Shown here: positions 1-64,000 of the stretch, piece by piece
Numbering within the stretch: the stretch's first letter is position 1
How the letters are laid out: each line of letters starts with the position of its first letter
Origin: Planctomycetota bacterium
GTDB taxonomy: Bacteria > Planctomycetota > UBA1135 > UBA2386
Length of the DNA stretch: 64,000 nucleotides
NCBI GenBank assembly: GCA_965223545.1
Contig: OZ245006.1
Location: 1,888,001-1,952,000, forward strand
Reading direction: 5' to 3'
The notes under the pieces: generated by a model
The model's database searches: none
The model's input: the letters and a program-made list of their open reading frames with translations, nothing else
Told to the model about the DNA's origin: nothing
Position numbers and translations under genes: made by a program

Positions 1-905
<905 letters not shown>

Positions 906-1224
906 GTCGACGCTACTTTGCGCTCGACCCGCGCACTGCGCCAGGGGCGGCGGGTGGAAGACCATGCGCGCGGCGTGACCGCGCGACCGTTCCGCCTTCG
1001 AGCCGGACGCGCAGCAGCGCGCTGCCCGCCTCCGGGATCACCACTTCTTCCCTGGAGACCGTCGCGCCCCCGTCGGTCCGCGCGCACGCGACAGCTCCCC
1101 GTTGGCACGCCCACTCGGACGCACCGGCCCCGTCCCCGGTATCTGCCTCCTGAATTGAGTGCCAGCCCAGGCGGCGAACCCACCGTTCGCGCCGCCGCAA
1201 GCCGCCGCGTAGACTCCGGCGACG

Positions 1225-2613
1225 ATGTACGACCCTCACCCGCCCGCCGGACCGGTCCACCCCCACCGGCACCTCCCGCGCCGCACCGCGCTCTGCGCCG
1301 CGGCCCTGCTTTGCGTGCCGATCCAGGCGCAAGGCACCCAAGGCGAGGTCATCGCGCGCTACCAGGGCCCCGACCGCGCCGAGATCGTCTCGCGCGACGA
1401 CCTCGCGCTCGAGCTGTGCCGGCGCTTCGGCCGCACCGAGCAGGGCACGGCGGCGCTGCAGTTCGCGGTCGACGTCGCGTTGATCCGCGACGCGGCGGTC
1501 GCCGCCGGGGTGATGCCCGACGCCGACGCCACCCGGCGCTGGATCGAGAAGCTGAGCGCCCAGTTGCGCGGCGCAGGCATGAACCTTCGCCAACTGCGCG
1601 AACAAAAGGGAATGTCGATGGCGGCGTTCGCCGAGTACGCCGCGGTGCAGCTGGCGCAGGAACGCTTGGTGCGGCGCGCGCTGGGGCTGGGTGCCGACGA
1701 GCCGGTGACACCCGCGATGCTCAAGCTGTGGATCGAGGAGGCGCGCGCCAAGCACCCGGTGATCACCGAGGGCGACCGGTTGCCCGCGGGGGCGATGGCG
1801 CGCTATGGCGACCGCACGCTCTCAGCCCTCGACCTCGGCCGCGTGCTTATGCGCAGCATCGACCCCGAGGTGCGCGAGCAGCAGACGCGCCAGCTGATCC
1901 TGCAGCGCTTGCTCGCCCACGAAGCCGCGCGGCACGAGATCGAAGTCAGCGCCGCGGAGATGGCGCGCGAGGTCGAACAACGCCGCGCGGAGGCGGAGGC
2001 CAACCCCACGTACCAGGGCATCGCCTTCGACGATCTACTGGCCTCGCAAGGCACCAGCGTGGAGGAGTTGCGGCGGTCGCCGGTGCTGCGCGCCCAGATC
2101 CAAGAACGCAAGCTGCTCGATCGGCTGGCGCCGGACGCAGTGCTCGAGCGGCGGCTGGCCGAAGAGCGCGACACCGTGCTGCGCGAATTCGGCCCTCGGC
2201 GTCAGCTGCAGGTGATTCAGCTGAAGGATGGAGCGAGCGCCGGCGACGCGATGGCGCGCGCCGCGACGCTGCGGCAGAGCATCGTCGACGGCCTGCCGTT
2301 CGAGGACGCCGCCACCAAACACAGCGACGATCCGTACACGCGGGTGTCGGGCGGTAACGCGGGCTGGCTGCACCGCGATGACTCCACGCTGCCGGCGGCG
2401 GTGCGCGAGGCCGCGTTCGCCGCCGAGCCGCACGAGCTGTCGGCGCCGATCGCCACAGCCGAGGGGGCCTACCTCTTCCGCGTCACCGGCATCGAGCCGA
2501 CGCCGAACGACGCCACTCTCAAGTTCCGCATGCGACAGCAGCGCGCGCTGCAGCTCCGCGGCGAGCTGCTCGAGCGCGCGCGGATCGAGATCGTCGGCGG
2601 AGCGGGCTCGTGA
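1225..2613 (+). CDS. Exported SurA/PrsA-like parvulin (PpiC-type) peptidyl-prolyl isomerase
   Basis: Signal peptide (ALCAAALLCVPIQAQ), two SurA-N-like helical regions, and a C-terminal rotamase motif FEDAATKHSDDPYTRVSGGNAGW...AF...LSAPIATAEGAYLFRV. Confidence 0.8.
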   Translation: MYDPHPPAGPVHPHRHLPRRTALCAAALLCVPIQAQGTQGEVIARYQGPDRAEIVSRDDLALELCRRFGRTEQGTAALQFAVDVALIRDAAVAAGVMPDADATRRWIEKLSAQLRGAGMNLRQLREQKGMSMAAFAEYAAVQLAQERLVRRALGLGADEPVTPAMLKLWIEEARAKHPVITEGDRLPAGAMARYGDRTLSALDLGRVLMRSIDPEVREQQTRQLILQRLLAHEAARHEIEVSAAEMAREVEQRRAEAEANPTYQGIAFDDLLASQGTSVEELRRSPVLRAQIQERKLLDRLAPDAVLERRLAEERDTVLREFGPRRQLQVIQLKDGASAGDAMARAATLRQSIVDGLPFEDAATKHSDDPYTRVSGGNAGWLHRDDSTLPAAVREAAFAAEPHELSAPIATAEGAYLFRVTGIEPTPNDATLKFRMRQQRALQLRGELLERARIEIVGGAGS

Positions 2614-3398
2614 GCGCTCCCCGTCCCGTCGCCGTCGCGACCGAAGCCGATGGCATCGCCACCGCGCGCTTCGCCGAGGCCGAGTGGCTGCGCGCGGCGC
2701 GCCTCCTCACCGCCGACCGCACGCCGCTCGAGCTGCGCATCGGCGAGGACGAGGAAGCCTTTGCCCTGGTCTTGTCCGGGACCCACGACCTCGAGGCCAA
2801 CAGCGGTTCATGGGTGAGCCGCGGCGTCCGCGCGACGCCGTTCGACGGCCGCCCCGTGGCGCTCTACCTGCCGCCCAAGACGCGCTTTCGCACCAGCGGC
2901 GGCCAGGGACAGCTCGTGGTCGCCTCGGTCCGGCGACCGACGCCACCGCCGGCGCCGGCAGCCGAGGCGACCGAAGCTGCGGCGGCCAAGCCGCTGCTGC
3001 CGCTCGCCGGCAGCAACAAGGCCTTCGACAGTGCCACCGGGTCGTGGCGGCCGATCGAGAGCTTTCCCGACTCACCCGAGGCGATCCTGCCCCGCCGCAT
3101 CGAGCAGCACACCGCCGGCGGCTGCCGCGCGGAGCGCGTGTTTCCACCGGCCTACAAGGCGTTCGGGCTGACGCTGCTGGAGGCGGTGCTCGAACCAGGC
3201 GCCGCGCTCGCGCTGCCCGCCTACGGCGAGGCCCCTCTCTCCGAGTGGGCCGTGGTGCTGCGCACCGAGGGAACCGCGCGCGTCGGCGACGCCGAGTGCG
3301 ACGCGGACGCGGTGCTCTGGGGACGCGACGCCGCGACGCTCACGGCATGCGCCGGACGCTGCCACGCAGTGGTGATCGGCGCCGGCCCGAAGGCCTGA
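2610..3398 (+). CDS. IolB/KduI-like (5-deoxy-glucuronate isomerase-like) cupin protein, divergent
   Basis: EEAFALVLSG...GVRATPFDGRPVALYLPP and GGCRAERVF...LTLLE resemble the IolB N-terminus. Overlaps the PPIase stop (GTGA). Confidence 0.5.
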   Translation: MSAPRPVAVATEADGIATARFAEAEWLRAARLLTADRTPLELRIGEDEEAFALVLSGTHDLEANSGSWVSRGVRATPFDGRPVALYLPPKTRFRTSGGQGQLVVASVRRPTPPPAPAAEATEAAAAKPLLPLAGSNKAFDSATGSWRPIESFPDSPEAILPRRIEQHTAGGCRAERVFPPAYKAFGLTLLEAVLEPGAALALPAYGEAPLSEWAVVLRTEGTARVGDAECDADAVLWGRDAATLTACAGRCHAVVIGAGPKA

Positions 3399-3522
3399 CG
3401 CCGGTTCGCCTCAGCGCGGCGGCACTGTCTCTCCGAGCCTCCGGCGCGGCCGCGTTGTCGCCAGAGCAGCGACGTCGCCTCGAAAATGTTGTCGAAGCTC
3501 TACGATTCGAGGCGCCGGAGCC

Positions 3523-4440
3523 TCAGCGCACACGCGCCGCGCGACCGTCGAGACTCACAAGCCAGACGCGCTGCCCGGCCTGCGCCAGCTCGCCGGGCAA
3601 GTAGCCCAGCGCGAGCGATCGCTGCTCGCCCGCCACCGGCGCCGCGCTCATCACCCGTCCGACCGGATCGCCCTCGTCCGGCTCGAGCAAGGGCGTGGCG
3701 CGGGCAACCTCCTCCTCGCCGTCGATCTCGAGCAGGCACAGCTGGCGGTTGACGTGGCCGTAGGTGTGGATGCGCGCGACGATCTCTTGACCGGTGTAGC
3801 AGCCCTTGGTGGTCGACACGTGGTCGTCGAGCCCGGCCTCGAGTGCCAGCGTGCTGGCCTCGGTGTCGACGCCGATGCGCGGGATGCGCGCGGCGATCCG
3901 CAGCAGCTCGGCGGTGGCGTCGTCGAGCGGGGGCAGGTCCAGCTCGGGTGCCACGCCGTGCGCCCGCCCCCACTGCAGTCCGGCGCGCTGGTGCGCGATC
4001 ACCACGCCATCGGCAGTGGCGTCGACACCAGCGGCAGCCGCGGCCGGCCGCAGCGCGGCGAACGCGCCGGGCCCCACGACCTCGACACAGCGACCGGGCC
4101 AGAGCACCTCGATCTCCACGCGCTCGGTGAAGTGGTAGCGCTCGAGGAGCTCGGCGAGCGGGTCGCGCTGATCCTCCTGGGTCTCGACCCACACTTGGTC
4201 TTCACCGCGGCCGAGGACCGCGGTGGTGATCAACTTGCCCTTCGCGTTGAGGAACGCACCCAGCCCAGTTTCGCCCGGGCGCATCGCCACGACGTCTTGA
4301 CTGCACAGCCGTTGGACGAAGTCGAGCGCGTCCGGTCCCCGCACCGAGATCAGGCCGAAAGGGGCTGGATGCCGCGTGCGCGCCGTATCGAGACCGAGAC
4401 CGGCGGCGCCGGTGGCATCGGGAGTTGGGAAGTTGTCCAC
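3523..4440 (-). CDS. ygfZ: YgfZ/GcvT-family folate-binding Fe-S cluster maintenance protein
   Basis: Signature KGCYTGQEIVARI, plus N-terminal GPDALDFVQRLCSQDV...FLNAKGK. Confidence 0.9.
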   Translation of the reverse strand: MDNFPTPDATGAAGLGLDTARTRHPAPFGLISVRGPDALDFVQRLCSQDVVAMRPGETGLGAFLNAKGKLITTAVLGRGEDQVWVETQEDQRDPLAELLERYHFTERVEIEVLWPGRCVEVVGPGAFAALRPAAAAAGVDATADGVVIAHQRAGLQWGRAHGVAPELDLPPLDDATAELLRIAARIPRIGVDTEASTLALEAGLDDHVSTTKGCYTGQEIVARIHTYGHVNRQLCLLEIDGEEEVARATPLLEPDEGDPVGRVMSAAPVAGEQRSLALGYLPGELAQAGQRVWLVSLDGRAARVR

Positions 4441-4465
4441 ACCAGTTTCCAGAGTTTGCCCACAG

Positions 4466-4530
4466 AATGAGACCCGGATTGGGGCGCTTTTTGACGACAG
4501 ACTTGAAAGAGCCCCGTTTCGGTTCTAGTT
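4466..4530. promoter_or_regulatory. Candidate pair of Rrf2/IscR operators in the ygfZ-iscR divergent promoter
   Basis: AATGAGACCCGGATTGGGGCGCTTT (4466-4490) and AAAGAGCCCCGTTTCGGTTCTAGTT (4506-4530) are imperfect inverted copies (18/25 by hand) flanking a TTGACG -35-like hexamer at 4491. Confidence 0.35.
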
Positions 4531-4616
4531 TCATCCAAGGCACGGCGCCGGGCAAGAGCAGTTTCTCGCCATGCCGTCCAACCCGCCTCTGCGAACGACA
4601 AACCTGCGAATCCGAC

Positions 4617-5102
4617 GTGCTGCGCATCTCCAAGAAAGGTGACTACGCGGTCTTCATCATGGGCTACCTCGCCCAGAACGGAGCCGTGCCCGACGGCGAC
4701 GTCGTCAGTGCCCAGGAGATCGCCGACCGCTCCGGCCTGCACAAGTCGGTGGTCGCCAACCTGCTCAAGGACCTGACCCGGGCCGCGCTGCTCGAGTCGG
4801 TGCGCGGCATCCGCGGCGGCTACCGGCTGGCCCAGCCGGCCGCCGACATCAGCCTCGGCCGCATCCTGCAAGTGGTCGAGGGACCGTTCGCGTTCGTCGA
4901 CTGCGCCACCCCCGATTCCGACAGCGCCTGCGCGCTGATGAGCTTCTGCCCTTCCAAGCGGCCGATGCAGGTGCTGCACGACCGCATCGCCGCGCTGCTG
5001 GAAGACCTGCGCCTGCCCGAGCTGACCGGCGAGACGCTGCAGCCGGCGTTCGCGAAGGCCTCCTCCCCCTCCCCTCGCTCCGACTCGACCGCTACGCGAT
5101 GA
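4617..5102 (+). CDS. iscR: Rrf2-family transcriptional regulator (IscR-like)
   Basis: [11 protein letters not shown]...SAQEIA...[33 protein letters not shown] plus three C-terminal Cys. First gene of the isc operon; probable GTG start at 4617. Confidence 0.85.
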
Positions 5103-6319
5103 CCATCAAGCTCCCGATCTACATGGACTACAGCGCCACCACGCCGTGCGACCCGCGGGTGGTGGAGAAGATGGTGCCGTTCTTCGGCGAGACCTTCGGC
5201 AACGCCGCCAGCCGCAATCACGCGTTCGGTTGGGCGGCCGAGACCGCGGTCGACACCGCGCGCGAGGAGGTCGCCCGCCTGATCGGCGCCGTGGCCAAGG
5301 AGATCATCTGGACCAGCGGCTCGACCGAGGCCAACAACTTGGCGATCAAGGGCGTCGCCGAGATGTACGCGCCCAAGGGCAACCATCTGATCACCTGCGT
5401 CACCGAGCACAAGGCGGTGCTCGATCCGATGAAGCACCTCGAGGCGAACGGCTTCGAGGTGACCTACCTGCCGGTGGACGGCGTCGGCCGGATCGACCTC
5501 GACGCCCTGCGCGCGGCGATCACCGACAAGACGATTCTGATCTCGCTGATGGCGGCCAACAACGAGATCGGCACCGCCCACCCGCTGGCCGAGATCGGTG
5601 CGCTGGCCAAGGAAAAGGGCGTTCTGTTCCACAGCGACGCCACCCAGGCCGCCGGCAAGCTGCCGCTCGACGTCATCGCGCAGAACGTCGACCTGCTGTC
5701 GCTGTCGGCGCACAAGTTCTACGGGCCCAAGGGGGTCGGCTGCCTGTACGTCCGCCGCAAGGGCCCGCGCGTGCGGCTGACGCCGATCATCGACGGCGGC
5801 GGCCACGAGCGCGGCATGCGCTCGGGCACTCTGAACGTCACCGGCATCGTCGGCATGGGCGAGGCGGCGCGGCTGGCGCGCGTCGAGTTCGACACCGAGG
5901 TGCCGCGGCTGCGCGCCCTGCGCGACCGTCTCGACGACCGCGTGCGCGCGCGCATCGCCGACGTCGTGCTCAATGGCGACGCCGAGCACCGGCTGCCGCA
6001 TCTGACCAACCTCTCCTTCCCCTACGTCGAGGGCGAGTCGCTGATCATGGGCGTGCGTGAGCTGGCGGTCTCGTCCGGTTCGGCGTGCACGTCGGCGAGT
6101 CTGGAGCCGAGCTACGTGCTCAAGGCTCTCGGCTTGGGCGACGAGCTCGCGCACAGCTCCATCCGCTTCTCCCTCGGCCGGTTCACCACCGAGGCCGAAG
6201 TCGACTACGCGGTCGACAAGGTCTGCCACGAGGTCGAGCGCCTGCGCGCCATGTCTCCGCTCTGGGAGATGGTGCAGGAGGGAGTCGATCTCTCCAAGGT
6301 GCAGTGGACCATGCACTGA
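5099..6319 (+). CDS. iscS: Cysteine desulfurase IscS
   Basis: [13 protein letters not shown]-binding [10 protein letters not shown], catalytic SSGSACTS, and C-terminus [13 protein letters not shown]. Confidence 0.97.
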
Positions 6320-6369
6320 GCGCCCTCGAACGAGGCCACTTGATCCAACGAACACCCAACTGACTTGCC

Positions 6370-6792
6370 ATGGCTTACAGCGACAAAGTTCTCGATCACT
6401 ACAACAACCCGCGCAACGTCGGCTCGCTCGACAAGAGCAGCCGCGACGTCGGCACCGGCATTGTCGGCGCACCCGAGTGCGGTGACGTCATGAAGCTGCA
6501 GATCCAAGTCGACGATGCGGGCAAGATCGTCGACGCCAAGTTCAAGACCTACGGCTGCGGTTCGGCGATCGCGTCCTCGTCGCTGGCGACCGAGTGGCTC
6601 AAGGGCGCCTCGATCGACGACGCGGACAAGATCAAGAACACCCAGATCGTCGAGGAGCTGTCGCTGCCGCCGGTGAAGATCCACTGCTCGGTGCTCGCCG
6701 AAGACGCGATCAAGGCGGCCATCGCGGACTACCGATCCAAGCGCGATGCCGCCGCGCCAGCGGTGGCGAGCAGCGAGGAGAAGCAGTCGTGA
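6370..6792 (+). CDS. iscU: Fe-S scaffold IscU
   Basis: MAYSDKVLDHYNNPRNVG, GAPECGD, YGCGSAIASSS, and the HscA-binding LPPVKIHCS motif. Confidence 0.97.
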   Translation: MAYSDKVLDHYNNPRNVGSLDKSSRDVGTGIVGAPECGDVMKLQIQVDDAGKIVDAKFKTYGCGSAIASSSLATEWLKGASIDDADKIKNTQIVEELSLPPVKIHCSVLAEDAIKAAIADYRSKRDAAAPAVASSEEKQS

Positions 6793-7193
6793 CCGAAGCC
6801 AAGACCAACACCGATCCGGAAGCGGCGGCGGTGGCGCCGACCGCGCCCAAGGAGGGCCGCGGTGTGGTGGTGACCGAGCGCGCCGCGTTGGAGATCCAGC
6901 GCGTCATCGAAGAGAACCAGTTTCCCGCCGGCGAGACCTGGGTTCGCATCGGTGCCAAGGGCGGCGGCTGCAGCGGCTTCAGCTACGTGCTCGACTTCGA
7001 CAAGACCGGGCCGACCGAGTTCGACCTCGCCTACGAGATGCACGGCGTGCGCTACATGGTCGACAAGAAGAGCGAGTTCTTCATGGCCGGCACGATCCTC
7101 GACTTCAACGACGACCTGCTCAACCGCGGGTTCGCGTTCAAGAACCCGTCGGCCACCGGCACCTGCGGCTGCGGCACGTCGTTCTCGGCCTGA
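6789..7193 (+). CDS. iscA: A-type Fe-S carrier IscA/HesB
   Basis: GGGCSGFSY and C-terminal NPSATGTCGCGTSFS. GTG start overlaps the iscU stop. Confidence 0.93.
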   Translation: MTEAKTNTDPEAAAVAPTAPKEGRGVVVTERAALEIQRVIEENQFPAGETWVRIGAKGGGCSGFSYVLDFDKTGPTEFDLAYEMHGVRYMVDKKSEFFMAGTILDFNDDLLNRGFAFKNPSATGTCGCGTSFSA

Positions 7194-7212
7194 AGCAAAA
7201 GAGCTCTTGGCC

Positions 7213-7692
7213 GTGGATCCGTTTGCCGTGCTCGGGCTCGAGCCCGACCTGGAGCTCGCCGAGACGGCGCTGGAGCAGCGCTATCTGCAGCTGTCGCGCG
7301 AAACCCATCCCGACCACCACGGCACGGCCGACGCCACCGAGCAGGTGGCGATCCTGACCCGCGCCGCGCAGATCAACGACGCCTACCGGGCACTGCGCGA
7401 TCGCTGGCGGCGCGCCGAAGCGCTGCTCGAGCTGCGCGCGCCGGGCGTGATCGAGGCGCACAAGAAGCTCGATCCGCTGTTTCTCGCCGAGGCGATGGAG
7501 CTGGCCGAGGCAGTCGCCGAAGCCGACGGCGACGACCCGGCGCTGCGCGCCCGCGCCGAAGCAGAACGCGATGCGCGCTGGTCGACGCTGTGTGCCGCCG
7601 CGGCGGCCGACGACTGGCCGCGCGCCGCGACCGCGCTGCACGAGGCGCGCTACTTCCACAAGGCGATCGCCGACCTCGGAGACAAGACGTGA
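7213..7692 (+). CDS. hscB: J-domain co-chaperone HscB
   Basis: DPFAVLGL...YLQLSRETHPD...INDAYRALRD..RRAEALL...DPLFLAEAMEL; position in the isc operon. Confidence 0.9.
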   Translation: MDPFAVLGLEPDLELAETALEQRYLQLSRETHPDHHGTADATEQVAILTRAAQINDAYRALRDRWRRAEALLELRAPGVIEAHKKLDPLFLAEAMELAEAVAEADGDDPALRARAEAERDARWSTLCAAAAADDWPRAATALHEARYFHKAIADLGDKT

Positions 7693-9539
7693 GCGATACT
7701 CCCGCGACTCCGACCGGCCAGGCGCCGGCGGGCCTGGTGCTCGGCATCGACCTCGGCACCACGAACAGCTTGGCCGCGGTGATGACGGCGGACGGGCCGC
7801 GCGTGCTGCGCGATGCGCAGGGCGAGGCGTTGATCCCATCGGTGGTGACCTATCTCGAGGGCGGCGGCCACGTGGTGGGCCGCGAGGCGCGCGCCCTGAC
7901 TTTGGAGCTGCCGGCGCGCACGGTGTCCTCGGTCAAGCGACTGATCGGCCGCGCCGGCGACGAGGTCGACGATGAGGCGCGCCACCTCGCCTACCCGGTG
8001 CGGCAGGGCGAGCGCGGCCTGGCGCGCATCGTCATCGATGATCGAGAGATCTCACCCGAAGAGGTCTCGGCGCTGGTGCTGCAGAAGGTGCGCGCCGTCG
8101 CCGAGGCGGCCCTCGACCAGCCGATCCGCGGTGCGGTCATCACCGTGCCGGCATACTTCGACGACGCGCAGCGGCAGGCGACCAAGGACGCGGCGGCGCT
8201 GGCCGGCATCGAGTGCCTGCGCATCGTCAACGAGCCCACCGCGGCTGCCCTCGGCTACGGCCTCGGCGGCCGGCACGAGGGCACCGTGATGGTCTACGAC
8301 TTGGGCGGCGGCACCTTCGACGTCACCGTCCTCAAGATCCAGAACTGCGTGTTCCAGGTGCTGGCGACGGCGGGCGACACCCACCTCGGCGGCGACGACT
8401 TCGACCGGTTGTTGGTGGAACGGATTCTCGACGTGCTGCGCCAGAACGACGCCGACGCCGACACGCTGTCGCCTTACGTGCGCCAGGCCGTGCACCGCTC
8501 GGCCGAGCAGCTGAAGATGCGGCTGTCGACGGAAGACAGCGCCGCGCTGCAACTCGACCTCGGCGACGGGCGGCAGACCGAGCTCGTCGTCACCCGCGCC
8601 GAATTCGAGGCGGCGATCGCCCCGCTGGTCGACAAGACCCTGCAGAGCTGCCGGCGCGCGATGGCGGACGCCGGCCTCGAGTTCTCGCAGCTCGACGACG
8701 TGGTGCTGGTCGGTGGTTCGACTCGGGTACCGATGGTGCGCGCCGCCCTCGCCGAGCTGACCGACAAACAGCCGCACACCGAGATCGATCCCGACCAGGC
8801 AGTCGCGTTCGGCGCCGCGGTGCAGGCCGACGTGCTCTCGGGCGGGTCCAAGGCGGTGCTGCTGCTCGACGTCATTCCGTTGTCGCTCGGCATCGAGACC
8901 ATGGGCGGCGTGGTCAGCAAGCTGATCCTGCGTAACTCGACGATCCCGACCGCCGTCACCGAGGAGTTTTCGACGCAGGTCGACAACCAGACCGGGGTCG
9001 ACATCAACATCTACCAGGGCGAGCGCGAGAAGGTCGAGGACTGCCGCAAGCTCGGCGCCTTCAAGCTCACCGGCATTCCGCCGGCGCCGGCGGGACTGCC
9101 CCGCGTCGCAGTGACCTTCATGGTCGATGCCGACGGCGTGCTGCGCGTCAACGCCACCGAGCAGCGCAGTGGTGCCGCGGCCAGCATCAGCGTGCTGCCG
9201 TCGTTCGGGCTGACGCGCGACGAAGTGCGCCGCATGATGCACGAGTCGATCGAGCACGCCGGCGAGGACATGGCGGCGCGCGAGGCGGCCGAGCTGCGCA
9301 ACAAGGCGACCGCGATGGTGCGCGGCACCAGGAAGGCGCTCGAGCTGTCCGATCTACCGCCTGACCAGACCTACTCGGTCAAGAGGGCCGTGCGCGCCAC
9401 GCAGAAAGCCCTCGACGACGGCGACGACGACGCTCTGCGCCAGCACGTCGACACCCTGTCCAAGCTCACCGCGCAGATCGCCGACGACGTCGTCAGCTCG
9501 GCGGTGACCAAGTCCCTGTTGGGCCCGGAAACCCAGTAG
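7689..9539 (+). CDS. hscA: Hsp70-family Fe-S chaperone HscA
   Basis: [61 protein letters not shown]; lies between hscB and fdx. Confidence 0.92.
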
Positions 9540-9545
9540 ACAACG

Positions 9546-9884
9546 ATGACCGACCCCACGGTGAAGATCACGTTCGACGGTCGCGAGATCGAGGCCCGGC
9601 TCGGGCAATCGATGCTCGAGCTCGCCGGCGAGCACGGCATCGACCTCGACCACGCCTGTGGCGGGGTGTGCGCGTGCTCGACGTGCCACGTCAAGATCGT
9701 CGCCGGCGCGGACGCGTTCAACGAAGCCTCCGAAGACGAGGAGGACCAGCTCGACGAAGCGCGCGGCGTCGACCTGACCAGCCGGCTCGGCTGCCAAGCA
9801 CGGCTCGAGCGGGTGCCGCGGGAAGGACGGATCGCGGTCGAGATCCCGGCGTGGAACGTCAATCTCGTCAAGGAAGGCCACTGA
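9546..9884 (+). CDS. fdx: ISC-type [2Fe-2S] ferredoxin
   Basis: HACGGVCACSTCHV...EEDQLD...SRLGCQA. Confidence 0.95.
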   Translation: MTDPTVKITFDGREIEARLGQSMLELAGEHGIDLDHACGGVCACSTCHVKIVAGADAFNEASEDEEDQLDEARGVDLTSRLGCQARLERVPREGRIAVEIPAWNVNLVKEGH

Positions 9885-11296
9885 CGAAGAGTCGGAGCCT
9901 GGCTCCGTACTTTCACTCCGTCGCGATTGGCGTCGCAGCGGTCGCGGTGTACCTGGTGAACTTGCAGCCGGTGCTGCACAGCGATGGGCCCCGGCTGCTG
10001 GCTGGGGATGGTGCGCCGGGGGCCGTGCATCTGCTGTATGCGCCGGGGCTCGCGCTTTGGCGCTCGGTGTGGGAGCCGCTGGGGGTCTCGGGGTTGGCCG
10101 CGGCCGCGTCGTTGAGCGCGGTGTGTGCAGGGATCGGGGTCGGGTGTCTGTACGGCGCCACGCGGTGGCTCGCGGCAACCGCGGTCGCGGGCTGGACGGC
10201 AGCGCTCGCCGCCTCGTGCCCGGCGGTGTTCTTCTTCGCGACGACGGTCGAGATTCACGCGATGTTCTTCGCCACCTGCGGGCTCGTCGCAGTGGCCACG
10301 GCCGCGCTGTGCTCGCGGCCGGGCGCGCGGGCCGCGCTGCTGGCCGGTGCCGCCTGCGGGTTGTCGTATCTCGTGCACCGCACCGGGGCGTTGCTGCCGC
10401 TGTTGCCCATCGCGCTGCTGGCGGCGCGTGGCACGACAGCGCCCAAGCAGCTGGCGGTTCTGACCACCGTGCTCCTCGCCGCCCACGGGCTGATCGCGAT
10501 GGCCGGGAGCGCGCTGCTGGCACCGTCCCAGCCCGACCTCGCCGCCGACCTCCTGCTACGCAATGCGCGCGCCAGTCTGGCCAACTGGCCGGAGCTCGTA
10601 GGGGTGCTGGCGCGCGAATGGGTGTGGGCCTATCTGCCACTCTCGCTGGCGTTCGTCGCGGGATGGTGGACCGGACAGCGCCGCTTGGTCCTCGCGGTCG
10701 CGGTCGTGGCGGTGCCGTACGCGGTGCTGACGTTCTTGCTGTTGGCGTTCGAGACGCCGACCGGCACGCCGGCCCACGAGAAGGGCGCCTACTTCTTGCC
10801 GTTGGTGTGGCCGTGCGCGTGGTTGGTCGCCCGAGCTTTGCCGCGGACCGCGCTCATCGGCTGCGTTCTGCTCGCGCTGGGCGTGGGCCAGCTGCAGATC
10901 CGCTGGGGCGTCGATCTTCGCCGCAACGTCGAGTTCGCCGCCGGCCTGCAGGAAGCGTTTCGCGATCGGCCGCCGTTGCTGATCATCGGCGACTGGCGCG
11001 ACTGGGAGGCCTGTCTGTTGACCGAGCCGTCACCGCCATGCGCATTCGTCACCGAGTCGTTCGTCGGCGTCGCAGACCTCGATTCCGCAATCCAGGTCGC
11101 GGAGCAGCGCCTGCTCGCCCTGCTCGACACCGGGCAGGCGATCGTCATCACCGAGCGCGCGTTGGCGATGCTGCATCGGGCAGCCGAGCGCGGAGTGCCG
11201 AACGCGGCGCGCTTCCGCACTTGGTTCGACGAGCGGTTCGCCCGCACGCCCATCGCCCATCGCGGTCTGCGGGGCGAGCGCCTGTCGGCGCGATGA
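9881..11296 (+). CDS. Polytopic membrane protein, possibly GT-C fold (start uncertain)
   Basis: About 10 hydrophobic segments, N-terminal HSDG and HLLY, FATTVEIHA motif, and a soluble C-terminal tail. Confidence 0.55.
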   Translation: MTKSRSLAPYFHSVAIGVAAVAVYLVNLQPVLHSDGPRLLAGDGAPGAVHLLYAPGLALWRSVWEPLGVSGLAAAASLSAVCAGIGVGCLYGATRWLAATAVAGWTAALAASCPAVFFFATTVEIHAMFFATCGLVAVATAALCSRPGARAALLAGAACGLSYLVHRTGALLPLLPIALLAARGTTAPKQLAVLTTVLLAAHGLIAMAGSALLAPSQPDLAADLLLRNARASLANWPELVGVLAREWVWAYLPLSLAFVAGWWTGQRRLVLAVAVVAVPYAVLTFLLLAFETPTGTPAHEKGAYFLPLVWPCAWLVARALPRTALIGCVLLALGVGQLQIRWGVDLRRNVEFAAGLQEAFRDRPPLLIIGDWRDWEACLLTEPSPPCAFVTESFVGVADLDSAIQVAEQRLLALLDTGQAIVITERALAMLHRAAERGVPNAARFRTWFDERFARTPIAHRGLRGERLSAR

Positions 11297-11334
11297 CGCA
11301 GCGAAAGAACTGGTCTCGGCTGCGCGCGGTGCAG

Positions 11335-12498
11335 TCAGAACGTAACCTGCTCGAAGATTGGGCGGGACAGGAGCGCCTGGCTGGCCCACACGGTGGCGAC
11401 TTGCGCGGCGAACTCGACGCCGAGCACTGCGGTCTGCGTCGGCACCGGGAACGACACCGGCGTCTGGCTGCCGAGGGCGACACAGCTGTAGACGCCGTTG
11501 GGGTCGATGCAGAGCCAGCCGGCGCCGGCGAACGGCTGCGGCGCGGCCGGATCGCCGACCACCAGCGCCGAGGCCGACCCGAACACCGGCACGAACTGCA
11601 GCGACCACATCTGGCCGAGCCGCGGCGGCGCCGTCGCACTGATCGAGAACCCCAACGAGTCGACGCTGTTGGCGATGACCGGTTGCCCGTCGGGTTGCTG
11701 GCCCCAGCTGACTCCCAACACGAACACGCGGCCGCCGCGGCCGGGGACCTCGGTGGTGTCGGCGTGCCAGTACTCGTCGGCGACGACCGCGTCGCCTCCG
11801 TAGCTCATCGTTCCCCACGCGCAGGGGCACGCGGTCGGCTGCACGGGTGAGATCAAGAAGCTGTCCCCGCCGTCACCGGCGGTCAGCGTGCTGCCGACCG
11901 CGACCACCGAAGCACCCGGAGCATCGATGGCGGCTCCTCCCTGGGGCGTCGGGGTCTGTGTGCCATCGGAATCGGATGCCGTGCCGTCCACTACGCAATC
12001 GCTGAGCACGATGAGCGGCGCGCCCGTCGGCACGTGGATGCCCGGAGCGCTGACCAGGATGCCAGTGAGCACACCCGTGTAGACGTGCCCCGTGATCGAG
12101 CTACGGTACACGCGCAGCTCGGCCAACCCGGTCGCGCTGATACCCGCGCCGGGCGTGCAGGTGGGCCAGGTCGCGGTACCGCCGATCGTCAGCCCGCTGA
12201 TCGACACTCGGTCCGCACCGCCGCCGCGAATCGTGATCGCCGGCGGCTGAGTGCAGCCGCCATTCGGCGCCGAGGCGATGGTCGCGCCCTGGTCACCGAT
12301 CAGCGTGATCGACTTCGTAATGACGACCGCGCCGTGCGAGCCGCCGGCGATGCCAAGCCGAGCACCGGAGTTGGCGGCATCGATCGCGGCCTGCAGCGCG
12401 GTGTACTGAGCGCCGGTGTCGAGGTTGGTGATCGACTGCGCGGCGGTGGATCCGGCGAGGGCCAATCCCAAGACCGGCAAGAGAGTGCGATGGTGCAT
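11335..12498 (-). CDS. Secreted beta-helix-like protein with a conserved C-terminal domain
   Basis: GGAG RBS then MHHRTLLPVLGLALAGSTAAQ signal peptide. YTALQAAIDAANSG...ITKSITLIG is a pectin-lyase-like N-cap. Confidence 0.7.
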   Translation of the reverse strand: MHHRTLLPVLGLALAGSTAAQSITNLDTGAQYTALQAAIDAANSGARLGIAGGSHGAVVITKSITLIGDQGATIASAPNGGCTQPPAITIRGGGADRVSISGLTIGGTATWPTCTPGAGISATGLAELRVYRSSITGHVYTGVLTGILVSAPGIHVPTGAPLIVLSDCVVDGTASDSDGTQTPTPQGGAAIDAPGASVVAVGSTLTAGDGGDSFLISPVQPTACPCAWGTMSYGGDAVVADEYWHADTTEVPGRGGRVFVLGVSWGQQPDGQPVIANSVDSLGFSISATAPPRLGQMWSLQFVPVFGSASALVVGDPAAPQPFAGAGWLCIDPNGVYSCVALGSQTPVSFPVPTQTAVLGVEFAAQVATVWASQALLSRPIFEQVTF

Positions 12499-12670
12499 GT
12501 TGGACTCCTGCTTGGGGCTCCCGAAGACGGACCAGCATAGCGAAGCGCGCACCGCGCGGGCGGCACCGTGGCACGGGTCGGGCGCAGCGCGCTCTCGATC
12601 GTTACGCCAGATCCCGCCGGGCGATCGAGAAACCCGCGTAACGGCCGGACCGCGCGCACCACCCCCGAGC

Positions 12671-13318
12671 ATGGTCGATGCTGCCGATGGCGTCCGAGAT
12701 CCCGCCGAAGACTCCGATCTGATGCGCGCACGGCGCGGCGATGCCGCGGCGCTGGACCGCCTGCTCCGGCGCCTGCGCCCGTGGCTCGCGGCGGCCGCCC
12801 ACCGACGGCTCGGCGCGCGCCTGGCCGCGCGCGTACATACGTCCGACATCCTGCAATCGACCCTGCTCGAGCTGGTCGAGTCACTGCGCGCGTTCCGCGG
12901 TCGCACGGTCCACCAGCTGAACGCGTGGGCGGCGCAGATGCTGGAGAACAACCTGCGCGATGCCCACCGCCACTACCATGCAGGCAAGCGCGGCGCGTCC
13001 AAGCTCGTCCCGCTGGACCCGAGTCTCTGCGGCGAATCGACGGTGACCCCGAGCCGCGAAGCAATCGCCCGTGAGCAGCTGCTGCTGGTCGGCGAGGCGA
13101 TGGCCCACCTGAGTCCCGACCAGCGTCACGTGCTGATCCTGCGCATGCAACCGAACTTCACGCACGATCGCGCCGCGCACGTGCTCGACCGCTCGACAGG
13201 AGCCTGCCGTATCCTGTTAGCGCGCGCCCGGGCGCGGCTGACGATCGAGCTGGCCCGCCTGTGCGCCGCCGGGGGTGAGTCCGTCACAAAAAGTGACGGT
13301 GGGGAGAATTCCGCGTAA
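12671..13318 (+). CDS. ECF RNA polymerase sigma factor
   Basis: ARRGDAAALDRLL...SDILQST...FRGRT...W..QMLENNLRD (sigma2) and LSPDQRHVLILR...AAHVLDRSTGACRILLARARARL (sigma4). Confidence 0.88.
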   Translation: MVDAADGVRDPAEDSDLMRARRGDAAALDRLLRRLRPWLAAAAHRRLGARLAARVHTSDILQSTLLELVESLRAFRGRTVHQLNAWAAQMLENNLRDAHRHYHAGKRGASKLVPLDPSLCGESTVTPSREAIAREQLLLVGEAMAHLSPDQRHVLILRMQPNFTHDRAAHVLDRSTGACRILLARARARLTIELARLCAAGGESVTKSDGGENSA

Positions 13319-13389
13319 CGTGTCGGAATGTCGCGCAACCACCGGACAAAGGTGGTGCCCGACCAGCGGGCCCCCGAGGAGATTCACCA

Positions 13390-14607
13390 ATGCACACTCA
13401 TTCCCTCGCGATCGTCGTTCTCGCCTCCGCGACCCTGATCCCGGCTCAAACCCCGCCCGTGCTGTCGGGCCCCTTGGTGCTCGACTGGCGCGCCCCCTCC
13501 CAGACGACTTTCATCCCAGCCGCGACAGTCGACTCGACGTTCTACGACTTTCTAGAGTTCCAAGTCTCCGGCGACCCCGACGTGGTCGGCTCATACGTGC
13601 TGTTGGGGTACCGCTTGACGTGCTCGCAAGCCTGGTTCGACGCGGCCCCCCCGCCGCCGTGGAACGACACGACGGCCCTGGGCCACCACCCCCCGATCGG
13701 GGTGAAAGCCGCCGGCGCAAACCGCATTCCCGCTTGGGATCCCACCGACATGATGCCTCCCTGCATCCTGCCGCAGAGCCAGTTGGACGCGATCTTCGAT
13801 GCCGTGAGCGCCGGCCACGCAAGCAACCCGGCAGTCGTCAACGACACCTGCCAGCCGATTCTCCAACAGCAGAACTCACCGGCGACCCGCTTGATCCGCG
13901 GCGACTACCCACACTGGAATAGCGCAACAAAGGATCGCTGGGCATCCGTCGCAATGGGTTTCGACGGAGTCCAGATGACGATGCCTGCCCTACTCAAGCT
14001 CGCGTTGTTAGAGCAGATCCAGGAAGTCGACCCAACTATGACCGCCACCCAGGTCAACGCTTTCACGGACTCCCTATTCTGGAGGAACCACGCCGCCGGC
14101 AACATCTACATCGACATACAAGCGTTGCAGTTCTGGGGCGATGGAATTGACGCATCTAGGATCGGGTTCCCCTCGAATGACACAGACCCACCACCGGGAG
14201 CGGCAGGCACGACCTTGACCGTCGGCACATCAAACGACCGTCGATATACGTGGACCGGGACTTCAGGGGGCAAGCCCCCGTACTACATCCCGATGCCGTG
14301 GATGAACCCGATTGCCAAGGCATTGGCGCCGTGGCCAAACCAGGGCAACAGTTACGCGCCGGGAAGTCCCTTCTACACCGAAATCATCGGGCTAGAGCAC
14401 GAGACGACTGCTGTCGTCGAGTTCAACAACAACCCGAACACTCGAGTGGAGTGCGACATGTTCCCCGGCAGTGGACTGCACGGCGCTGGGTTGATGCTGC
14501 CTTCCTGGGCACTGTCGGGGTGGCAATTCGCGATCGTCGGCTACTACAAAGGGCTCGACTTCACCGCGGTGCCACCGAACTTTCGGGACTGGGGTTTCAT
14601 CCAATGA
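13390..14607 (+). CDS. Secreted hypothetical protein
   Basis: GAGGAG RBS, signal peptide MHTHSLAIVVLASATLIPAQ, 405 aa, no family recognised. Confidence 0.7.
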   Translation: MHTHSLAIVVLASATLIPAQTPPVLSGPLVLDWRAPSQTTFIPAATVDSTFYDFLEFQVSGDPDVVGSYVLLGYRLTCSQAWFDAAPPPPWNDTTALGHHPPIGVKAAGANRIPAWDPTDMMPPCILPQSQLDAIFDAVSAGHASNPAVVNDTCQPILQQQNSPATRLIRGDYPHWNSATKDRWASVAMGFDGVQMTMPALLKLALLEQIQEVDPTMTATQVNAFTDSLFWRNHAAGNIYIDIQALQFWGDGIDASRIGFPSNDTDPPPGAAGTTLTVGTSNDRRYTWTGTSGGKPPYYIPMPWMNPIAKALAPWPNQGNSYAPGSPFYTEIIGLEHETTAVVEFNNNPNTRVECDMFPGSGLHGAGLMLPSWALSGWQFAIVGYYKGLDFTAVPPNFRDWGFIQ

Positions 14608-14614
14608 AGCGGGG

Positions 14615-17338
14615 TCAGCGGCCATAGTTCCGAACTTGCAACTCCTGGAGCTCGGCCAGCTGGCGCTGCCAATTGGCCTGCTCGGGACCTGGCCCGCTGC
14701 GCTCGACCAGGAACCGCAGAGCAGTCTCTGCACCACTCCAGTCCTCGAGCTCGCGCATGACCTCCAACGCCGCCACGAGCACGCGAGTAGCCGTCTCAGG
14801 AGCGAGGGAGCCTGACGGTCTACACAGCGGCACCAGAATCCGCAGATGGTCGCGGGCCCGCAGCGCAGCGTTGCGCGCCATCGGCTCGTTGAGCCTGCTC
14901 GGATCGCGGCCGAGATCGCGGATCTGAAGCAAGAGCTCGACCAAGTGCCGGCGCGCGTCGACGACCATCGGGGCCCACTCGATCGAAGTCTCGAACCAGC
15001 GCATCGCAGCCGCAGGCTCCCCGCGGGCAGCCGCGACCTGCGCCAACCGCCGCGCCACCTTCGCGCGTGCACGCCGATAACGCATCGAGTCGAGCAGTGC
15101 AATGCCCTCGTTGACGAGCTCATCCCAGGCTGCTGGTCGGTGCCCACGCAGTGCTCCGAGCACCCGAAGCTCGTAGGCATCGGCCGCCGCACCGTCACGC
15201 ACCCAGAACTGCCGTGTATCGCGCTCGACTTGCTCGAGCATCGCCAGCACACGCGGGACATCGCCGGTCGCCACTAGCACGTGGTGCGCCTCTGCCCAGC
15301 GCAACGCCGGACCGTCCGCCCCCGTACTCCGGTGGGCGGCCAGGCGCGAACCAAACGCCGCATCGTCACCAGCGCGGTGCGCGATTTCGAGATCCAGAAC
15401 GCGCTCAACGATCGACCACCTGTGCAGAGGGATCGCGTCCAGCGTCGCCTTGGCCCTAGCGAAGTCGCCCGCCCACATCTCTGCGCGGGCAAGGTTGCGA
15501 CGCACGTGCCGCGACTGCGGCGCGCGCGCCACCAGGTCGCGCAACCGCGCGCGCGCACGCGCGGGCTCACCCGCATCCAACTCCAACACCGCCTCGAGCA
15601 AGTGCGCGCGCCGCCTCGGAGCGCCTGACGCCAAAGTAGCCGGAGCGAGCGCACGCGCGGTCTCCGACCAGCTCCGCGGGATTGCCCGCATCGCCGCCGC
15701 CGCGACGACGTGGTCGTCGGGATGCCCCGCTTCGACTCCGAGGACGTCACGGCGCTGGCCATCGAAGAGCTCGGCCAACGCCTGCGCGGCCGGTGACGAA
15801 CCAGCCTCCCCGAGCTCGACGGCAGCCAAGTGCGCCTTGGCGTCCTCGACGCGGTCGGTAGCCCAACACGCCAGCGCCAACGCGAGTCGCGCGCGGTGTG
15901 GGTGGCGCTCCAACACCGCCGGGCGCTCGACGGCGGCGATGCCGCGCTGCAGGACCTCGGCATCCGCGGCACCGGTGGCGTGGATCGCTTCGTCGAGCAG
16001 CGTGCGCAGCGCGACGTCGGCGTCGACCGTCGCCGCGAGATGTAGGATGCGCGGGTCGTCGGGCGCGAGCGCGACCAAGTCGGCCAGGCGCGCGACCGCC
16101 TCGTCGATCTCCCCTCTCGACAGCGCGCTCTCGATGCGCGCGCTGCCCCGACGCACTTCGCCATCCAGCTGTACGCCGCGGACTGCAGCCAATCCACCGG
16201 CGATCCCGAGCACTGCCACGGCAGCCACGGCAGCCGCAGTGGTCCGCGGGTGACGGAAGCACCGCCTCCACATCCGCGCAACCACCGACACCGGCCGCAC
16301 ACCGAGGGGCTCGCCGGCGAGGTAGCGCCGCAGCTCGTCGCGGAGCTGGCCCGCGCTCGAGAACCGATGCCGCAGGTCTTTCTCCAGCGCCTTCGCGATC
16401 ACCGTGCCGAGGTCGCGCTCCCCGGGCGGCAGCCGGAGCGGCGGGGGATCTTCCAACATGATCTTGGCCACCATGCGCTGCGGTTCGTCGGAGTCGACGA
16501 CCGGCCGTCCCGCTGCCAGCTCGTAGAGCGTCGCGCCGACCGCGTACACGTCCATCCGCGGCTCGGGGCGCACGTGCGCGCCCGCCAGCACCTCCGGCGC
16601 GAGATAGGCCAGCGTGCCGGGGACCGTTCCCGCCCGCGTCACGGTGGCGTCGTCGACCGCCCGCGCCAGACCGAAATCGACCAGCACCGGCACGTTCCCG
16701 TCCATCAGGATGTTGGCTGGCTTGACGTCGCGGTGTACCACGCCGCAACGATGCGCGGCATCGAGAGCGTCGGCGATGGCAACGCCGATGCGCGCCACTT
16801 CGCGCGGCGCCAGCGGCAACTCCGCGCGATCGAGCGGCGGGCCGCTGAGCCGTTTCATCGCCAAGAAGGCAAAGCCCTGCTCCGCACCCGTCGCGTAGAC
16901 CGGCACCACGTTCGGATGCTCGATGGCCGCCGCGAGCTCAGCTTCGCGGCGAAACCGCAGCATCGCGCGCTCGTCCGTCCAGCGATCGGCGTCGATGAGC
17001 TTGAGCGCGACCTCCCGCCCGAGCGAGAGCTGCCGCGCCGAGTAGACCACCCCCATCCCGCCCCGGCCGAGGGGGAATAGGAGCTCGAAATCGTCGATCC
17101 GGTCGAACGGCGGCGGCAGCGCTTTCGCCCCCGCCCTCGCCGCGCGCGGCGGCGTTACCGAGGCAATCGTGGGCGCGTGCTCCTCGATCGCTGCCAGAGC
17201 GCGCGCCCGCAGCACCTCGTCGCCCGGACAAAGAGCGGCGAGGTCGATCTCTTCGCCCCGCTCCTGCGCCAAGAACCACTCGGTCAGCACATCCAACAGC
17301 CGGGTGTCGCCACCGTCGATTCGGGTCGGCTCACTCAT
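14615..17338 (-). CDS. Hanks-type Ser/Thr protein kinase with TM segment and TPR-like C-terminus
   Basis: LGRGGMGVVY, VALK, HRDVKPANIL, DFGLA, GTLAYLAPE, DVYAVG. Overlaps the upstream ECF gene. Confidence 0.93.
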   Translation of the reverse strand: MSEPTRIDGGDTRLLDVLTEWFLAQERGEEIDLAALCPGDEVLRARALAAIEEHAPTIASVTPPRAARAGAKALPPPFDRIDDFELLFPLGRGGMGVVYSARQLSLGREVALKLIDADRWTDERAMLRFRREAELAAAIEHPNVVPVYATGAEQGFAFLAMKRLSGPPLDRAELPLAPREVARIGVAIADALDAAHRCGVVHRDVKPANILMDGNVPVLVDFGLARAVDDATVTRAGTVPGTLAYLAPEVLAGAHVRPEPRMDVYAVGATLYELAAGRPVVDSDEPQRMVAKIMLEDPPPLRLPPGERDLGTVIAKALEKDLRHRFSSAGQLRDELRRYLAGEPLGVRPVSVVARMWRRCFRHPRTTAAAVAAVAVLGIAGGLAAVRGVQLDGEVRRGSARIESALSRGEIDEAVARLADLVALAPDDPRILHLAATVDADVALRTLLDEAIHATGAADAEVLQRGIAAVERPAVLERHPHRARLALALACWATDRVEDAKAHLAAVELGEAGSSPAAQALAELFDGQRRDVLGVEAGHPDDHVVAAAAMRAIPRSWSETARALAPATLASGAPRRRAHLLEAVLELDAGEPARARARLRDLVARAPQSRHVRRNLARAEMWAGDFARAKATLDAIPLHRWSIVERVLDLEIAHRAGDDAAFGSRLAAHRSTGADGPALRWAEAHHVLVATGDVPRVLAMLEQVERDTRQFWVRDGAAADAYELRVLGALRGHRPAAWDELVNEGIALLDSMRYRRARAKVARRLAQVAAARGEPAAAMRWFETSIEWAPMVVDARRHLVELLLQIRDLGRDPSRLNEPMARNAALRARDHLRILVPLCRPSGSLAPETATRVLVAALEVMRELEDWSGAETALRFLVERSGPGPEQANWQRQLAELQELQVRNYGR

Positions 17339-17909
17339 CGTCCGACCGCGGCTTGCCGAGCTCGATCACGAGCGCCGCGCGGGCACGCGCCAGCAGCACA
17401 CGGCACGCACCCGCCGACCGGCCCATCACCGCGCCCGACTGCGCGTGGGTTTGTTCGGGATCCATGTGCAACGTGAGAATGCGCACGTGGTCCGGGGACA
17501 AGCGCGCCATGGCGCGGGCGACCAGCACCAGCTCCTCGGCGGCGGCGACCTCCGAGCTGGGCGTCGCTTGTGCCGCCGACACGGCGCCCGGGTCGGCGGC
17601 TTCCTCGCGGCGCGCATCCCTGCGCCCGGCGAGCACCCGCCGCCACCGCTGGCGCACCGTGCGTTCGAGAATCCGGAACACCCAGGCGGCGAACTCGCCT
17701 TCGCTCTTGCCGCGAAAACTCGGCAGCGAGGACAACACCTGCAGGTAGGTCGACTGCAGGATGTCCGACGAATCGGCGTGCGGCCGCATCACCGGTCCGA
17801 TCTCGCGGCGCACTGCACTCTGCAGCGGTCGGCGGATGCGCGCCAGGAGTTGCTCGAGCGCGGCGCGGTCTCCGCTGCGCGCGCGCTCCAACGCGTCGCC
17901 CGCACTCAC
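17331..17909 (-). CDS. ECF RNA polymerase sigma factor (paralog of 12671-13318)
   Basis: ARSGDRAALEQLL...DSSDILQST...FRGKSEGEFAAWV...TPSS...LSPDHVRILTL...GRSAGACRVLLARARAAL. Confidence 0.88.
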   Translation of the reverse strand: MSAGDALERARSGDRAALEQLLARIRRPLQSAVRREIGPVMRPHADSSDILQSTYLQVLSSLPSFRGKSEGEFAAWVFRILERTVRQRWRRVLAGRRDARREEAADPGAVSAAQATPSSEVAAAEELVLVARAMARLSPDHVRILTLHMDPEQTHAQSGAVMGRSAGACRVLLARARAALVIELGKPRSDDE

Positions 17910-18014
17910 CGCGCAGTCCTTCGCGCACAGCCACGGCGCGGTGGCTCGGTCGACACGGACGAGAACGGCATCGGTCCATTGTAACGCGTTCCCGACCGTG
18001 CCGAACCGTGGCTG

Positions 18015-19337
18015 TCACGGGACGATCGTGTACTTGGGGTTGCTGGCGACCGCCGTGAGCATGGCGGCATAGGTCCCGTGGGTTTGGCCTTCGGCCACGC
18101 ATTCGCCTGTGATGTTGTTGCTCTGCGACAGCACGATCGAACCGGGAATCGGCAAGCCCGTGTCGGTCTCACCGACCGCGGGGCCGATCACGAGCGCCTC
18201 ACGCGCGCCCGGCGACTGGGTAATCGTGGTGCCCGTGATCTCCAGAAACTTGCAGTGCGAGATGTTGACGTTGGGGCGGCGTGCCGAGCCGACGCCGACG
18301 AACACCGGCCCGACCTGGAAGTCGCAATCGCGGATGACCAGCGCATCGGTACCCGTGGGCGCGTTCGAGCCCCGGCTCATCACGAGCGCCCCGGTGATGT
18401 TGCCCGAGACGTTCGGGTGCAGGTTAGGGTTGGCGCCCAGCCGGACGACAGTGTCTTCGATGATGACCGTCCCGCTGTGGTTGCCCTTGAACGTGAGTGC
18501 CGACCCGCCGCCTCCCTGCTCGAGGCATACGTCCTCGATGTAGCAACCCCGCACCAGGATCGTACCGCGACCCTTGGGTCCCTCGGTGGTACGGGCGGTA
18601 ACCTGCACGACGGTGCGCCCCAGCCAACAGAACTCGGCATCCTCAATCGAGACCGCCATGCTGTTCGCGTCCGGTGCCTGCACGTTGTGGTGATAGAACG
18701 CATGCTCTTCTCCGATGCCCTTCACCTCACCGCCCTTGAAGACGAAGTCGTCCACGTAGTACGTCAGGAACCCCCATTTCCCCCTGAAGCCACTGTCCGT
18801 CTCAGCGTTCCAGCCGACGCCCGAGCCTAACCCGACCTTGCAGTTTTCGAAGTGCAAACGCGAGTGCACCGTGGTGTTGGACAGCATCACCGCGGCGCGA
18901 TCGTCGGGCTCGATCAGAAGATTGCTGAACAGAATGTCGTTACCGCGCTTGATCTCCAGCGTGTCGCTGCCGCCCACAGGATTCATGGTCCACACCACCA
19001 TGCCCGGATTGTTCGGCAGGATGCGCGTTGTCGCGCCGCCCTGGACCCGGTCGAGACTGAGGTGCGGGTAGCTGCCGTTGCGCACGGCGATACGGTCACC
19101 GGGCACGGCGATCCCCTGGTTCCACAACACCTCGACCGGGTTGTTGCCGGGCGTGTCGGTCCAAGAGAAGTTGGGATAGGGGCTGTAGCCCAGAGGATTC
19201 GCGCGCACGACCCAGTCGGGTGGAACCGCGACCGGAGGTTGCTGGCCCACCTGCGCGGCGGACATGGCGGCGAGCGTCGTGATGGAGAGTGCGAGCGCGG
19301 CGACGTGCCGCGTTCGGATCGGATGTGCGTTGTGCAT
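18015..19337 (-). CDS. Secreted right-handed parallel beta-helix protein
   Basis: AAGGAG RBS, signal peptide ending MSAAQ, PGDRIAVRNGSY N-cap, and repeated beta-helix strands (EHAFYHHN, VIIEDTV, VIRDCDF). Confidence 0.65.
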   Translation of the reverse strand: MHNAHPIRTRHVAALALSITTLAAMSAAQVGQQPPVAVPPDWVVRANPLGYSPYPNFSWTDTPGNNPVEVLWNQGIAVPGDRIAVRNGSYPHLSLDRVQGGATTRILPNNPGMVVWTMNPVGGSDTLEIKRGNDILFSNLLIEPDDRAAVMLSNTTVHSRLHFENCKVGLGSGVGWNAETDSGFRGKWGFLTYYVDDFVFKGGEVKGIGEEHAFYHHNVQAPDANSMAVSIEDAEFCWLGRTVVQVTARTTEGPKGRGTILVRGCYIEDVCLEQGGGGSALTFKGNHSGTVIIEDTVVRLGANPNLHPNVSGNITGALVMSRGSNAPTGTDALVIRDCDFQVGPVFVGVGSARRPNVNISHCKFLEITGTTITQSPGAREALVIGPAVGETDTGLPIPGSIVLSQSNNITGECVAEGQTHGTYAAMLTAVASNPKYTIVP

Positions 19338-19501
19338 GTTGAGCTCCTTTCGAGGGAGTCCAGCGCAGCATCGGCCGAAGCGTTACGCGTCGCGCGCCAT
19401 GCGCAGCACGCTCCGTAACGCCAGCGCGATCTCGGCGCCAAGCGTGCGCGCGCGGCCTCGATGCCGGCGCACACGAGTCCACGACCCAAAGAGAGAACCA
19501 C

Positions 19502-20365
19502 ATGCACAGCAGAGCCTCACTGTTGGCGACCGCCGGCGCGGTCGCGCTCACCGCCGCCACCATCACCGCTCAGGCCAGCGCGCCGCCGGCCTCGCCGAGC
19601 CAGCCTCCGCAGCAGATCAACCCACAGACCATCCTCGGTTCGCTGCTGTGGGCTTGGGGTTGGGCCGGCGCCAACGGGCAGCACGTCGTCATCGTGCCCG
19701 GCCCGCGCGGCCCGCTGATCGAGTTCCTCGCCGATCTCTCCGGCAACGGCCACCACTGGTTCCGCTACGGCACCAACCAGCCGGGGTATCAGGTTGGCCT
19801 CGATCTGCCGGCCACGACGAAGGGGGGCGCCTACCAAACCTCGCTCCCGCTGATCGGCCTCGACAAGTACTCACCGCCCTGTCCCTCGGGCTGCGAGCTG
19901 TACGGCAACGTCTATGACCAGGAGCAAAGCCTGAATGCCAATGGCGCGTTCTACCTGGCCGTGGTGTCCATGAACACGCGCACGGGAGGCACGCGCGAGC
20001 TCCTCGGGCGCACCGCGCTGGACGTCGTGCGCTGCGACCAGAGCCGCGACAACGTATCCCTCACGGTGCACGGCACGACGCGCGAGATCGCTCCGGACGG
20101 CACCTTGCCGGCGGGGATCAGCCTGCTCGAGATCTGGCGCAAGGCCAGCGGAGAGATCGTCTGCGTCGCCAATGGCAACGTGGTGTCGCCACCCGGGATC
20201 TTCATGCCCGGCGTCTTCGCCCTGTCGGGATTCGGTTACGACGGCGCCGGCACCTCGCAGCACGACGACTATTTGTGCGAGCTGGTGATCTGCGATGGCT
20301 TGCCGACTGCGACGCAGCGCAACGCGCTGCGGACGCATCTCAGCGGCAAGTGGGGCGTTCAGTAG
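19502..20365 (+). CDS. Secreted ConA/LamG-like lectin-fold protein
   Basis: Signal peptide; DLSGNGHH near the N-terminus and LCELVICDGLPTATQRNALRTHLSGKWG at the C-terminus match LamG-like boundary motifs. Confidence 0.55.
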   Translation: MHSRASLLATAGAVALTAATITAQASAPPASPSQPPQQINPQTILGSLLWAWGWAGANGQHVVIVPGPRGPLIEFLADLSGNGHHWFRYGTNQPGYQVGLDLPATTKGGAYQTSLPLIGLDKYSPPCPSGCELYGNVYDQEQSLNANGAFYLAVVSMNTRTGGTRELLGRTALDVVRCDQSRDNVSLTVHGTTREIAPDGTLPAGISLLEIWRKASGEIVCVANGNVVSPPGIFMPGVFALSGFGYDGAGTSQHDDYLCELVICDGLPTATQRNALRTHLSGKWGVQ

Positions 20366-20381
20366 ACGACCCGGGCCGCGG

Positions 20382-22583
20382 TCACGATCCGACGACGCAG
20401 GTCGCGGCTGTAGACAGGGTGAATCCCGCCGAAACCGCGGGGTCCGGCACTACGGCCTGCAGATGAAACTCCGCGCCCAAATAGATCGGGTTCGAGGGAA
20501 TCGGGATGGCGAGATGCGCGGTGCCCGCGCTGCCCTGCATCGGCACGCTGGCCACCGGCGCAATCCGCAGCCAGCAGTTCGGCGACCCGAGTGCGCCCAG
20601 GTTGATCGGCAGAAGGCTCGGCCCCAGCGCCGTGTTGCTGCTGCCGATCATCGCCACCGCGGAGTGGCGCGGCAGGTAGCCCAGCCCGACAATCAGTCGA
20701 CCACCGAGCCGCGGCTCGAACGCACCAGACGCACCCCAAGTCGCCCCGCCGCAGCCGGAGCCGCCGAAATTGAGCACGGAACCGGATTGCGTGTAGGCCA
20801 TCGTCCGCGCCCCACCCGCGGCGATGACCGAGAAGCGATCTCCGGCCGGCAGCTGGAACTCCTCCGCCTGGCCCGAGCCGTTGGCACCCCAGGCCGCGAT
20901 CGTTCCGTCGCTCCGCAGCGCAACCGAGTGATCCCGGCCGGCGGCGATCGCGATGAACGGCTTGCCCGCGCTGACCGGGGGCACCCGCGTCTGCCCCGCG
21001 CGCCCCGAACCCCAAGCGACCACCGCGCCATCACTGCGCAACGCGATCGAGTGATCCCAGCCCGCGTCGATCGCGGTGTAGACCAATTGCGGCGGCAACG
21101 CGGGCACGTTGGTCTGTGACAGGCGGTTGTCGCCCCACGCCGACACGGTGCCATCACTGCGCAGCGCCACCGTGTGCGTGCGGCCGGCGCGGACGTCGAC
21201 GCAGCGCACGCCCGCGGGCAACGCGGGCACGCTGGTCTGGCCATAGGTGTTGTCTCCCCAGGCCACGACCGTGCCATCGCTGAGAACAGCGGCATCGTGA
21301 AACACGCCGACCGTCACCCTGCCAAAGGTCTTCCCCGGCGGCTTCGCCGGAGGCGGCGCCGTGAAGGCCCCCCAAGCGAACAGCGAGCCATCGTTGCCCG
21401 ACCCCAGAGCGCGGCCATCCCCCGCCGCAACCCGCAGCCAACGCACGCCTCTCGGCAGGGTCGGGATGTTGAGCTGCCCCCGGTCGTTCGCGCCCCAGGC
21501 CGTGACGTTGCCGTCGCTGTACCGCGTGATCGTGAAGTCCGTCCCGACCGCGAACTCCCACGGCTGGACCGGGCCCGGCAACGGTGAGCGGTACTCAGGC
21601 ACGTTGGTCTGGCCAGAGCTGTTGTTGCCCCAGCCCAACACGACCCCATCGCTCTGCCGCGCGAGGGAGTGGAACCCCCCGGCCGCGACTTCCACCGCGG
21701 TCTGCCCGCTCGACAGCGGCGGCACCGTCACCTGTCCGAGCGAGTCGGCGCCCCAAGCCACGACCGCGCCATCGCTCCGCCGCGCCACCGTATGCAAGAG
21801 ACCGGCGGCGACCGCGTCATAGCGCGTGCCGGCCGGCAACGGCGGCACCGCGGTCTGCCCGGCGAAGTTGGCGCCCCACGCCACGATCGCGCCATCGCTG
21901 CGCACCGCGGCCGAGTGATCCTGGCCGGCGGCGACCGCCGTGTACGCGAGTCCCGCCGGCAGCGGTGGAACGTTGGTCTGACCGTTGCGGTTGAGCCCCC
22001 AGGCGATGACCGAGCCATCGCTGCGGCGGGCCACGTTGTGGTGCCAACCGGCCGCGATCTCGACGTAGCTCAGTCCCGGTGGAAGAGCCGGCACCGCGAG
22101 CTGGCCGTAGAGATCCGAACCCCAGGCGACCACCGCGCCGTCACTGCGCACCGCGGCGGCGTGGAAGCTCCCCGCTGCCACGGCCACATACCGCATCCCC
22201 GCGGGCAGGGCGGGCACGGGGCCGACGCTGGCGCCCCAGGCGACGACCGCGCCATCGCTGCGGACCGCCAGCGACTGGCTTCCACCCGCCGCGATGCGCA
22301 CGTAGGTTTGGCCTTGCGGCAACGGCGGTGCCGTACATTGCCCGGCCGCGTCGTATCCCCAACCCACCACCGAGCCATCGGCGCGCACCGCGAGGGTGTG
22401 GTGAAGCCCCCCGGCGACCTGGGTGAACGACTCGCTCCGCCACGCGCCGTTGAACGTCTGGTCACCCCAGCCGACGACTTGCGCGGAGAGAGCGGAAGCC
22501 GTCAGCATGACGGCGGCCGCGCCCCGGCAGGACCGCAGGCAGGAGAAAGGACCGCGGGGAGCGATCAGCCTGGACTCCATCAT
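20382..22583 (-). CDS. Secreted RCC1/BLIP-II repeat beta-propeller protein
   Basis: About 14 repeats of type AAG..HS.A.RSDG.VVAWG.N..GQT.VP.LP, a signal ending ALSAQ, and a C-terminal PRLG...LGAEF.LQ domain. Confidence 0.88.
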   Translation of the reverse strand: MMESRLIAPRGPFSCLRSCRGAAAVMLTASALSAQVVGWGDQTFNGAWRSESFTQVAGGLHHTLAVRADGSVVGWGYDAAGQCTAPPLPQGQTYVRIAAGGSQSLAVRSDGAVVAWGASVGPVPALPAGMRYVAVAAGSFHAAAVRSDGAVVAWGSDLYGQLAVPALPPGLSYVEIAAGWHHNVARRSDGSVIAWGLNRNGQTNVPPLPAGLAYTAVAAGQDHSAAVRSDGAIVAWGANFAGQTAVPPLPAGTRYDAVAAGLLHTVARRSDGAVVAWGADSLGQVTVPPLSSGQTAVEVAAGGFHSLARQSDGVVLGWGNNSSGQTNVPEYRSPLPGPVQPWEFAVGTDFTITRYSDGNVTAWGANDRGQLNIPTLPRGVRWLRVAAGDGRALGSGNDGSLFAWGAFTAPPPAKPPGKTFGRVTVGVFHDAAVLSDGTVVAWGDNTYGQTSVPALPAGVRCVDVRAGRTHTVALRSDGTVSAWGDNRLSQTNVPALPPQLVYTAIDAGWDHSIALRSDGAVVAWGSGRAGQTRVPPVSAGKPFIAIAAGRDHSVALRSDGTIAAWGANGSGQAEEFQLPAGDRFSVIAAGGARTMAYTQSGSVLNFGGSGCGGATWGASGAFEPRLGGRLIVGLGYLPRHSAVAMIGSSNTALGPSLLPINLGALGSPNCWLRIAPVASVPMQGSAGTAHLAIPIPSNPIYLGAEFHLQAVVPDPAVSAGFTLSTAATCVVGS

Positions 22584-22704
22584 CTCGCACTCGCTTGTTC
22601 TTCGCCGACTCCTCACCGGGTCAGTGTATGCGCTGCGCTGAACGGCTGCCAGCCGCTCGCGATCTGCCCCTTGGCGAGGCGCTCGAAGGAATCGACGCAG
22701 CCCG

Positions 22705-25152
22705 CTACTCGCCGCCAGAGCTCGTCCAGAACAGCAGCACCGATCCTCCGACGAAGAGCGAGCCCGAGTCGGCCGGGTGGACCGCCAGAGCGCGCGGGCT
22801 ACTGAGCCCGGTGATCCCGGTGCTGGCGGCGAGCCAGGTCGCGCCGCCGTCGATCGACTTGTTGAGGATCGTATGGCCGGTGTAGAGGGTCTGCGGCGAT
22901 TGTGGGTCGATGCAGAGCGTGCGCAGGTCGGTGCCGCCCACCAGGCCGCTGTTGCGCTCGAGCCAACTCGCGCCGCCATCGGTCGAGACGAACACGCCGC
23001 CCGCGGTCACGACGTAGAGCCGCAACGAGTCGGTCGGATCGACGACGACGTGGCGGGCGTCGAGGTTGGTCAAGCCGGAGTTGATCGCCGCCCAGCTGTC
23101 GGCGCCGTCGAGGGAACGGTAGACCCCGCCGGCGGTCGCCGCGTACACGGTTGCGGGAGCGCTGGGATCGACGGCCAACCCGCTCACGTCGGCACTGCCG
23201 AGACCGGTGCTGCGGAACACCCAGCTCGCGGCGCCATCGGTCGTCTTGTAGACGCCCTCCAGCCGACTACCCGTGTACAGCGTCAGCGGATCGGAGGGAT
23301 CGATCGCCAGGGCGACGACCCGGGTCGAGAAGCCAAACAGGCCGGAGTACGCCGCCGTCCAGCTCGCGCCGCCGTCCGTCGTCTTGAAAACGCCGATGTC
23401 GTCGGTGCCGACGTACAGAGTCTGCGGATCGAGTGGATCGATGACGAGCACCTCCACTCTGAGGCTCGCCAGCCCGTTGCTCACCAGAGCCCAGGTGCGC
23501 CCGCCGTCGTGCGAGACCGACACCCCCGAGCCCTTCGACGCGACGTACACCGTCGCCGGCGCGACTGGATCGAAGACCACGGATCGACTGGCGCTGCCGC
23601 GGATCCCCGTCGTCACCGGGGTCCATGTCGTGGCGCCGTCGGTCGACTTGGCGACGCCCACGCCCTCGGTGCCGACGTAGATTGTCGAAGGCGCGCTGGG
23701 CGACAGGTCGATGCCGGTCGCGCCCCCCGGCAGCAAGCCCGCGCCCGCCGCGGCCCAAGAGTCGCCGCCGTCCGTGGAGCGGAACACACCCGACGTTTTC
23801 GTCGCGTACAGCGTGCCGGGCGCCATCGGGTCGGCCAGCACGCGCCGGACCGCGGTGAAACCGATTCCGCTGCTGATCTCGGCCCAGTTCGCACCACCGT
23901 CCACGCTGCGGAACATGCCACGCCTCGTACTCGCCGCGTACAGCCGAGCCGGAGCAACCGGATCGACCGCCAAGTCGAGAATCTGGCCCGCGCTGTTGAG
24001 CCCAGTGTTGCTCGAGCTCCACGACGCACCGCCGTCGGTGCTGATGTAGAACGAGTCGAACAGCAACGCGGAAGCGTACACCGTCGAGGGCGTGTGGGGG
24101 TCGACCCAGACGCGGATCGTGGCGGGCGACATGCCGGAGCCCGTCGGATTCCAGGTTGCGCCGGCATCGGTCGACTTGAACACGCCACCGAACATCGCGG
24201 CATACAACGTCGACGTGGTCACCGGATCGATGGCCAGATCCATGACGGCGAGAGTCGGCAGCCCGGCGCTGGCACCGTTCCAGGTCGCCCCCCCGTCAAC
24301 CGTCTTGAACACCCCGTGGTTCAGGACCGACACGTAGAGCGTGTTCGGGTCCGCGCGGTCGCGCGCGATCGCGCCCGTGTCGGGTGACGGCAAACCACCA
24401 TCGACCACGGACCAGAGGCTCCCCCCGTCGGCGGTGTGGTAGAGCCCGCTGCCGGTCGAGGCAAACGCATCGTCGGGGTCCAACGGGTGCGCAGCCACGT
24501 CGCGCACGCTGGCCCGGAAGAGGTCGACGGCAACCCACGGCTGGAAATCGAACGCGTTGGCGAGCGTCGCCGCCGCGAGCTCGTTGGTGACGACCACGTC
24601 CTGAGTGCCAGAGCCCATCGGCGACACTCCGGTCAGCGTGGTTTCGTTGACGATCACCACACTGGTCGCGGGCACGCCGCCGATCGCAACCGTGGTCTTT
24701 GCGGTGAAGCCCGAACCGACGACCACGAACGGCGTGCCGCCGCCGCTGGTGCCGACCGTCGGCGCGATCGACGCGGCGGTCGGTGGCCGCAAGTAAGCGA
24801 ACCCATCGGTCAAGGTCCCGACCTCCGCTCCGCGCTGCACGACGACGTCGACCGCACCCATCGAACCCGCTGGAGTCAGACCCGTGATCGTGGTGTCGTC
24901 CACCACGGCCACGCTCTGCAGCGCAACACCGCCCATCGTCACGGCCACGGTGGTGTCGAACGATGCGCCGGTGATCGTGACCCCGGTGCCACCGGCGACG
25001 TGCCCGACGACGGGGCTCACGCTGGTGATCGCGAGCGGCGGCGCGGATGGAGCGCCGGAGTTCGAACATGCCGCGCCGCTCAACCACAGCGCGACGGAAA
25101 CGACGACGGACACCACACCTCGACCGATCACGGCAAACCTCCGCGCGCTCAT
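22705..25152 (-). CDS. Lipoprotein with two IPT/TIG domains and BNR/Asp-box (VPS10-like) beta-propeller repeats
   Basis: Lipobox-like GAAC; ITSVSP..G..AGGT.VTITG (twice); many S/T-x-D-G-G-x-S/T-W Asp-boxes with AIDP..P.TLY. Confidence 0.85.
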   Translation of the reverse strand: MSARRFAVIGRGVVSVVVSVALWLSGAACSNSGAPSAPPLAITSVSPVVGHVAGGTGVTITGASFDTTVAVTMGGVALQSVAVVDDTTITGLTPAGSMGAVDVVVQRGAEVGTLTDGFAYLRPPTAASIAPTVGTSGGGTPFVVVGSGFTAKTTVAIGGVPATSVVIVNETTLTGVSPMGSGTQDVVVTNELAAATLANAFDFQPWVAVDLFRASVRDVAAHPLDPDDAFASTGSGLYHTADGGSLWSVVDGGLPSPDTGAIARDRADPNTLYVSVLNHGVFKTVDGGATWNGASAGLPTLAVMDLAIDPVTTSTLYAAMFGGVFKSTDAGATWNPTGSGMSPATIRVWVDPHTPSTVYASALLFDSFYISTDGGASWSSSNTGLNSAGQILDLAVDPVAPARLYAASTRRGMFRSVDGGANWAEISSGIGFTAVRRVLADPMAPGTLYATKTSGVFRSTDGGDSWAAAGAGLLPGGATGIDLSPSAPSTIYVGTEGVGVAKSTDGATTWTPVTTGIRGSASRSVVFDPVAPATVYVASKGSGVSVSHDGGRTWALVSNGLASLRVEVLVIDPLDPQTLYVGTDDIGVFKTTDGGASWTAAYSGLFGFSTRVVALAIDPSDPLTLYTGSRLEGVYKTTDGAASWVFRSTGLGSADVSGLAVDPSAPATVYAATAGGVYRSLDGADSWAAINSGLTNLDARHVVVDPTDSLRLYVVTAGGVFVSTDGGASWLERNSGLVGGTDLRTLCIDPQSPQTLYTGHTILNKSIDGGATWLAASTGITGLSSPRALAVHPADSGSLFVGGSVLLFWTSSGGE

Positions 25153-25232
25153 TGCCGGCCGTGGGTCCCCGTTCCACGATTCCACAAACTCGGGTCGAAA
25201 TCCCCGCCCGCAAGCAGTGGATTCGGATCGGT

Positions 25233-26354
25233 TCAGATCCGGACGTCGAGCAGCTGGCGCAGCCGCTTCTCCACGTCGCCGGCGGGCGGTCGCTCGCCGG
25301 GGTCGTCGCGCAGCATGGCGCCGACGAGCTTGGCGAGGATGTTGGGCACCTCGGGCCGCAGCTGCCGAACGTCGCGCCGAGGCCGCCCGCGCGCCGCGAC
25401 CCGCGTCTCGCCGGCTCCCCCGGCCTCGAGCGACCACGGCAACTGCCCCGTCAACAGACCGAACAGAGTCACGCCGAGGCCGAAGACATCCGCCGCCGGA
25501 GTCACGTCCTTGGCGTTCTCGAGCTGCTCGGGCGCGGCGTACGCGAGCGTGCCCAACGCAGTGCCGGTCGCGGTCAACGCGGTGAGGTCCTCGCCGAGAT
25601 CCTTGACCAGCCCGAAGTCGGTCAGCTTGGCCGAACCCTCCGCACCGACCAGGACGTTCTCCAGCTTGACGTCGCGATGGACGAGGTGACGCTCACCGAG
25701 CCACGCCAGAGCGGACGCGACGTCGGCCGCGATCGCGACCGCCCTCTCGATCGGCAGACGAGCCCCGCGCACCAATGCCGCGGCGTCCTGCCCGTCGACC
25801 AGCTCGAGGGCGACCCACGGCGGCGTGTCGTCGACGCCGATCTCGAGCACGCGGGAGATCGCGGGGTGGTCGAGCGCCAGACAGGTCGCGGCCTCGCGGC
25901 GCAGCCGCTCGAGGTGTCGCGGCCGGGCCCAGTGCAGTAACTTCAGCGCGACGCGCGCGCCGTCGGCGGCGCGTCGCGCCGAGTACACGATGCCGGCGCC
26001 GCCGCGGCCGAGCTCGCGCTCGAGCTCGAAGCCGGCGGGTGCCGCCAAAGGACCACGCGGCGCAGTCCGCGTGACGACCAGCTCGTGCGGCCCGACCGCG
26101 ACGTGATCGCCGCAGCGCAGCTCGAGCCAGGTTCCCACCGCCACCACCTGGCCGTTGATCCGGCCGGCGACGAGGAGCTGCACCTCGAGCCGGCGGGTGC
26201 GGCGGAAGACCGCGGCCCTGCCCGGCAAGTCGCCCAAGCGCCACGAGAGCCGGTGGTCGCTGCCCAGGACCCGCACCTGCCGCGGCGGCAGCCGAAAGAC
26301 CGATCCCGCGCGCGGCCCTCGCTGCACGGTGACGACGACACCGTCGTCACTCAC
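25233..26354 (-). CDS. Cytoplasmic Ser/Thr kinase with N-terminal FHA-like domain
   Basis: GPRAGSVF...GRINGQ...LRCGDHVAVG (FHA-like), then LGRGGAGIVY, HRDVKLENVL, DFGL, GTLAYAAPEQ. GTG overlaps the ECF stop. Confidence 0.85.
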   Translation of the reverse strand: MSDDGVVVTVQRGPRAGSVFRLPPRQVRVLGSDHRLSWRLGDLPGRAAVFRRTRRLEVQLLVAGRINGQVVAVGTWLELRCGDHVAVGPHELVVTRTAPRGPLAAPAGFELERELGRGGAGIVYSARRAADGARVALKLLHWARPRHLERLRREAATCLALDHPAISRVLEIGVDDTPPWVALELVDGQDAAALVRGARLPIERAVAIAADVASALAWLGERHLVHRDVKLENVLVGAEGSAKLTDFGLVKDLGEDLTALTATGTALGTLAYAAPEQLENAKDVTPAADVFGLGVTLFGLLTGQLPWSLEAGGAGETRVAARGRPRRDVRQLRPEVPNILAKLVGAMLRDDPGERPPAGDVEKRLRQLLDVRI

Positions 26355-26992
26355 CGCAGGTGTGGTCCGAGAAAGCCGCTCAGGTACTTCACCTCGGCGT
26401 CGACGTCCGCGGCCGCGTGGCCGTAGCACCAGATCTCCTGCTCGACGAGCCCAGCGAGGTGGCGCCGACCGCGCATCACGCGCTTGCGCAGCGCGCCTTC
26501 GGACACGCCGAGCTCCGCGCTCAGCCCCGCGTAGGTGCGCCCGGCGACGACCACGGCGTGCAGCGCCTGGTACAGCGCGGGCTGCTCGGCACGCAGCTGG
26601 TCGAAGCAGCGATCGACCAGTGCACTGATCCACTCGCGGTCGAACCCGTCGTCGGCGTCCTCCGCCACGAGCGGGGCCGGCCCCCCCGGTCGCGCCTGCG
26701 CGGAGCGTTCGCGGAGGTAGTAGAGCAGCTTGTTCCGCGAGATCGACTGGACCAGGGCGCGGAAGCTGCCGGCGGACGGATCGAGGTCATCCAGCGCGGC
26801 CAGGAGTCCGATCATGGCCTCCTGGGCGAGATCCTCCGCGTCGTCTCCGAGACCGCGCCGCCGCAAGTACGCGAGGACGACCGGACGATACTTGGCGCAC
26901 AACAGGTCGAGCGCTTCCGCGTCGCCGCCGCGCGCCTCCCACACGTTCGTCCAACGCGTGTTCGAAACCACCGCTGCGCATCGTACGGCCAT
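26351..26992 (-). CDS. ECF RNA polymerase sigma factor (kinase-associated type)
   Basis: TRWTNV...EALDLLCAKYRPVVLAYLRRRG..DAEDLAQ...GSFR...FDREW...YAGLSAELGVSEGALRKRVMRGRR. Confidence 0.85.
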   Translation of the reverse strand: MAVRCAAVVSNTRWTNVWEARGGDAEALDLLCAKYRPVVLAYLRRRGLGDDAEDLAQEAMIGLLAALDDLDPSAGSFRALVQSISRNKLLYYLRERSAQARPGGPAPLVAEDADDGFDREWISALVDRCFDQLRAEQPALYQALHAVVVAGRTYAGLSAELGVSEGALRKRVMRGRRHLAGLVEQEIWCYGHAAADVDAEVKYLSGFLGPHLR

Positions 26993-27061
26993 GCCGACGG
27001 TCCTGGAAGCCCCGGACACTCGCACTACACTCGGCTGTCCTCCTCTGGCGCCCCGACTGCC

Positions 27062-29863
27062 GTGACGGTCCCCGACGCTTCCGACACGAATCCGCGCTTC
27101 GACCCCGTCCCCGCCAGGGTGGGTCGGTATCGAGTCGAGCAGGAGATCGCGCGCGGCGCCACCGGCGTGGTGTACGCCGCCGTCGATCCGGACAGCGGCA
27201 AACGCGTCGCGATCAAGCTCCTCTCCACCCCGGCCGACCGCGAGCGCGAGCGCCGCGTCCGGCTCGAAGCGCGCGCGATGGCGCGGCTGCGCCACTCCCA
27301 CATCGTCTCGGTGGTCGAGTTCGGCACCGACGGCGAGCGCTCCTTCTTGGTCATGGAGCTGGTCGAGGGCGAGTCGCTGCAGGATGCGATCCAACGGCGC
27401 GGACCGCTGCCCGTGTCCGAGGTCATCCGCATCGGCATCGCGCTGGCCCGTGCCATCGCGCACGCGCACCGCGCCGGCGTGCTGCACCGCGACATCAAGC
27501 CGGAGAACGTGCTTCTCGACGGCAACGGCGTTGCCCGCATCGCCGACTTCGGCTTGGCGAAGTTGACCGGCGCCGCGAGCCCGAGCCTGATCGGCTCGGC
27601 CCACCCCGGCACCATCGACGGTCAGCTGCTCGGCACGCCGCCCTACATGTCGCCCGAGCAGGTCGATGGTGACACGGCCGAGTACGACGAGCGTTCCGAC
27701 GTCTACGGGCTGGGCGCGACGCTGTACGCGATGATGACCGGCGGGCCGCCGTTCGCCTCGGTCGAGACGTTGATCCAGCTCTTGAACGCGATCGCGCGAC
27801 ACCCGCCGGCGGACCCTTCCTCGCTGCGGGGAGACCTGCCGCGCTCCCTGGTACAGGTCGTGATGCGCTGTCTCGAGAAGGACAAGAAGGCGCGCTTCCG
27901 CTCGGCGGACGAGCTCGCCCAGGCGCTCGAGCGCTCTGACCCCGACCGTGCGCACGCCCGTGCGGGCCGCGCCACGGCGCGCCGCGGCCTGGCGTGGGCG
28001 GGACTGCTATTGATCTGCTGCGCCAGTCTCGCCTGGGGTGTCGCCGCTTGGGGTAGGGGACCCGCGGAGCCAACCCCCGAACGGACCGGCGACGGCTCCG
28101 CCTGGCGCACCACTGTCGGTCTCGGCGACGTCAAGGCGCGCGCATGGCGGGGTTCCGAGGTGCTGGTTCGGGGGCAGGACGACACCGGCTTCCGCTGGGC
28201 CGCGGTCGACCCGGAGACCGGTGCGCACCGGCCGCTGCCGGCGTTGCGCGACTGGCAGACTCCGGCGCACGATCCGGCGACGGGGCAGCTCACCGGTGCC
28301 GGACAGGACCACCGCGTCGTGCTGCTCGGCGAGACCGTGCGCGATCTCGGCGCAGCGGACACCGCCCACTCGTTCGGCTTCGCGGCAAACCAGACCATCG
28401 TCGGCCAGGCCGACGGGAGCTTGTTCGCCCTCGTGCCGGACCGCGATGCGCCCGTTTGGCAACACCGCTTGGTCGGTCGGGTAGAGACCCGGCCGCTGCC
28501 GCTCGACCTCGACGGCGATGAGCAGACCGAGCACGTACTCGCCGGCAGCTGCGCGGGAGAGCTCCTGCTGGTCCGCTGCGGTGACGGCGCCGTGATCGGA
28601 AGGGAGCAAGCGGGCGGACCACTGCAAGAGCACGCGTTCCAGCTCTTCGGACGCGCGGCCGACGGCGCGCAGCGTGTCCTGGTCAGCTCGCCCAACGGCA
28701 CCCTGCTCGTGCTGCGGACCACGCGCGAAGGCTTGGTGCAGGAGTCGACGCGGCGCTATGGATCACCGTTCTTCACCGCCGCGCAAGTTGTGGGTGGGCC
28801 CGACGGCGGGCCCGCCCAGGTCGTCGTCGCGACCGCTCTCGGCATCACCTCGTTTGGCCAAGACCTCAGCGTCGCCTGGGTCACGGGCTCCTTCGAAGCG
28901 GCCTCTCCCCGCGGCGAGATCGCCCTGGTTGACCTCGATGGCGACCGCCAGCGCGAGATCGCCGTCGCCATGCGCCAGCGCGCACCGCATCCCGCGACGA
29001 CCATCGTCGTCTACGACGCACGCGGCCGGCGCCGGCACACGCTGCCGATGGGCGACCGCGACGTGGTCCTCCTGGGCGGGCCGGCGCCTCGTATCATCGG
29101 GCACGACCGGCGCGAGGTCGCCGCGTGGGGCCCGTTCGCCCAGCTGTCGGCGGCTCCCGCGCCAGCCACCGACGACCTGATCGCGAACGTGATCGGTGGA
29201 GCCTACGCGCGCGCGCAGACGCTGGCACAGCAGCTAGCGGCGGACGATGAGGCTCGGCTGTGGGACGCCATCGCCGCGTGGTACCGCGGCCACACCGAAC
29301 CGTTGGCGACGCTTTCCGCGGGCCGCGAGCGAGAGCTCGGCCAGCAGCTCGCCGAGACCCTGGCGGAGTACCCGCTGACCTATGCGCAATCCGTCGTCCT
29401 GGCGAGCCTCCCCTTCTTGGCCCCGCTGGCGCCATACCCCGAGCCAGTCGCGATCCCCTCGACCCAACCGAGCCAGAACGTGGTGCGCGGCGTCGATCTC
29501 ACGGTCACGCCCTACGCAGTCTCTGGCGTGCAAGTGACGACCTGCAACGATCGCGGCGGCGGGCTCTTCGACGCCCACGGCTGGCTCGAGATGGAGCTCT
29601 TCCTCGACGCACCGGCACGGTTCACGCTCGCGTTCCACCACCAGTCTTGGGAAGACCACAACCTCGCGTGGTCCGAGGTCCGGGTTCTGTTGAACGGCGA
29701 GCCCGCCGTGCCGCAGTGGTGCGCAACGGAGCGCGGCACCTTCGATCGAATCCCGCTCGGCCGACTCGACGCGGGATCACACCGGATCCGGCTGATGTCG
29801 ACCCAGCGTTCGCTGACGGTGTGGCGGCTGTACTACGCGTTCCTCGAACAAGACGACGGATGA
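27062..29863 (+). CDS. Ser/Thr kinase with TM segment and extracytoplasmic beta-propeller (FG-GAP/PQQ-like)
   Basis: IARGATGVVY, HRDIKPENVL, DFGLA, GTPPYMSPEQ, TM LAWAGLLLICCASLAWGV, and two DLDGD motifs. Confidence 0.9.
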   Translation: MTVPDASDTNPRFDPVPARVGRYRVEQEIARGATGVVYAAVDPDSGKRVAIKLLSTPADRERERRVRLEARAMARLRHSHIVSVVEFGTDGERSFLVMELVEGESLQDAIQRRGPLPVSEVIRIGIALARAIAHAHRAGVLHRDIKPENVLLDGNGVARIADFGLAKLTGAASPSLIGSAHPGTIDGQLLGTPPYMSPEQVDGDTAEYDERSDVYGLGATLYAMMTGGPPFASVETLIQLLNAIARHPPADPSSLRGDLPRSLVQVVMRCLEKDKKARFRSADELAQALERSDPDRAHARAGRATARRGLAWAGLLLICCASLAWGVAAWGRGPAEPTPERTGDGSAWRTTVGLGDVKARAWRGSEVLVRGQDDTGFRWAAVDPETGAHRPLPALRDWQTPAHDPATGQLTGAGQDHRVVLLGETVRDLGAADTAHSFGFAANQTIVGQADGSLFALVPDRDAPVWQHRLVGRVETRPLPLDLDGDEQTEHVLAGSCAGELLLVRCGDGAVIGREQAGGPLQEHAFQLFGRAADGAQRVLVSSPNGTLLVLRTTREGLVQESTRRYGSPFFTAAQVVGGPDGGPAQVVVATALGITSFGQDLSVAWVTGSFEAASPRGEIALVDLDGDRQREIAVAMRQRAPHPATTIVVYDARGRRRHTLPMGDRDVVLLGGPAPRIIGHDRREVAAWGPFAQLSAAPAPATDDLIANVIGGAYARAQTLAQQLAADDEARLWDAIAAWYRGHTEPLATLSAGRERELGQQLAETLAEYPLTYAQSVVLASLPFLAPLAPYPEPVAIPSTQPSQNVVRGVDLTVTPYAVSGVQVTTCNDRGGGLFDAHGWLEMELFLDAPARFTLAFHHQSWEDHNLAWSEVRVLLNGEPAVPQWCATERGTFDRIPLGRLDAGSHRIRLMSTQRSLTVWRLYYAFLEQDDG

Positions 29864-30045
29864 GGACTGCGATGAATTCTCGCGTTACGCGACATCCTCG
29901 CGCGTAGGCCATCGAACCGGCCAACGCGCCGCCAGCGCGCTTGCACCATCGGTCGATCCCCCTAATCTGCGACATCATGGGCAAGCCAGCGCGCGAGTCC
30001 CTCTTCTGCCCCAACGGCTGCAGAGTTCCCGTCAAAACATGGCGG

Positions 30046-30405
30046 ATGCGTTCCCCGACAGCGTTGGCCTTCACAGCCGTCTTCCTCGGCTGCCAGCACT
30101 CGAACCAGCCCGTGTCCACCCCACAAACCCCGTTCGTCCTCACCGTCGAGGCGTTATCGCGGGGCAAGGGCGTGCCCGAGGCGGCGCGCGAAGCATTCGG
30201 AGAATGCCGCGCGCTGGTCGAGTCCGCCGTCGCCGAGGGGGCGGGGATCGACGTCTCCCAAAACACCATCGGCCTCGAAGGCGAGGTCCAGCTGCGACTG
30301 GAGTTCGCCGACCACAAGGTCGGGCAAGCGCTGGCCGAGCGGCTGCGCGCCGTCGTCGAGGGGGTCGAGCTGATCAACGTCGCCCAGGTGCCCCCCGGCT
30401 CCTGA
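30046..30405 (+). CDS. Small lipoprotein of unknown function
   Basis: MRSPTALAFTAVFLGC lipobox; LSRGKGVP and IGLEGE segments. Confidence 0.6.
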   Translation: MRSPTALAFTAVFLGCQHSNQPVSTPQTPFVLTVEALSRGKGVPEAAREAFGECRALVESAVAEGAGIDVSQNTIGLEGEVQLRLEFADHKVGQALAERLRAVVEGVELINVAQVPPGS

Positions 30406-30484
30406 GGCTCTCCTGCCGAGGGCGTGGGCTGTCTCCGCGCCCGGCTTTCTCCGACAGCCCCGAAGAGAACGCGCGAGGTCGCCC

Positions 30485-31783
30485 GTGAAGTCCCCCACGC
30501 TCCCCTTTCTCACTCTCTGCTGCGCCGCCTTGATCGGCTGTGGCGGTATCCCCCGCGTCACCCCGGAACCGACCGAGGCCCAGGGCCCGAGCCAATCGCC
30601 GGACCAAGGCCTCGAGATGCTCGAGCAGAACGCCCGCAACGCGCGGTCGCGGTTCGCCAACATGACGTTCGAGCAGTTCGCGGCCACCGTGTTCCGCGAG
30701 CCGGAAGAGATCGGCGGCAAGTACCTCGTCAACGGCGACACGCCGATCCTCAACGAGAAGCAGCTGCGCGAGTTCTTCGAGCGCGAGGTGCAGCAGGAAC
30801 CGCCGACGCGCGGCATGCAGGACGTGCGCGCCCTGACGCTGGCCACGCACGGCGGCCAGGACGACATCTGGCCCGACACCGTGCAGCACAGCTTGACCTA
30901 CTGCGTCAGCACCGAGTTCGGCGCGCGCTACAACCAGGTCGTGCAGGCCATGCAGGATGCCGCCGCCGCGTGGGAAGCCGCCGCCGACATCGACTTCATC
31001 CACAGCGCCTCCGAGGACGGCAACTGCACGGCGGGCAACGCCGCGATCGTGTTCGACGTGCGGCCGGTCGACGTCAACGGCAACTACCTGGCGCGCGCGT
31101 TCTTCCCCAACGAGCCGCGCGCGGCCCGCAACGTGCTGATCGACGAGTCGGCCTTCAACCTGAACCCGAACGGCAACCTCACTCTGCTGGGCATCCTGCG
31201 GCACGAGCTCGGCCACGCGCTGGGCTTCCGCCACGAGCACACCCGGCCCGAGGCCGGCCGCTGCTTCGAGGACAACAACTGGCGGCCGGTCACCGACTAC
31301 GACCCGTTCTCGGTGATGCACTACCCGCAGTGCAACGGCGAGGGCGACTGGTCGCTGACGCTGACCGACCTGGACCGCGCCGGCGTGGCGTGCGTCTACG
31401 GGCCGGCCGAGGGCTTTGCGCCCGCTCCGGGCATTCAGCTCAACGGCTGCCGCGAAGTCGTGGGTGCGGCGTGCGCACCGCGCACGCAGACCTTCTCCGG
31501 CAGCGTCGGCCAAGGTGAGGAGCGCATCCACGGGCCCTTCGCCGTGACGCCGGGGACCACGTTCGAAGCGCACATGGTCGGCAGCGGCGACCCCGATCTG
31601 TACGTCCGCTTCGACCAGGCGCCGACGACGTCGTTCTTCGACTGCCGGCCCTATCTGGACGGCGCCACCGAGAGCTGCGACCTCAACGTGCCATCCCCCG
31701 AGACCCAGGCGTTCGTCATGGTGCGCGGCTTCCGCGCCGGCACCTACTCGCTGGTGGTCTCGCACACCGGCGCGACGCCGTGA
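30485..31783 (+). CDS. Metzincin zinc metalloprotease lipoprotein (matrixin/M57-like) with C-terminal PPC domain
   Basis: HELGHALGFRHEH, Met-turn YDPFSVMHYP, LARAFFP; PPC motif GSGDPDLYVRF..APT...FDCRPY..G..ESC. Confidence 0.88.
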   Translation: MKSPTLPFLTLCCAALIGCGGIPRVTPEPTEAQGPSQSPDQGLEMLEQNARNARSRFANMTFEQFAATVFREPEEIGGKYLVNGDTPILNEKQLREFFEREVQQEPPTRGMQDVRALTLATHGGQDDIWPDTVQHSLTYCVSTEFGARYNQVVQAMQDAAAAWEAAADIDFIHSASEDGNCTAGNAAIVFDVRPVDVNGNYLARAFFPNEPRAARNVLIDESAFNLNPNGNLTLLGILRHELGHALGFRHEHTRPEAGRCFEDNNWRPVTDYDPFSVMHYPQCNGEGDWSLTLTDLDRAGVACVYGPAEGFAPAPGIQLNGCREVVGAACAPRTQTFSGSVGQGEERIHGPFAVTPGTTFEAHMVGSGDPDLYVRFDQAPTTSFFDCRPYLDGATESCDLNVPSPETQAFVMVRGFRAGTYSLVVSHTGATP

Positions 31784-31802
31784 GCGGCACGCCTTGCCGG
31801 CG

Positions 31803-33821
31803 ATGAGCGCGCGCAGCGGGCGCTACGAGTGGAGCGCCGCGGCGGACGACGCCGGCGGCGCGGGCTGGCCCTGGGCCCGGGCCACGCTCCGGCTCGACGT
31901 CGACGGCGACGCGCCACAGCAGGTGGCCAGCGGCACGCTGACCGCCGGCGTGCACACCGCGGTGGACTGGATCGCGACGCTCGCCGGCGACAGTGACGGC
32001 GGTTGGACGGGAGTCGTGACCTACAAGCGCGGCGCGGTCGAGCACCTGCCGCAGACCGAGATCGAGCTGCGCGCGGACAATGCCGGCATCTGGTTGCGCA
32101 TGGGGAGCGGGGAGGCCGCGCCACAGCGACACTTCGCGCGCGCAGCCAGTTCGTTCCGCGAGATCGACATCGAGGTGGACACCGTCGAGGGCGTCGCCTC
32201 GACCCTGGTCTACGACACCGGCACGCATCCGGTGCGGCCGGCGGCGTTGCCCACCGAACCGCTCGACCTCGCCGCGGTGTTCCGCCGCGCCGGCGTCGAC
32301 GCGCAGGTGCGCAGCGGTGGCACGGTCCCGCTCGAAGCCGCCGGCCACAACGCGACCTGGAACGACGCCGAGCTGCACGACGCGATGCAGGTCTACTGGT
32401 CGCGCCGCACCGACGCGCCCCAATGGGCGGTCTGGGCCCTGTTCGCCGCGCGCCACGATGCCGGCCGCGGTCAGTGCGGCGTGATGTTCGACGACATCGG
32501 CGAAAACCACCGCCAGGGCATGGCGGTGTTCACCAAGAGCAACCTCGAGCGGCCGCCGCCAAGCGAAACCGACGGCGACGCTTGGCGGGCGCGGATGACC
32601 TTCTTCACCCTGGTGCACGAGCTCGGCCACACCTTCAACCTGGCACACTCGTGGCAGAAGGCGCTGGAGACGCCGTGGATGCCGCTCCGCGACGAGGCCG
32701 AGGCGCGCAGCTTCATGAACTACCCGCAGCGGGTGCGCGGCGGCGAGGCGGCGTTCTTCAACGATTTCGTCTACCGCTTCTCGGACACCGACCTGATGTT
32801 CCTGCGCCACGCGCCCGAGCGCTTCGTGCAGATGGGCAACGCCGACTGGTTCGACGACCACGGCTTCCGGCTGGCGCACACCGACCCCGACTGCGGGCTC
32901 GCGCTCGAGCTGCGGGTCCGGCCGGCGCGCACCGAGTTCGAGTTTCTCGAGCCGATCCTGCTCGAGCTCAAGCTGTGCAACACCGGCGACCGCGAGCAAC
33001 AGGTTCCTCTCGAGCCGCTGGCCGACACCGACGCGCTGACGGTCATCGTGCAGCGCGACGGGCGGCCGGCGCGGCAGTGGCTGCCGTTCGCCAGAACCTG
33101 CAGCGTCGACGCGACCCGCGCGCTGGGTCCGGGTGAGGCGGTCTACCGCTCGCTGCAAGTCTCGACGGGACGCAACGGCTGGGACCTCGCCGACCCGGGG
33201 CGCTACACGGTGCAGGTCGGGTTGCGCATCTGCGGCACCGACATCGTCTCCAACCCCCTGCCGCTGACCGTGGCACCACCGGGCGCCAAGCGCGAAGAAG
33301 TCCTGGCCCAGGACTACTTCTCCGACGACGTCGGCCGCGTGCTGGCCCTGGGCGGCAGCCGTCACTTCGAGCGCGCCAACGACGTGCTGCGCGCGGTCGC
33401 TGAGCGCTGCGCCAAGCGGCGAGTGTCGGTGCACGCGGCGGTGGCGACGGCGATGCCGCGCACACAGCGCTTCAAGCAGCTCGCCGTCGACGGCGACCGC
33501 CGGCGCCTCAGCGTGCTCCCCGTCGATGACGCGGCATGGGCGACGATGCAGAGCGCGCTGCTCCGCCGCGCGCGCACGGCGGTGCGCACGCTGGGACACA
33601 TCGCGTTCCACGCCCATGCCGCGCGCTGCAGCGAACGGCTCGAGGCGGCCGGCGACGCGAGCGGCGCGGCGCGGTTCTTGACCCAGCTGCACCGCACCTT
33701 GGCGCGCAGCGGCGCCGACCACGCCGGCAAGGCGAAGCGGGCCCGGCCAGGGCCAGCGCTGACGCGCGTGCTGAAGGACATTTGGCGGCGCATCCCCGCG
33801 GAGCTGCGACCGAAGAGCTGA
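31803..33821 (+). CDS. Putative zinc metalloprotease (HExxHxxNxxH) with C-terminal beta-sandwich and helical domains
   Basis: VHELGHTFNLAH followed by a Met-turn-like SFMNYP; no clear signal peptide. Confidence 0.65.
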   Translation: MSARSGRYEWSAAADDAGGAGWPWARATLRLDVDGDAPQQVASGTLTAGVHTAVDWIATLAGDSDGGWTGVVTYKRGAVEHLPQTEIELRADNAGIWLRMGSGEAAPQRHFARAASSFREIDIEVDTVEGVASTLVYDTGTHPVRPAALPTEPLDLAAVFRRAGVDAQVRSGGTVPLEAAGHNATWNDAELHDAMQVYWSRRTDAPQWAVWALFAARHDAGRGQCGVMFDDIGENHRQGMAVFTKSNLERPPPSETDGDAWRARMTFFTLVHELGHTFNLAHSWQKALETPWMPLRDEAEARSFMNYPQRVRGGEAAFFNDFVYRFSDTDLMFLRHAPERFVQMGNADWFDDHGFRLAHTDPDCGLALELRVRPARTEFEFLEPILLELKLCNTGDREQQVPLEPLADTDALTVIVQRDGRPARQWLPFARTCSVDATRALGPGEAVYRSLQVSTGRNGWDLADPGRYTVQVGLRICGTDIVSNPLPLTVAPPGAKREEVLAQDYFSDDVGRVLALGGSRHFERANDVLRAVAERCAKRRVSVHAAVATAMPRTQRFKQLAVDGDRRRLSVLPVDDAAWATMQSALLRRARTAVRTLGHIAFHAHAARCSERLEAAGDASGAARFLTQLHRTLARSGADHAGKAKRARPGPALTRVLKDIWRRIPAELRPKS

Positions 33822-33857
33822 CACCGCGATTTCCTTGAAGTCCGCCCGGCGGGGGCG

Positions 33858-36836
33858 GTGTCCTCTACACAGCCCCAGCGACCGCCGCCGATTCCCGTGA
33901 CTTCCCCACATGCCGAACGACTGGCAGAGCACGCCGCCTTCGTGCAACGACTGGCACGGCAGCTCGTCGCCGACCCGGACCTGGCCGACGACGTCGCGCA
34001 GGAGACGCTGACCGCGGCCCTCGAACGGGCGCCCTCCGACCGCGCGGCACTGCCAGCGTGGCTCGGCGTGATCGCGCGCCACCGCGCCAGCAACGCCCGC
34101 CGCGCCGCCGCCCGCCGCGCGCGGCACGAGCGCGCCGCGGCGAAGCCCGAGGGCGACGCCGCCGCGACCGACGTGTTCGATCGACTCGAGGTGCAGCAGA
34201 CGCTGCTCGCGCAAGTGCGCGCGCTGCGCGAGCCCTACCGCACCGCGATCTGGCTGCGCTATTTCGACGACCTACCGCCGCGCGCGATCGCGCGCCGCCT
34301 CGGCCTTCCCGTCAAGACAGTGAAGACCCACCTCTACCGCGGCCTCGACGCTCTGCGCCACAGCCTCGACCGCCGGTGCGGCGGCGACCGGAGCCGGTGG
34401 GTCGCGGCCCTGATTCCACTGCACCAGAACGCGCTGGCCGCGGTCAGCATCCCCGGCGGAGCATTGCTCGTGAAGAAGACCCTCATCGTGGCCGCGGCAG
34501 CGGCCATCGCCCTCACCGGCTGGCTGACCCTCGGCGGCGGTGAGCCCCAGACCATCCCAGCCTCCCCGGGCACGGTGACCCCCGCGCAGGGAGCGGCGCG
34601 GACTCGGGACGCGACTTCCGAAGCGATCGCGTCCGCCGCGCCGCACCGCTCGGCGGCGGTGCCCACCGCCGCGCGCACCGGCAGCCTGCGCGTGCGGCTG
34701 CGGTGGACCGGCACGCAGGGCCCGGCCGCCGACGTCGGCGTCACCGCGTACGGCAGCGCGGACCACGGGTCGCGCCGCGCCCGCCGCGCGACGCGCACCG
34801 ACGCGCGCGGCGTCGCGGTGTTCGCCGCGATGCCCGCCGGTGACCTGACGCTGTGGTTGGACCGCGGCCATCGCTTCGGCGGCCTCGAGGTGGTGGCCGG
34901 CGAAGACCGCGAGATCGAGCTCGAAGTCCCGGCGGGCACCACCATCGCGGGGCGCGCCACGGCGCCCGACGGCAGCCCGGTGCCGGGTGCCGAGATTTGG
35001 GCACACCGCCACCACCCGGGCTTCTACGCCTCCGGTGTGATCGCGCGCACCGCCGCCGACGGTAGCTTCACCGTCGAGGGGGTGGAGGCGCGCACCGAGA
35101 TCGGCGCCTGGGCGCCCGGCTTCACTCCGTCGGTGCTGGTCGAGCCCAGCGCGCTGCCCGAGGACGCGCGGGGCCGGCGCCAGGTCGACCTCCGCCTCGG
35201 TGAAACGGGCGGCCGCGTCGCCGGCCGAGTTCTCGACGCCGACCGCCGGCCGGTTGCCGGCGCGGTGGTGAAGATCGGCTCCCGCGGCGGACACATCGTC
35301 GATCTCGACGACGGTCTGCGGGCCACGGCCACGCGGCCCATGCTGTTGACGACGGATGCCGCCGGCGCGTTCGCGACGTCTGGCGACCTGCCGCTCGGCT
35401 CCCATCCGGTGGCGGCAATGGCGCCGGAATCGCCGATTTGGTCGGGCGACATCATCGTTCGCGCAAACGCAACCGCCGACCTGGAGATCGTGCTGCGACG
35501 TCCAGTGCGGATCACCGGCAGAGTGCTCGACCTCGAGGGCGCTCCGGTTGCCGACGCCAAGGTCGTCGCCGCCGTCGAAGTCGGAGGCGGTTGGTACTTC
35601 GAGACCTTCCCGCCAGCCACGGCGAAGAGTGATACCACCGGGCACTACGTCCTCGAGCTGGTCGCCCCGGGCGACATCGAGCTCAACGCGTCCGTCGCCC
35701 GCAAGCCGAGCCTGGGCAAGGCACAGACCCGGCTGCAGGCCACCGACGGCGCGTCGATCACCCTCGACCTAGTGCTCGATCCCGGCGCCACGATCGATGG
35801 CACCGTGTTCGATCGCGAAGGCGACCCGCTCGGCGGCTGGAGAGTGCACACGGCAAACGACGGCCGCGTCTATCCGCGTCAGGCAGAGACCGCCGCCGAC
35901 GGCACCTTCCGCCTGGCCAATCTCGAGCCCGATCACGCCTACATCGTCCGGGTCAGTGCACCGGGTGATCCGCCGGTGCCGGCACGCGCCGAACGGCGGG
36001 GCGTGCGGCCGTCGGCCACGGCTCTCCAGTTCGTCATCGAAGATGCGTCCGTGCCCGACGCCGGCGTGCGCGGCCAGTTGGTCGGCAGCGAAGGCCGCCC
36101 ACCGGCCAACGTGCAGCTCACCTACTATCCCGAGGGGAGCAACATGGGCGGCTTTCTCACCGTCGACCCCGAAGACGGAACGTTCGAGAAGACCTCGCTG
36201 CGTCCCGGGACGTATCGGCTGCGCGCGCTGCGCGGTGGGCAGATGGTGTACGAGAGCCCACCGCTCGAGCTCAGCTCCGGCGAAGTAACCGACGCCGGCA
36301 CTCTGCGGCTGGCGACGGGCGGTCGCGTCGAGCTGTCGGTGACCGGCATCGACGACGCGCAGCGGAGTGCGTTGTCGCTGCGCATGGATCGACCGGGTCA
36401 CGGCACCGAGACACTCGATCTGCGCGACGCAGTGTTCGTCTCACGCGAGCTCTTGCCCGGGACGTGGAGTCTGCGCGCGGGCGGCGAGCGCTGGTGCGTG
36501 TCGCCGGCAGAGATCGAAGTGCCCGCGGGACGGACCGCGAGCATCTCGGTCACCGCGCACGCCGCGCGCGAGGTGCGGGTCGAGTGCACGCTGCCGGGCG
36601 CCGGCTGGCGCACGCTGCACTACGAGGTGCGGGATGACGAGCAGACGCTCTTCCGTCGCGGCACGCATCGGGAATCCGCGCAAGCGGAGCCCGAGCACGC
36701 ACAGGTGCTGTACGGACTGGCGCTGCCGGACGGGACCTTCACGCTGCGCGCTTGGACCGACGCGGGGCTGCAGGGAGAGCTGCGGTTGACGGTCGGCGGC
36801 ACCGCGCCACCGCGGCACCGCCTCGTCCTTCGCTGA
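33858..36836 (+). CDS. ECF sigma factor fused via a TM helix to carboxypeptidase-regulatory-like repeats
   Basis: N-terminal sigma2/4 (LADDVAQET...WL; LREPYRTAIWLRYFDDL...IARRLGLPVKTVKTHLYRGL), TM TLIVAAAAAIALTGWL, then repeated G.V.D..G.PV.GA.V...T..DG.F units. Confidence 0.85.
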   Translation: MSSTQPQRPPPIPVTSPHAERLAEHAAFVQRLARQLVADPDLADDVAQETLTAALERAPSDRAALPAWLGVIARHRASNARRAAARRARHERAAAKPEGDAAATDVFDRLEVQQTLLAQVRALREPYRTAIWLRYFDDLPPRAIARRLGLPVKTVKTHLYRGLDALRHSLDRRCGGDRSRWVAALIPLHQNALAAVSIPGGALLVKKTLIVAAAAAIALTGWLTLGGGEPQTIPASPGTVTPAQGAARTRDATSEAIASAAPHRSAAVPTAARTGSLRVRLRWTGTQGPAADVGVTAYGSADHGSRRARRATRTDARGVAVFAAMPAGDLTLWLDRGHRFGGLEVVAGEDREIELEVPAGTTIAGRATAPDGSPVPGAEIWAHRHHPGFYASGVIARTAADGSFTVEGVEARTEIGAWAPGFTPSVLVEPSALPEDARGRRQVDLRLGETGGRVAGRVLDADRRPVAGAVVKIGSRGGHIVDLDDGLRATATRPMLLTTDAAGAFATSGDLPLGSHPVAAMAPESPIWSGDIIVRANATADLEIVLRRPVRITGRVLDLEGAPVADAKVVAAVEVGGGWYFETFPPATAKSDTTGHYVLELVAPGDIELNASVARKPSLGKAQTRLQATDGASITLDLVLDPGATIDGTVFDREGDPLGGWRVHTANDGRVYPRQAETAADGTFRLANLEPDHAYIVRVSAPGDPPVPARAERRGVRPSATALQFVIEDASVPDAGVRGQLVGSEGRPPANVQLTYYPEGSNMGGFLTVDPEDGTFEKTSLRPGTYRLRALRGGQMVYESPPLELSSGEVTDAGTLRLATGGRVELSVTGIDDAQRSALSLRMDRPGHGTETLDLRDAVFVSRELLPGTWSLRAGGERWCVSPAEIEVPAGRTASISVTAHAAREVRVECTLPGAGWRTLHYEVRDDEQTLFRRGTHRESAQAEPEHAQVLYGLALPDGTFTLRAWTDAGLQGELRLTVGGTAPPRHRLVLR

Positions 36837-36889
36837 GCGCCCCCCGCAGGCAGTTGTGCAGCGGCCGCTCCGGTGCTGCAATCCACCCT

Positions 36890-39712
36890 GTGGACCAGCG
36901 CGACGCCGAGACTCTGTCCGCGGGCGGTGACAGCCTCGACGACCTCGCCGCGGAGTGCGTCGCGCTGTACGAACAAGGCGGCGACACCGCCGTCGACGCC
37001 TTCTGCGAGCTCCATCCGGCGCACGCGAGCGAGATCCGCCAGCGCATGGCCACTCTGCGCGACCTCGGTCTGCTGGACATCGCCCGCGCCGAGACCGCGT
37101 TCCCCGAACGGTTTGGCGACTTTCGCCTACTCGAGCAGCTCGGTGGCGGTGGCATGGGCGTGGTCTACCGCGCCGAGCAGATGTCGCTCGGCCGCACGGT
37201 CGCCCTGAAGCTGGTGCGCCCGGACCGGCTGTTCTTCGAGGGTGCGCGCGAACGCTTCCGCCGCGAGATCGAGACGGTTGCCCAGCTGCAGCATCCCGGC
37301 ATCGTGCCGGTGTACGGCGCCGGCGTCGCCGGCGACCTGCCCTACTTCGCGATGGAGCTGGTGCGGGGGTGCTCGCTGGACGAGGTCATCGTCGGCTGCG
37401 CGCGCCAACCGCGCCCCACCGCGCGTGATTTGTACGCCGCGGTGTGCGAGGCCAGCGGCGTCGAGTTGGCGGAGACTCCCGAGCTGTTCGCCGGCAGCTG
37501 GGAGGAATCTGCGCTGCGCATCGCGCGCGCGATCGGCGAGGCGCTGCAACACGCCCACGACCGCGGCGTGGTGCACCGCGACGTCAAGCCGTCCAACGTG
37601 ATGATCACGCCAGAGGGCCGGGTCATGCTGGTCGACTTCGGTCTGGCCAGCTCGACCACTTCGCGGCAGCTGACGCACAGCGGCGCCGTCCTCGGTTCAC
37701 CACACTACATGGCGCCGGAGCAGGCCCGCGGCGAGTCCGACAGCCTCGGCCCGCCGGTCGACGTCTATGCGCTCGGCGTGACGCTCTACGAGCTGTTGAC
37801 TCGGCGCCGCGCGTTTACCGGTGGCACCACCGCCCGCGTGCTGACCGCGATCGAACGCGGCGACGTCCGGCCGCCCCGCATCCACGACCCGACGCTCTCG
37901 TGGGAGGCGCAGACGATCTGCCTGACGGCGATGGACATCGAGCCGGACCGCCGCTACCCGACCGCGGGCGCGATGGCGGCCGACCTCGCGGCTGCGCTGG
38001 CGCACCGACCCATCTCCGCCCGTCCGGCGAGCCGCGCGCGCCGGCTGCGGCGCTGGTGTCAACGGCACCCGGCCCGCGCGGTCGGCGCCGCGCTGGGCTC
38101 GTTCGTGCTCGTCGTCGGCCCGACCACGTTCGCGATCCAACAGCTGGTGGCCAACCGGCGCATCGGCACCGAGGCACGTATCGCGGACGCCAACCTGGTC
38201 ACCGCGCTGCGCGCGGTCGACGCCATGCTGACGCGGGTCGGCGCCAGCGAGCTGCGGCACGTGCCCCAGCTGACGCCAGTGCGCCAGCAGCTGCTGCAGG
38301 ACGCGACGACGCTGTTCGCCGAGCTCGAGGGGCGCGGCCGCGCCGGCGACGACGTCGCCCGGGGGGCCTGCGGAGCGCAGCTCAAGCTGGCGATGCTGCA
38401 GAGCGAGCTGGGCAACTACGACGACGCCGAAGCGGCGTTCGACCGTCTGCAGCCGACGATGGAGCGGCTGGCCACATCAGAGAAACAGGCCGACGTGCTG
38501 CGGCTTGCCGATCTGATGCATCAGCGCGGCATCCTCGCGCGGCACCGTTCGCGGCTCGAAGACGCCGAACGCGCGCAACAGCGCGCCGACGCACTGCTGG
38601 CAACCCTACCGACGAGCGCCGAGGCAGTCACTGCCGCCCGCATCAAGGTCGGTGCCGAGCGCGCCCACATCGCCACGCTGCGCGGCGACGTCGCTGCCGC
38701 CGAAGCCACCCTCGACGACGCCGCCCAGCACGGCGCCACGGCAGCGGCTTGGACCGAGCAGCCGGCAGTCGCCGCCGCACTGGCGAGAGTGTGGAATCGC
38801 CGCGGCGACCTGATGCTCGATCGCGAACGTTATCCCGAGGCCATCGACGCCTACGAACGCGGCGCCGCGATCATCCGCGCGCTGCTGGCCGCTACTCCCG
38901 ACAGTCGCGACCTCCGGACGCTGCTCGCCTCGCAGCTGCACAACCTCGCCATCGCCGCGCGCGAAGCCGGCGATCCGGAAACGGCGCTCGAGCACATTCG
39001 CCAATCCCACGCCGAACGGCGACAGCTGGTGCGCGAGTTCCCGGCCGGTCCCGACTACCGCTACGAGCTCGCCAAGATCTCGATCGTGCTCGCCAACACC
39101 CTGCGCGACAGTGGCGACCTCGACGGCATGCACGCGCACTACAGCGAGGCGGCGCTGATCGCCGAGGAGCTCGCCGCGGTGTATCCCGGCAACCCCAACT
39201 ACATCGCCACGCGCGGCTTCGCGCGACAGGGGTTGGGGTTTGTCGCCGCCATGCGCGGCGACTTCGCCACCGCCGCCGACGCGCTGCAGGGATCTGCCGA
39301 TGACCTGGCCGAGACCGCGGGTCGGCACGGCCCGGATTCGGTCCAACACCGTGGGCGCGCGATGAGCTTCTACGGCTTGATGCTCGCGCTGAAGGACCTT
39401 CGAGCGCCGAACGCCAACGAGCGGGGCGCGGCCGCGGCGGACGCCGCCATCGCGCACGGCCTGGCGCGCTGGCCGGACTTCGAGCTTGCGGTGAGCTTGC
39501 TCCGACGGGCAGCCGCGGCCGCCATGGACGACGAGTCTCTCACTCCTTCCGATCGCACGGCGCGCCGCAACGATTACACGGCACGCGCGGCGGCGGCACT
39601 GCGCGCCGCCGCCGACGCCGGCCACCACGACGCGGTGCTGCGCGCGCTCGACGACGCGTCGTTCTCGGCGGCGCCGTACCGCGCGCTGAAGAGCGAGCTG
39701 GAGGGGCGCTGA
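36890..39712 (+). CDS. Ser/Thr kinase with TM segment and TPR C-terminus
   Basis: LGGGGMGVVY, VALK, HRDVKPSNVM, DFGLA, GSPHYMAPEQ, DVYALG. Confidence 0.93.
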   Translation: MDQRDAETLSAGGDSLDDLAAECVALYEQGGDTAVDAFCELHPAHASEIRQRMATLRDLGLLDIARAETAFPERFGDFRLLEQLGGGGMGVVYRAEQMSLGRTVALKLVRPDRLFFEGARERFRREIETVAQLQHPGIVPVYGAGVAGDLPYFAMELVRGCSLDEVIVGCARQPRPTARDLYAAVCEASGVELAETPELFAGSWEESALRIARAIGEALQHAHDRGVVHRDVKPSNVMITPEGRVMLVDFGLASSTTSRQLTHSGAVLGSPHYMAPEQARGESDSLGPPVDVYALGVTLYELLTRRRAFTGGTTARVLTAIERGDVRPPRIHDPTLSWEAQTICLTAMDIEPDRRYPTAGAMAADLAAALAHRPISARPASRARRLRRWCQRHPARAVGAALGSFVLVVGPTTFAIQQLVANRRIGTEARIADANLVTALRAVDAMLTRVGASELRHVPQLTPVRQQLLQDATTLFAELEGRGRAGDDVARGACGAQLKLAMLQSELGNYDDAEAAFDRLQPTMERLATSEKQADVLRLADLMHQRGILARHRSRLEDAERAQQRADALLATLPTSAEAVTAARIKVGAERAHIATLRGDVAAAEATLDDAAQHGATAAAWTEQPAVAAALARVWNRRGDLMLDRERYPEAIDAYERGAAIIRALLAATPDSRDLRTLLASQLHNLAIAAREAGDPETALEHIRQSHAERRQLVREFPAGPDYRYELAKISIVLANTLRDSGDLDGMHAHYSEAALIAEELAAVYPGNPNYIATRGFARQGLGFVAAMRGDFATAADALQGSADDLAETAGRHGPDSVQHRGRAMSFYGLMLALKDLRAPNANERGAAAADAAIAHGLARWPDFELAVSLLRRAAAAAMDDESLTPSDRTARRNDYTARAAAALRAAADAGHHDAVLRALDDASFSAAPYRALKSELEGR
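39482..39597 (+). repeat. Copy 1 of a 116-bp inverted repeat (kinase 3' segment); copy 2 at 50746-50861
   Basis: Ungapped hand alignment gives 94/116 identical nt and 31/38 identical aa (ELAVSLLRRAAA.AM.DESLTPSDR.ARR.DYT.R). Confidence 0.85.
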
Positions 39713-40083
39713 GACAGTTCACCGGCTCTGCTCACCGCTGCCGAACACGGCGAGCGCCGCGGTGAGAAGCCAGCTCTCGAAGCCGCCGAGGTCCTGATCT
39801 CGGATCCCGGCGTTGGTCAAGGTGGCGATCCGGCGCGCAGGCGCTGCCCGTACGGAAGCCGCGTCGCCATCGACGTCACCGCCGTGGGCGATCATACGCG
39901 CACCGACGTCCTCCGTGTCAACGACGGAACACCGAGCCCGTACGCCCAGTCCGTCGTTCTCGTGAACCGGTAGAACGGAGTCTGCATCAGGCGGTCTGCG
40001 TAGTCCGCCGCGGACCACAGGCTCCGTGTCCTCGCCCATCAGGCCACGCCGAACCGTCGCTAGCCACACCCATATGCCCCCCC

Positions 40084-41133
40084 CTAGGCGTCGCCAGGTC
40101 TTGAACTCGCTGAGCTGGTTGATCGTGGTCTCGACTCGGAGCACGCTGCCGGCCTTGTCGTACATCTTGACCGAGTTTGCCTTGGCGGAGCGCTTGACGC
40201 GCACTCCCTCGATCCGGCGCTTGTAGTCCGTGGTTGCCTCGCCGCGGTAGCTGACCGATGGCGACTTGGCGAGGAACCGCAGGACGTCGGGGCTGTGGAA
40301 GTCGGTGACGGCGTGCCGAACCAGCGACGGATAGCACCGGGCCAAGGTCGCCGCGTCGGCGAACATGACGTCGGTGGCCCACTCGGCCTGGTGAACGGTC
40401 CAGTAGAAGTCCGCTCGCGCGGCGTTGGCGACTGCGGCCAGTGCGGGGTTCGCGCGGTGGACCAGATTGCCGAGCACCGCGCTCCAGTCGAGGCGGAGCA
40501 TTCGGCCCATGATCTCCTGGACACGCTCGGGGCTGGCGAAGGACGGAAAGCAGTTGTCGGCGCGGGTGTGGACGAGTCGTTCGCGCGCGAGCTGACGACC
40601 GAGCCACTCGCGGCCGTTGATGCAGATCTGGACCGTGTACGGCATCCAGGTCTGGACACGGACGCAACAGAGGCCAAGCTCGCGATCGAGGAAGTAGTGG
40701 TAGTGGTGCAGACACTTCGTGACGCGCCGCCGTACTGCCGTACTTGCTGCGGATGCTTGTGCTCGCGGGAGCGGCGCACCTGCCAGCTCGAGCATGGTTC
40801 GACGATGGAGAGCAGGCAGATCGCTCCGGAGCGGATCGGGCGCTCGGCCAAGATCTTCTTGGCGACGTCCTCCTTCCGGATCCGGCTGGACTCGAGCTAG
40901 CGGGCCGGAAGCTGCAGCCGCTCGGCGACGGACGTTGCGCCAGCGCGGATCATGCCGGTCACGGACTCGACGAACTTGCCGAAGTCCTTGAGCAGCACGC
41001 CTTGCGAAGACAAGAACGACCGGACGCCGCTCTCGTGGCAGAGTGGCAGCAGGTGGCCCCGGAAGACAAGGCGGTCGAAACCACGCAGGATGCCGGTGAT
41101 CTTCGCGGCGTGACGGTGTACGAAACGTTGCAC
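40084..41133 (-). pseudogene. Decayed gene of a probable mobile-element (transposase/Rep-like) protein
   Basis: GGAG plus GTG 41133: QRFVHRHAAKITGILRGFDRLVFRG... In-frame TAG at 40897-40899, frameshift near 40720-40740, then KCLHHYHYFLD..GL..VRVQTWMPY..QICINGREWL...NSVKMYDKAGSVLRVETTIN, truncated near 40085. Confidence 0.65.
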
Positions 41134-41491
41134 AACTTCCGCTCCTCGACCTCGGCTGTTGTGTTGACAACTTCGGTCGTACCGAGGACCGGGGCCGTAT
41201 TCACGCTTCAAGCGTCCGGCAGCCATCGCCGTGATCGTGTGCTCGCCGCTCTCCCGCGGTCAGCCCGACGCCATCGCCCACCGCGGCGTTCCCAGTTGTG
41301 TTGCGGGCGTCAGCCCGCGATAGGTGACAGAAGAAGACCTGGGGTAGCCCAGCACCGCCTGAACATCGCAAGACGCCATTCCCCGGTCATCGGCGCGCGC
41401 GAGCGTGCACCATTTCCGCCGTGACGCAATCGTCAGCGCCGCCGGCTACGTCGGCTTGACGGTGCGGGGGACCTTCGCTATTAAGGGAAGA

Positions 41492-42766
41492 GTGGAGTAC
41501 CAGAATCACGCGTTCCTCCAGCACAGTCCGTCGACGGGAGTACGGCAGCCGAAGAAGGGCGTCCAGGCAAAGGATGTCGACTTGCGTTCGATTCCGCCTG
41601 TCCCGGTGACCAACTTGGATATCGATATAACCGAGGGGTGCAACCTCGCCTGCTCATATTGTTTCAAAGGCGAGTTGGAGGGCAATCACATGTCCCTCGA
41701 AACGCTCAAGCAATGCTACGACTGGCTATCGGCAGCCTCTAGAGGTGCAGAGCAAATCAACTTCAACTTCATGGGTGGCGAGCCCACCATGAGGTGGAAG
41801 GAGATTCGAGCGTTTGTGCCCTGGGCTCGCCGTCGTTCGTTGGCGGAGGGCAAGCTGGCGACGTTTAGCATGACCTCGAACCTGACGTTGTGGACCGACG
41901 AGATACGGGACTTTGTTGACAAGTATGGGTTCGGTATCCTTATGTCGATTGACGGGTGCCCCGACGTTCAGGATGCTCAGCGGCCGGCCAAGAACGGCCG
42001 CCCCATGTCGGAGACGGTCGAGCGCTGGGCCAAGTCGTTGTTGAGGACGCGCCAACGGTCGACAGCGCGGATGACCTTGTCGCCACACTACGTAGGCCGA
42101 TTCAGAGAGAGCGTAGCATACTTAGTAGAAATTGGCTTTTCGGAGGTCACCGTCGGGACGGCGGACTACGGGTCATGGTCCATGTTGGACCTAGCGACTT
42201 TTCGAGAGCAGTTGGCCGGAATCGTGGAGGACATCGGCCAGTCGTATACAGGCGCAAAGCCCTTTCAGATGACGGTTCTGAAATACCTGGTTGACCATGT
42301 AGTTCGGCACCGAAGAGAAGGGAAGCCGGAGCGTATTGAGCGGCGAGATAGCCCATGTGGTGCCGGGAAGGGGTATCTGATGGTCGACCACACTGGCGAC
42401 ATCTGGCCCTGCCACCGCTTCGATGGTGCTGACCAGGATGTAGGGGCTGAGGGGTCCATGCGAATGGGCAACATCTACCAGCCCGGGTTTCATACGAGTC
42501 TACAGCAGGCGTTCTTGGAGTTTGACCACTCCAAGAAGAGGAAAGAGTCGTGTGATACATGTCCGGTCGACCCGGTCTGTGGCGGATTCTGCCCCGCGGC
42601 GAATCTCCAAGACTCAGGCAACATCTACACGCCGCATGACGGTTACTGCGTGCTATCGCAGGGCTTCTACCGGGCAGCTGACCATCTCTACTCCCTAGCA
42701 GCGGGCGGTGGGTTCTTGGACAGATTGTTGAAGGATTGCGAGGGGACAGACAGCGATGGACGCTAG
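41492..42766 (+). CDS. Radical SAM/SPASM-domain peptide or protein maturase
   Basis: CNLACSYC (CxxxCxxC), FMGGEP, SIDG, and a full SPASM domain (PCGAGKGYLMVDHTGDIWPCHRF...CDTCPVDPVCGGFCPAAN...YC). Probable GTG start at 41492 after AAGGGA; the ORF is open from 41405. Confidence 0.93.
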   Translation: MEYQNHAFLQHSPSTGVRQPKKGVQAKDVDLRSIPPVPVTNLDIDITEGCNLACSYCFKGELEGNHMSLETLKQCYDWLSAASRGAEQINFNFMGGEPTMRWKEIRAFVPWARRRSLAEGKLATFSMTSNLTLWTDEIRDFVDKYGFGILMSIDGCPDVQDAQRPAKNGRPMSETVERWAKSLLRTRQRSTARMTLSPHYVGRFRESVAYLVEIGFSEVTVGTADYGSWSMLDLATFREQLAGIVEDIGQSYTGAKPFQMTVLKYLVDHVVRHRREGKPERIERRDSPCGAGKGYLMVDHTGDIWPCHRFDGADQDVGAEGSMRMGNIYQPGFHTSLQQAFLEFDHSKKRKESCDTCPVDPVCGGFCPAANLQDSGNIYTPHDGYCVLSQGFYRAADHLYSLAAGGGFLDRLLKDCEGTDSDGR

Positions 42767-43679
42767 CGCAGCGGAGCGGGAGTTGCGTGGCCCTTACGGC
42801 GTGCTCACCCAGGAACGCGATGGGCTAGTGGTTCGAAGGCGGCCGCGGCCCGTGCTACCGAAGACTTGGGTCGGTGTGGTCGACGCGTCCGGTTCCGACG
42901 CGGTCCAACTCGCGAAGGAGTGGGAGTCGCGCGCGTTACGACCGATGTCTAGCGTTGCGTTAGAGGTGACTTGTCATGACAAGCAGGACCTCGAGAGGTT
43001 GCCCGAACTCTTGCAAGGGGTCGCGGGGGTCGTGGTGTCAGTCCCGGCGATTTGGTTGGTTGAGCCATCAGCTGAAGAGTGGCAGTTCGCGGAATCGGTG
43101 CAACGGCTGCGAATAGTGGATGAGGGCCTGGAAGGCAACGACCTACTGAGAGCCGGGGAACGCTACGCGGGCCTGGAGGCTGAGGGCTTGCTGGTGGAGG
43201 TAGAATTGCGCCATGATTACCCCTCGGATTTGCTCAGCCGCGTAGAGTTCTGGTCGACTGCGGGGAGAGCCAGCCCCGTGCATCTGAGTGCAGTCGGAGA
43301 TGGCGGTATGAGCCAGGATGACCGTGTCGAAGAGTATTTGAGGGCTGGTGCACTCTTGGGGAACGCCGTCTTGCGGAGTGAGCCGTTCAGGAGCATACTG
43401 GCTCCGATGTTGGAGGAGCGGGAGTATCTGCATGCGGCTCCAGCGTCGGCAGCGCGCTGGACGCTCCGCAGGGAGCGCTGTCCAGCCTGTCCGTGGCGGG
43501 CGTTCTGTCTCGTCACACGGGTTGGACCAATGTTGGTGGACCAAGATGTCGCGATGGAGTGTGCTTTGCGGAAGGCCGTCTTGGCGTCCTGCTTGACCGC
43601 GCGCGCCGCCGAAGGCGAACGAGAACGCAGCGCCAGTGCAAGGAGTTCAGAGAAATGGCGAGACTACTTGCTGGTCTAG
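42756..43679 (+). CDS. Hypothetical protein with C-terminal half-SPASM-like Cys cluster (degenerate radical SAM-like partner)
   Basis: Overlaps the radical SAM stop. Alternating beta/alpha pattern; C-terminal RERCPACPWRAFC-x17-C; no CxxxCxxC. Confidence 0.6.
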   Translation: MDASAAERELRGPYGVLTQERDGLVVRRRPRPVLPKTWVGVVDASGSDAVQLAKEWESRALRPMSSVALEVTCHDKQDLERLPELLQGVAGVVVSVPAIWLVEPSAEEWQFAESVQRLRIVDEGLEGNDLLRAGERYAGLEAEGLLVEVELRHDYPSDLLSRVEFWSTAGRASPVHLSAVGDGGMSQDDRVEEYLRAGALLGNAVLRSEPFRSILAPMLEEREYLHAAPASAARWTLRRERCPACPWRAFCLVTRVGPMLVDQDVAMECALRKAVLASCLTARAAEGERERSASARSSEKWRDYLLV

Positions 43680-44893
43680 CCCTGCTGGTTGCTGGTCTAG
43701 CCCTGCTGGCAGTCATTTGGCTCGCTGCAGAGGCGTCGACCGGGCTGAGGCCCCCTGACGGTGGCCCGGCCAACAAGTCGGACAGTGTGCTCGTCCGTGA
43801 TTCGGAGCGAGTGACATCGAGGTTGCGCATCGAAGCACCAGCGCCCACGCTGAGTGTGCTCGCTCAAGATGGTCGCTTGGTAGAGGGGGCGGAGGTCGTG
43901 GTCGCAGGAGCGCGCGGCCAGGAGGTGAAGGGGAGGCGGTACGTTATTGGAGCGGAGGTCGGCGATACTGCACCCGTTGACATAGTTGCTCGAGGCTTTT
44001 GGCCTTGGAGTCGGGAGCTGCGTATCGAGCAGGAGAACACTGTCCGCTTGACACCAAGGAACTGGTTAGAGCTGTGTGTGGTCGATGCTGTTTCGACGGT
44101 CCCTGTGCCTACGTTTGAAGTGCTACCGACAGATGTTGTTGTGAAGCAAGAACACCCACAGGTCGGTTGCGTGTGGTTGCGTGCGAGTGGTCGCGGCGGG
44201 TTTGCGGTGGGCGTCGCCGCACCAGGATACCCATTCCAGGAGGTCTGGGTCAAGGGCCACAACAGGAGAGCGGTGGTGGAGCTCCTGGCATCCTGTTCGT
44301 TGGCTGGGGTTGTGCGAAGCCGGGATGGCGCTCCGTTGAGCGGTGTTGAGGTGGTGGACCCTAGGCTTGGACTGCGCGGCGAACCACTGGGAGTAACAGC
44401 CGAGGACGGCAGCTTCTCTGTCGAAGTCGCGCCAGTGGATGGCGCTGTGAACCTGCAGCTGCGGAAAGAGGGCTGTGTGCGGTTGGAGTTTCGGCGCCGC
44501 GGCGCTCCGGGTGGGAGGCAATGGTGTGGCGAGGTGGAGGTCCCCGAGGCCGCAATAGTGTTTGGTGTGGTGACGGGCGCGGACGGTCATCCTGTCGTGG
44601 GCGCGGGAATCGTTGTTGCACAAGGTTCCTTGATTAGGAGCGGTGTGCGCGGGCTGACAACACACGAGAAAAGGTGTCGTAAGCGGCTCCCGCGGGGCTG
44701 GCGCGTCGTCAGAGACGTTGAGCGACTTTTGGCCGTTACAAGCAAGGACGGCAGTTACCGGGTCGACGGAGTCGTGCCCGGGACGGTGCGGCAGAGGGTC
44801 TGGGTGACCGCTGGCGACAAAACTGTTGGAAAGACGATACCGGAAGTTGCCACTGGCGGCGCACGGTATCAGTGTGACATTTCGTTGCGGTAG
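43655..44893 (+). CDS. Membrane-anchored carboxypeptidase-regulatory-like (beta-sandwich repeat) protein
   Basis: N-terminal TM LLAGLALLVAGLALLAVIWL; repeats GVVRSRDGAPLSGVEV...TAEDGSF and GVVTGADGHPVVGAGI...TSKDGSYRV. Confidence 0.7.
   Translation: MARLLAGLALLVAGLALLAVIWLAAEASTGLRPPDGGPANKSDSVLVRDSERVTSRLRIEAPAPTLSVLAQDGRLVEGAEVVVAGARGQEVKGRRYVIGAEVGDTAPVDIVARGFWPWSRELRIEQENTVRLTPRNWLELCVVDAVSTVPVPTFEVLPTDVVVKQEHPQVGCVWLRASGRGGFAVGVAAPGYPFQEVWVKGHNRRAVVELLASCSLAGVVRSRDGAPLSGVEVVDPRLGLRGEPLGVTAEDGSFSVEVAPVDGAVNLQLRKEGCVRLEFRRRGAPGGRQWCGEVEVPEAAIVFGVVTGADGHPVVGAGIVVAQGSLIRSGVRGLTTHEKRCRKRLPRGWRVVRDVERLLAVTSKDGSYRVDGVVPGTVRQRVWVTAGDKTVGKTIPEVATGGARYQCDISLR
43668..43709 (+). repeat. Perfect 21-bp tandem duplication extending the TM helix
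   Basis: TTGCTGGTCTAGCCCTGCTGG twice (AGLALL twice). Confidence 0.9.
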
Positions 44894-44906
44894 AGGAGTC
44901 TGGCAG

Positions 44907-45590
44907 ATGAATCAGGAAGAACTGGTCGAGGCTGTGACCGAACTGGTAACCCGCCGAACGGCGATGCGGACGGCAGTCATGGGGCTGGCCGCAGTGTTGG
45001 GGCGGGCGGCGAGTGCTGCCGTTCCGACGTCGTCATCCACATTCTCTACAGAATGCACGGGGGCCAACACGTGTAGCGCCACACAGCCCAACGAATGCGT
45101 GAGCGGCGAGAACAACACTTGCTCAGGTGTCAACACCTGCACCAGCTATAACACCTGTGAAGGTGCTGGGACGACGAACGACTGCTCGAGCGACAACACG
45201 TGCACCAACAGCAACTGGTGCGACCTAGGAGCTAGCAACAACTGCGAGGTTCAGACTTCGGGCAATTCGTGTTCGACGACCGGGGACGTTGGCTCGTCCA
45301 ACACCTGCACTCCTGTTCAGGCGCAGAACAACTGCACGCCTGGAATTGGCGACGATACAGGTAACGGGTGCACGGGAGCAATGAGCAACAAGTGCTCCGC
45401 TGGCTCGAGCAACAACTGCCAGAGCATAGGTTCCGGTCGGAACGAGTGTTCCGGGGGCTCGGAATCGAACACGTGTGTTGGTATCGGTGCGAACAACAAT
45501 TGTGAGTCAGCGTCGACCAATACATGTGGGACCGGTGGCTCGCAGATGAACACTTGCTTGAAAAGCGCGTCGAACACCGTTGGGCCGTAA
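44907..45590 (+). CDS. Tat-signal Cys/Asn-rich protein with 20 N-x-C repeats; putative radical SAM substrate
   Basis: GAGGAG RBS 8 nt upstream; VTRRTAM...h-region...AASA signal; 21 Cys in the mature part, 20 of them as N-x-C. Confidence 0.85.
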   Translation: MNQEELVEAVTELVTRRTAMRTAVMGLAAVLGRAASAAVPTSSSTFSTECTGANTCSATQPNECVSGENNTCSGVNTCTSYNTCEGAGTTNDCSSDNTCTNSNWCDLGASNNCEVQTSGNSCSTTGDVGSSNTCTPVQAQNNCTPGIGDDTGNGCTGAMSNKCSAGSSNNCQSIGSGRNECSGGSESNTCVGIGANNNCESASTNTCGTGGSQMNTCLKSASNTVGP

Positions 45591-46291
45591 GGTCATGCAA
45601 ACCTTCTGCTAGTGGGGCTGGTCAGAAATTCGCATCATAGATATCCAGCTACTTGGCAGCGATGTCGTCGCAGTAACGCTGGAGAGATCGCAGGATCTGG
45701 TCTGCTGTCTTGGACCATACGTACGGGGAGGGATCGTCGTTGTGCTCATCGAGGAAGCTGCGGATGTCTTGTTCGAGGGCACGGGTCGAGCGGTGCACGC
45801 CTCGCTTGAGCTTTCGGCGAGAGAGCAGTGAGAAGAAGCTCTCCGCCACGTTCAACCAAGAAGACTTGGTTGGCGTGAAGTGAAGTTGGAATCGAGGGTG
45901 CCGCAGCAACCAACGTTTCACATCGGCAGTCTTGTGTCTTGTGTGTCGCGTAGTTGTCCAAGATGACGTGGATGTCCAGGTGCGCGGGCACGTTGCTGTC
46001 AATTTCGTCGAGGAAGCGAATGAACTCCTTAGCCCGGTGCTTCCTGAAGCACTTCCCGATCACGCGGCCCGTCGCCACGTCGAGTGCTGCGAACAGAGTC
46101 GTCGTACCATGTCGGATGTAGCGGTCGGTTTGCCGAGCATTGACTGTGGGTCGCATCGGCAAGAGCGGCTGTAACTGTTCCGGCACGCACGTTCTTCGCG
46201 CCGCGCCGAACCGGCGCATGAACAGAGATTTCCGCCACCGGGTGTCGGCACCGGCGCCGGCCACGACGGTGACCGTCCGTAGCTGGCTGGG

Positions 46292-47914
46292 CTACGAGCC
46301 CACGAACAACTGACGCACGATGTTGTCGATCGCGTTGTCGGCTTTGGCGATCTGGGCACGCCGTTGCCGTCCCAGCATCCAGCCACGCGGAGTCAGCTGA
46401 CCGACCTGGGAGGCAGGAGTGGTCGAGATCGCGTGAAGCACATCCCGCAGGTAGAGCAGCGGGCTGATGCCATGCTCTCGACACGACTGGACGAGACTCA
46501 AGAGGATGAGTGAAGCTTGGGTGCCGTCCTCGGATCCGAAGAAGAGCCAGTTCTTCTTGCCGATCACGACTGCACGCAGAGCACGCTCGCAACCGTTGTT
46601 CGAGATCTCGCGGATGCGGCCATCGGTCAGGAAGCGCTCGAGAGCAGGCCACTGGTTGAGCCCGTAGCGAACTCCCTCCATGAGCGGCCCCTTCGGGAGG
46701 CTCGGCTGGTCGATGTGCATCTGCTCGAGCCAAGCCTTGAGCGCGTTCGCAATCGGGCGAGAGTCGCGCTGACGGACCTCGACCAGCTCGTCATCCGTGA
46801 AGGGTCGACCATCTTTGCCCTTCTTGGCGACGCTCTCGATCGCGAACAGCTTGCCGATCCAGCCCAGAGCCTTCTCCGTGGTCGAGTCGCCGAGCTTCCG
46901 CGCATTCACGAAGTAGCGACGAAGGTGTGCCCAGCATCCGATGCGCGCGATGCTGGTTGGATCGAGATCGCTGTAGCAGTCATGGCCATCGCACTGCAAC
47001 CGACCACCGCGGTCGCCCAAGACCTCTTTGGGGCTGCCGCGATTGCGTGAGTCCGTAGCGGTGTAGAAAACCCCGGCGTGTTGATCGCGCCACGCCCACA
47101 CGTGGATCTTTTTCTGTCCGGGGTTTCGGCCGTTGCGCTGGTTGCCGTAGGTGTCGTCCACCTGCAGGACGGAGGTGTCGAGGCTCTCGAGAACTTGCTC
47201 GACATGGGCATCGAACACGGGCTTCAGGAGCTCGGCACAGCGCATCGCCGAAGTGCATAGGACGCTACGCGACAGGCTGAGCCCCTCGGCTGCGTACTTC
47301 TTCTCCAACCGCGCGTACGGCATGTGGTTGGCAAAGCGGTCGAAGATGATCTGCGCAAGGAAGCCGGGGCCGAGGATGCTTTTGTCGAGGACTCGGGTGG
47401 GGCCCGCGGCGACGACGACGTAGCCCTGACAGGTCGCGCAGGAGTACTTCTTCCTCACGATCTGGTGGACGAACGAGAGCTCGATGCGCTCGAGCTCCTG
47501 CGAGACCTCTTCGCCGAACTCCCGACGGCCGTTGCCGCAGCAAGGGCACAGCAGGTCCTCGCCCTCGATCGTGAATACGGAGCGTTGCCGCGGAAGATGC
47601 TCTGGGAAGTCCTTGCGTCGCTTGGTGCGCTTGCGCTTGTGCTCGGGGACGGTGATCTCTTCGGCCTCTTCTTCGGCCGCCTTGGCGTCGGCTCCCGCTT
47701 CCTCTACAGCCTCTTGCGCGAACGGCAGCAGCTGTCGCGGGTCGATGTAGCGGCTCTTCTCCGAGCGGCGACCGAACAGCATGCGCTGAAGGTCGGACAT
47801 CTGCGACTTCAGCGACGAGATCTGCGTGAGCAGATCCGGGATCAAGGCACGTAGCTGCGCCTCATCCAGTGCGTCGACGTTGACCGTTTGCTTGCGACCG
47901 CCCATCGCGACCAT
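46292..47914 (-). CDS. tnpC: IS66 DDE transposase TnpC
   Basis: LFGRRSEK, CPCCG zinc ribbon, KYSCATC, LQVDDT, LQCDG, CWAHLRRYF, ISNNGCERALR...GKKNWLFFGS. Confidence 0.95.
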   Translation of the reverse strand: MVAMGGRKQTVNVDALDEAQLRALIPDLLTQISSLKSQMSDLQRMLFGRRSEKSRYIDPRQLLPFAQEAVEEAGADAKAAEEEAEEITVPEHKRKRTKRRKDFPEHLPRQRSVFTIEGEDLLCPCCGNGRREFGEEVSQELERIELSFVHQIVRKKYSCATCQGYVVVAAGPTRVLDKSILGPGFLAQIIFDRFANHMPYARLEKKYAAEGLSLSRSVLCTSAMRCAELLKPVFDAHVEQVLESLDTSVLQVDDTYGNQRNGRNPGQKKIHVWAWRDQHAGVFYTATDSRNRGSPKEVLGDRGGRLQCDGHDCYSDLDPTSIARIGCWAHLRRYFVNARKLGDSTTEKALGWIGKLFAIESVAKKGKDGRPFTDDELVEVRQRDSRPIANALKAWLEQMHIDQPSLPKGPLMEGVRYGLNQWPALERFLTDGRIREISNNGCERALRAVVIGKKNWLFFGSEDGTQASLILLSLVQSCREHGISPLLYLRDVLHAISTTPASQVGQLTPRGWMLGRQRRAQIAKADNAIDNIVRQLFVGS

Positions 47915-48275
47915 TGATACGAACAGAGCGCGAGTAATGCCGACGAAACTTGGCGGATTTCAGATCAATCCCTTCGAGCAACATCACGAGCTGTGCGCGC
48001 TCGACTTCGACATGTGTGGCGTCGCCGCTCTTGGGACGCCAACTGTCAAACGTGCCGCGCTCGAGTCGCTTCATCGAGATCCAGAAACCGTTGCGATCCC
48101 AGAACAAGATCTTCACGCGATCGCGACGCCGGTTGAAGAACGCGAAGACGTCGCCATCGAACGGATCCCGATGAAAGCTGTGCTGGACGATCGCGCTCAG
48201 CCCGTCGAACGACTTCCTCATGTCGGTTGGCTCGTTGGCGACGTACACGCGCACGCCCGCTGGGAAGGCCAGCAT
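47862..48275 (-). CDS. tnpB: IS66 accessory protein TnpB
   Basis: PTDMRKSFDGL...FFNRRRDRVKILFWDRNGFW...KRLERGTF...LLEGIDL. Confidence 0.95.
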   Translation of the reverse strand: MLAFPAGVRVYVANEPTDMRKSFDGLSAIVQHSFHRDPFDGDVFAFFNRRRDRVKILFWDRNGFWISMKRLERGTFDSWRPKSGDATHVEVERAQLVMLLEGIDLKSAKFRRHYSRSVRINGRDGRSQANGQRRRTG

Positions 48276-48613
48276 CAGTCGGCCACAGAGTCCAGCAAGC
48301 GGTACGCGATGTCTTGAGCAATCGCGCCCTCGAACTCCGCGACGACGCCCGCCGGGAACCTGAGCCGCACAAGGCTCGAGCTCTCGCCCTCGTCGTTACT
48401 CGTCCGGCCCCGACCATCGCGATCGACGACTCGGACCTCCGCGAACCCAGTGCTCTCCTCCGATCGCAACCGATGCGACCACCAACTCAGCGTCCCGATC
48501 GGGATACCGAACCGCTCCGAGAGCGCACGCAGCGAAAACCCTTCCTGCTCGCGGAGCGCGAGAACCTGCCGGATCTCACGGCGACGACTTGCTCGCTTCG
48601 ACATGGCCGCCAT
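48275..48613 (-). CDS. tnpA: IS66 TnpA-like HTH protein
   Basis: GFSLRALSERFGIPIGTLSWWSHRL HTH plus FAEVRV; first ORF inside the IR. Confidence 0.8.
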   Translation of the reverse strand: MAAMSKRASRRREIRQVLALREQEGFSLRALSERFGIPIGTLSWWSHRLRSEESTGFAEVRVVDRDGRGRTSNDEGESSSLVRLRFPAGVVAEFEGAIAQDIAYRLLDSVAD

Positions 48614-48785
48614 CGTGGCGAACGACTCGAGCGTTTGCAGACGTGGTTGCCGGAACAGTTACGAGCGGCTGCGCTCGATCCCGCACCAACGGCCTTCTAG
48701 GCCCAGAACCAGAGTTCGTGTCACCAGCGTAAGCGTCCGGTGAAGGCATCTCGAAAGCCGCTGGCGGATCGGCAGGATGCGGCGG

Positions 48786-49121
48786 ATGACGAAGAGAATC
48801 CCCGTGTGGGCTCGAGCGGAGATGCGCGAGCTGCTTCAAGAGCTGGACACCTCAGGCGTGACGTTCGCCGAGTTCGCGCGCCGGCGTGGTGTCAACGCAA
48901 ACCGCATCTACTGGGCGAGGCGGCAAGCCCGAGCTGCGGCGGCGCCGACCTCCGCGCAGGCGATGTCGGACTTCGGGGAGCTGGTGGTCGCCGCAGACCC
49001 GTCTCCGCGACGAGCAGCGGCCATTGAGTTTCGGGTGCCGTCGGGCGCGGTTGTCGATGTGCAGCGCGACTTCGACGAAGCGACGCTCCGACGGCTGCTC
49101 GGAGTCCTGCTGTCATGCTGA
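48786..49121 (+). CDS. tnpA: IS66 TnpA-like HTH protein
   Basis: SGVTFAEFARRRGV...YWAR...FDEATLRRLL. Confidence 0.8.
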   Translation: MTKRIPVWARAEMRELLQELDTSGVTFAEFARRRGVNANRIYWARRQARAAAAPTSAQAMSDFGELVVAADPSPRRAAAIEFRVPSGAVVDVQRDFDEATLRRLLGVLLSC

Positions 49122-49477
49122 GCTTTCCGCCCTCGCCGCTAGTCAAGATCTTCGTTTGCCGGAAGCCGGTGGACATGAGGAAGAGCTTCAGCGGTCTGTC
49201 GGGTGCGGTCATCGACGTGGTCGACCACGACCCGCAATCTGGTCACCTCTTCCTCTTCTTCAACAAGCGCCGGACCATGATGAAGGCACTGGTGTGGGAG
49301 CCGTCTGGTTACTGGGTGCTGGCGAAGCGACTTACGAGCGGCCGCTTTCAGGTCTTCGATCGCTCGGCTGAGAACAGCAGCCGATTCGAGATTGCGAGTA
49401 GCGATCTCGCGCTCTTGTTGGACGGCATCGACCTCCGTGGCGCGCGCCGCAGAGAAGTTCGCGATCAGGTGCTGTAA
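49115..49477 (+). CDS. tnpB: IS66 accessory protein TnpB
   Basis: PVDMRKSFSGL...DPQSGHLFLFFNKRR...KRL..GRF...LLDGIDL. Confidence 0.92.
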   Translation: MLSFPPSPLVKIFVCRKPVDMRKSFSGLSGAVIDVVDHDPQSGHLFLFFNKRRTMMKALVWEPSGYWVLAKRLTSGRFQVFDRSAENSSRFEIASSDLALLLDGIDLRGARRREVRDQVL

Positions 49478-49525
49478 CGACTGGCCGCGACTTGATCCGT
49501 CTCCGGTTTGTGTTAATCAGAGGGA

Positions 49526-50215
49526 GTGACGCCGCTCACGGACCTCGACGAAGCCAACTCGACGATCGTCAAGCTGCGCGCCGAGATCGAGCGCCTTCGC
49601 GAGCAGCTCGAACTGATGAAGCAGCGCACGTTCGGACGGCGCCGCGAGCACATCGATCCGAACCAACTGCTGCTGTTCGAGGCCGGCGTCGCGCAGCTCG
49701 AAGAGCTGCAGAAGCAGGCGCAGGAAGCGGAGCAGTCGAGCGAACTCGCGAAGCCTGACCCGAAGAAGAAGCGGAAGCGCGGTCACGGTCGCGGTCAGTT
49801 CGCCGAGCACCTGGATCGGCATGTCGTCGAGGTCGACGTGCCGGAAGCGGAGCGCTGCTGCCCCGAGTGCGGCGAGGCCATGCACTGCATCGGAACTGAC
49901 GTCACCGAGCGTGGCCACATCATCCCAGCGCGGTTGGTCGTGAAGCGCTACGTGCGCAACAAGTACGCGTGCCCGCACGGGCACAGGATGAAGATGGCGT
50001 CGATGCCTGCCGGCGTCGTCGAGAAGGCGAAGTACGAGCCCTCCGTCTACGCGCATCTCGTCACAGCGAAGTACGGCGACCACCTGCCGCTGAACCGCCT
50101 GCAGGGGATCTTCCGCCGCTTCGGGGCGCACGTCCCGAAGTAGACCATGTGGGACATGCTGGCGCGCTTCGACGAGATCGCGGCGCGTCCGATCCTGGCC
50201 GGCCAGTCCTGCTGA
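49526..50215 (+). pseudogene. tnpC: Truncated IS66 TnpC
   Basis: FGRRRE, CPECG, KYACP, KYGDHLPLNR, then TAG at 50141-50143. The frame resumes (TMWDML) before the deletion that reaches the right IR. Confidence 0.88.
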
Positions 50216-50424
50216 AACGCGTCGGCGGTCGCTTTTCAACCGCTGGCCGCCATGGCGTCACCGGACGCTTACTCACCAGCCGCCATCTGGCGATTGCTTG
50301 AGCTGAGATAGGGAGGCCGCGCCAGCGGCGACGACTGCAGCGATGAGGCGACGTCCGGCAGTCGTGACCCGGTAGCGATGCGTGCCCCGAACCTTGTCGA
50401 TGACGCCGTGAGCACAGAGCAGAC

Positions 50425-50750
50425 GCTGCAGTCGAGTGACCCGTGCGCTGATGCAGGAGGTTGGCGACTTCCGCGGGCGTCAGCTGTAGCCGCTGGGCCT
50501 CGTCGAGAATGCGCGCGATGAACGACGCGCATGCGGGATCCGTGCCGGCGCCGGTCTGCCTGCGCAGCGCGACCGTACCGCGCGCGCCCCGGACCGCGAC
50601 CAGCCCGAGCTCGGCGTAGGCGCGGCGGATGGTGTGGAAGTTGACACCCCAGCGCTGCGCGGCATCCCGCGCCGACGGCAGCCTCTCGCCCTGCACCAGC
50701 TGGCCGGTGGCGAGCTGATAACGGATCGCTTCGACGATCTGGTCCGCCAC
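50425..50750 (-). pseudogene. GntR-family regulator, N-terminal wHTH half
   Basis: VADQIVEAIRYQLATGQLVQGERLPSARDAAQRWGVNFHTIRRAYAEL...RGT; fused in frame to a kinase-tail fragment. Confidence 0.8.
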
Positions 50751-50861
50751 TGCCGTGCGTGTTGTGTAGTCGTCGCGGCGCGCCGCGCGGTCTGACGGCG
50801 TGAGGGACTCGTCTGCCATCGCGCCGGCCGCCGCCCGTCGGAGCAGGCTCACCGCCAGCTC
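50746..50861 (-). repeat. Copy 2 of the kinase 3' segment (inverted relative to 39482-39597)
   Basis: Encodes ELAVSLLRRAAAGAMADESLTPSDRAARRDDYTTRTAV on the minus strand. Confidence 0.85.
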
Positions 50862-50882
50862 AACCGCCCGAGCGCTGCAACG

Positions 50883-51499
50883 AACGCCGCCGATGGAGGC
50901 GTCGCCGTGGTCGAGTGCAATCCAACCCAGGCGCTGCGCTGGCGGTCCAGGTCGCCGATTCGCTCGCGGTCGCGGCGCACCCCTATTGCCTGGGCGACGG
51001 TGAACAGCCGCCCGGCCCCGTCCTGGCGACGTATTTCCACTACGCCGAGATCGCACGCCGATGGCGCCACCGCCTGGCGTCCATCCACTTTGCATCCATC
51101 CGGCCGGACCACCGACTGGGCGAGCGGCTGCTCTCGCGACTCCCGCGCAGAGGGATCGCGCAAGTGACCCTACTGGAGTACGAACGCAGTATGGCCGACA
51201 ACATGGCCGAAGACGTGGCGCGGTTGCTGCCCGAGGCGCGCTGTCAGATCGTGCCGAAGGCGACCAAGCGACCGATCACGAGCCTGCGACGGCTGGCACC
51301 GAACACGCCGGTGCTCGTCGCCCCGCGGGTCTGGAACGACCTGCCCTCACCCTGGCGGGACGATCCGCGGGTGCTCGAGGTACGCTACACCTTCGACGCC
51401 GACGAGCTGGCGGCGATCGCGCACCATCTGCGCTGGCGCCGGCGGGGCGCACGCCAAGTCGCGCGAAGGGACACGTCAGCGGTCTGCCTGCGCGGCTGA
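50883..51499 (+). pseudogene. Probable C-terminal effector domain of the same GntR regulator, frameshifted near 50932
   Basis: VAVVECNPTQ in one frame continues as ALAVQVA...ATYFHYAEI...VLVAPRVW...EVRYTFD in the -1 frame; no HTH. Confidence 0.55.
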
Positions 51500-51552
51500 A
51501 GCCGCCGACCGCAACCGACCAATCCTGCCGAGGTTCGCCGTAGAATCGCGCC

Positions 51553-52677
51553 ATGTCCGCGAGCGCCCCGTCCCCCCGCATCATTGGCGCAGTCAGCCTG
51601 TTGGTGGCCACCACCGCCGGTGACGTCCACGCCCAGACCATCGCGCTGTCCGGTCTCGATCCCGTCGCCTTGTGCGCGGGAGAAGAACGCGCCGGTGACC
51701 CCGCGCTGACGGCCGCCCACGGCCGGCTGCGCTACCAGTTCGCGGACGCGGCGAGCCAAGCCCGGTTCCTCGCCGACCCATCACGCTACGCGATCCAGTG
51801 GAACGGTGCGTGTGCGCGCATGGGACCACTCAGCGGCCGCGGCGATCCCGAGCGCTGGTCGGTGTACGACGGCAAGATCTGGGTGTTCGCCTCCGATGCC
51901 TGCCGCGCGGGCTTCGCGCGAGCACCACACGGCTACACGGCGACTGCACCTGCACTGCCGAAGATCGACGACGCGGCACACCAGCGAGGCCTGGCCCTGT
52001 TCGCGCTGGCGGTCGAAGCACACGGCGGCGAGGCCGCCGACGCGGCGGCGGCGGTGCGATTCACGCGGTCGCGGGAGCAGCAGGGCTGGCAACACGAGCT
52101 CATGCTGTTGTGCACGCCGACCGGAGCGACGCGGCGCACCTCGCGCTGGGATCCGCCGGCGACCGGCGAACAGCGCGGGTTCTCGACCACGTGGATCACA
52201 CCGCCGGGCGAAGGCTCGGCCGGCACTGCGTTCACCACTGAGGAAGCAGACGTGTTCGATCTCTGCGCCGCCGAAGAGCACGATGCACGCCGCCACGCCC
52301 TGCGTGAGCTACTGCCGTTGCTATGGGCACGGCACCAGCCAGCGTTCCGCTGCCGCCACCGTGGCGCGAGCACGCTGGCAGACCTGCCGGTCGAGGACCT
52401 GGAGGTCTTCGTCTTCGGCATGGCCACGACCCTGCACCTGGCCCGCGACACGCACCGGGTCGAAGGCATCTCGTGGCGGGGCCGCCTGAACGACGGCCGC
52501 ACGCGCGCGGTGCGCGAACGGTTCGGCGGCTGGACCGAGGTCGACGGCGTCCTGATGCCCCTGGCACGGACTGCGCTGGCGCCGGCGGCGGACGGCGCAC
52601 CCGCCGCCGAGGAATGGGACCAGGCCGCGCTGGTGGCGGAGATCCCACAAGGCGCCTTCGAACGCCCGGAGGGTTGA
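51553..52677 (+). CDS. Secreted YHS-domain protein with C-terminal extension
   Basis: Signal ending VHAQ; ALSGLDPVAL...YQFAD...FLADPSRYAIQWNGACA...GDPERWSVYDGK. Confidence 0.7.
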   Translation: MSASAPSPRIIGAVSLLVATTAGDVHAQTIALSGLDPVALCAGEERAGDPALTAAHGRLRYQFADAASQARFLADPSRYAIQWNGACARMGPLSGRGDPERWSVYDGKIWVFASDACRAGFARAPHGYTATAPALPKIDDAAHQRGLALFALAVEAHGGEAADAAAAVRFTRSREQQGWQHELMLLCTPTGATRRTSRWDPPATGEQRGFSTTWITPPGEGSAGTAFTTEEADVFDLCAAEEHDARRHALRELLPLLWARHQPAFRCRHRGASTLADLPVEDLEVFVFGMATTLHLARDTHRVEGISWRGRLNDGRTRAVRERFGGWTEVDGVLMPLARTALAPAADGAPAAEEWDQAALVAEIPQGAFERPEG

Positions 52678-52750
52678 GGCCGCCACCCACTGCTCCAACC
52701 GCGACCGAGGTTGCTCCGTGGACGCAGCCGACCTACGCTGTCCGCCGCCG

Positions 52751-53149
52751 ATGCACCTCGCGCCGCGCCCTTCGACCGCCGACCGCCAACGCCGCCGCAC
52801 CGCTGTGCTGGCAGCGCTGTACTGCGTGGTTGCGGTCCTGGCCGACGCGCACCTGCTCTGGCACGACCACCACGCCGCGCACCACGGCGGCCCTCCCACT
52901 CCGGCCGTCGCCTCGGCGGCCTGCGATGGTCACTGCGACCATCCCGGCCACCACCACCACGCATCGTTCGACGAGGGAGCCTGCCTGCTCTGCAAGAGCT
53001 TGGGCCAGCGCGACGATGTGCTGCTCCCGCCACGCTCCGGCGCGCCGGCGATCGTGGTTTGCGGCGAGGTCGACGCCGCCCAGTGTGGCCCGCGGTGTCC
53101 AGAACGCAGCGGCCCCGGCCGCGCCCGGGGACCACCCCTGTTCGTGTGA
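52751..53149 (+). CDS. His-rich DUF2946-like small protein (putative regulatory leader ORF)
   Basis: TM helix, HLLWHDHHAAHH and CDGHCDHPGHHHH, CLLC (CxxC), and C-terminal ARGPP. Confidence 0.65.
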   Translation: MHLAPRPSTADRQRRRTAVLAALYCVVAVLADAHLLWHDHHAAHHGGPPTPAVASAACDGHCDHPGHHHHASFDEGACLLCKSLGQRDDVLLPPRSGAPAIVVCGEVDAAQCGPRCPERSGPGRARGPPLFV

Positions 53150-53218
53150 GCTCGAGACCGTGGAGACCGCGCGCGGTGCGCGGTTTCCGACCGAATTACA
53201 CACGAACAGGAGAACCCG

Positions 53219-54391
53219 ATGTACCCCATTTCCCGTGGGGCGTTGTGGGCGTGTGCCGCGTGCACCGCTCTGCTCGCCCCGATTCCTTGCCAGTCACCCG
53301 CCGAGGAAGCGCCGGACGGCGCGCTCGGCCAAGGCAACGCGTTCAATCCACAGATCACCGTCTTCGCCGACGTACTCGGTAGCCTGTCCAGCGACAGCGC
53401 TGACGAGACCACCAACCGGTTCAGTCTGCGCGAGGTCGAGGTCGACCTGCGCGCCGCGGTCGCGCCCTGGGCCGACGGCGTGCTGATCCTCGCCTTGCAC
53501 GAAGAGATCGAGGACGACGGCGGCTCGACCGAGATCGGGCACCACATCGAGATCGAAGAGGGCTATCTCGACTTCTTCGATCTCGGCTACGACCTCGCCG
53601 GTCGCGTCGGCGTGCTGCGCAATCACTTCGGCCGGCACAACCAGCTGCACACGCACGACACGCCTCAGGTCACGCGACCACTGGCGCACAGCGCGTTCTT
53701 CGGCCACGAGGGCTTGATCACCACCGGCGTCGAAGCCCGCTGGCACGTGCCCAACCCGTGGGATGACTTCGTCGAGCTGCGCGCGGCCGTAATCAACGCC
53801 GACGGTGGAGAAGAGGCGCCACTGCTCGGCGGGCCCGATGCCGACAACCCCGCGCTGGTCGTCCGCGGCAAATGGTTCGACACGCTGGGCGACGACTGGG
53901 ACGTCGAGCTGGGCGGTTCGTATCTGTACTCCGCGACCAGCGACCGCGGCGGCTTCGACGCCCACGTCGCCGGCGCCGATGCCACGTTTACTTGGCGCTC
54001 GCCGCAGGCACCCGACTCGCGCAGCCTCTTGCTGCAGGGCGAAGCCCTGTGGGCGCGCAACGACATCGACGACGGAGGCACCGGCTTCCGCAACCGCAGC
54101 GCCGGCTACTACGCCTTCGCCCAGCTGCAGCTGGCCCGCGACTGGTACGTCGGCGTGCGCGGGGACCGCACCGAGTTTCCGAACGACGAGGACCGCGGCC
54201 CGGTCGACCGGGATCTGGGGCTGTCGAGCTACGTCAGCTGGTACCCCACCGAGTTCGTGCGGCTTCGCCTCGAGTACCAACACCTCGAGCAGGAAACCGC
54301 GGGCTTCGACAGCGATGTCGACCGGCTGTTCCTCAATCTCACCTTCACCTTCGGCGCTCATCCGCCGCATCCCTACTGGGTCAACCGATGA
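53219..54391 (+). CDS. Outer-membrane beta-barrel protein of the metal (Zn)-uptake-associated porin type
   Basis: AFNPQIT, FSLREVEVDL, IEEGY, FGRHNQLHTHD, and C-terminal EFVRLRLEYQ...FTFGAHPPH. Confidence 0.75.
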   Translation: MYPISRGALWACAACTALLAPIPCQSPAEEAPDGALGQGNAFNPQITVFADVLGSLSSDSADETTNRFSLREVEVDLRAAVAPWADGVLILALHEEIEDDGGSTEIGHHIEIEEGYLDFFDLGYDLAGRVGVLRNHFGRHNQLHTHDTPQVTRPLAHSAFFGHEGLITTGVEARWHVPNPWDDFVELRAAVINADGGEEAPLLGGPDADNPALVVRGKWFDTLGDDWDVELGGSYLYSATSDRGGFDAHVAGADATFTWRSPQAPDSRSLLLQGEALWARNDIDDGGTGFRNRSAGYYAFAQLQLARDWYVGVRGDRTEFPNDEDRGPVDRDLGLSSYVSWYPTEFVRLRLEYQHLEQETAGFDSDVDRLFLNLTFTFGAHPPHPYWVNR

Positions 54392-55320
54392 AAGCACTCG
54401 CCCTTGCACTCTCTTGTGGCGGCGCGCTCGCCGCACTCGCTCCCGCCCAGCTGCGGGTGGTGACCAGTACGCCCACCCTGGCCGACCTCGTCCGCCAGAT
54501 CGGTGGCCCGCACGTGACGGTGCAGTCCATCTTGCGCGGGCCTGAAAACCCGCACCACGTTGCCGCCAAGCCGAGCTTCGTGATGATGCTCAAGCGCGCC
54601 GACCTCCTGGTGCACACCGGACTCGACGCCGAGCCCTGGATCCCGATGCTGATCAAGAGCGCGCGGCGAGCGCACTTGCGACCCGGCGGCAAGGGACACA
54701 TCAACGCGGCGCGCGGCGTGGAGCTGCTCGAGGTCCCGGCCGCCGCCGAGCTCACCCGCGCCGCCGGCGACTTGCACGTGCACGGCAACCCGCACTACCT
54801 GCTCGACGCGCGCAACGGCGTGCGCGTGAGCCACACGATCGCCGCCGCGCTGACCGCCGCGGAACCCGCGCACGCCGCCGACTTCGAGCAGAGCCGGCAG
54901 CAGCTCGAGGAGCGGTTGCTGGCGCTCGACGCACGCCTGGCCGAGCAGATGTCACCGCACCGCGGAGCCCCACTGGCGACCTACCACCGCACGTGGAGCT
55001 ACCTGATGGCGCGCTACGGCCTGGAGAAGGTCGCCGAGGTCGAGCCTCAACCCGGCATCTCACCGTGGCCGCGCCACCTGATGGAGTGCGTGACGGCAAT
55101 GCGCGCGGCCGACGCCCGGCTGGTCGTGGTGGAGACCTACAGCAGCCGAGAGGACGCCGAGTTCGTCGCCGAGCGCGCCGGCGGGCGCGCGCTGACGCTG
55201 GCGCACGAGGTCGGCGCCCTGCCGGACGTCGATTCGTACGAGCAGCTGCTCGAGCACAACGCCACCGCCCTCGCCACCGCCCTGGCAGCAACCGACAAGG
55301 CCAACGCCGGCGGCCACTGA
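54388..55320 (+). CDS. Zn/Mn ABC transporter substrate-binding protein (ZnuA/TroA family)
   Basis: LRVVTSTPTLADLVRQIGG, NPHH, HVHGNPHY, TYHRTWSY, EPQPGISP. ATG overlaps the previous stop. Confidence 0.9.
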   Translation: MKALALALSCGGALAALAPAQLRVVTSTPTLADLVRQIGGPHVTVQSILRGPENPHHVAAKPSFVMMLKRADLLVHTGLDAEPWIPMLIKSARRAHLRPGGKGHINAARGVELLEVPAAAELTRAAGDLHVHGNPHYLLDARNGVRVSHTIAAALTAAEPAHAADFEQSRQQLEERLLALDARLAEQMSPHRGAPLATYHRTWSYLMARYGLEKVAEVEPQPGISPWPRHLMECVTAMRAADARLVVVETYSSREDAEFVAERAGGRALTLAHEVGALPDVDSYEQLLEHNATALATALAATDKANAGGH

Positions 55321-55321
55321 C

Positions 55322-56128
55322 GTGCTGGAGCTGCTGCTCGCGCCGTTGGTGGCCTGCGTCGTGCTCGCCGGCATCCACTGCTACCTCGGCCTGCACGTGC
55401 TGATGCGCGGCGTGGTGTTCGTCGATCTGGCGCTGGCGCAGATCGCGGCGCTCGGCGTCGCGGTCGGCGCCGTCGCCGGCGCGCTGCCGCACACGGCCAG
55501 CAGCTATCTCTGGTCGGCCGGCTTCTCCACGCTGGGCGCGGCGCTGTTCGCGTGGTGGCGCTTCGACCACCGGCGCGTACCGCAGGAGGCTGTGATCGGC
55601 ATCATCTACGCCGTCAGCGCCGCGGTGACCGTGCTGATCCTGTCGCACAGCGCCATCGACAAGGAGGAGATCGACCACATGCTGCTCGGCCGGTTGCTGT
55701 TCGTCGACTGGCCGGAGATCGGCGCGGCGGCTCTGGTCTACGCCGCGGTGGCCGGGATCCACGCGCTGTGCCGGCGGCCGTTCTTCGCGATCTCGCGCGG
55801 CGAGACGGTGCGCCGGACAGCGCTGTGGGACTTCGTGTTCTACGCCACGTTCGGCATCGTCGTGTCGAGCTCGGTGCAGCTCGCCGGCGTGCTGGCGGTG
55901 TTCAGCTTCTTGATCGTGCCCGCGGCCTGCGCCGCGCTGTTCTGCGACACCACCACGACCCGTTTGTTCGTCGCCTGGGGCTTCGCCCTGCTGGCGAGCG
56001 CCACCGGTCTGTGCGCCAGCGCGTGGCTCGACTGGCCCGTCGGGGCGGCGGTGGTGACCGCGTTCGGCGCCGTGTTCGCTGTCTGCGCCCTGGCCGCCCG
56101 CCGTTATCCACAGTTTCCACACTGCTGA
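55322..56128 (+). CDS. Metal ABC transporter permease (ABC-3/ZnuB family)
   Basis: [48 protein letters not shown]. Confidence 0.9.
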
Positions 56129-56210
56129 GAGGCCGCGGGCCGGCAAACCCGGCGCTGAACCGCGTGCCCTGGACGGCTATGGTCTGCAGGCTGGGATCAC
56201 ACATCGACGC

Positions 56211-58211
56211 ATGAGCAACACCAGCCCCGAGACTCTGAAGCGCACCGCCGACACCCTCCGCGGCCTGGCGATGGACGCCGTGCAGCGCGCCAACAGCGGG
56301 CACCCCGGCATGCCGATGGGCACCGCCGATCTCGCCGCAGTGCTGTGGTTGGAGCACCTGCGCTTCCTACCGGACGACCCGGAATGGGCCGGCCGCGACC
56401 GCTTCGTTCTATCCGCGGGGCACGGCTCGATGCTGCTCTACGGCTTGCTGCACCTCGCCGGCTACGACTTGCCGATGGCCGAGCTCGAGCGCTTTCGGCA
56501 GCTGCACAGCAAGACTCCCGGTCATCCCGAGTTCGGCGAGACCCCAGGAGTCGAGACCACGACCGGCCCGCTCGGCCAGGGCTTCGCCACCGGCGTCGGC
56601 ATGGCGTTGGCGGCGCGGATGGAGGCGGCGCGCTTCCGCTGCCCGGAGCTGTGCACGCGCGTGTTCGGCATCGTCTCGGACGGCGACCTGATGGAGGGCA
56701 TCAGCGCCGAGGCGGCGTCGCTCGCGGGACACCTCGGGCTGGCCAACCTGGTCTACCTGTACGACGACAACCGCATCACCATCGATGGCGAAACCGACCT
56801 GACGTTCAGCGAGGACGTCGAGCAGCGGTTCGCCGCGCAGCGATGGCACGTGCTGCGCTGTGAAGGCCACGACTTCGACGCGGTGCGGCGCACACTCGAC
56901 GCCGCGGTCGGCGAGGCCGAACGCCCCACGCTGGTCATCTGTCGCACGCACATCGCCAAGGGCAGCCCCAACAAGGTCGACACGTCGGCGTCGCACGGCG
57001 CGCCGCTCGGCGACGAGGAAATCGCGCTGACCAAGCGCGCGTTGGGCCTGCCCGAGGAGGCGTTTCACGTGCCGCCGGAGGTGCGCGCGGCGTTCGCAGC
57101 GCGGGCCGAAGCCAACCGCCGGGCGCGCGCGCAGTGGGAGGACGCCGTCGCCCGTTGGCGCAGCGCAAACGCGACCCTGGCAACCGCGCATCAGAGCTAC
57201 CGCGCGCGACGGACGCCGGCCGATCTGGCCGACCAGCTGCGCACCGCGATCGGCGACGACACGGCCGCCACCCGTGTCTTGTCCGGCGTGGCGCTGCAGA
57301 CGGCGGCGCGTCTGGTGCCCTCGGTGGTCGGCGGGTCGGCGGATCTCGAGGGGAGCTGCAACACCCGCCTCAAGGACTCCCCGGCGGTGCGCCGTGACGA
57401 CCTCAGCGGCCGCAACATCCACTTCGGCATCCGCGAGCACGCGATGGCCGCGATCTGCAACGGCATGGCGCTGCAGGGCGGCGCGCTGCCGCTGTGCAGC
57501 ACTTTCCTGACGTTCTCGGACTACATGCGGCCGAGCATCCGCCTCGCCGCGCTGATGCGTCTGCCGACCGCGTTCGTCTTCACCCACGACAGCCTGCTGC
57601 TGGGCGAGGACGGCCCGACCCACCAGCCGGTCGAGCACCTCGCGGCGCTGCGCCTGATCCCGGGCCTGCACGTGTTCCGCCCGGCGGACGGCTTCGAGGT
57701 CGCCGCGGCGTGGACGCACGCGCTGGAGCGCCGCGACGGCCCGGTGGCGCTGGCGCTCACCCGGCAGAAGGTGCCCGCGCTGGCACGCGACCGCGATCTG
57801 ACCGTGCGCGACGTGCTGCGCGGCGGATACACCCTGCGCGCCGCCGCCGATCCGCAGGCCGTGTTGATCGCCACCGGCGCCGAAGTCGCCCTGGCCCTGG
57901 CGGCCGCCGAAGAGCTGGACCAGCGCGGCATCAACGCGCGCGTGGTCAGCATGCCCTGCGTCGAGCTGTTCCGCCTGCAATCGGACGACTACCGCGCGGC
58001 CGTGCTGCCGCCGGGCACGGCGACGTTCGCCGTCGAGATGGGCCGCCGCGAGGGCTGGTGCGAGTTCACCGGCCGGCTCGAACACGTGATCGGGGTCGAC
58101 GGTTTCGGCGCGAGCGCGCCCGCCGCCGACCTGGCAGAGCATTTCGGCTTCACGGCGCCGCGCGTGGCCGAGCACGTCGAGGGTGTGCTCGCCCGGGTGC
58201 CGGCGGGCTGA
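56211..58211 (+). CDS. tkt: Transketolase
   Basis: [39 protein letters not shown]...[24 protein letters not shown]. Confidence 0.97.
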
Positions 58212-58230
58212 GCCCGAGGAGCCGCGACCC

Positions 58231-58509
58231 GTGCCCGGCCAGGCCCCGCCCCCCGGCGCGCCCGAGACCCCCGGCGCACCCGACGAGGAAGATCCCCGGA
58301 TCTGCTTCTGCATGAAGGTCTCGCGCAGCACCCTGGTCGCCGCGATCCGCGCCGGCGCGACCACCGTGGAGGCGCTCCGCGACCGCACCCGGGCGGCGTC
58401 GGGCTGTGGGACCTGCCGCATCGACCTGCTGCTCCTGCTCGCCGAGCACGCCGACCGCGGCCCGACCACGACCGGCCCCGGGCCGGCCGGCACGGCGCCC
58501 CGCAGCTGA
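58231..58509 (+). CDS. BFD-like [2Fe-2S]-binding protein
   Basis: ICFCMKVS...AIRAGATTVEALRDRTRAASGCGTC; start uncertain. Confidence 0.75.
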   Translation: MPGQAPPPGAPETPGAPDEEDPRICFCMKVSRSTLVAAIRAGATTVEALRDRTRAASGCGTCRIDLLLLLAEHADRGPTTTGPGPAGTAPRS

Positions 58510-58746
58510 GGAATCCCCCGTAGCCCAGCGCGCCGAGCACCGCGTCCGACATGCCGATCCCAGTGGATTTTCGGAAGGTCGGCGGCGACCACCGGTCGAC
58601 GGGAATAATCTCACGCAGAGGGGCGTCTACGCCGGGCCGTGTGCGGATCCACCGTGGTCCCGCGGGCCCCCGTCAGGGGCGCCCAGCGGTGACGCGCTTT
58701 TTCGCCGGCGCCTCCTCCCGACACACCACGCGGACTGACTCGAACG

Positions 58747-60753
58747 ATGACCTCTTCGAAAGCCATCCTGATCCTGCTGATCCTCGGCGCCGCCGCTGCC
58801 GGCGTCTTCACGCTGGTCTCCGGCGATGGCGGTGAGCCCAACTTCCCCGCCACGGGGCAGACCCAGGTCGCGCGCGCGACCGACCCCGAGGCGACCTCCC
58901 TGCAGTCGACCGAGCCCCAGCCCGTCGAGGCGCGCCCCGCCCAAACCCCGACCCGGACCGAAGTCCCCGCGGCGCCAGCCGGCCGGGACCACCCGCAGGG
59001 CGTGATGGGCCAGGTGCTGACCCCGCAGGGCGCGCCCGCCGTCGGCACCAAGATCTTCCTGATGGAGGCGTCGACGACGGACTTGTTCCAGCAGCTTCGC
59101 CTGGCGCACAAGGGCATCCGGATCCCGCCGCTGGCCAGCACCGAAGCCGACGAGACCGGCGCGTTCCGCCTGGGTGTGCAGCGGGTCGACGCGACCAAGC
59201 GCTACGAGGTCCGCATCGTCAGCGACGACTTCGTCGACCACAACGTCCCGCCGGTGGCGATCCTCGAGAACCAGTGGTACGACCTGAAGCGGATCACGCT
59301 GGCGCGCGGCGCGACGCTGTGGGGCCGGGTCACGATCGAGGGCAGCGGCGGCGTGCCGGTGCCGGATGCCATCGTCCTGGTCAAGCCCAACAACTACTTC
59401 CCCAGCGTCAACCCGACGCCGGGCCGCGAAGAGGGCATCGAGATCCCCGTCGACCACACCGGTGGCTTCCGCATCGCCAACGCACCGTCCGGCGTGGTCA
59501 ACATCGCCGCCGTCGCACCCGGCTACGCCCGCATCGAGCGGCAGTCGGTCACCATCGACGAGCACGTCGAGAACCAGGTGATGTTCGAGCTGCCGGCCGG
59601 CGTGACGCTCAGTGGGCTCGTCACCGACGTCGACGGCCTGCCGGTCAAGGGAGCCCGGCTGGAGGCCACCGCGATGAGCGCCAAGTCGCCGACCACCGGC
59701 CGCACGCACAGCGAGCCCGACGGCAGCTTCGAGGTCGTCGGCCTGACCGACGGCCCCTACATGCTGACCGCGGTCGCCCCCGGTTTCGTGCGCGCGCAGA
59801 TCAAGCCGGTGCAGGCGCCCGACGCGTCGGTGCAGGTCGTGCTCGAGCGCCAGGGCGAGGCCGGCGTGCGCGCCTACGACAAGAACAACCGCTTGATGCG
59901 GTCGTTCAACGTCACCATCAAGACCTACACCGAGAACCAGGAGCTGTACGGCAACACCGACATCCCGACCCAGACGGCCAAGCCCGACGGCAGCGGAATC
60001 GCCACCATCACGGGGCTCGACCCGGGCAGCTACGTGTTCCAGGTCGAGGCGCGTGGCCACTGCAAGACGTTCTCCGAGCCGTTCACGATCGCCATGGGAC
60101 AGCCCAAGCCGATCGTCGACGTGCGCCTCACCGAGGGCGGCGTCATCGAAGGTGCGGTCACCGACGTCCGCGGCCAGCCGGTGGCAAACGTCAGAGTGCG
60201 CACGCTGCCCAACCACTTCGAAGAGAACCCGTTCACCACGATGTTCAAGGGGATCATTCCCTACAAGATCACGCAGCAGTCGGTGAACACCGATGCGCAG
60301 GGCCGCTATCGGTTGGCGCTGCTGACGCCGGGACAGTACCAGCTCAAGTTCGAGCACCCGCGCTACTACGAGGTGTTCTCCAAGAACCACGAGGTCGCCG
60401 ACGGCAGCGTGACGTCGGTGCCGGCGCAGTCGCTCGAGACCGGGACGCTGCTGCACGGAACGGTGCGCGTCAACGGCGAGCCCGGCAGCCAGGTGAAGAT
60501 CACCATCAGCTCGCTGCCCGACACCGAGGGCGGCGCCGCGCCGCGCATGTTCAGCTGCGATGCGATGACCGACAACGATGGCAAGTTCGCCATGCCCAAG
60601 CGCATTCCGCCCGGCCGCTATCAGGTGATGGCGGCGCGGCAGATGCTGAGCAACCCGCTGCTGACCATCGCCGACTTCCACAAGACCAAGCAAGAGATCA
60701 CCCTGCCGCGCGGCAAGGAGAAGCACTTCCTCACCTTCTCGATCACCGAGTGA
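58747..60753 (+). CDS. Membrane-anchored carboxypeptidase-regulatory-like repeat protein
   Basis: N-terminal TM; repeated G.VTD..G.PV.GA...T..DG.F beta-sandwich units. Confidence 0.8.
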   Translation: MTSSKAILILLILGAAAAGVFTLVSGDGGEPNFPATGQTQVARATDPEATSLQSTEPQPVEARPAQTPTRTEVPAAPAGRDHPQGVMGQVLTPQGAPAVGTKIFLMEASTTDLFQQLRLAHKGIRIPPLASTEADETGAFRLGVQRVDATKRYEVRIVSDDFVDHNVPPVAILENQWYDLKRITLARGATLWGRVTIEGSGGVPVPDAIVLVKPNNYFPSVNPTPGREEGIEIPVDHTGGFRIANAPSGVVNIAAVAPGYARIERQSVTIDEHVENQVMFELPAGVTLSGLVTDVDGLPVKGARLEATAMSAKSPTTGRTHSEPDGSFEVVGLTDGPYMLTAVAPGFVRAQIKPVQAPDASVQVVLERQGEAGVRAYDKNNRLMRSFNVTIKTYTENQELYGNTDIPTQTAKPDGSGIATITGLDPGSYVFQVEARGHCKTFSEPFTIAMGQPKPIVDVRLTEGGVIEGAVTDVRGQPVANVRVRTLPNHFEENPFTTMFKGIIPYKITQQSVNTDAQGRYRLALLTPGQYQLKFEHPRYYEVFSKNHEVADGSVTSVPAQSLETGTLLHGTVRVNGEPGSQVKITISSLPDTEGGAAPRMFSCDAMTDNDGKFAMPKRIPPGRYQVMAARQMLSNPLLTIADFHKTKQEITLPRGKEKHFLTFSITE

Positions 60754-60858
60754 GGCCAATCGGTACGGCGTGACGCTCACGCGACGGTGAGCGCCGCCTC
60801 CCGCCGGTTTTTGCGCTTGGGCCGTGTGCACCGCGCCACTGGCGCGATGATGATGCGC

Positions 60859-61971
60859 ATGAGCACGCGCCCGAGCTACTGGGACTACATCCGCGTCGAG
60901 GAGCTGCTGTCGCTGCAGGGGGGGCTCGGCGACGACGACCGGCAGCTCAGCAACGACGAGGTGCGCTTCATCACCATCCACCAGATCGACGAGCTGTGGA
61001 TGAAGCTGGCGCTGCGCGAGCTCGAGGCCGCCCGCGACGTGTTCCGGGCAGATCGCGTGCCGGAGACGGAGCTCTCCAAGGTCACCGCCGGCCTGCGCCG
61101 CGCGGTGCTGATCTTCGACCTGGCGGCGCGGCACTTCCAGCTGATGGAGACCATGCGGACGCAGGACTACCTGCGCTTTCGCGACAAGCTGTCGCCGGCG
61201 AGCGGCTTCCAGTCGGCGCAGTTCCGCGAGCTGGAGATCCTGATCGGCCTCGATGAGAAGGACCGACTGCCGTTCGGCAACGAGGCGGCGTTCACCGACG
61301 CGATGCGCGGCGCCGGCGGCGAGATGACCCCGGCGCTGCAGCGCGTGCAGCGCCGGCAGGCGGACCGCCCCACCCTCAAAGAGGCGGTCTACGCCTGGCT
61401 GTACCGCACACCGATCGACGGCTCGTCACCGGCCGACGCCGGCGACGAGGCCGTCGTCGAAGCGTTCATCGAGAAGTTCCTGCAGTGCCACGCAGCCGCG
61501 CTGCAGCGGCAGCAGGAGACCTCGGCCGGCGCGCAGGCGTTGACCGAGGCGGACCAGAAGCGGTTGCGCGAGCGCTACCGCGCCGAGCAGGACAGCGCGC
61601 GGCGCTACCTCGAGGCGCGCGAGGCCGAGGGCGAAACGCGCCGCACCCTGCGCCGCTTGCGCGCCGCAATCCTGTTCATCGACACCAACCGCGACCTACC
61701 GCTGCTCTCCTGGCCCGGCGAGATCGTCGACGGCCTCATCGAGCTCGAGCAGGCATTGCTGGTGTTTCGCCAGCGGCACGCCCGCATGGTCGAGCGCGTC
61801 ATCGGCCGCCGGGTGGGCACGGGCGGCTCCGACGGCGTCGCCTACCTCGACCGCACCGCGCTCGAGTACCGCGTGTTCACCGAGGTCTGGGCGGCGCGCA
61901 CCCTGCTGCTCGCGCCCGAGCACGCGCCGGCGCTGCGCGACGCCGCGTTCTACGACCTGCGGCAGGGGTGA
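60859..61971 (+). CDS. kynA: Tryptophan 2,3-dioxygenase
   Basis: YWDYIRVEELLSLQ, DEVRFITIHQIDELWMK, FRDKLSPASGFQSAQFR, RHARMVERVIG...GTGGSDGVAYL. Start is among the ATGs at 60847-60859. Confidence 0.92.
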   Translation: MSTRPSYWDYIRVEELLSLQGGLGDDDRQLSNDEVRFITIHQIDELWMKLALRELEAARDVFRADRVPETELSKVTAGLRRAVLIFDLAARHFQLMETMRTQDYLRFRDKLSPASGFQSAQFRELEILIGLDEKDRLPFGNEAAFTDAMRGAGGEMTPALQRVQRRQADRPTLKEAVYAWLYRTPIDGSSPADAGDEAVVEAFIEKFLQCHAAALQRQQETSAGAQALTEADQKRLRERYRAEQDSARRYLEAREAEGETRRTLRRLRAAILFIDTNRDLPLLSWPGEIVDGLIELEQALLVFRQRHARMVERVIGRRVGTGGSDGVAYLDRTALEYRVFTEVWAARTLLLAPEHAPALRDAAFYDLRQG

Positions 61972-62053
61972 GCGCCATGAAGCCCCCCTGCCATGGGCCG
62001 TTGGCCCCTGCTCGCATTCAAGTCGTGCCGGGCGGGCTCCCGATACAACGTGA

Positions 62054-63076
62054 GTGAGCGGATCCCCCTTCTCCGACCCCCGCTACGCAGAGCTGGGCTG
62101 CAACCACCACCCGGGCCCGGCCTCGGTCGCGGCCCACCTCGCCGCAGTGCACGACCACTTGGGCACCGCTTCCGGCGACGCGACGCGGTGCTTGTGCGCC
62201 GCCAGCGATGACCTCGCGTTGGTCCAGGTCGACCGCAACGGGCTGCCCATGTGCCTCGTCTTGTGCCGAGCATGCGGGATCATCCGTCAGAACCCACAGC
62301 CCAGCTCCGACACCTTGGCGTGGTTCTACACCCGCCACTACCGCGCGATCTACGGCCCGCACGTCGCGGCCGACTCGCTGTACGACGCCTACGCTTGGAA
62401 GGGCCAGCTGGCGGCGCGCGTGCTGGGCGAAGCGGGGGTCGAGCTGGCCGATCGCACGCTGCTCGATGTCGGCTGCGGCGGTGGGTGGGCGCTGCGAGCC
62501 GTGCGTGCTGAGGGCTGCACGAAGATCGGCTACGACTTCGACGAGGAGTTCCTGGCGATGGGGCGCAGTCACCGGCTCGACCTACGTCGCGGAGACGCCG
62601 CGCAAGCGCGCGCCGACGGCGTGGAAGCCGATGTGCTCATCGCGGCACACGTCCTCGAGCACGCCAAAGACCCCGTCGGTTGGCTTGCGGATCTACGGCC
62701 GTTGGCACGCGCTGGCGGCCACCTCTACGTCGAGGTCCCCCACTTCCGCCGGGTGCGCGCGACCTTGGAGTGCGACAGCCGGCGCTATTGGCAACTCGCG
62801 CACCTCTGGGACTTCCAGCGCGCACACGTGGAAGCGATGGCGCGCCGCGCTGGATGGCGCCCGATCCACAGCACCGAAGACGACCAGAGCGTCGAGGTGG
62901 TCTGCGAGCTCGCGGAGCCCGAACCGGAAACGCCGATGCCCGCCATGGGGACGGTGGTCGAGGATCTTCTTCGGCACTGCGAGGCCATGCGCACGAGCAT
63001 GGTCTATCGAGCCAGGCGGGCTGCGTACCACCGCGCCCGTCGCATCAAGCGTGCGCTGCTCGGTCCACGGCGCTGA
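62054..63076 (+). CDS. Class I SAM-dependent methyltransferase with N-terminal Zn ribbon
   Basis: CLC...CRACG, LLDVGCGGG, HVLEH..DP, LYVEVP, HLWDF. Confidence 0.85.
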   Translation: MSGSPFSDPRYAELGCNHHPGPASVAAHLAAVHDHLGTASGDATRCLCAASDDLALVQVDRNGLPMCLVLCRACGIIRQNPQPSSDTLAWFYTRHYRAIYGPHVAADSLYDAYAWKGQLAARVLGEAGVELADRTLLDVGCGGGWALRAVRAEGCTKIGYDFDEEFLAMGRSHRLDLRRGDAAQARADGVEADVLIAAHVLEHAKDPVGWLADLRPLARAGGHLYVEVPHFRRVRATLECDSRRYWQLAHLWDFQRAHVEAMARRAGWRPIHSTEDDQSVEVVCELAEPEPETPMPAMGTVVEDLLRHCEAMRTSMVYRARRAAYHRARRIKRALLGPRR

Positions 63077-63109
63077 GCGCACACTGGAGACGGCCGCGCA
63101 CTGGTTCCA

Positions 63110-64000
63110 CTACTCCGCCAGCAAGCGCCCGACCTCGGCGACGTCGCCGCGCGAGCCGATGAACAGCGGTGTGCGCTCGTGCAGCTGACTCGGCATCAGG
63201 TCGAGAATCGGCGTGCGGCCGTCGGTGGCATCGCCGCCCGCTTGGCGGGCGACCAACGCCAGCGGCGCGCACTCGTACAACAGACGTAGCTTGCCCTGCG
63301 GCTTCTCGACCTCGCCGGGGTACATGTAGATGCCGCCCTTGATCATGGTGCGGTGGAAGTCCGAGACCAGCGCGCCGATGTAGCGCGCCGAGCGCTTGCC
63401 GCACTCGGCCTCGCCGCAGCGGAACCGGCGCACCATCTCCACCGTCTTGTCGTCCCACTTGCTCTGGTTGGACTCGTTGACGGCGTACGTGCCGCTGCCG
63501 TCGGGGATCTTCATGTCGGGATGGGTCAAGAAGAACGCGCCGATCGAGCGGTCGAGGGTGAAGCCGTTGACCGGGCCGTCCGCCATGGCGTAGACGAACA
63601 TCGTGCTCGGCCCGTAGAGGATGTAGCCGGCGGCGACCTGGTCCGCTCCCTTCTGCAGGAACTCCTCGGTGGCGACGCGATCGCCGGAGCCGGGCCGGCG
63701 GTGGATGCTGAAGATCGTGCCCATGCCGCCGTCGACGTCGACGTTGCTCGAGCCGTCGAGGGGATCGTGCAGCAGCAGGTACTTGCCCGGCTTCTGACCC
63801 TCGAAGTGATGGATGTCGTCCATCTCCTCCGACGCCATGCAGCTGACGCTCTCGACGTTGCGGAAGACCTCGATGAAGACGTCGTTGCTGATCACGTCCA
63901 GCGCGCGCACCTCCTCGTCCTGCACGTTGCGGTCGCCGGTGAAACCCAGCTTGCCGACGAAGCCCGCGCGCATGATCTCGCTCGCGATGATGCGGCCGGC
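63110..64000 (-). CDS. fbp: Class 1 fructose-1,6-bisphosphatase (5' end outside the window)
   Basis: NVQDEEV..LD, ASEE, DPLDGSSNVD, AAGYILYGPST, RYIGALVSDFHR, GKLRLLYECAP. Confidence 0.95.
   Translation of the reverse strand, partial: AGRIIASEIMRAGFVGKLGFTGDRNVQDEEVRALDVISNDVFIEVFRNVESVSCMASEEMDDIHHFEGQKPGKYLLLHDPLDGSSNVDVDGGMGTIFSIHRRPGSGDRVATEEFLQKGADQVAAGYILYGPSTMFVYAMADGPVNGFTLDRSIGAFFLTHPDMKIPDGSGTYAVNESNQSKWDDKTVEMVRRFRCGEAECGKRSARYIGALVSDFHRTMIKGGIYMYPGEVEKPQGKLRLLYECAPLALVARQAGGDATDGRTPILDLMPSQLHERTPLFIGSRGDVAEVGRLLAE

Follow-up and report, generated by a model that had tools for sequence, protein, structure and literature searches.

Organization of the locus

The window analyzed here, a stretch of 64,000 nucleotides of planctomycetal DNA, holds four open reading frames on the plus strand at positions 41492–45590. 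P0001 (41492–42766, plus strand) encodes a 424-residue protein with Pfam Radical_SAM and SPASM domains, which is ranthisynthase-like and lacks a fused N-terminal RRE. Its end is overlapped by 11 nt by the start of P0002 (42756–43679, plus strand; 307 residues), a putative degenerate radical SAM (rSAM)/SPASM partner. P0003 (43655–44893, plus strand), which in turn overlaps P0002 by 25 nt, encodes a membrane-anchored CarboxypepD_reg beta-sandwich protein of 412 residues, counted from the ATG at 43655, a start chosen in our analysis. After a gap of 13 nt follows P0004 (44907–45590, plus strand), whose 227-residue product is the precursor or substrate candidate, with a twin-Arg leader, 21 Cys and 21 Asn in acceptor position. 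At a GC content of 0.605, the locus lies below both the window (0.691) and the main contig (0.697). A preliminary description of this DNA had reported four coupled plus-strand genes of lower GC and the absence of a peptidase or ABC exporter. Both observations hold, and neither a peptidase nor a transporter is found among the four genes.

Directly 3' of P0004 lies a broken IS630-family transposase (45649–46264, minus strand), recognized by partial matches to NF033545 in two frames and by Pfam DDE_3, which marks the island boundary and is outside the system. The mobile context extends into an IS66 element (46171–48662, minus strand) with 22-nt terminal inverted repeats.

P0003 displays an N-terminal hydrophobic segment and a CarboxypepD_reg domain (PF13620, E 1e-9). 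A single weak relative, at locus L008, was found among the 11 loci tested. The protein is co-transcribed at the locus yet stands outside the conserved gene set, and its earlier inclusion as a member of the system is not upheld. The CarboxypepD_reg domain recurs in other genes of the window.

The radical SAM/SPASM enzyme

P0001 contains the CxxxCxxC SAM-cluster motif (C50/C54/C57; 41639–41662, plus strand), invariant in the family alignment, and a seven-Cys SPASM domain (Cys 289/307/354/357/363/367/386), which together define an rSAM/SPASM enzyme; these Cys are kept in 72–73 of 73 relatives. The best NCBIfam model is that of PapB (NF047865; 212 bits, cut-off 340), and lower scores were obtained with QhpD (TIGR03906; 191, cut-off 453), the SCIFF maturase (TIGR03974; 150, cut-off 425), the CXXX-repeat enzyme (TIGR04115; 106, cut-off 350) and CrpC (TIGR04463; 54, cut-off 525). 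All 73 family members are best matched by PapB, QhpD, SCIFF or nif11 models, the best member reaching E 6.5e-75 with the PapB model. An anaerobic sulfatase maturase (TIGR03942) was ruled out, with 85 bits against a cut-off of 349.

The closest solved structure is CteB (PDB code 5WGG; E 1.9e-54). The catalytic-proximity residues described for CteB, namely F112, F152, T186, S210, H363 and Q364 (PMC10288494), map to F58, M94, T128, S152, H308 and R309 of P0001. Four of the six are identical in this comparison, made against the CteB residues alone, and the positions are conserved in 72–73 of the 73 relatives. A fused N-terminal RRE is not found: the RS motif starts at residue 50 in P0001 and at residues 21–91 in the 73 relatives (47–73 in most), and the alignment to CteB begins only near CteB residue ~87. 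By profile and structural match, P0001 groups with the thioether-forming PapB, QhpD and CteB, as had been proposed, yet below each equivalog cut-off.

The putative partner protein

The product of P0002, initially regarded as a generic Cys-tailed hypothetical protein, is instead conserved and probably a catalytically dead rSAM/SPASM paralogue. Its atlas neighbours are SPASM/rSAM clusters (score 0.92–0.93), its predicted model is alpha/beta-barrel-like with generic TIM-barrel matches, and a leave-one-out profile matches it with E 8e-10; the HHalign match to the enzyme family is weak (E 0.003, probability 10%). The RS motif and the AuxI ligands are lost in P0002, and CxxxCxxC is absent in 11 of 11 partners. 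A Cx2Cx5C...C cluster is present in 9 of the 11 and comprises C242, C245, C251 and C269 in P0002 (43479–43562, plus strand), where the likeness is in AuxII-ligand spacing only. The same pattern occurs in C354/357/363/386 of P0001 and in the AuxII Cys of CrpC, C390/393/399/422 (PMC13692751).

P0002 is shorter than most of its relatives, an N-terminal domain of ~90 residues being apparently missing. In full-length partners this domain has, judged by eye, a three-strand/helical look, and it gave no PDB or Pfam match when tested for an RRE or a PqqD-like winged helix. A tblastn search of the genome gave no other copy of it, a point against the proposed mechanism with respect to leader recognition at this locus. 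The chances are somewhat better than even that P0002 acts as a helper of P0001. A precedent is the pair TrnC/TrnD of thuricin CD, two rSAM proteins that form a complex in which one activity alone is essential for thioether formation (PMC12093266); unlike the pair described here, both are intact rSAM enzymes, and they install sactionines on short peptides.

The candidate precursor and its leader

Besides 29 Asn, P0004 contains 21 Cys and 20 N-x-C motifs; these last two counts agree with those first given, as does the twin-Arg leader. In 20,000 shuffles of the mature part, N-x-C occurred 3.2 times on average and 10 times at most, and no other frame of the 8.1-Mb genome holds more than five. The protein has no Pfam or NCBIfam family match. 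The preliminary description was silent on the two ends of the repeat: position −2 of the first Cys (C50) is not occupied by Asn, and no Cys stands at +2 of the last Asn (N223). The AlphaFold2 model is a beta-solenoid of low confidence (pLDDT 58; 70–79 only in residues ~150–210) that resembles UspA1, RsaA, CsgA and an antifreeze protein (Z 9.5–10.8).

Residues 1–37 (44907–45017, plus strand) form a predicted Tat-type signal peptide, with R16-R17 at 44952–44957 and an A-S-A site assigned by eye. T-RR-T-A-M is followed by 11 uncharged residues, one basic residue and A-S-A, an order that fits a TatFind-type pattern; 18 of 23 precursors, P0004 included, fit it and five fail. An RR pair precedes the first Cys by 20–62 residues in all 23, and it is followed by a hydrophobic stretch, mostly ending in A-x-A, in essentially all of them, the N-termini being otherwise unalignable. 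Against Tat export, the RR motif of P0004 is non-canonical, with no Phe and with 11 uncharged residues. P0004 does not match the TAT_signal models TIGR01409 and PF10518 at E<=0.1, and matches to the Tat models are also few among its relatives. On a separate axis, the segment could serve mainly as an enzyme-recognition leader or a membrane anchor, the product staying in the cell or membrane; the TIGR01409 cut-off is passed by just one of 12 relatives tested, five precursors depart from the TatFind-type pattern, and no tat genes were noticed by eye among the neighbouring ORFs of the loci. This alternative is unlikely given the shared RR-hydrophobic architecture, the presence of TatC elsewhere in the genome (PF00902, 208 bits) and the lack of any other conserved exporter or protease. 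Export of P0004 by Tat is judged likely from the leader sequences.

Conservation of the module

A twin-Arg Cys/Asn protein with 8–23 N-x-C motifs is present at 12 of 13 other enzyme-family loci, and the enzyme of the 13th is truncated. No such protein was found at any of 78 loci of SPASM enzymes of 27–34% identity. The question raised at the outset, whether enzyme homologs adjoin NxC-repeat Tat proteins, is thereby answered affirmatively. In a sample of 401 genomes, the enzyme and precursor searches match the same six. Two precursor fragments count against this linkage: L123, cut by an IS, and L124, at a contig end, come from incomplete genomes in which no family enzyme was found. The conserved set consists of the enzyme, the putative dead partner and the export-tagged precursor, probably a mobile three-gene module, and no description of such a gene family was found in the literature. 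P0004 is very likely the substrate of P0001.

Register of the predicted rings

The pairing of Cys with Asn was analyzed over 23 precursors (median identity 32%; 462 Cys), whose relatedness to each other means that binomial P values for the register are overstated. Asn occupies −2 of 384 of the 439 later Cys and of none of the 23 first ones. In 21 of the 23 precursors an Asn or Asp that is not paired lies 3–10 residues beyond the last Cys; it stands at exactly +6 in 12 of 23 (background 0.108), and 6 is also the modal internal Cys-to-Asn distance (187/400). Cys are spaced 5–14 residues apart (mode 8). Of 17 intervals that span at least 10 residues and lack Asn at −2, 15 carry one at −4, with the Cys-to-Asn distance kept at 6 or 7. 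A downstream register, which has the wider window, gives an Asn/Asp partner to 449 of the 462 Cys, versus 401 for N-x-C. Two fragments found after the rule had been set both end in C-x5-N. Asn fills 88% of acceptor positions. Asp, which serves as acceptor for PapB and QhpD, is the commonest substitute (n = 16) and fills 4%.

Terminal asymmetry, spacing statistics and QhpC-like spacing thus favour a ring that probably runs from each Cys to the next downstream Asn (C-x3..11-N, mode C-x5-N) rather than within N-x-C. In P0004, the core C50–N223 (45054–45575, plus strand) would hold 21 in-line rings separated by one-residue linkers (C50-N54, C56-N62, C64-N70 ... C207-N215, C217-N223), as predicted from these statistics.

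The ring as originally written, in which every Cys would bond to the Asn two positions before it, giving 20 small N-x-C beta-thioether rings with C50 free, draws on the sharpest positional signal, the Asn at −2, and on NxxcA, where the only Cys-Asn thioether characterised so far joins Cys23 to the upstream Asn20. It leaves unaccounted for the Asn-less first Cys and the unpaired terminal Asn/Asp, as well as the long intervals, whose N-to-C distance rises to 4, and PapB, the nearest model, leaves the transposed motif uncross-linked; we regard it as distinctly improbable. Asn could also be a purely structural ladder in the beta-solenoid model. Offsets of 2 or 4 from N to C agree with the alternation of residues in a beta-strand, and capping of the ends could account for part of the terminal asymmetry. 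On one reading of this kind, the thioethers would be made to another carbon (Asn C-alpha as a sactionine, or Gly, Thr or Ser near Cys). Besides the solenoid model, the likeness of G-x-x-N-x-C to beta-roll repeats and the 41% Gly at +2 of Cys speak for this, as do GggB/QmpB, sactisynthases that look ranthisynthase-like by sequence and proximity profile (PMC10288494), and CrpA rings that include motifs without Asp or Asn (PMC13692751). Asn aside, no position is conserved above that 41%; together with the preference for Asp as substitute and the exact 1:1 tally of Cys and Asn at either end, this makes such chemistry quite unlikely.

A less probable reading still has P0004 exported as a disulfide- or metal-binding beta-solenoid of antifreeze or curli type, with other or sparse enzymatic change and most Cys free until export. 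The resemblance of the fold to solenoids of adhesins, S-layers, curli and antifreeze proteins is in its favour, and CrpA is partly modified in E. coli, with metal binding suggested (PMC13692751). Even Cys numbers occur in just 11 of 23 precursors, linkage to a thioether-type enzyme is near-obligate, and the fold matches are generic for repeats and come from a low-confidence model. Thioether chemistry on P0004 is considered likely, and attack on the downstream Asn C-beta somewhat more likely than not.

Proposed mechanism

The genes, their motifs, the co-occurrence and the register statistics are directly established, and the best overall explanation, a three-gene stapling module with Cys-to-downstream-Asn rings and Tat exit, is moderately favoured. 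P0001 would be an active rSAM/SPASM ranthisynthase, P0002 a dead paralogue assisting it and P0004 a ~19-kDa substrate. In the cytoplasm, the 5'-deoxyadenosyl radical would take H from Asn C-beta, with a Cys 4–12 residues upstream, usually 6, bound through its thiol to a SPASM auxiliary cluster. Each Cys(S)-Asn(C-beta) thioether would cost 2 Da, so that up to 21 in-line rings with one-residue N-x-C linkers would amount to −42 Da. The rigid, already folded product could not use Sec and would leave by Tat. Removal of the leader by signal peptidase would make a dedicated protease or ABC exporter unnecessary. Each ring would close one beta-arc, and the product would most likely be a covalently stapled beta-solenoid, tentatively a robust protein that serves outside the cytoplasm in binding or as a scaffold.

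Few whole proteins are known to be stapled by enzymatic thioether formation, among them QhpC, which has three links, and CrpA, for which four motifs were mapped in a single fragment in 2026 (PMC13692751). The present family predicts 13–33 links per chain, an acceptor and polarity that differ from the sole known Cys-Asn enzyme, a dead-paralogue helper, and Tat in place of a dedicated protease and transporter. If this is true, the product would carry more ranthionine crosslinks than any other known polypeptide. Its enzyme could act processively on acceptors that bear an amide, with spans that vary, which would make it a macrocyclisation tool for Asn-containing sequences. It would also offer a new route to extracellular proteins of high stability and a way to study SPASM direction choice and how cofactor-less twins work. 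It is possible, at a little under even odds, that this is the first covalently stapled beta-solenoid, of ~19–30 kDa and Tat-exported, made by an active and dead rSAM pair with a Cys-to-downstream-Asn C-beta thioether in each beta-arc and 13–33 rings per chain.

Comparison with known systems

The Bacteroidota CXXX-repeat system combines a twin-Arg Cys-repeat target (TIGR04114/PF27846) with an rSAM enzyme (TIGR04115) and a second maturase-like gene (TIGR04119); among the atlas neighbours of P0004, PF27846 is a weak one (0.82). Its target has Cys at every fourth residue and no Asn register, in contrast to the variable spacing in the P0004 family, and the private TatA/C reported for it is not seen here. 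No experimental paper on that system was found in the literature.

NxxcB from Streptococcus, which tolerates Asp, Ala and Gln in the acceptor position, establishes Asn C-beta as an acceptor, and its Cys-Asn beta-thioether is of the type proposed for P0004. NxxcA, compared by motif and linkage, differs in being a short peptide with one link to an upstream Asn. The N-x-x-C motif of the NxxC subfamily is not matched, Asn being at −3 of about 5% of Cys.

PapB/PapA (freyrasin) and CteB/SCIFF share with the present system the best profile and structure matches, four of six proximity residues (with CteB) and the Cys-then-acceptor polarity; PapB accepts CX0-6D and refuses the transposed motif. They act on short peptides with CX3D or Cys-Thr links and are RRE-fused enzymes of Firmicutes. 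The CX3D precursor pattern is not matched by the modal C-x5 span and prevalent Asn acceptor found here, and SCIFF is a six-Cys peptide of 45 residues, versus 227 residues and 21 Cys in P0004.

The protein-sized, poly-crosslinked product that was first proposed has precedents in CrpA and QhpC. CrpA of Methanococcus voltae is a ~29 kDa Cys-repeat protein with multiple ranthionines in which Cys precedes the acceptors, predicted with low confidence as a beta-helix (PMC13692751). The CrpC/CrpA system differs in being archaeal, with C-X-X-Q/D motifs in 17-residue repeats and a fused RRE, and the available text of that report describes no twin-Arg export or dead partner (PMC13692751).

In QhpD/QhpC, the latter being the gamma-subunit of quinohemoprotein amine dehydrogenase, an rSAM/SPASM enzyme makes in-line thioethers from Cys to a downstream acceptor over a variable span, as predicted here. 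The links Cys7-Glu16, Cys27-Asp33 and Cys41-Asp49 of QhpC correspond to i+9, i+6 and i+8 (PMC8172795), and they are installed in the cytoplasm, ahead of export (PMC7876137). No dehydrogenase subunit, as a qhpABC operon would have, is found among the four genes. QhpC carries three links to Asp/Glu, comes with a fused RRE, the protease QhpE and the ABC exporter QhpF, and becomes an enzyme subunit, whereas P0004 would carry ~21 predicted links to Asn behind a twin-Arg leader, made by an enzyme with no fused RRE and a putative dead paralogue.

Gene Locus and Genomic Setting

The radical SAM/SPASM enzyme P0001 (41492-42766), its partner P0002 (42756-43679), the CarboxypepD_reg membrane protein P0003 (43655-44893) and the presumed precursor P0004 (44907-45590) are all encoded on the plus strand. 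The preliminary description of four coupled genes with a GC content below that of the flanks was borne out (0.605 for the block vs 0.697 for the contig), as was the cysteine richness of P0004, which contains 21 Cys and 20 N-x-C motifs. Shuffled P0004 sequences (n = 20,000) contain 3.2 such motifs on average and 10 at most, and P0004 is the only frame in the whole genome with more than five.

The 3' side of the block is occupied by a broken IS630 and, beyond it, by a pair of IS66 elements bearing terminal inverted repeats (46171-48662 and 48729-50272); the second is truncated, and the first appears to sit inside what is left of the IS630. Next comes a GntR fragment. The 483-aa ORF directly 5' of the cassette (39719-41170, minus strand) has no Pfam or NCBIfam match; by its motifs it looks transposase-like. 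Because of the low GC content, the insertion elements on one side and the transposase-like ORF on the other, the gene block looks like a recent acquisition. A promoter and terminator scan gave a signal no better than chance. A perfect 21-nt tandem duplication (43668-43709) lies in the membrane segment of P0003, where the last codons of P0002 read the same stretch in another frame. Several genes for Ser/Thr kinase-TPR proteins, as well as an ECF sigma factor fused to CarboxypepD_reg repeats, are located at 14615-17338, 26360-29863 and 33858-39712. Elsewhere in the genome, a small lipoprotein-like ORF (G000:C1:5504046-5504426, minus strand) with 13 Cys in repeated units has no relation to the P0004 locus.

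Co-occurrence of the Enzyme and the Precursor

Enzyme loci were found in 5/400 other genomes of the phylum sample and in 5/338 genomes of the class sample, and an order search returned four that were already in the set. Together with L001, from genome contigs, and the metagenomic loci L013 and L014, these constitute 13 other loci, 12 of which encode a twin-Arg Cys/Asn-repeat protein. The question raised at the outset, whether homologues co-occur with NxC-repeat Tat proteins, is thus answered in the affirmative. The precursor gene lies upstream, downstream or divergent, at most about 4.5 kb from the enzyme, and locus L103 carries two in tandem (4877-6991) with 31 and 33 core Cys. The 13th locus, L107, has a truncated enzyme only and no precursor; this enzyme is a decayed copy. 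It ends near residue 206 (8492-9406), continues into unrelated sequence and adjoins an IS-like gene.

No frame with more than five N-x-C motifs was found at 78 control loci of 27-34%-identical SPASM enzymes, which are partly short and related. These controls come from a metagenome scan in which, among the matches listed, 2/80 loci belonged to the family and most others encoded distant gut enzymes. In the reverse search, where seven candidates were scored per genome, the precursor profile matched the same 6/401 genomes as the enzyme, all six being in the profile by construction. Among the class genomes 6/339 matched, and four of these also carry the enzyme; the matches L123, a precursor fragment interrupted by an IS, and L124, a fragment at a contig end, come from genomes in which no family enzyme was found. 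Because the profile failed to detect the precursor of locus L106, the negative genome counts are lower bounds. Nine more precursors were obtained from protein searches without genomic context. The precursor set has 23 members with a median identity of 32% (maximum 59%); P0102, a near-duplicate of the L014 precursor, was left out. The system is patchy, occurring in about 1.5% of the sampled genomes, which is consistent with lateral spread.

Enzyme P0001 and Its Probable Degenerate Partner

P0001 contains the radical SAM motif and the seven SPASM cysteines. Among profile models, it scores highest against PapB (212 bits, with a cut-off of 340), QhpD (191/453), nif11 (181/519) and SCIFF (150/425); scores for the CXXX-repeat (106/350), sulfatase maturase (85/349) and CrpC (54/525) families are lower. 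P0001 was accordingly rejected as a sulfatase maturase and, being below the cut-offs, as a member of the PapB, QhpD, SCIFF, CrpC or CXXX families. A word search returned 89 relatives at E<=1e-40, the named ones from Planctomycetota or Candidatus Sumerlaeota with one exception labelled 'bacterium'; none was found in plasmids at this threshold, nor in viral contigs. All 73 rows of the enzyme alignment (P0001 and 72 of the 89 relatives) match the same thioether models, and the proposed resemblance to thioether-forming enzymes therefore stands. The closest solved structure is CteB, for which six catalytic-proximity residues are defined (PMC10288494); the P0001 equivalents (F58, M94, T128, S152, H308 and R309) are conserved in 72-73 of the 73 sequences. 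R309 may correspond to the conserved Arg372 that PapB requires and that is thought to touch the acceptor (PMC9413430). Most members of the alignment (n = 73) have no space for a fused RRE.

P0002 had been described as a Cys-tailed hypothetical protein. It has no family match but appears to be a degenerate radical SAM/SPASM protein, and it has profile-confirmed relatives in 9/12 intact loci. Its language-model neighbours are radical SAM/SPASM clusters, its model is an alpha/beta barrel, and it retains the exact Cx2Cx5C...C spacing of the AuxII ligands (numbered as in CrpC; PMC13692751) while lacking the radical SAM motif and the AuxI cysteines. The L104 partner, on the opposite strand, was matched blind (E 1.6e-50), whereas the candidates in L012 and L013 are assigned only by their position (leave-one-out E 0.22 and 1.6) and L001 has none by profile. 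Two profile-negative ORFs at the partner position of L001 (6616-7968) look by eye like a split partner. The partner profile had no matches in the control loci, partner profiles had none in the PDB, a word search with P0002 returned only itself, and HHalign related it weakly to the enzyme family (E 0.003). Most partners carry an N-terminal domain of about 90 aa, absent from P0002, that may be the missing RRE; database support for this was not found. A complex prediction for P0001 and P0002 gave no answer (score 0.01) and was not counted as evidence. TrnC/TrnD, a complex of two radical SAM proteins with one essential activity, provides a precedent (PMC12093266). At L105, a B12-dependent radical SAM gene (4663-6309; best model TIGR04479, 226 bits, under cut-off) is found some 1 kb downstream from the partner gene.

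Register of the Predicted Rings

The preliminary description took N-x-C as the ring unit, with each Cys linked to the Asn two residues upstream. An Asn at -2 precedes 384/439 non-first cysteines vs 0/23 first ones. In 21/23 precursors (all but L014 and L106), an Asn (13) or Asp (8) without a later Cys stands 3-10 residues after the last Cys. The position of this terminal residue is exactly +6 in 12/23 (background 0.108), and the same Cys-to-next-Asn spacing is the mode within the chains. Among long intervals without Asn at -2, 15/17 (in seven precursors) have Asn at -4 and keep the Cys-to-Asn distance at 6 or 7, and the L123 and L124 fragments, found after the register rule, each end C-x5-N. 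The nominal P values are inflated by kinship among the precursors. These statistics point to the next downstream Asn instead, such that C-x(n)-N would be the counted, conserved unit and N-x-C the linker.

The literature largely accords with this register: QhpC links Cys7-Glu16, Cys27-Asp33 and Cys41-Asp49 (PMC8172795), PapB accepts CX0-6D and refuses the transposed motif (PMC9413430), and in CrpA the Cys precedes the acceptor (PMC13692751). A counterexample is NxxcA, with Cys23 linked to the upstream Asn20 (PMC8326336). The Asn C-beta is an established acceptor for NxxcB (PMC9389541). All-disulfide pairing was rejected as the main explanation, as Cys counts show no even bias (even in 11/23). 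The best explanation, which we regard as fairly probable, is that P0001, with the apparently dead partner P0002, staples P0004 through Cys-to-downstream-Asn thioethers before Tat export.

Export, Accessory Genes and Predicted Fold

Twin arginines lie 20-62 residues before the first Cys in 23/23 precursors, followed in nearly all by a hydrophobic stretch. A TatFind-type pattern fits 18/23, curated Tat models match few, and TatC is encoded in the genome of P0004. As initially noted, no peptidase or exporter accompanies the cassette, and no protease or transporter recurs among the loci. P0003, of a type common in the window, resembles proteins in L008 and L123, while elsewhere the membrane-anchored or secreted neighbours are unrelated or absent; it would thus be accessory at most, and was rejected as a core component. 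L103 and L123 (9553-10143) share an NfuA-like Fe-S carrier gene nearby and, just downstream of the precursor, an unnamed gene that is glycosyl- or sugar-transfer-like by eye and without NCBIfam match, which suggests extra tailoring in a subgroup. In L106, a second RR-type-leader protein (10391-11542), also without NCBIfam match, lies between precursor and partner.

The predicted mature chain of P0004 (after A37) has 190 aa, a mass of 18.6 kDa and a pI of about 4.05. AlphaFold2, with a 13-row alignment, predicted a beta-solenoid at low confidence (pLDDT 58). The model aligns with the UspA1 head (Z 10.8, rmsd 7.4, 100 aligned), RsaA (Z 10.6, rmsd 3.0, 171 aligned), an antifreeze beta-helix (Z 10.3, rmsd 3.1, 171 aligned) and CsgA, which we read as generic repeat matches. 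Foldseek found no match at E<=0.001 for the P0004 and P0002 models, and their VIA matches are generic solenoids and TIM barrels. Since N-to-C offsets of 2 or 4 are compatible with short beta-strands, rings closing arcs between the strands, as may be the case here, would reconcile the fold and the chemistry. The predicted beta-helix of CrpA disagreed with its mapped links according to its authors (PMC13692751), which calls for caution with the P0004 solenoid too.

Comparison with Known Systems

The gene set is real, conserved and unnamed. No account of it was found in the literature covered, from which subscription journals are largely absent. The uncharacterised CXXX-repeat system resembles the locus in gene layout, but P0001 falls outside that family; a TIGR04115 search of 101 genomes gave no match, for the controls likewise, and is uninformative. 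The P0001-P0004 system would work like QhpD/QhpC and CrpC/CrpA (PMC13692751), while belonging to neither family. By its predicted chemistry, it would be a variant of ranthionine protein cross-linking.

What the first reader, a model, noticed from the sequence alone, without database searches (positions are those of the whole stretch)
44907..45590. Offset Cys/Asn register in the substrate suggests which residues are linked
Seen: Cys-to-Cys spacings are 6,8,8,6,6,9,6,6,8,9,12,9,12,8,8,10,9,9,8,10, so loop lengths vary while N-x-C is invariant. The first Cys (STEC) has no Asn at -2, and the last unit (SNTV) has Asn but no Cys. That gives 21 Cys and 21 register Asn shifted by one unit. Inference: each Cys may pair with the Asn of the next unit (C-x3..9-N, the same N-to-C polarity as PapB CX3D), rather than closing a three-residue N-x-C ring. 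The odd Cys count and Tat export argue against an all-disulfide product. Alternative: a disulfide/Asn-ladder beta-solenoid; stretches like ANTC and TCTNS recall beetle antifreeze repeats.
Basis: partly seen in the sequence, partly recalled or inferred. Interest (0 to 1): 0.8.

Follow-up and report, generated by a model that had tools for sequence, protein, structure and literature searches.

The report
Exported protein stapled by Cys-Asn bridges
A bacterial gene set pairs a sulfur-bridge-forming enzyme with an exported protein of about 20 cysteine/asparagine repeats, and about 90 relatives keep the same offset pattern, which suggests that each cysteine is bonded to the next asparagine downstream, turning a whole protein into a chain of small rings.

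Summary
Observation confirmed exactly. The 227-aa ORF is one member of a family. 19 of 25 loci of the neighbouring radical SAM/SPASM clade (named genomes: Planctomycetota, Sumerlaeota) carry a twin-arginine Asn-x-Cys repeat protein; 0 of 128 control loci do. The offset is conserved. The first Cys has Asn at -2 in 0 of 21 locus precursors and 6 of 71 held-out homologs, against about 90% of inner Cys. Asn/Asp sits exactly +6 after the last Cys in 38 of 84 (background 10%). The commonest replacements of the register Asn are His, Asp and Phe; Gln never occurs. Cys counts are odd in 53 of 92. The enzyme has a seven-Cys SPASM domain and a CteB-like active site. Best reading: Cys(i) to downstream Asn C-beta thioethers, modal C-x5-N, made before Tat export. 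No bond is shown; this is inference. One supporting test failed in held-out data (p 0.11). A conserved partner gene looks like a pseudo-radical-SAM. This scan noted the cassette before on other DNA (e1-3824310, possibly e1-1069081). I found no paper on it.

The parts
44907..45590 (+). Substrate gene (P0001, 227 aa): twin-arginine-type signal followed by 21 Cys/Asn units
   Evidence: GAGGAG-type ribosome site upstream; no Pfam or NCBIfam hit
44907..45017 (+). Predicted Tat signal, residues 1-37 (R16-R17, hydrophobic stretch, A-S-A cleavage site read by eye); probably also the leader
   Evidence: R16 and R17 invariant in the 21-row alignment; RR+3 is Phe in 63 of 92 family members; this copy has Ala there and no HMM hit
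45054..45575 (+). Repeat core C50-N223: proposed 21 in-line rings, Cys to next register Asn, spans 4-10 residues, with one linker residue between rings
   Evidence: map; statistics; the linkage itself is inferred
45054..45056 (+). First Cys (C50), with no Asn at -2
   Evidence: same in 21 of 21 locus precursors and 65 of 71 held-out
45573..45575 (+). Last Asn (N223), +6 from C217, with no following Cys
   Evidence: Asn/Asp at +6 in 16 of 21 locus and 22 of 63 held-out tails long enough to score
41405..42766 (+). Radical SAM/SPASM enzyme (P0002; true start uncertain, GTG at 41492 is a candidate): CxxxCxxC 79/83/86, seven SPASM Cys 318/336/383/386/392/396/415, N-terminus too short for an RRE in most of the clade
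42756..43679 (+). Conserved partner (P0003, 307 aa): TIM-barrel model resembling CteB/TigE/ChlB/anSME, no CxxxCxxC, keeps CxxCx5C; probable pseudo-radical-SAM; shorter at the N-terminus than most homologs
43655..44893 (+). Secreted or membrane-anchored CarboxypepD_reg-domain protein (ATG at 43655); related proteins lie near 4 other cassettes; membership of the system uncertain
45649..50272 (.). Insertion sequences right of the cassette: DDE_3 transposase fragment (45649-46002, -), IS66 with terminal inverted repeats 46171-48662, second inverted-repeat-bounded element 48729-50272
39719..41170 (-). 483-aa ORF left of the cassette; looks like a transposase (recalled likeness, no Pfam hit)

Best explanation
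The protein is the dedicated substrate of the adjacent radical SAM/SPASM enzyme. In the cytoplasm the enzyme binds a substrate Cys thiolate at the open site of auxiliary cluster I, takes a hydrogen from C-beta of the next register Asn downstream (modal spacing C-x5-N; range 4-10 here) and forms a Cys-S-C-beta(Asn) thioether. It repeats this 21 times in line, one linker residue apart. N-x-C is the junction between two rings and probably a short beta-strand, not a ring. The stapled chain folds, probably as a beta-solenoid-like rod, and leaves through Tat; signal peptidase removes the signal, which doubles as leader. The pseudo-radical-SAM partner probably helps hold the substrate. The product most likely serves as a redox-proof extracytoplasmic binding or structural scaffold with variable loops (this last step about 0.35). 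Shown: the sequence register, its conservation, the gene linkage and the enzyme motifs. Inferred: the bond, the carbon used, the fold, the export and the role.
For: (1) Linkage: 19 of 25 clade loci have the precursor; 5 of the 6 without are contigs under 4 kb and the sixth (L012) has a truncated enzyme; 0 of 128 control loci have one. (2) N-terminal offset: Asn at -2 of the first Cys in 0 of 21 and 6 of 71, against 398 of 448 and 1013 of 1119 for inner Cys. (3) C-terminal offset: Asn/Asp at +6 after the last Cys in 38 of 84 (background 0.104), and at +3..+9 in 74 of 88 (44.4 expected). The tail peak equals the modal inner spacing, +6 in 216 of 408 and 349 of 1011. (4) In locus precursors, 22 of 32 intervals lacking Asn/Asp at -2 keep Asn at +6/+7 from the upstream Cys (shuffle mean 7.7, p 2e-4). 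(5) Of 130 non-Asn register residues: His 25 (16x background), Asp 19 (2.9x), Phe 11 (9x), Gln 0, with Ser, Thr and Gly depleted. All three enriched residues have a CH2 next to an sp2 centre, which suits C-beta radical chemistry (inference). (6) Cys parity is random, 53 odd of 92; under this pairing 53 of 92 proteins have no unpaired Cys. (7) Enzyme: best families PapB (212 bits) and QhpD (190 bits); best solved relative CteB, E 8e-48; seven SPASM Cys spaced as in CrpC; the six catalytic-proximity positions are F87, M123, T157, S181, H337, R338 against CteB F, F, T, S, H, Q (my mapping). (8) Precedent: PapB links Cys to a downstream Asp 0-6 residues away (PMC9413430); in CrpA the Cys consistently precedes the acceptor (PMC13692751); NxxcB uses Asn C-beta (PMC8326336, PMC9389541). 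(9) The genome encodes TatC.
Against: No biochemical data. The offset fixes the phase of the repeat unit, and a non-covalent Cys/Asn packing in a solenoid would give the same phase; the AlphaFold model puts N223 in a last strand (mean pLDDT 65, pTM 0.48). The +6/+7 exception test did not replicate in held-out proteins: 12 of 79 against a shuffle mean of 8.4, p 0.11. 18 of 71 held-out tails have no Asn/Asp at +3..+9 (5 of these tails are under 4 residues, probably truncated). The only characterised Asn-acceptor thioether enzyme I read about, NxxcB, works in the opposite direction (Cys23 to Asn20). Three-residue rings exist (CteA Cys32-Thr34; PapB accepts n=1), so ring strain does not exclude N-x-C. 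PapB did not cross-link a His acceptor (D23H, PMC10739248). GggB and QmpB make alpha-thioethers despite a ranthi-like profile. His is also a one-base neighbour of Asn codons. Held-out proteins have no genomic context and were found with a profile built from the first set. This copy's Tat motif is weak.
Confidence: 0.68

Rival explanations
1. Same direction (Cys to downstream), different atom or residue: alpha-thioethers (sactionine) at the Asn, or a link to the variable residue beside it, with Asn serving for recognition.
For: Fits the offset equally well. GggB and QmpB are sactisynthases with ranthi-like profiles. The residue between N and C is variable and avoids Pro (0.2%).
Against: The His/Asp/Phe replacement spectrum points at the side-chain C-beta; the nearest families are PapB, QhpD and CteB.
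Confidence: 0.1
2. No enzymatic cross-link in the repeats: an Asn-ladder beta-solenoid whose Cys form disulfides after export or bind metal, with the enzyme acting elsewhere.
For: The AlphaFold model is a solenoid with one strand per N-x-C, including the last N-T-V. Fold matches are generic solenoids: CsgA Z 13.7, rmsd 8.6, 178 aligned; UspA1 Z 13.5, rmsd 7.2, 127 aligned; a bacterial antifreeze protein Z 10.1, rmsd 2.7, 157 aligned. When Asn is not at -2 it is most often at -4, a strand-like parity.
Against: Cys count is odd in 53 of 92. The gene is tightly linked to a thioether-type enzyme clade. Ser/Thr, which I recall as usual ladder substitutes, are depleted. Loop lengths of 6-14 are irregular. 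The CrpA authors found their predicted beta-helix inconsistent with the real links.
Confidence: 0.1
3. Each Cys closes a three-residue ring on the Asn two residues upstream (N-x-C), a shortened NxxcB-type link.
For: N-x-C is the most fixed spacing (about 90%); NxxcB links Cys to an upstream Asn; three-residue rings are known.
Against: It leaves the first Cys without a partner in 77 of 92 proteins, and it does not explain the conserved Asn/Asp after the last Cys, peaking at +6.
Confidence: 0.06
4. Thioethers run Cys to Asn but in a nested or overlapping pattern, skipping a unit in places.
For: 17 of 92 proteins start with two close Cys; PapA has nested links.
Against: The offset is one unit at each end in most proteins; 53 of 92 pair fully in line.
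Confidence: 0.06

Closest known systems
PapB/PapA (freyrasin ranthipeptide; NCBIfam NF047865)
   Same: Best family hit of the enzyme (E 1.5e-62, 212 bits); Cys-to-downstream-acceptor direction; tolerance of varied ring size.
   Different: Score below the cut-off of 340; acceptor is Asn, not Asp; about 20 units in a protein instead of six CX3D motifs in a peptide; twin-arginine signal; no room for an RRE in most of the clade; partner gene.
QhpD/QhpC (quinohemoprotein amine dehydrogenase gamma subunit; TIGR03906)
   Same: Second-best family (190 bits); several Cys-to-Asp/Glu thioethers made in the cytoplasm on a chain that ends up in the periplasm (PMC7876137).
   Different: Below the cut-off of 453; three links only; export by an ABC transporter after a dedicated protease; makes a quinone cofactor; no such genes seen in this cassette.
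CrpC/CrpA of Methanococcus voltae (TIGR04463; PMC13692751, 2026)
   Same: Protein-sized Cys-repeat substrate; seven-Cys SPASM; ranthionine-type links with Cys before the acceptor; predicted beta-helix.
   Different: TIGR04463 scores only 54 bits (cut-off 525); 17-residue repeats with short CxxQ/D-type motifs; enzyme carries an RRE; no Tat or Asn mention in the main text; one unrelated Phycisphaerales protein in the supplements.
NxxcB/NxxcA (streptococcal beta-thioether RiPP)
   Same: Cys sulfur to Asn C-beta, the proposed bond.
   Different: A single ring, with Asn upstream (Asn20-Cys23), in a short peptide.
CteB/SCIFF (thermocellin; PDB 5WGG)
   Same: Closest solved structure of the enzyme; 4 of 6 proximity residues identical; also a top structural match of the partner model (Z 10.6, rmsd 4.4, 222 aligned).
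   Different: gamma-thioether to Thr in a 45-residue peptide; TIGR03974 score 150 against a cut-off of 425.
Beetle (Tenebrio-type) antifreeze proteins
   Same: Cys/Thr-rich small-residue repeats; a cross-coil link between residues six apart (recalled, from no call).
   Different: Regular 12-residue disulfide coils with a Thr-x-Thr face (recalled); here spacing is irregular, Cys parity is random and a maturase is linked.

Membership tests
Radical SAM/SPASM thioether maturase (enzyme) | CxxxCxxC motif plus SPASM domain with seven Cys | tested here: met
   C79/83/86; C318/336/383/386/392/396/415, invariant except C383 (at least 90%)
Ranthisynthase (non-alpha thioether) | CteB-like catalytic-proximity residues | tested here: met
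   F, M, T, S, H, R against F, F, T, S, H, Q, mapped by hand; the paper's scoring matrix was not applied, and GggB/QmpB are known exceptions
Ranthipeptide (product) | Enzyme-made S-C-beta or S-C-gamma bond shown by MS or NMR | not testable with these tools
   needs experiment
PapB equivalog NF047865 | Score at or above 340 bits | tested here: not met
   211.8 bits
PapB equivalog NF047865 | Substrate with CX3D motifs | tested here: not met
   register residue is Asn in 1399 of 1529 intervals; modal span 6
QhpD TIGR03906 | Score at or above 453 bits and qhp operon | tested here: not met
   190.4 bits; no qhp genes among the neighbours scanned
CrpC TIGR04463 | Score at or above 525 bits | tested here: not met
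   53.7 bits
NxxC subfamily | N-x-x-C motif, Asn upstream, short peptide | tested here: not met
   spacing is N-x-C and the register runs Cys then Asn
Tat substrate | S/T-R-R-x-F-L-K-like motif followed by a hydrophobic stretch | tested here: inconclusive
   Family: RR invariant, RR+3 Phe in 63 of 92 (held-out members were selected for RR). TIGR01409 weak hits in 3 of 21 (best E 0.028). This copy has no hit. SignalP not available
Tat substrate | Host encodes TatC | tested here: met
All-disulfide solenoid (beetle antifreeze type) | Even number of Cys | tested here: not met
   21 here; odd in 53 of 92
All-disulfide solenoid (beetle antifreeze type) | Fold match to an insect antifreeze structure | tested here: inconclusive
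   low-confidence model; only generic solenoid matches
RRE-dependent RiPP | RRE domain in the enzyme or a partner | tested here: inconclusive
   First motif Cys at median residue 56 in clade enzymes; partner N-termini look RRE-like by eye only, with no Pfam hit

The most novel reading that the evidence does not exclude
A two-component maturase (active radical SAM plus pseudo-radical-SAM) reads a Tat signal as its leader and installs 10-37 in-line Cys-to-C-beta thioethers on Asn and, where substituted, on His and Phe. This would give a disulfide-free stapled solenoid protein class, with Cys-His and Cys-Phe C-beta links that I did not find described in the papers searched.
Probability: 0.25. Interest if true: 0.85.

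Novelty: new variant of a known kind. Interest (0 to 1): 0.66.

Why it matters
Radical-SAM thioether chemistry is known mostly from short peptides; validated protein-scale cases are few (QhpC with three links, CrpA in 2026). This family would extend it to about 20 in-line rings per protein, with Asn as acceptor in the Cys-first direction, variable ring size and export of the folded product. The conserved offset gives a residue-by-residue prediction (C50-N54 to C217-N223) that one co-expression experiment can test. An enzyme that staples Cys to Asn over spans of 4-10 residues, repeatedly, would also be a useful tool for replacing disulfides.

Tried and rejected
Single-sequence homolog search with the substrate found nothing, and the ESM Atlas gave only hits under 0.9; the family was reached through the enzyme's loci instead. 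Pfam and NCBIfam name neither the substrate nor the partner. Profile comparison of partner against enzyme: probability 5.6%, only the CxxCx5C stretch aligned. The partner's radical-SAM ancestry therefore rests on a structure model whose matches are tied with other TIM barrels. Complex prediction of enzyme with partner gave no verdict and is not used. The exception-interval test was not significant in held-out proteins. The idea that extra Cys pair up as disulfides found no support: unpaired counts were 0 in 53, 1 in 23, 2 in 12 of 92, and Fisher p was 0.39 for N-terminal extras having a later partner. A shared leader motif upstream of RR (P-R-V-L-R-R-like in a few loci) matched only 5 of 71 held-out proteins and was dropped. 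Foldseek of the substrate model gave nothing at E below 1. No atomic distances could be read from the model. No RNA holder was listed. The promoter and terminator scan was at or near chance level. Rows dropped before counts: 79 of the 150 proteins examined (3 duplicates of the locus set; the rest lacked an RR signal, had N-x-C under 55% of Cys or were 450 aa or longer); L083 (partial) left out of N-terminal and parity counts; three signal-peptide Cys removed by hand (L009, L014, L082); Cys within 24 residues of RR ignored in held-out proteins. The L008 row of alignment A2 was trimmed at the wrong end, losing its C-terminal 40 residues. Literature: searches returned 0 papers; searches listed nothing on this system; the library lacks most subscription journals.

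Full report
OBSERVATION. The ORF at 44907-45590 (+) gives a 227-residue protein. No other of 110,375 six-frame ORFs in the genome has more than 5 N-x-C motifs. Contigs of runs X1 and X4 match the gene without a difference; they come from one study and may include the source sample, so this excludes an assembly error and is not independent occurrence.

SURROUNDINGS. The gene ends a same-strand run of four: a radical SAM/SPASM enzyme (41405-42766), an unnamed 307-aa ORF (42756-43679), a CarboxypepD_reg-domain protein (43655-44893) and the repeat protein. The run has GC 0.58-0.63 and third-position GC 0.64-0.72, against 0.72-0.73 and 0.87 for the neighbouring sigma factor and kinase genes. It lies between insertion sequences. 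A close enzyme relative is present in 2 of 41 related genomes searched, this one included. It is best read as a horizontally acquired cassette. The genome has TatC.

THE ENZYME. Its best NCBIfam scores are PapB (212 bits, cut-off 340), QhpD (190, cut-off 453), the nif11-like maturase (181, cut-off 519) and SCIFF (150, cut-off 425); none reaches its cut-off. About 60 relatives at 50% identity or more form a tight group. CteB is the closest solved structure (E 8e-48 with the profile). The SPASM domain has seven Cys, spaced as in CrpC (PMC13692751), which leaves an open iron site for a substrate thiolate by analogy. Using the six positions defined in PMC10288494 and the alignment, I map F87, M123, T157, S181, H337 and R338 onto CteB F112, F152, T186, S210, H363 and Q364. 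That paper notes that GggB and QmpB share such a profile yet make alpha-thioethers. The first motif Cys lies at a median of residue 56 in the 64 of 65 relatives where the motif was found, too early for an RRE of about 90 residues in most.

THE FAMILY. Searching with the enzyme alignment gave 25 loci of the clade (L001-L014, L074-L084) and 128 loci of distant enzymes. Named genomes are Planctomycetota, Phycisphaerales, Sumerlaeota and one unassigned bacterium. ORFs with five or more N-x-C occur in 19 of the 25 (two copies in L011 and L013) and in 0 of the 128. Five of the six without one are contigs under 4 kb; L012 has a truncated enzyme. All 21 complete precursors, the window's included, have RR followed by a hydrophobic stretch. 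A profile of them found 237 proteins at E up to 0.001 among 1.84 billion representatives. Of 150 distinct proteins examined passed my filter (RR signal, N-x-C at least 55% of Cys, under 450 aa, not a duplicate) and served as a held-out set without genomic context.

THE OFFSET. First mature Cys: Asn at -2 in 0 of 21 locus precursors (Asp in 1) and in 6 of 71 held-out, against 398 of 448 and 1013 of 1119 for inner Cys. After the last Cys: Asn/Asp at exactly +6 in 16 of 21 and 22 of 63 tails long enough to score (background 0.12 and 0.10), and within +3..+9 in 21 of 22 and 53 of 66 (expected 12.7 and 31.3). The inner Cys-to-Asn distance also peaks at 6 (216 of 408; 349 of 1011). So the conserved unit starts with Cys and ends with Asn plus one residue. 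Where N-x-C breaks, Asn stays at +6/+7 from the upstream Cys in 22 of 32 locus intervals (shuffle mean 7.7, p 2e-4), but this did not replicate in the held-out set (12 of 79, mean 8.4, p 0.11). Kinship among sequences inflates all these p-values, though the held-out proteins are mostly representatives of different 50% clusters.

WHAT REPLACES ASN. Of 1529 register positions, 1399 are Asn. The other 130 include His 25 (16 times its background share), Asp 19 (2.9), Phe 11 (9), Glu 5 (1.0) and Gln 0, while Ser, Thr and Gly are at 0.3-0.4. In the 63 intervals with no Asn at all, His, Asp and Phe supply 40. These residues share a CH2 next to an sp2 centre, which suits hydrogen abstraction at C-beta; that reading is my inference. 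Against it, PapB did not cross-link a His acceptor (PMC10739248), and His is one base from Asn.

DISULFIDES. Mature Cys counts are odd in 53 of 92, no different from chance, so an all-disulfide product is unlikely. Pairing each Cys with a downstream Asn, Asp, His or Phe leaves no Cys unpaired in 53 of 92. The N-x-C pairing leaves the first Cys unpaired in 77 of 92. Leftover Cys show no even bias.

FOLD. AlphaFold gives a low-confidence model (pLDDT 65, pTM 0.48) with a short strand at most N-x-C motifs and one at the final N-T-V; it matches assorted beta-solenoids and nothing significant by Foldseek. Pro and Gly are nearly absent between N and C (0.2% and 2%), as expected for a strand. A solenoid and the thioethers are compatible if each link staples a turn. 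The CrpA authors warn that their own predicted beta-helix did not fit the real links.

THE PARTNER. A gene next to the enzyme recurs in 20 of 26 loci including the window (17 rows that built the HMM, plus three weaker hits). An HMM built without the window's copy still finds it as the only hit listed in the genome (E 0.003). None of 17 has CxxxCxxC; 10 of 17 keep CxxCx5C. The model of the window's copy is a TIM barrel whose longest alignments are to SPASM enzymes (CteB Z 10.6, rmsd 4.4, 222 aligned; TigE Z 10.5, rmsd 5.0, 232; ChlB Z 10.4, rmsd 4.7, 236), tied with other barrels. I read it as a catalytically dead relative that may supply substrate binding; whether it binds the enzyme is open. 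No protease or transporter recurs among the neighbours compared or the 60 neighbour ORFs scanned against Pfam, which fits removal of the leader by signal peptidase. An NfuA-type iron-sulfur carrier lies nearby in 3 loci.

MECHANISM AND RIVALS. Most likely (0.68): in-line Cys-S to Asn C-beta thioethers, Cys first, made in the cytoplasm, then Tat export; the predicted map runs from C50-N54 to C217-N223. Rivals: same direction but alpha-carbon or neighbouring residue (0.10); unmodified Asn-ladder solenoid with disulfides or metal (0.10); N-x-C rings (0.06); nested links (0.06). The biological role is weakly constrained. A stable extracytoplasmic binding or structural scaffold is my best guess, from the constant register, variable loops, 5-37 units and the lack of recurring protease, transporter or immunity genes.

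COMPARISON AND NOVELTY. It works like PapB, QhpD and CrpC but is a member of none by their cut-offs, and it shares the proposed bond but not the direction with NxxcB. Searches showed no paper on this cassette; the library lacks most subscription journals. What I saw of each paper: PMC13692751, abstract, part 1 of 3 of Results, sections 12 and 14, passages, and a term search of three supplements; PMC10288494, passages and section 7; PMC8326336, PMC9389541, PMC7876137, PMC9413430 and PMC10739248, passages only. The supplementary precursor tables of PMC10288494 were not read; its methods removed precursor genes over 600 bp. Statements on beetle antifreeze proteins, usual Asn-ladder substitutes and the transposase likeness of the left-hand ORF are recalled. 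This scan noted a damaged copy of the cassette (e1-3824310) and a similar system (e1-1069081) in other genomes. These are unchecked notes, seen after my own family analysis, and the lines shown do not mention the offset or the replacement spectrum. Verdict: new variant of a known kind, interest 0.66.

Noticed in passing
window 39482-39597 and 50746-50861: 116-nt inverted repeat, 81% complementary: a stretch near the 3' end of the Ser/Thr kinase gene recurs inverted on the far side of the island, hinting at a rearrangement at its borders.
   Followed up: no
window 43668-43709: Exact 21-nt tandem duplication in the signal/anchor region of the CarboxypepD_reg gene, spanning the partner's stop codon.
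   Followed up: no
window 45649-50272: Stacked insertion sequences: a DDE_3 transposase fragment next to an IS66 (inverted repeats 46171/48662) and a second element (48729/50272); depth of laid contigs rises sharply from 46171, as for a multi-copy element.
   Followed up: partly
window 33858-39712: ECF sigma factor fused to several CarboxypepD_reg domains, followed by a Ser/Thr kinase with TPR repeats; similar kinase or sigma genes lie near several related cassettes.
   Followed up: no
L011:12420-14726 and L013:11125-14322: Two precursor genes per cassette; the L013 pair has identical N-terminal regions and divergent cores.
   Followed up: partly
L008:4921-5754, L011:9033-9725, L075:2196-2846: NfuA-type Fe-S carrier (Fe-S_biosyn plus NifU) within three cassettes.
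   Followed up: no
L001:13857-15500: B12-binding radical SAM gene about 1 kb past the partner gene; further modification of the product is possible.
   Followed up: no
L012:10007-10918: Truncated copy of the enzyme with no precursor within 10 kb.
   Followed up: no
G000:C1:5504046-5504426 (-): Small secreted protein with five (H)ACKG-N-C-G-GGC-like Cys repeats elsewhere in the genome.
   Followed up: no
proteins P0213, P0223, P0239: Longer proteins carrying N-x-C repeat blocks without the RR signal in my filter; possible fused forms.
   Followed up: no
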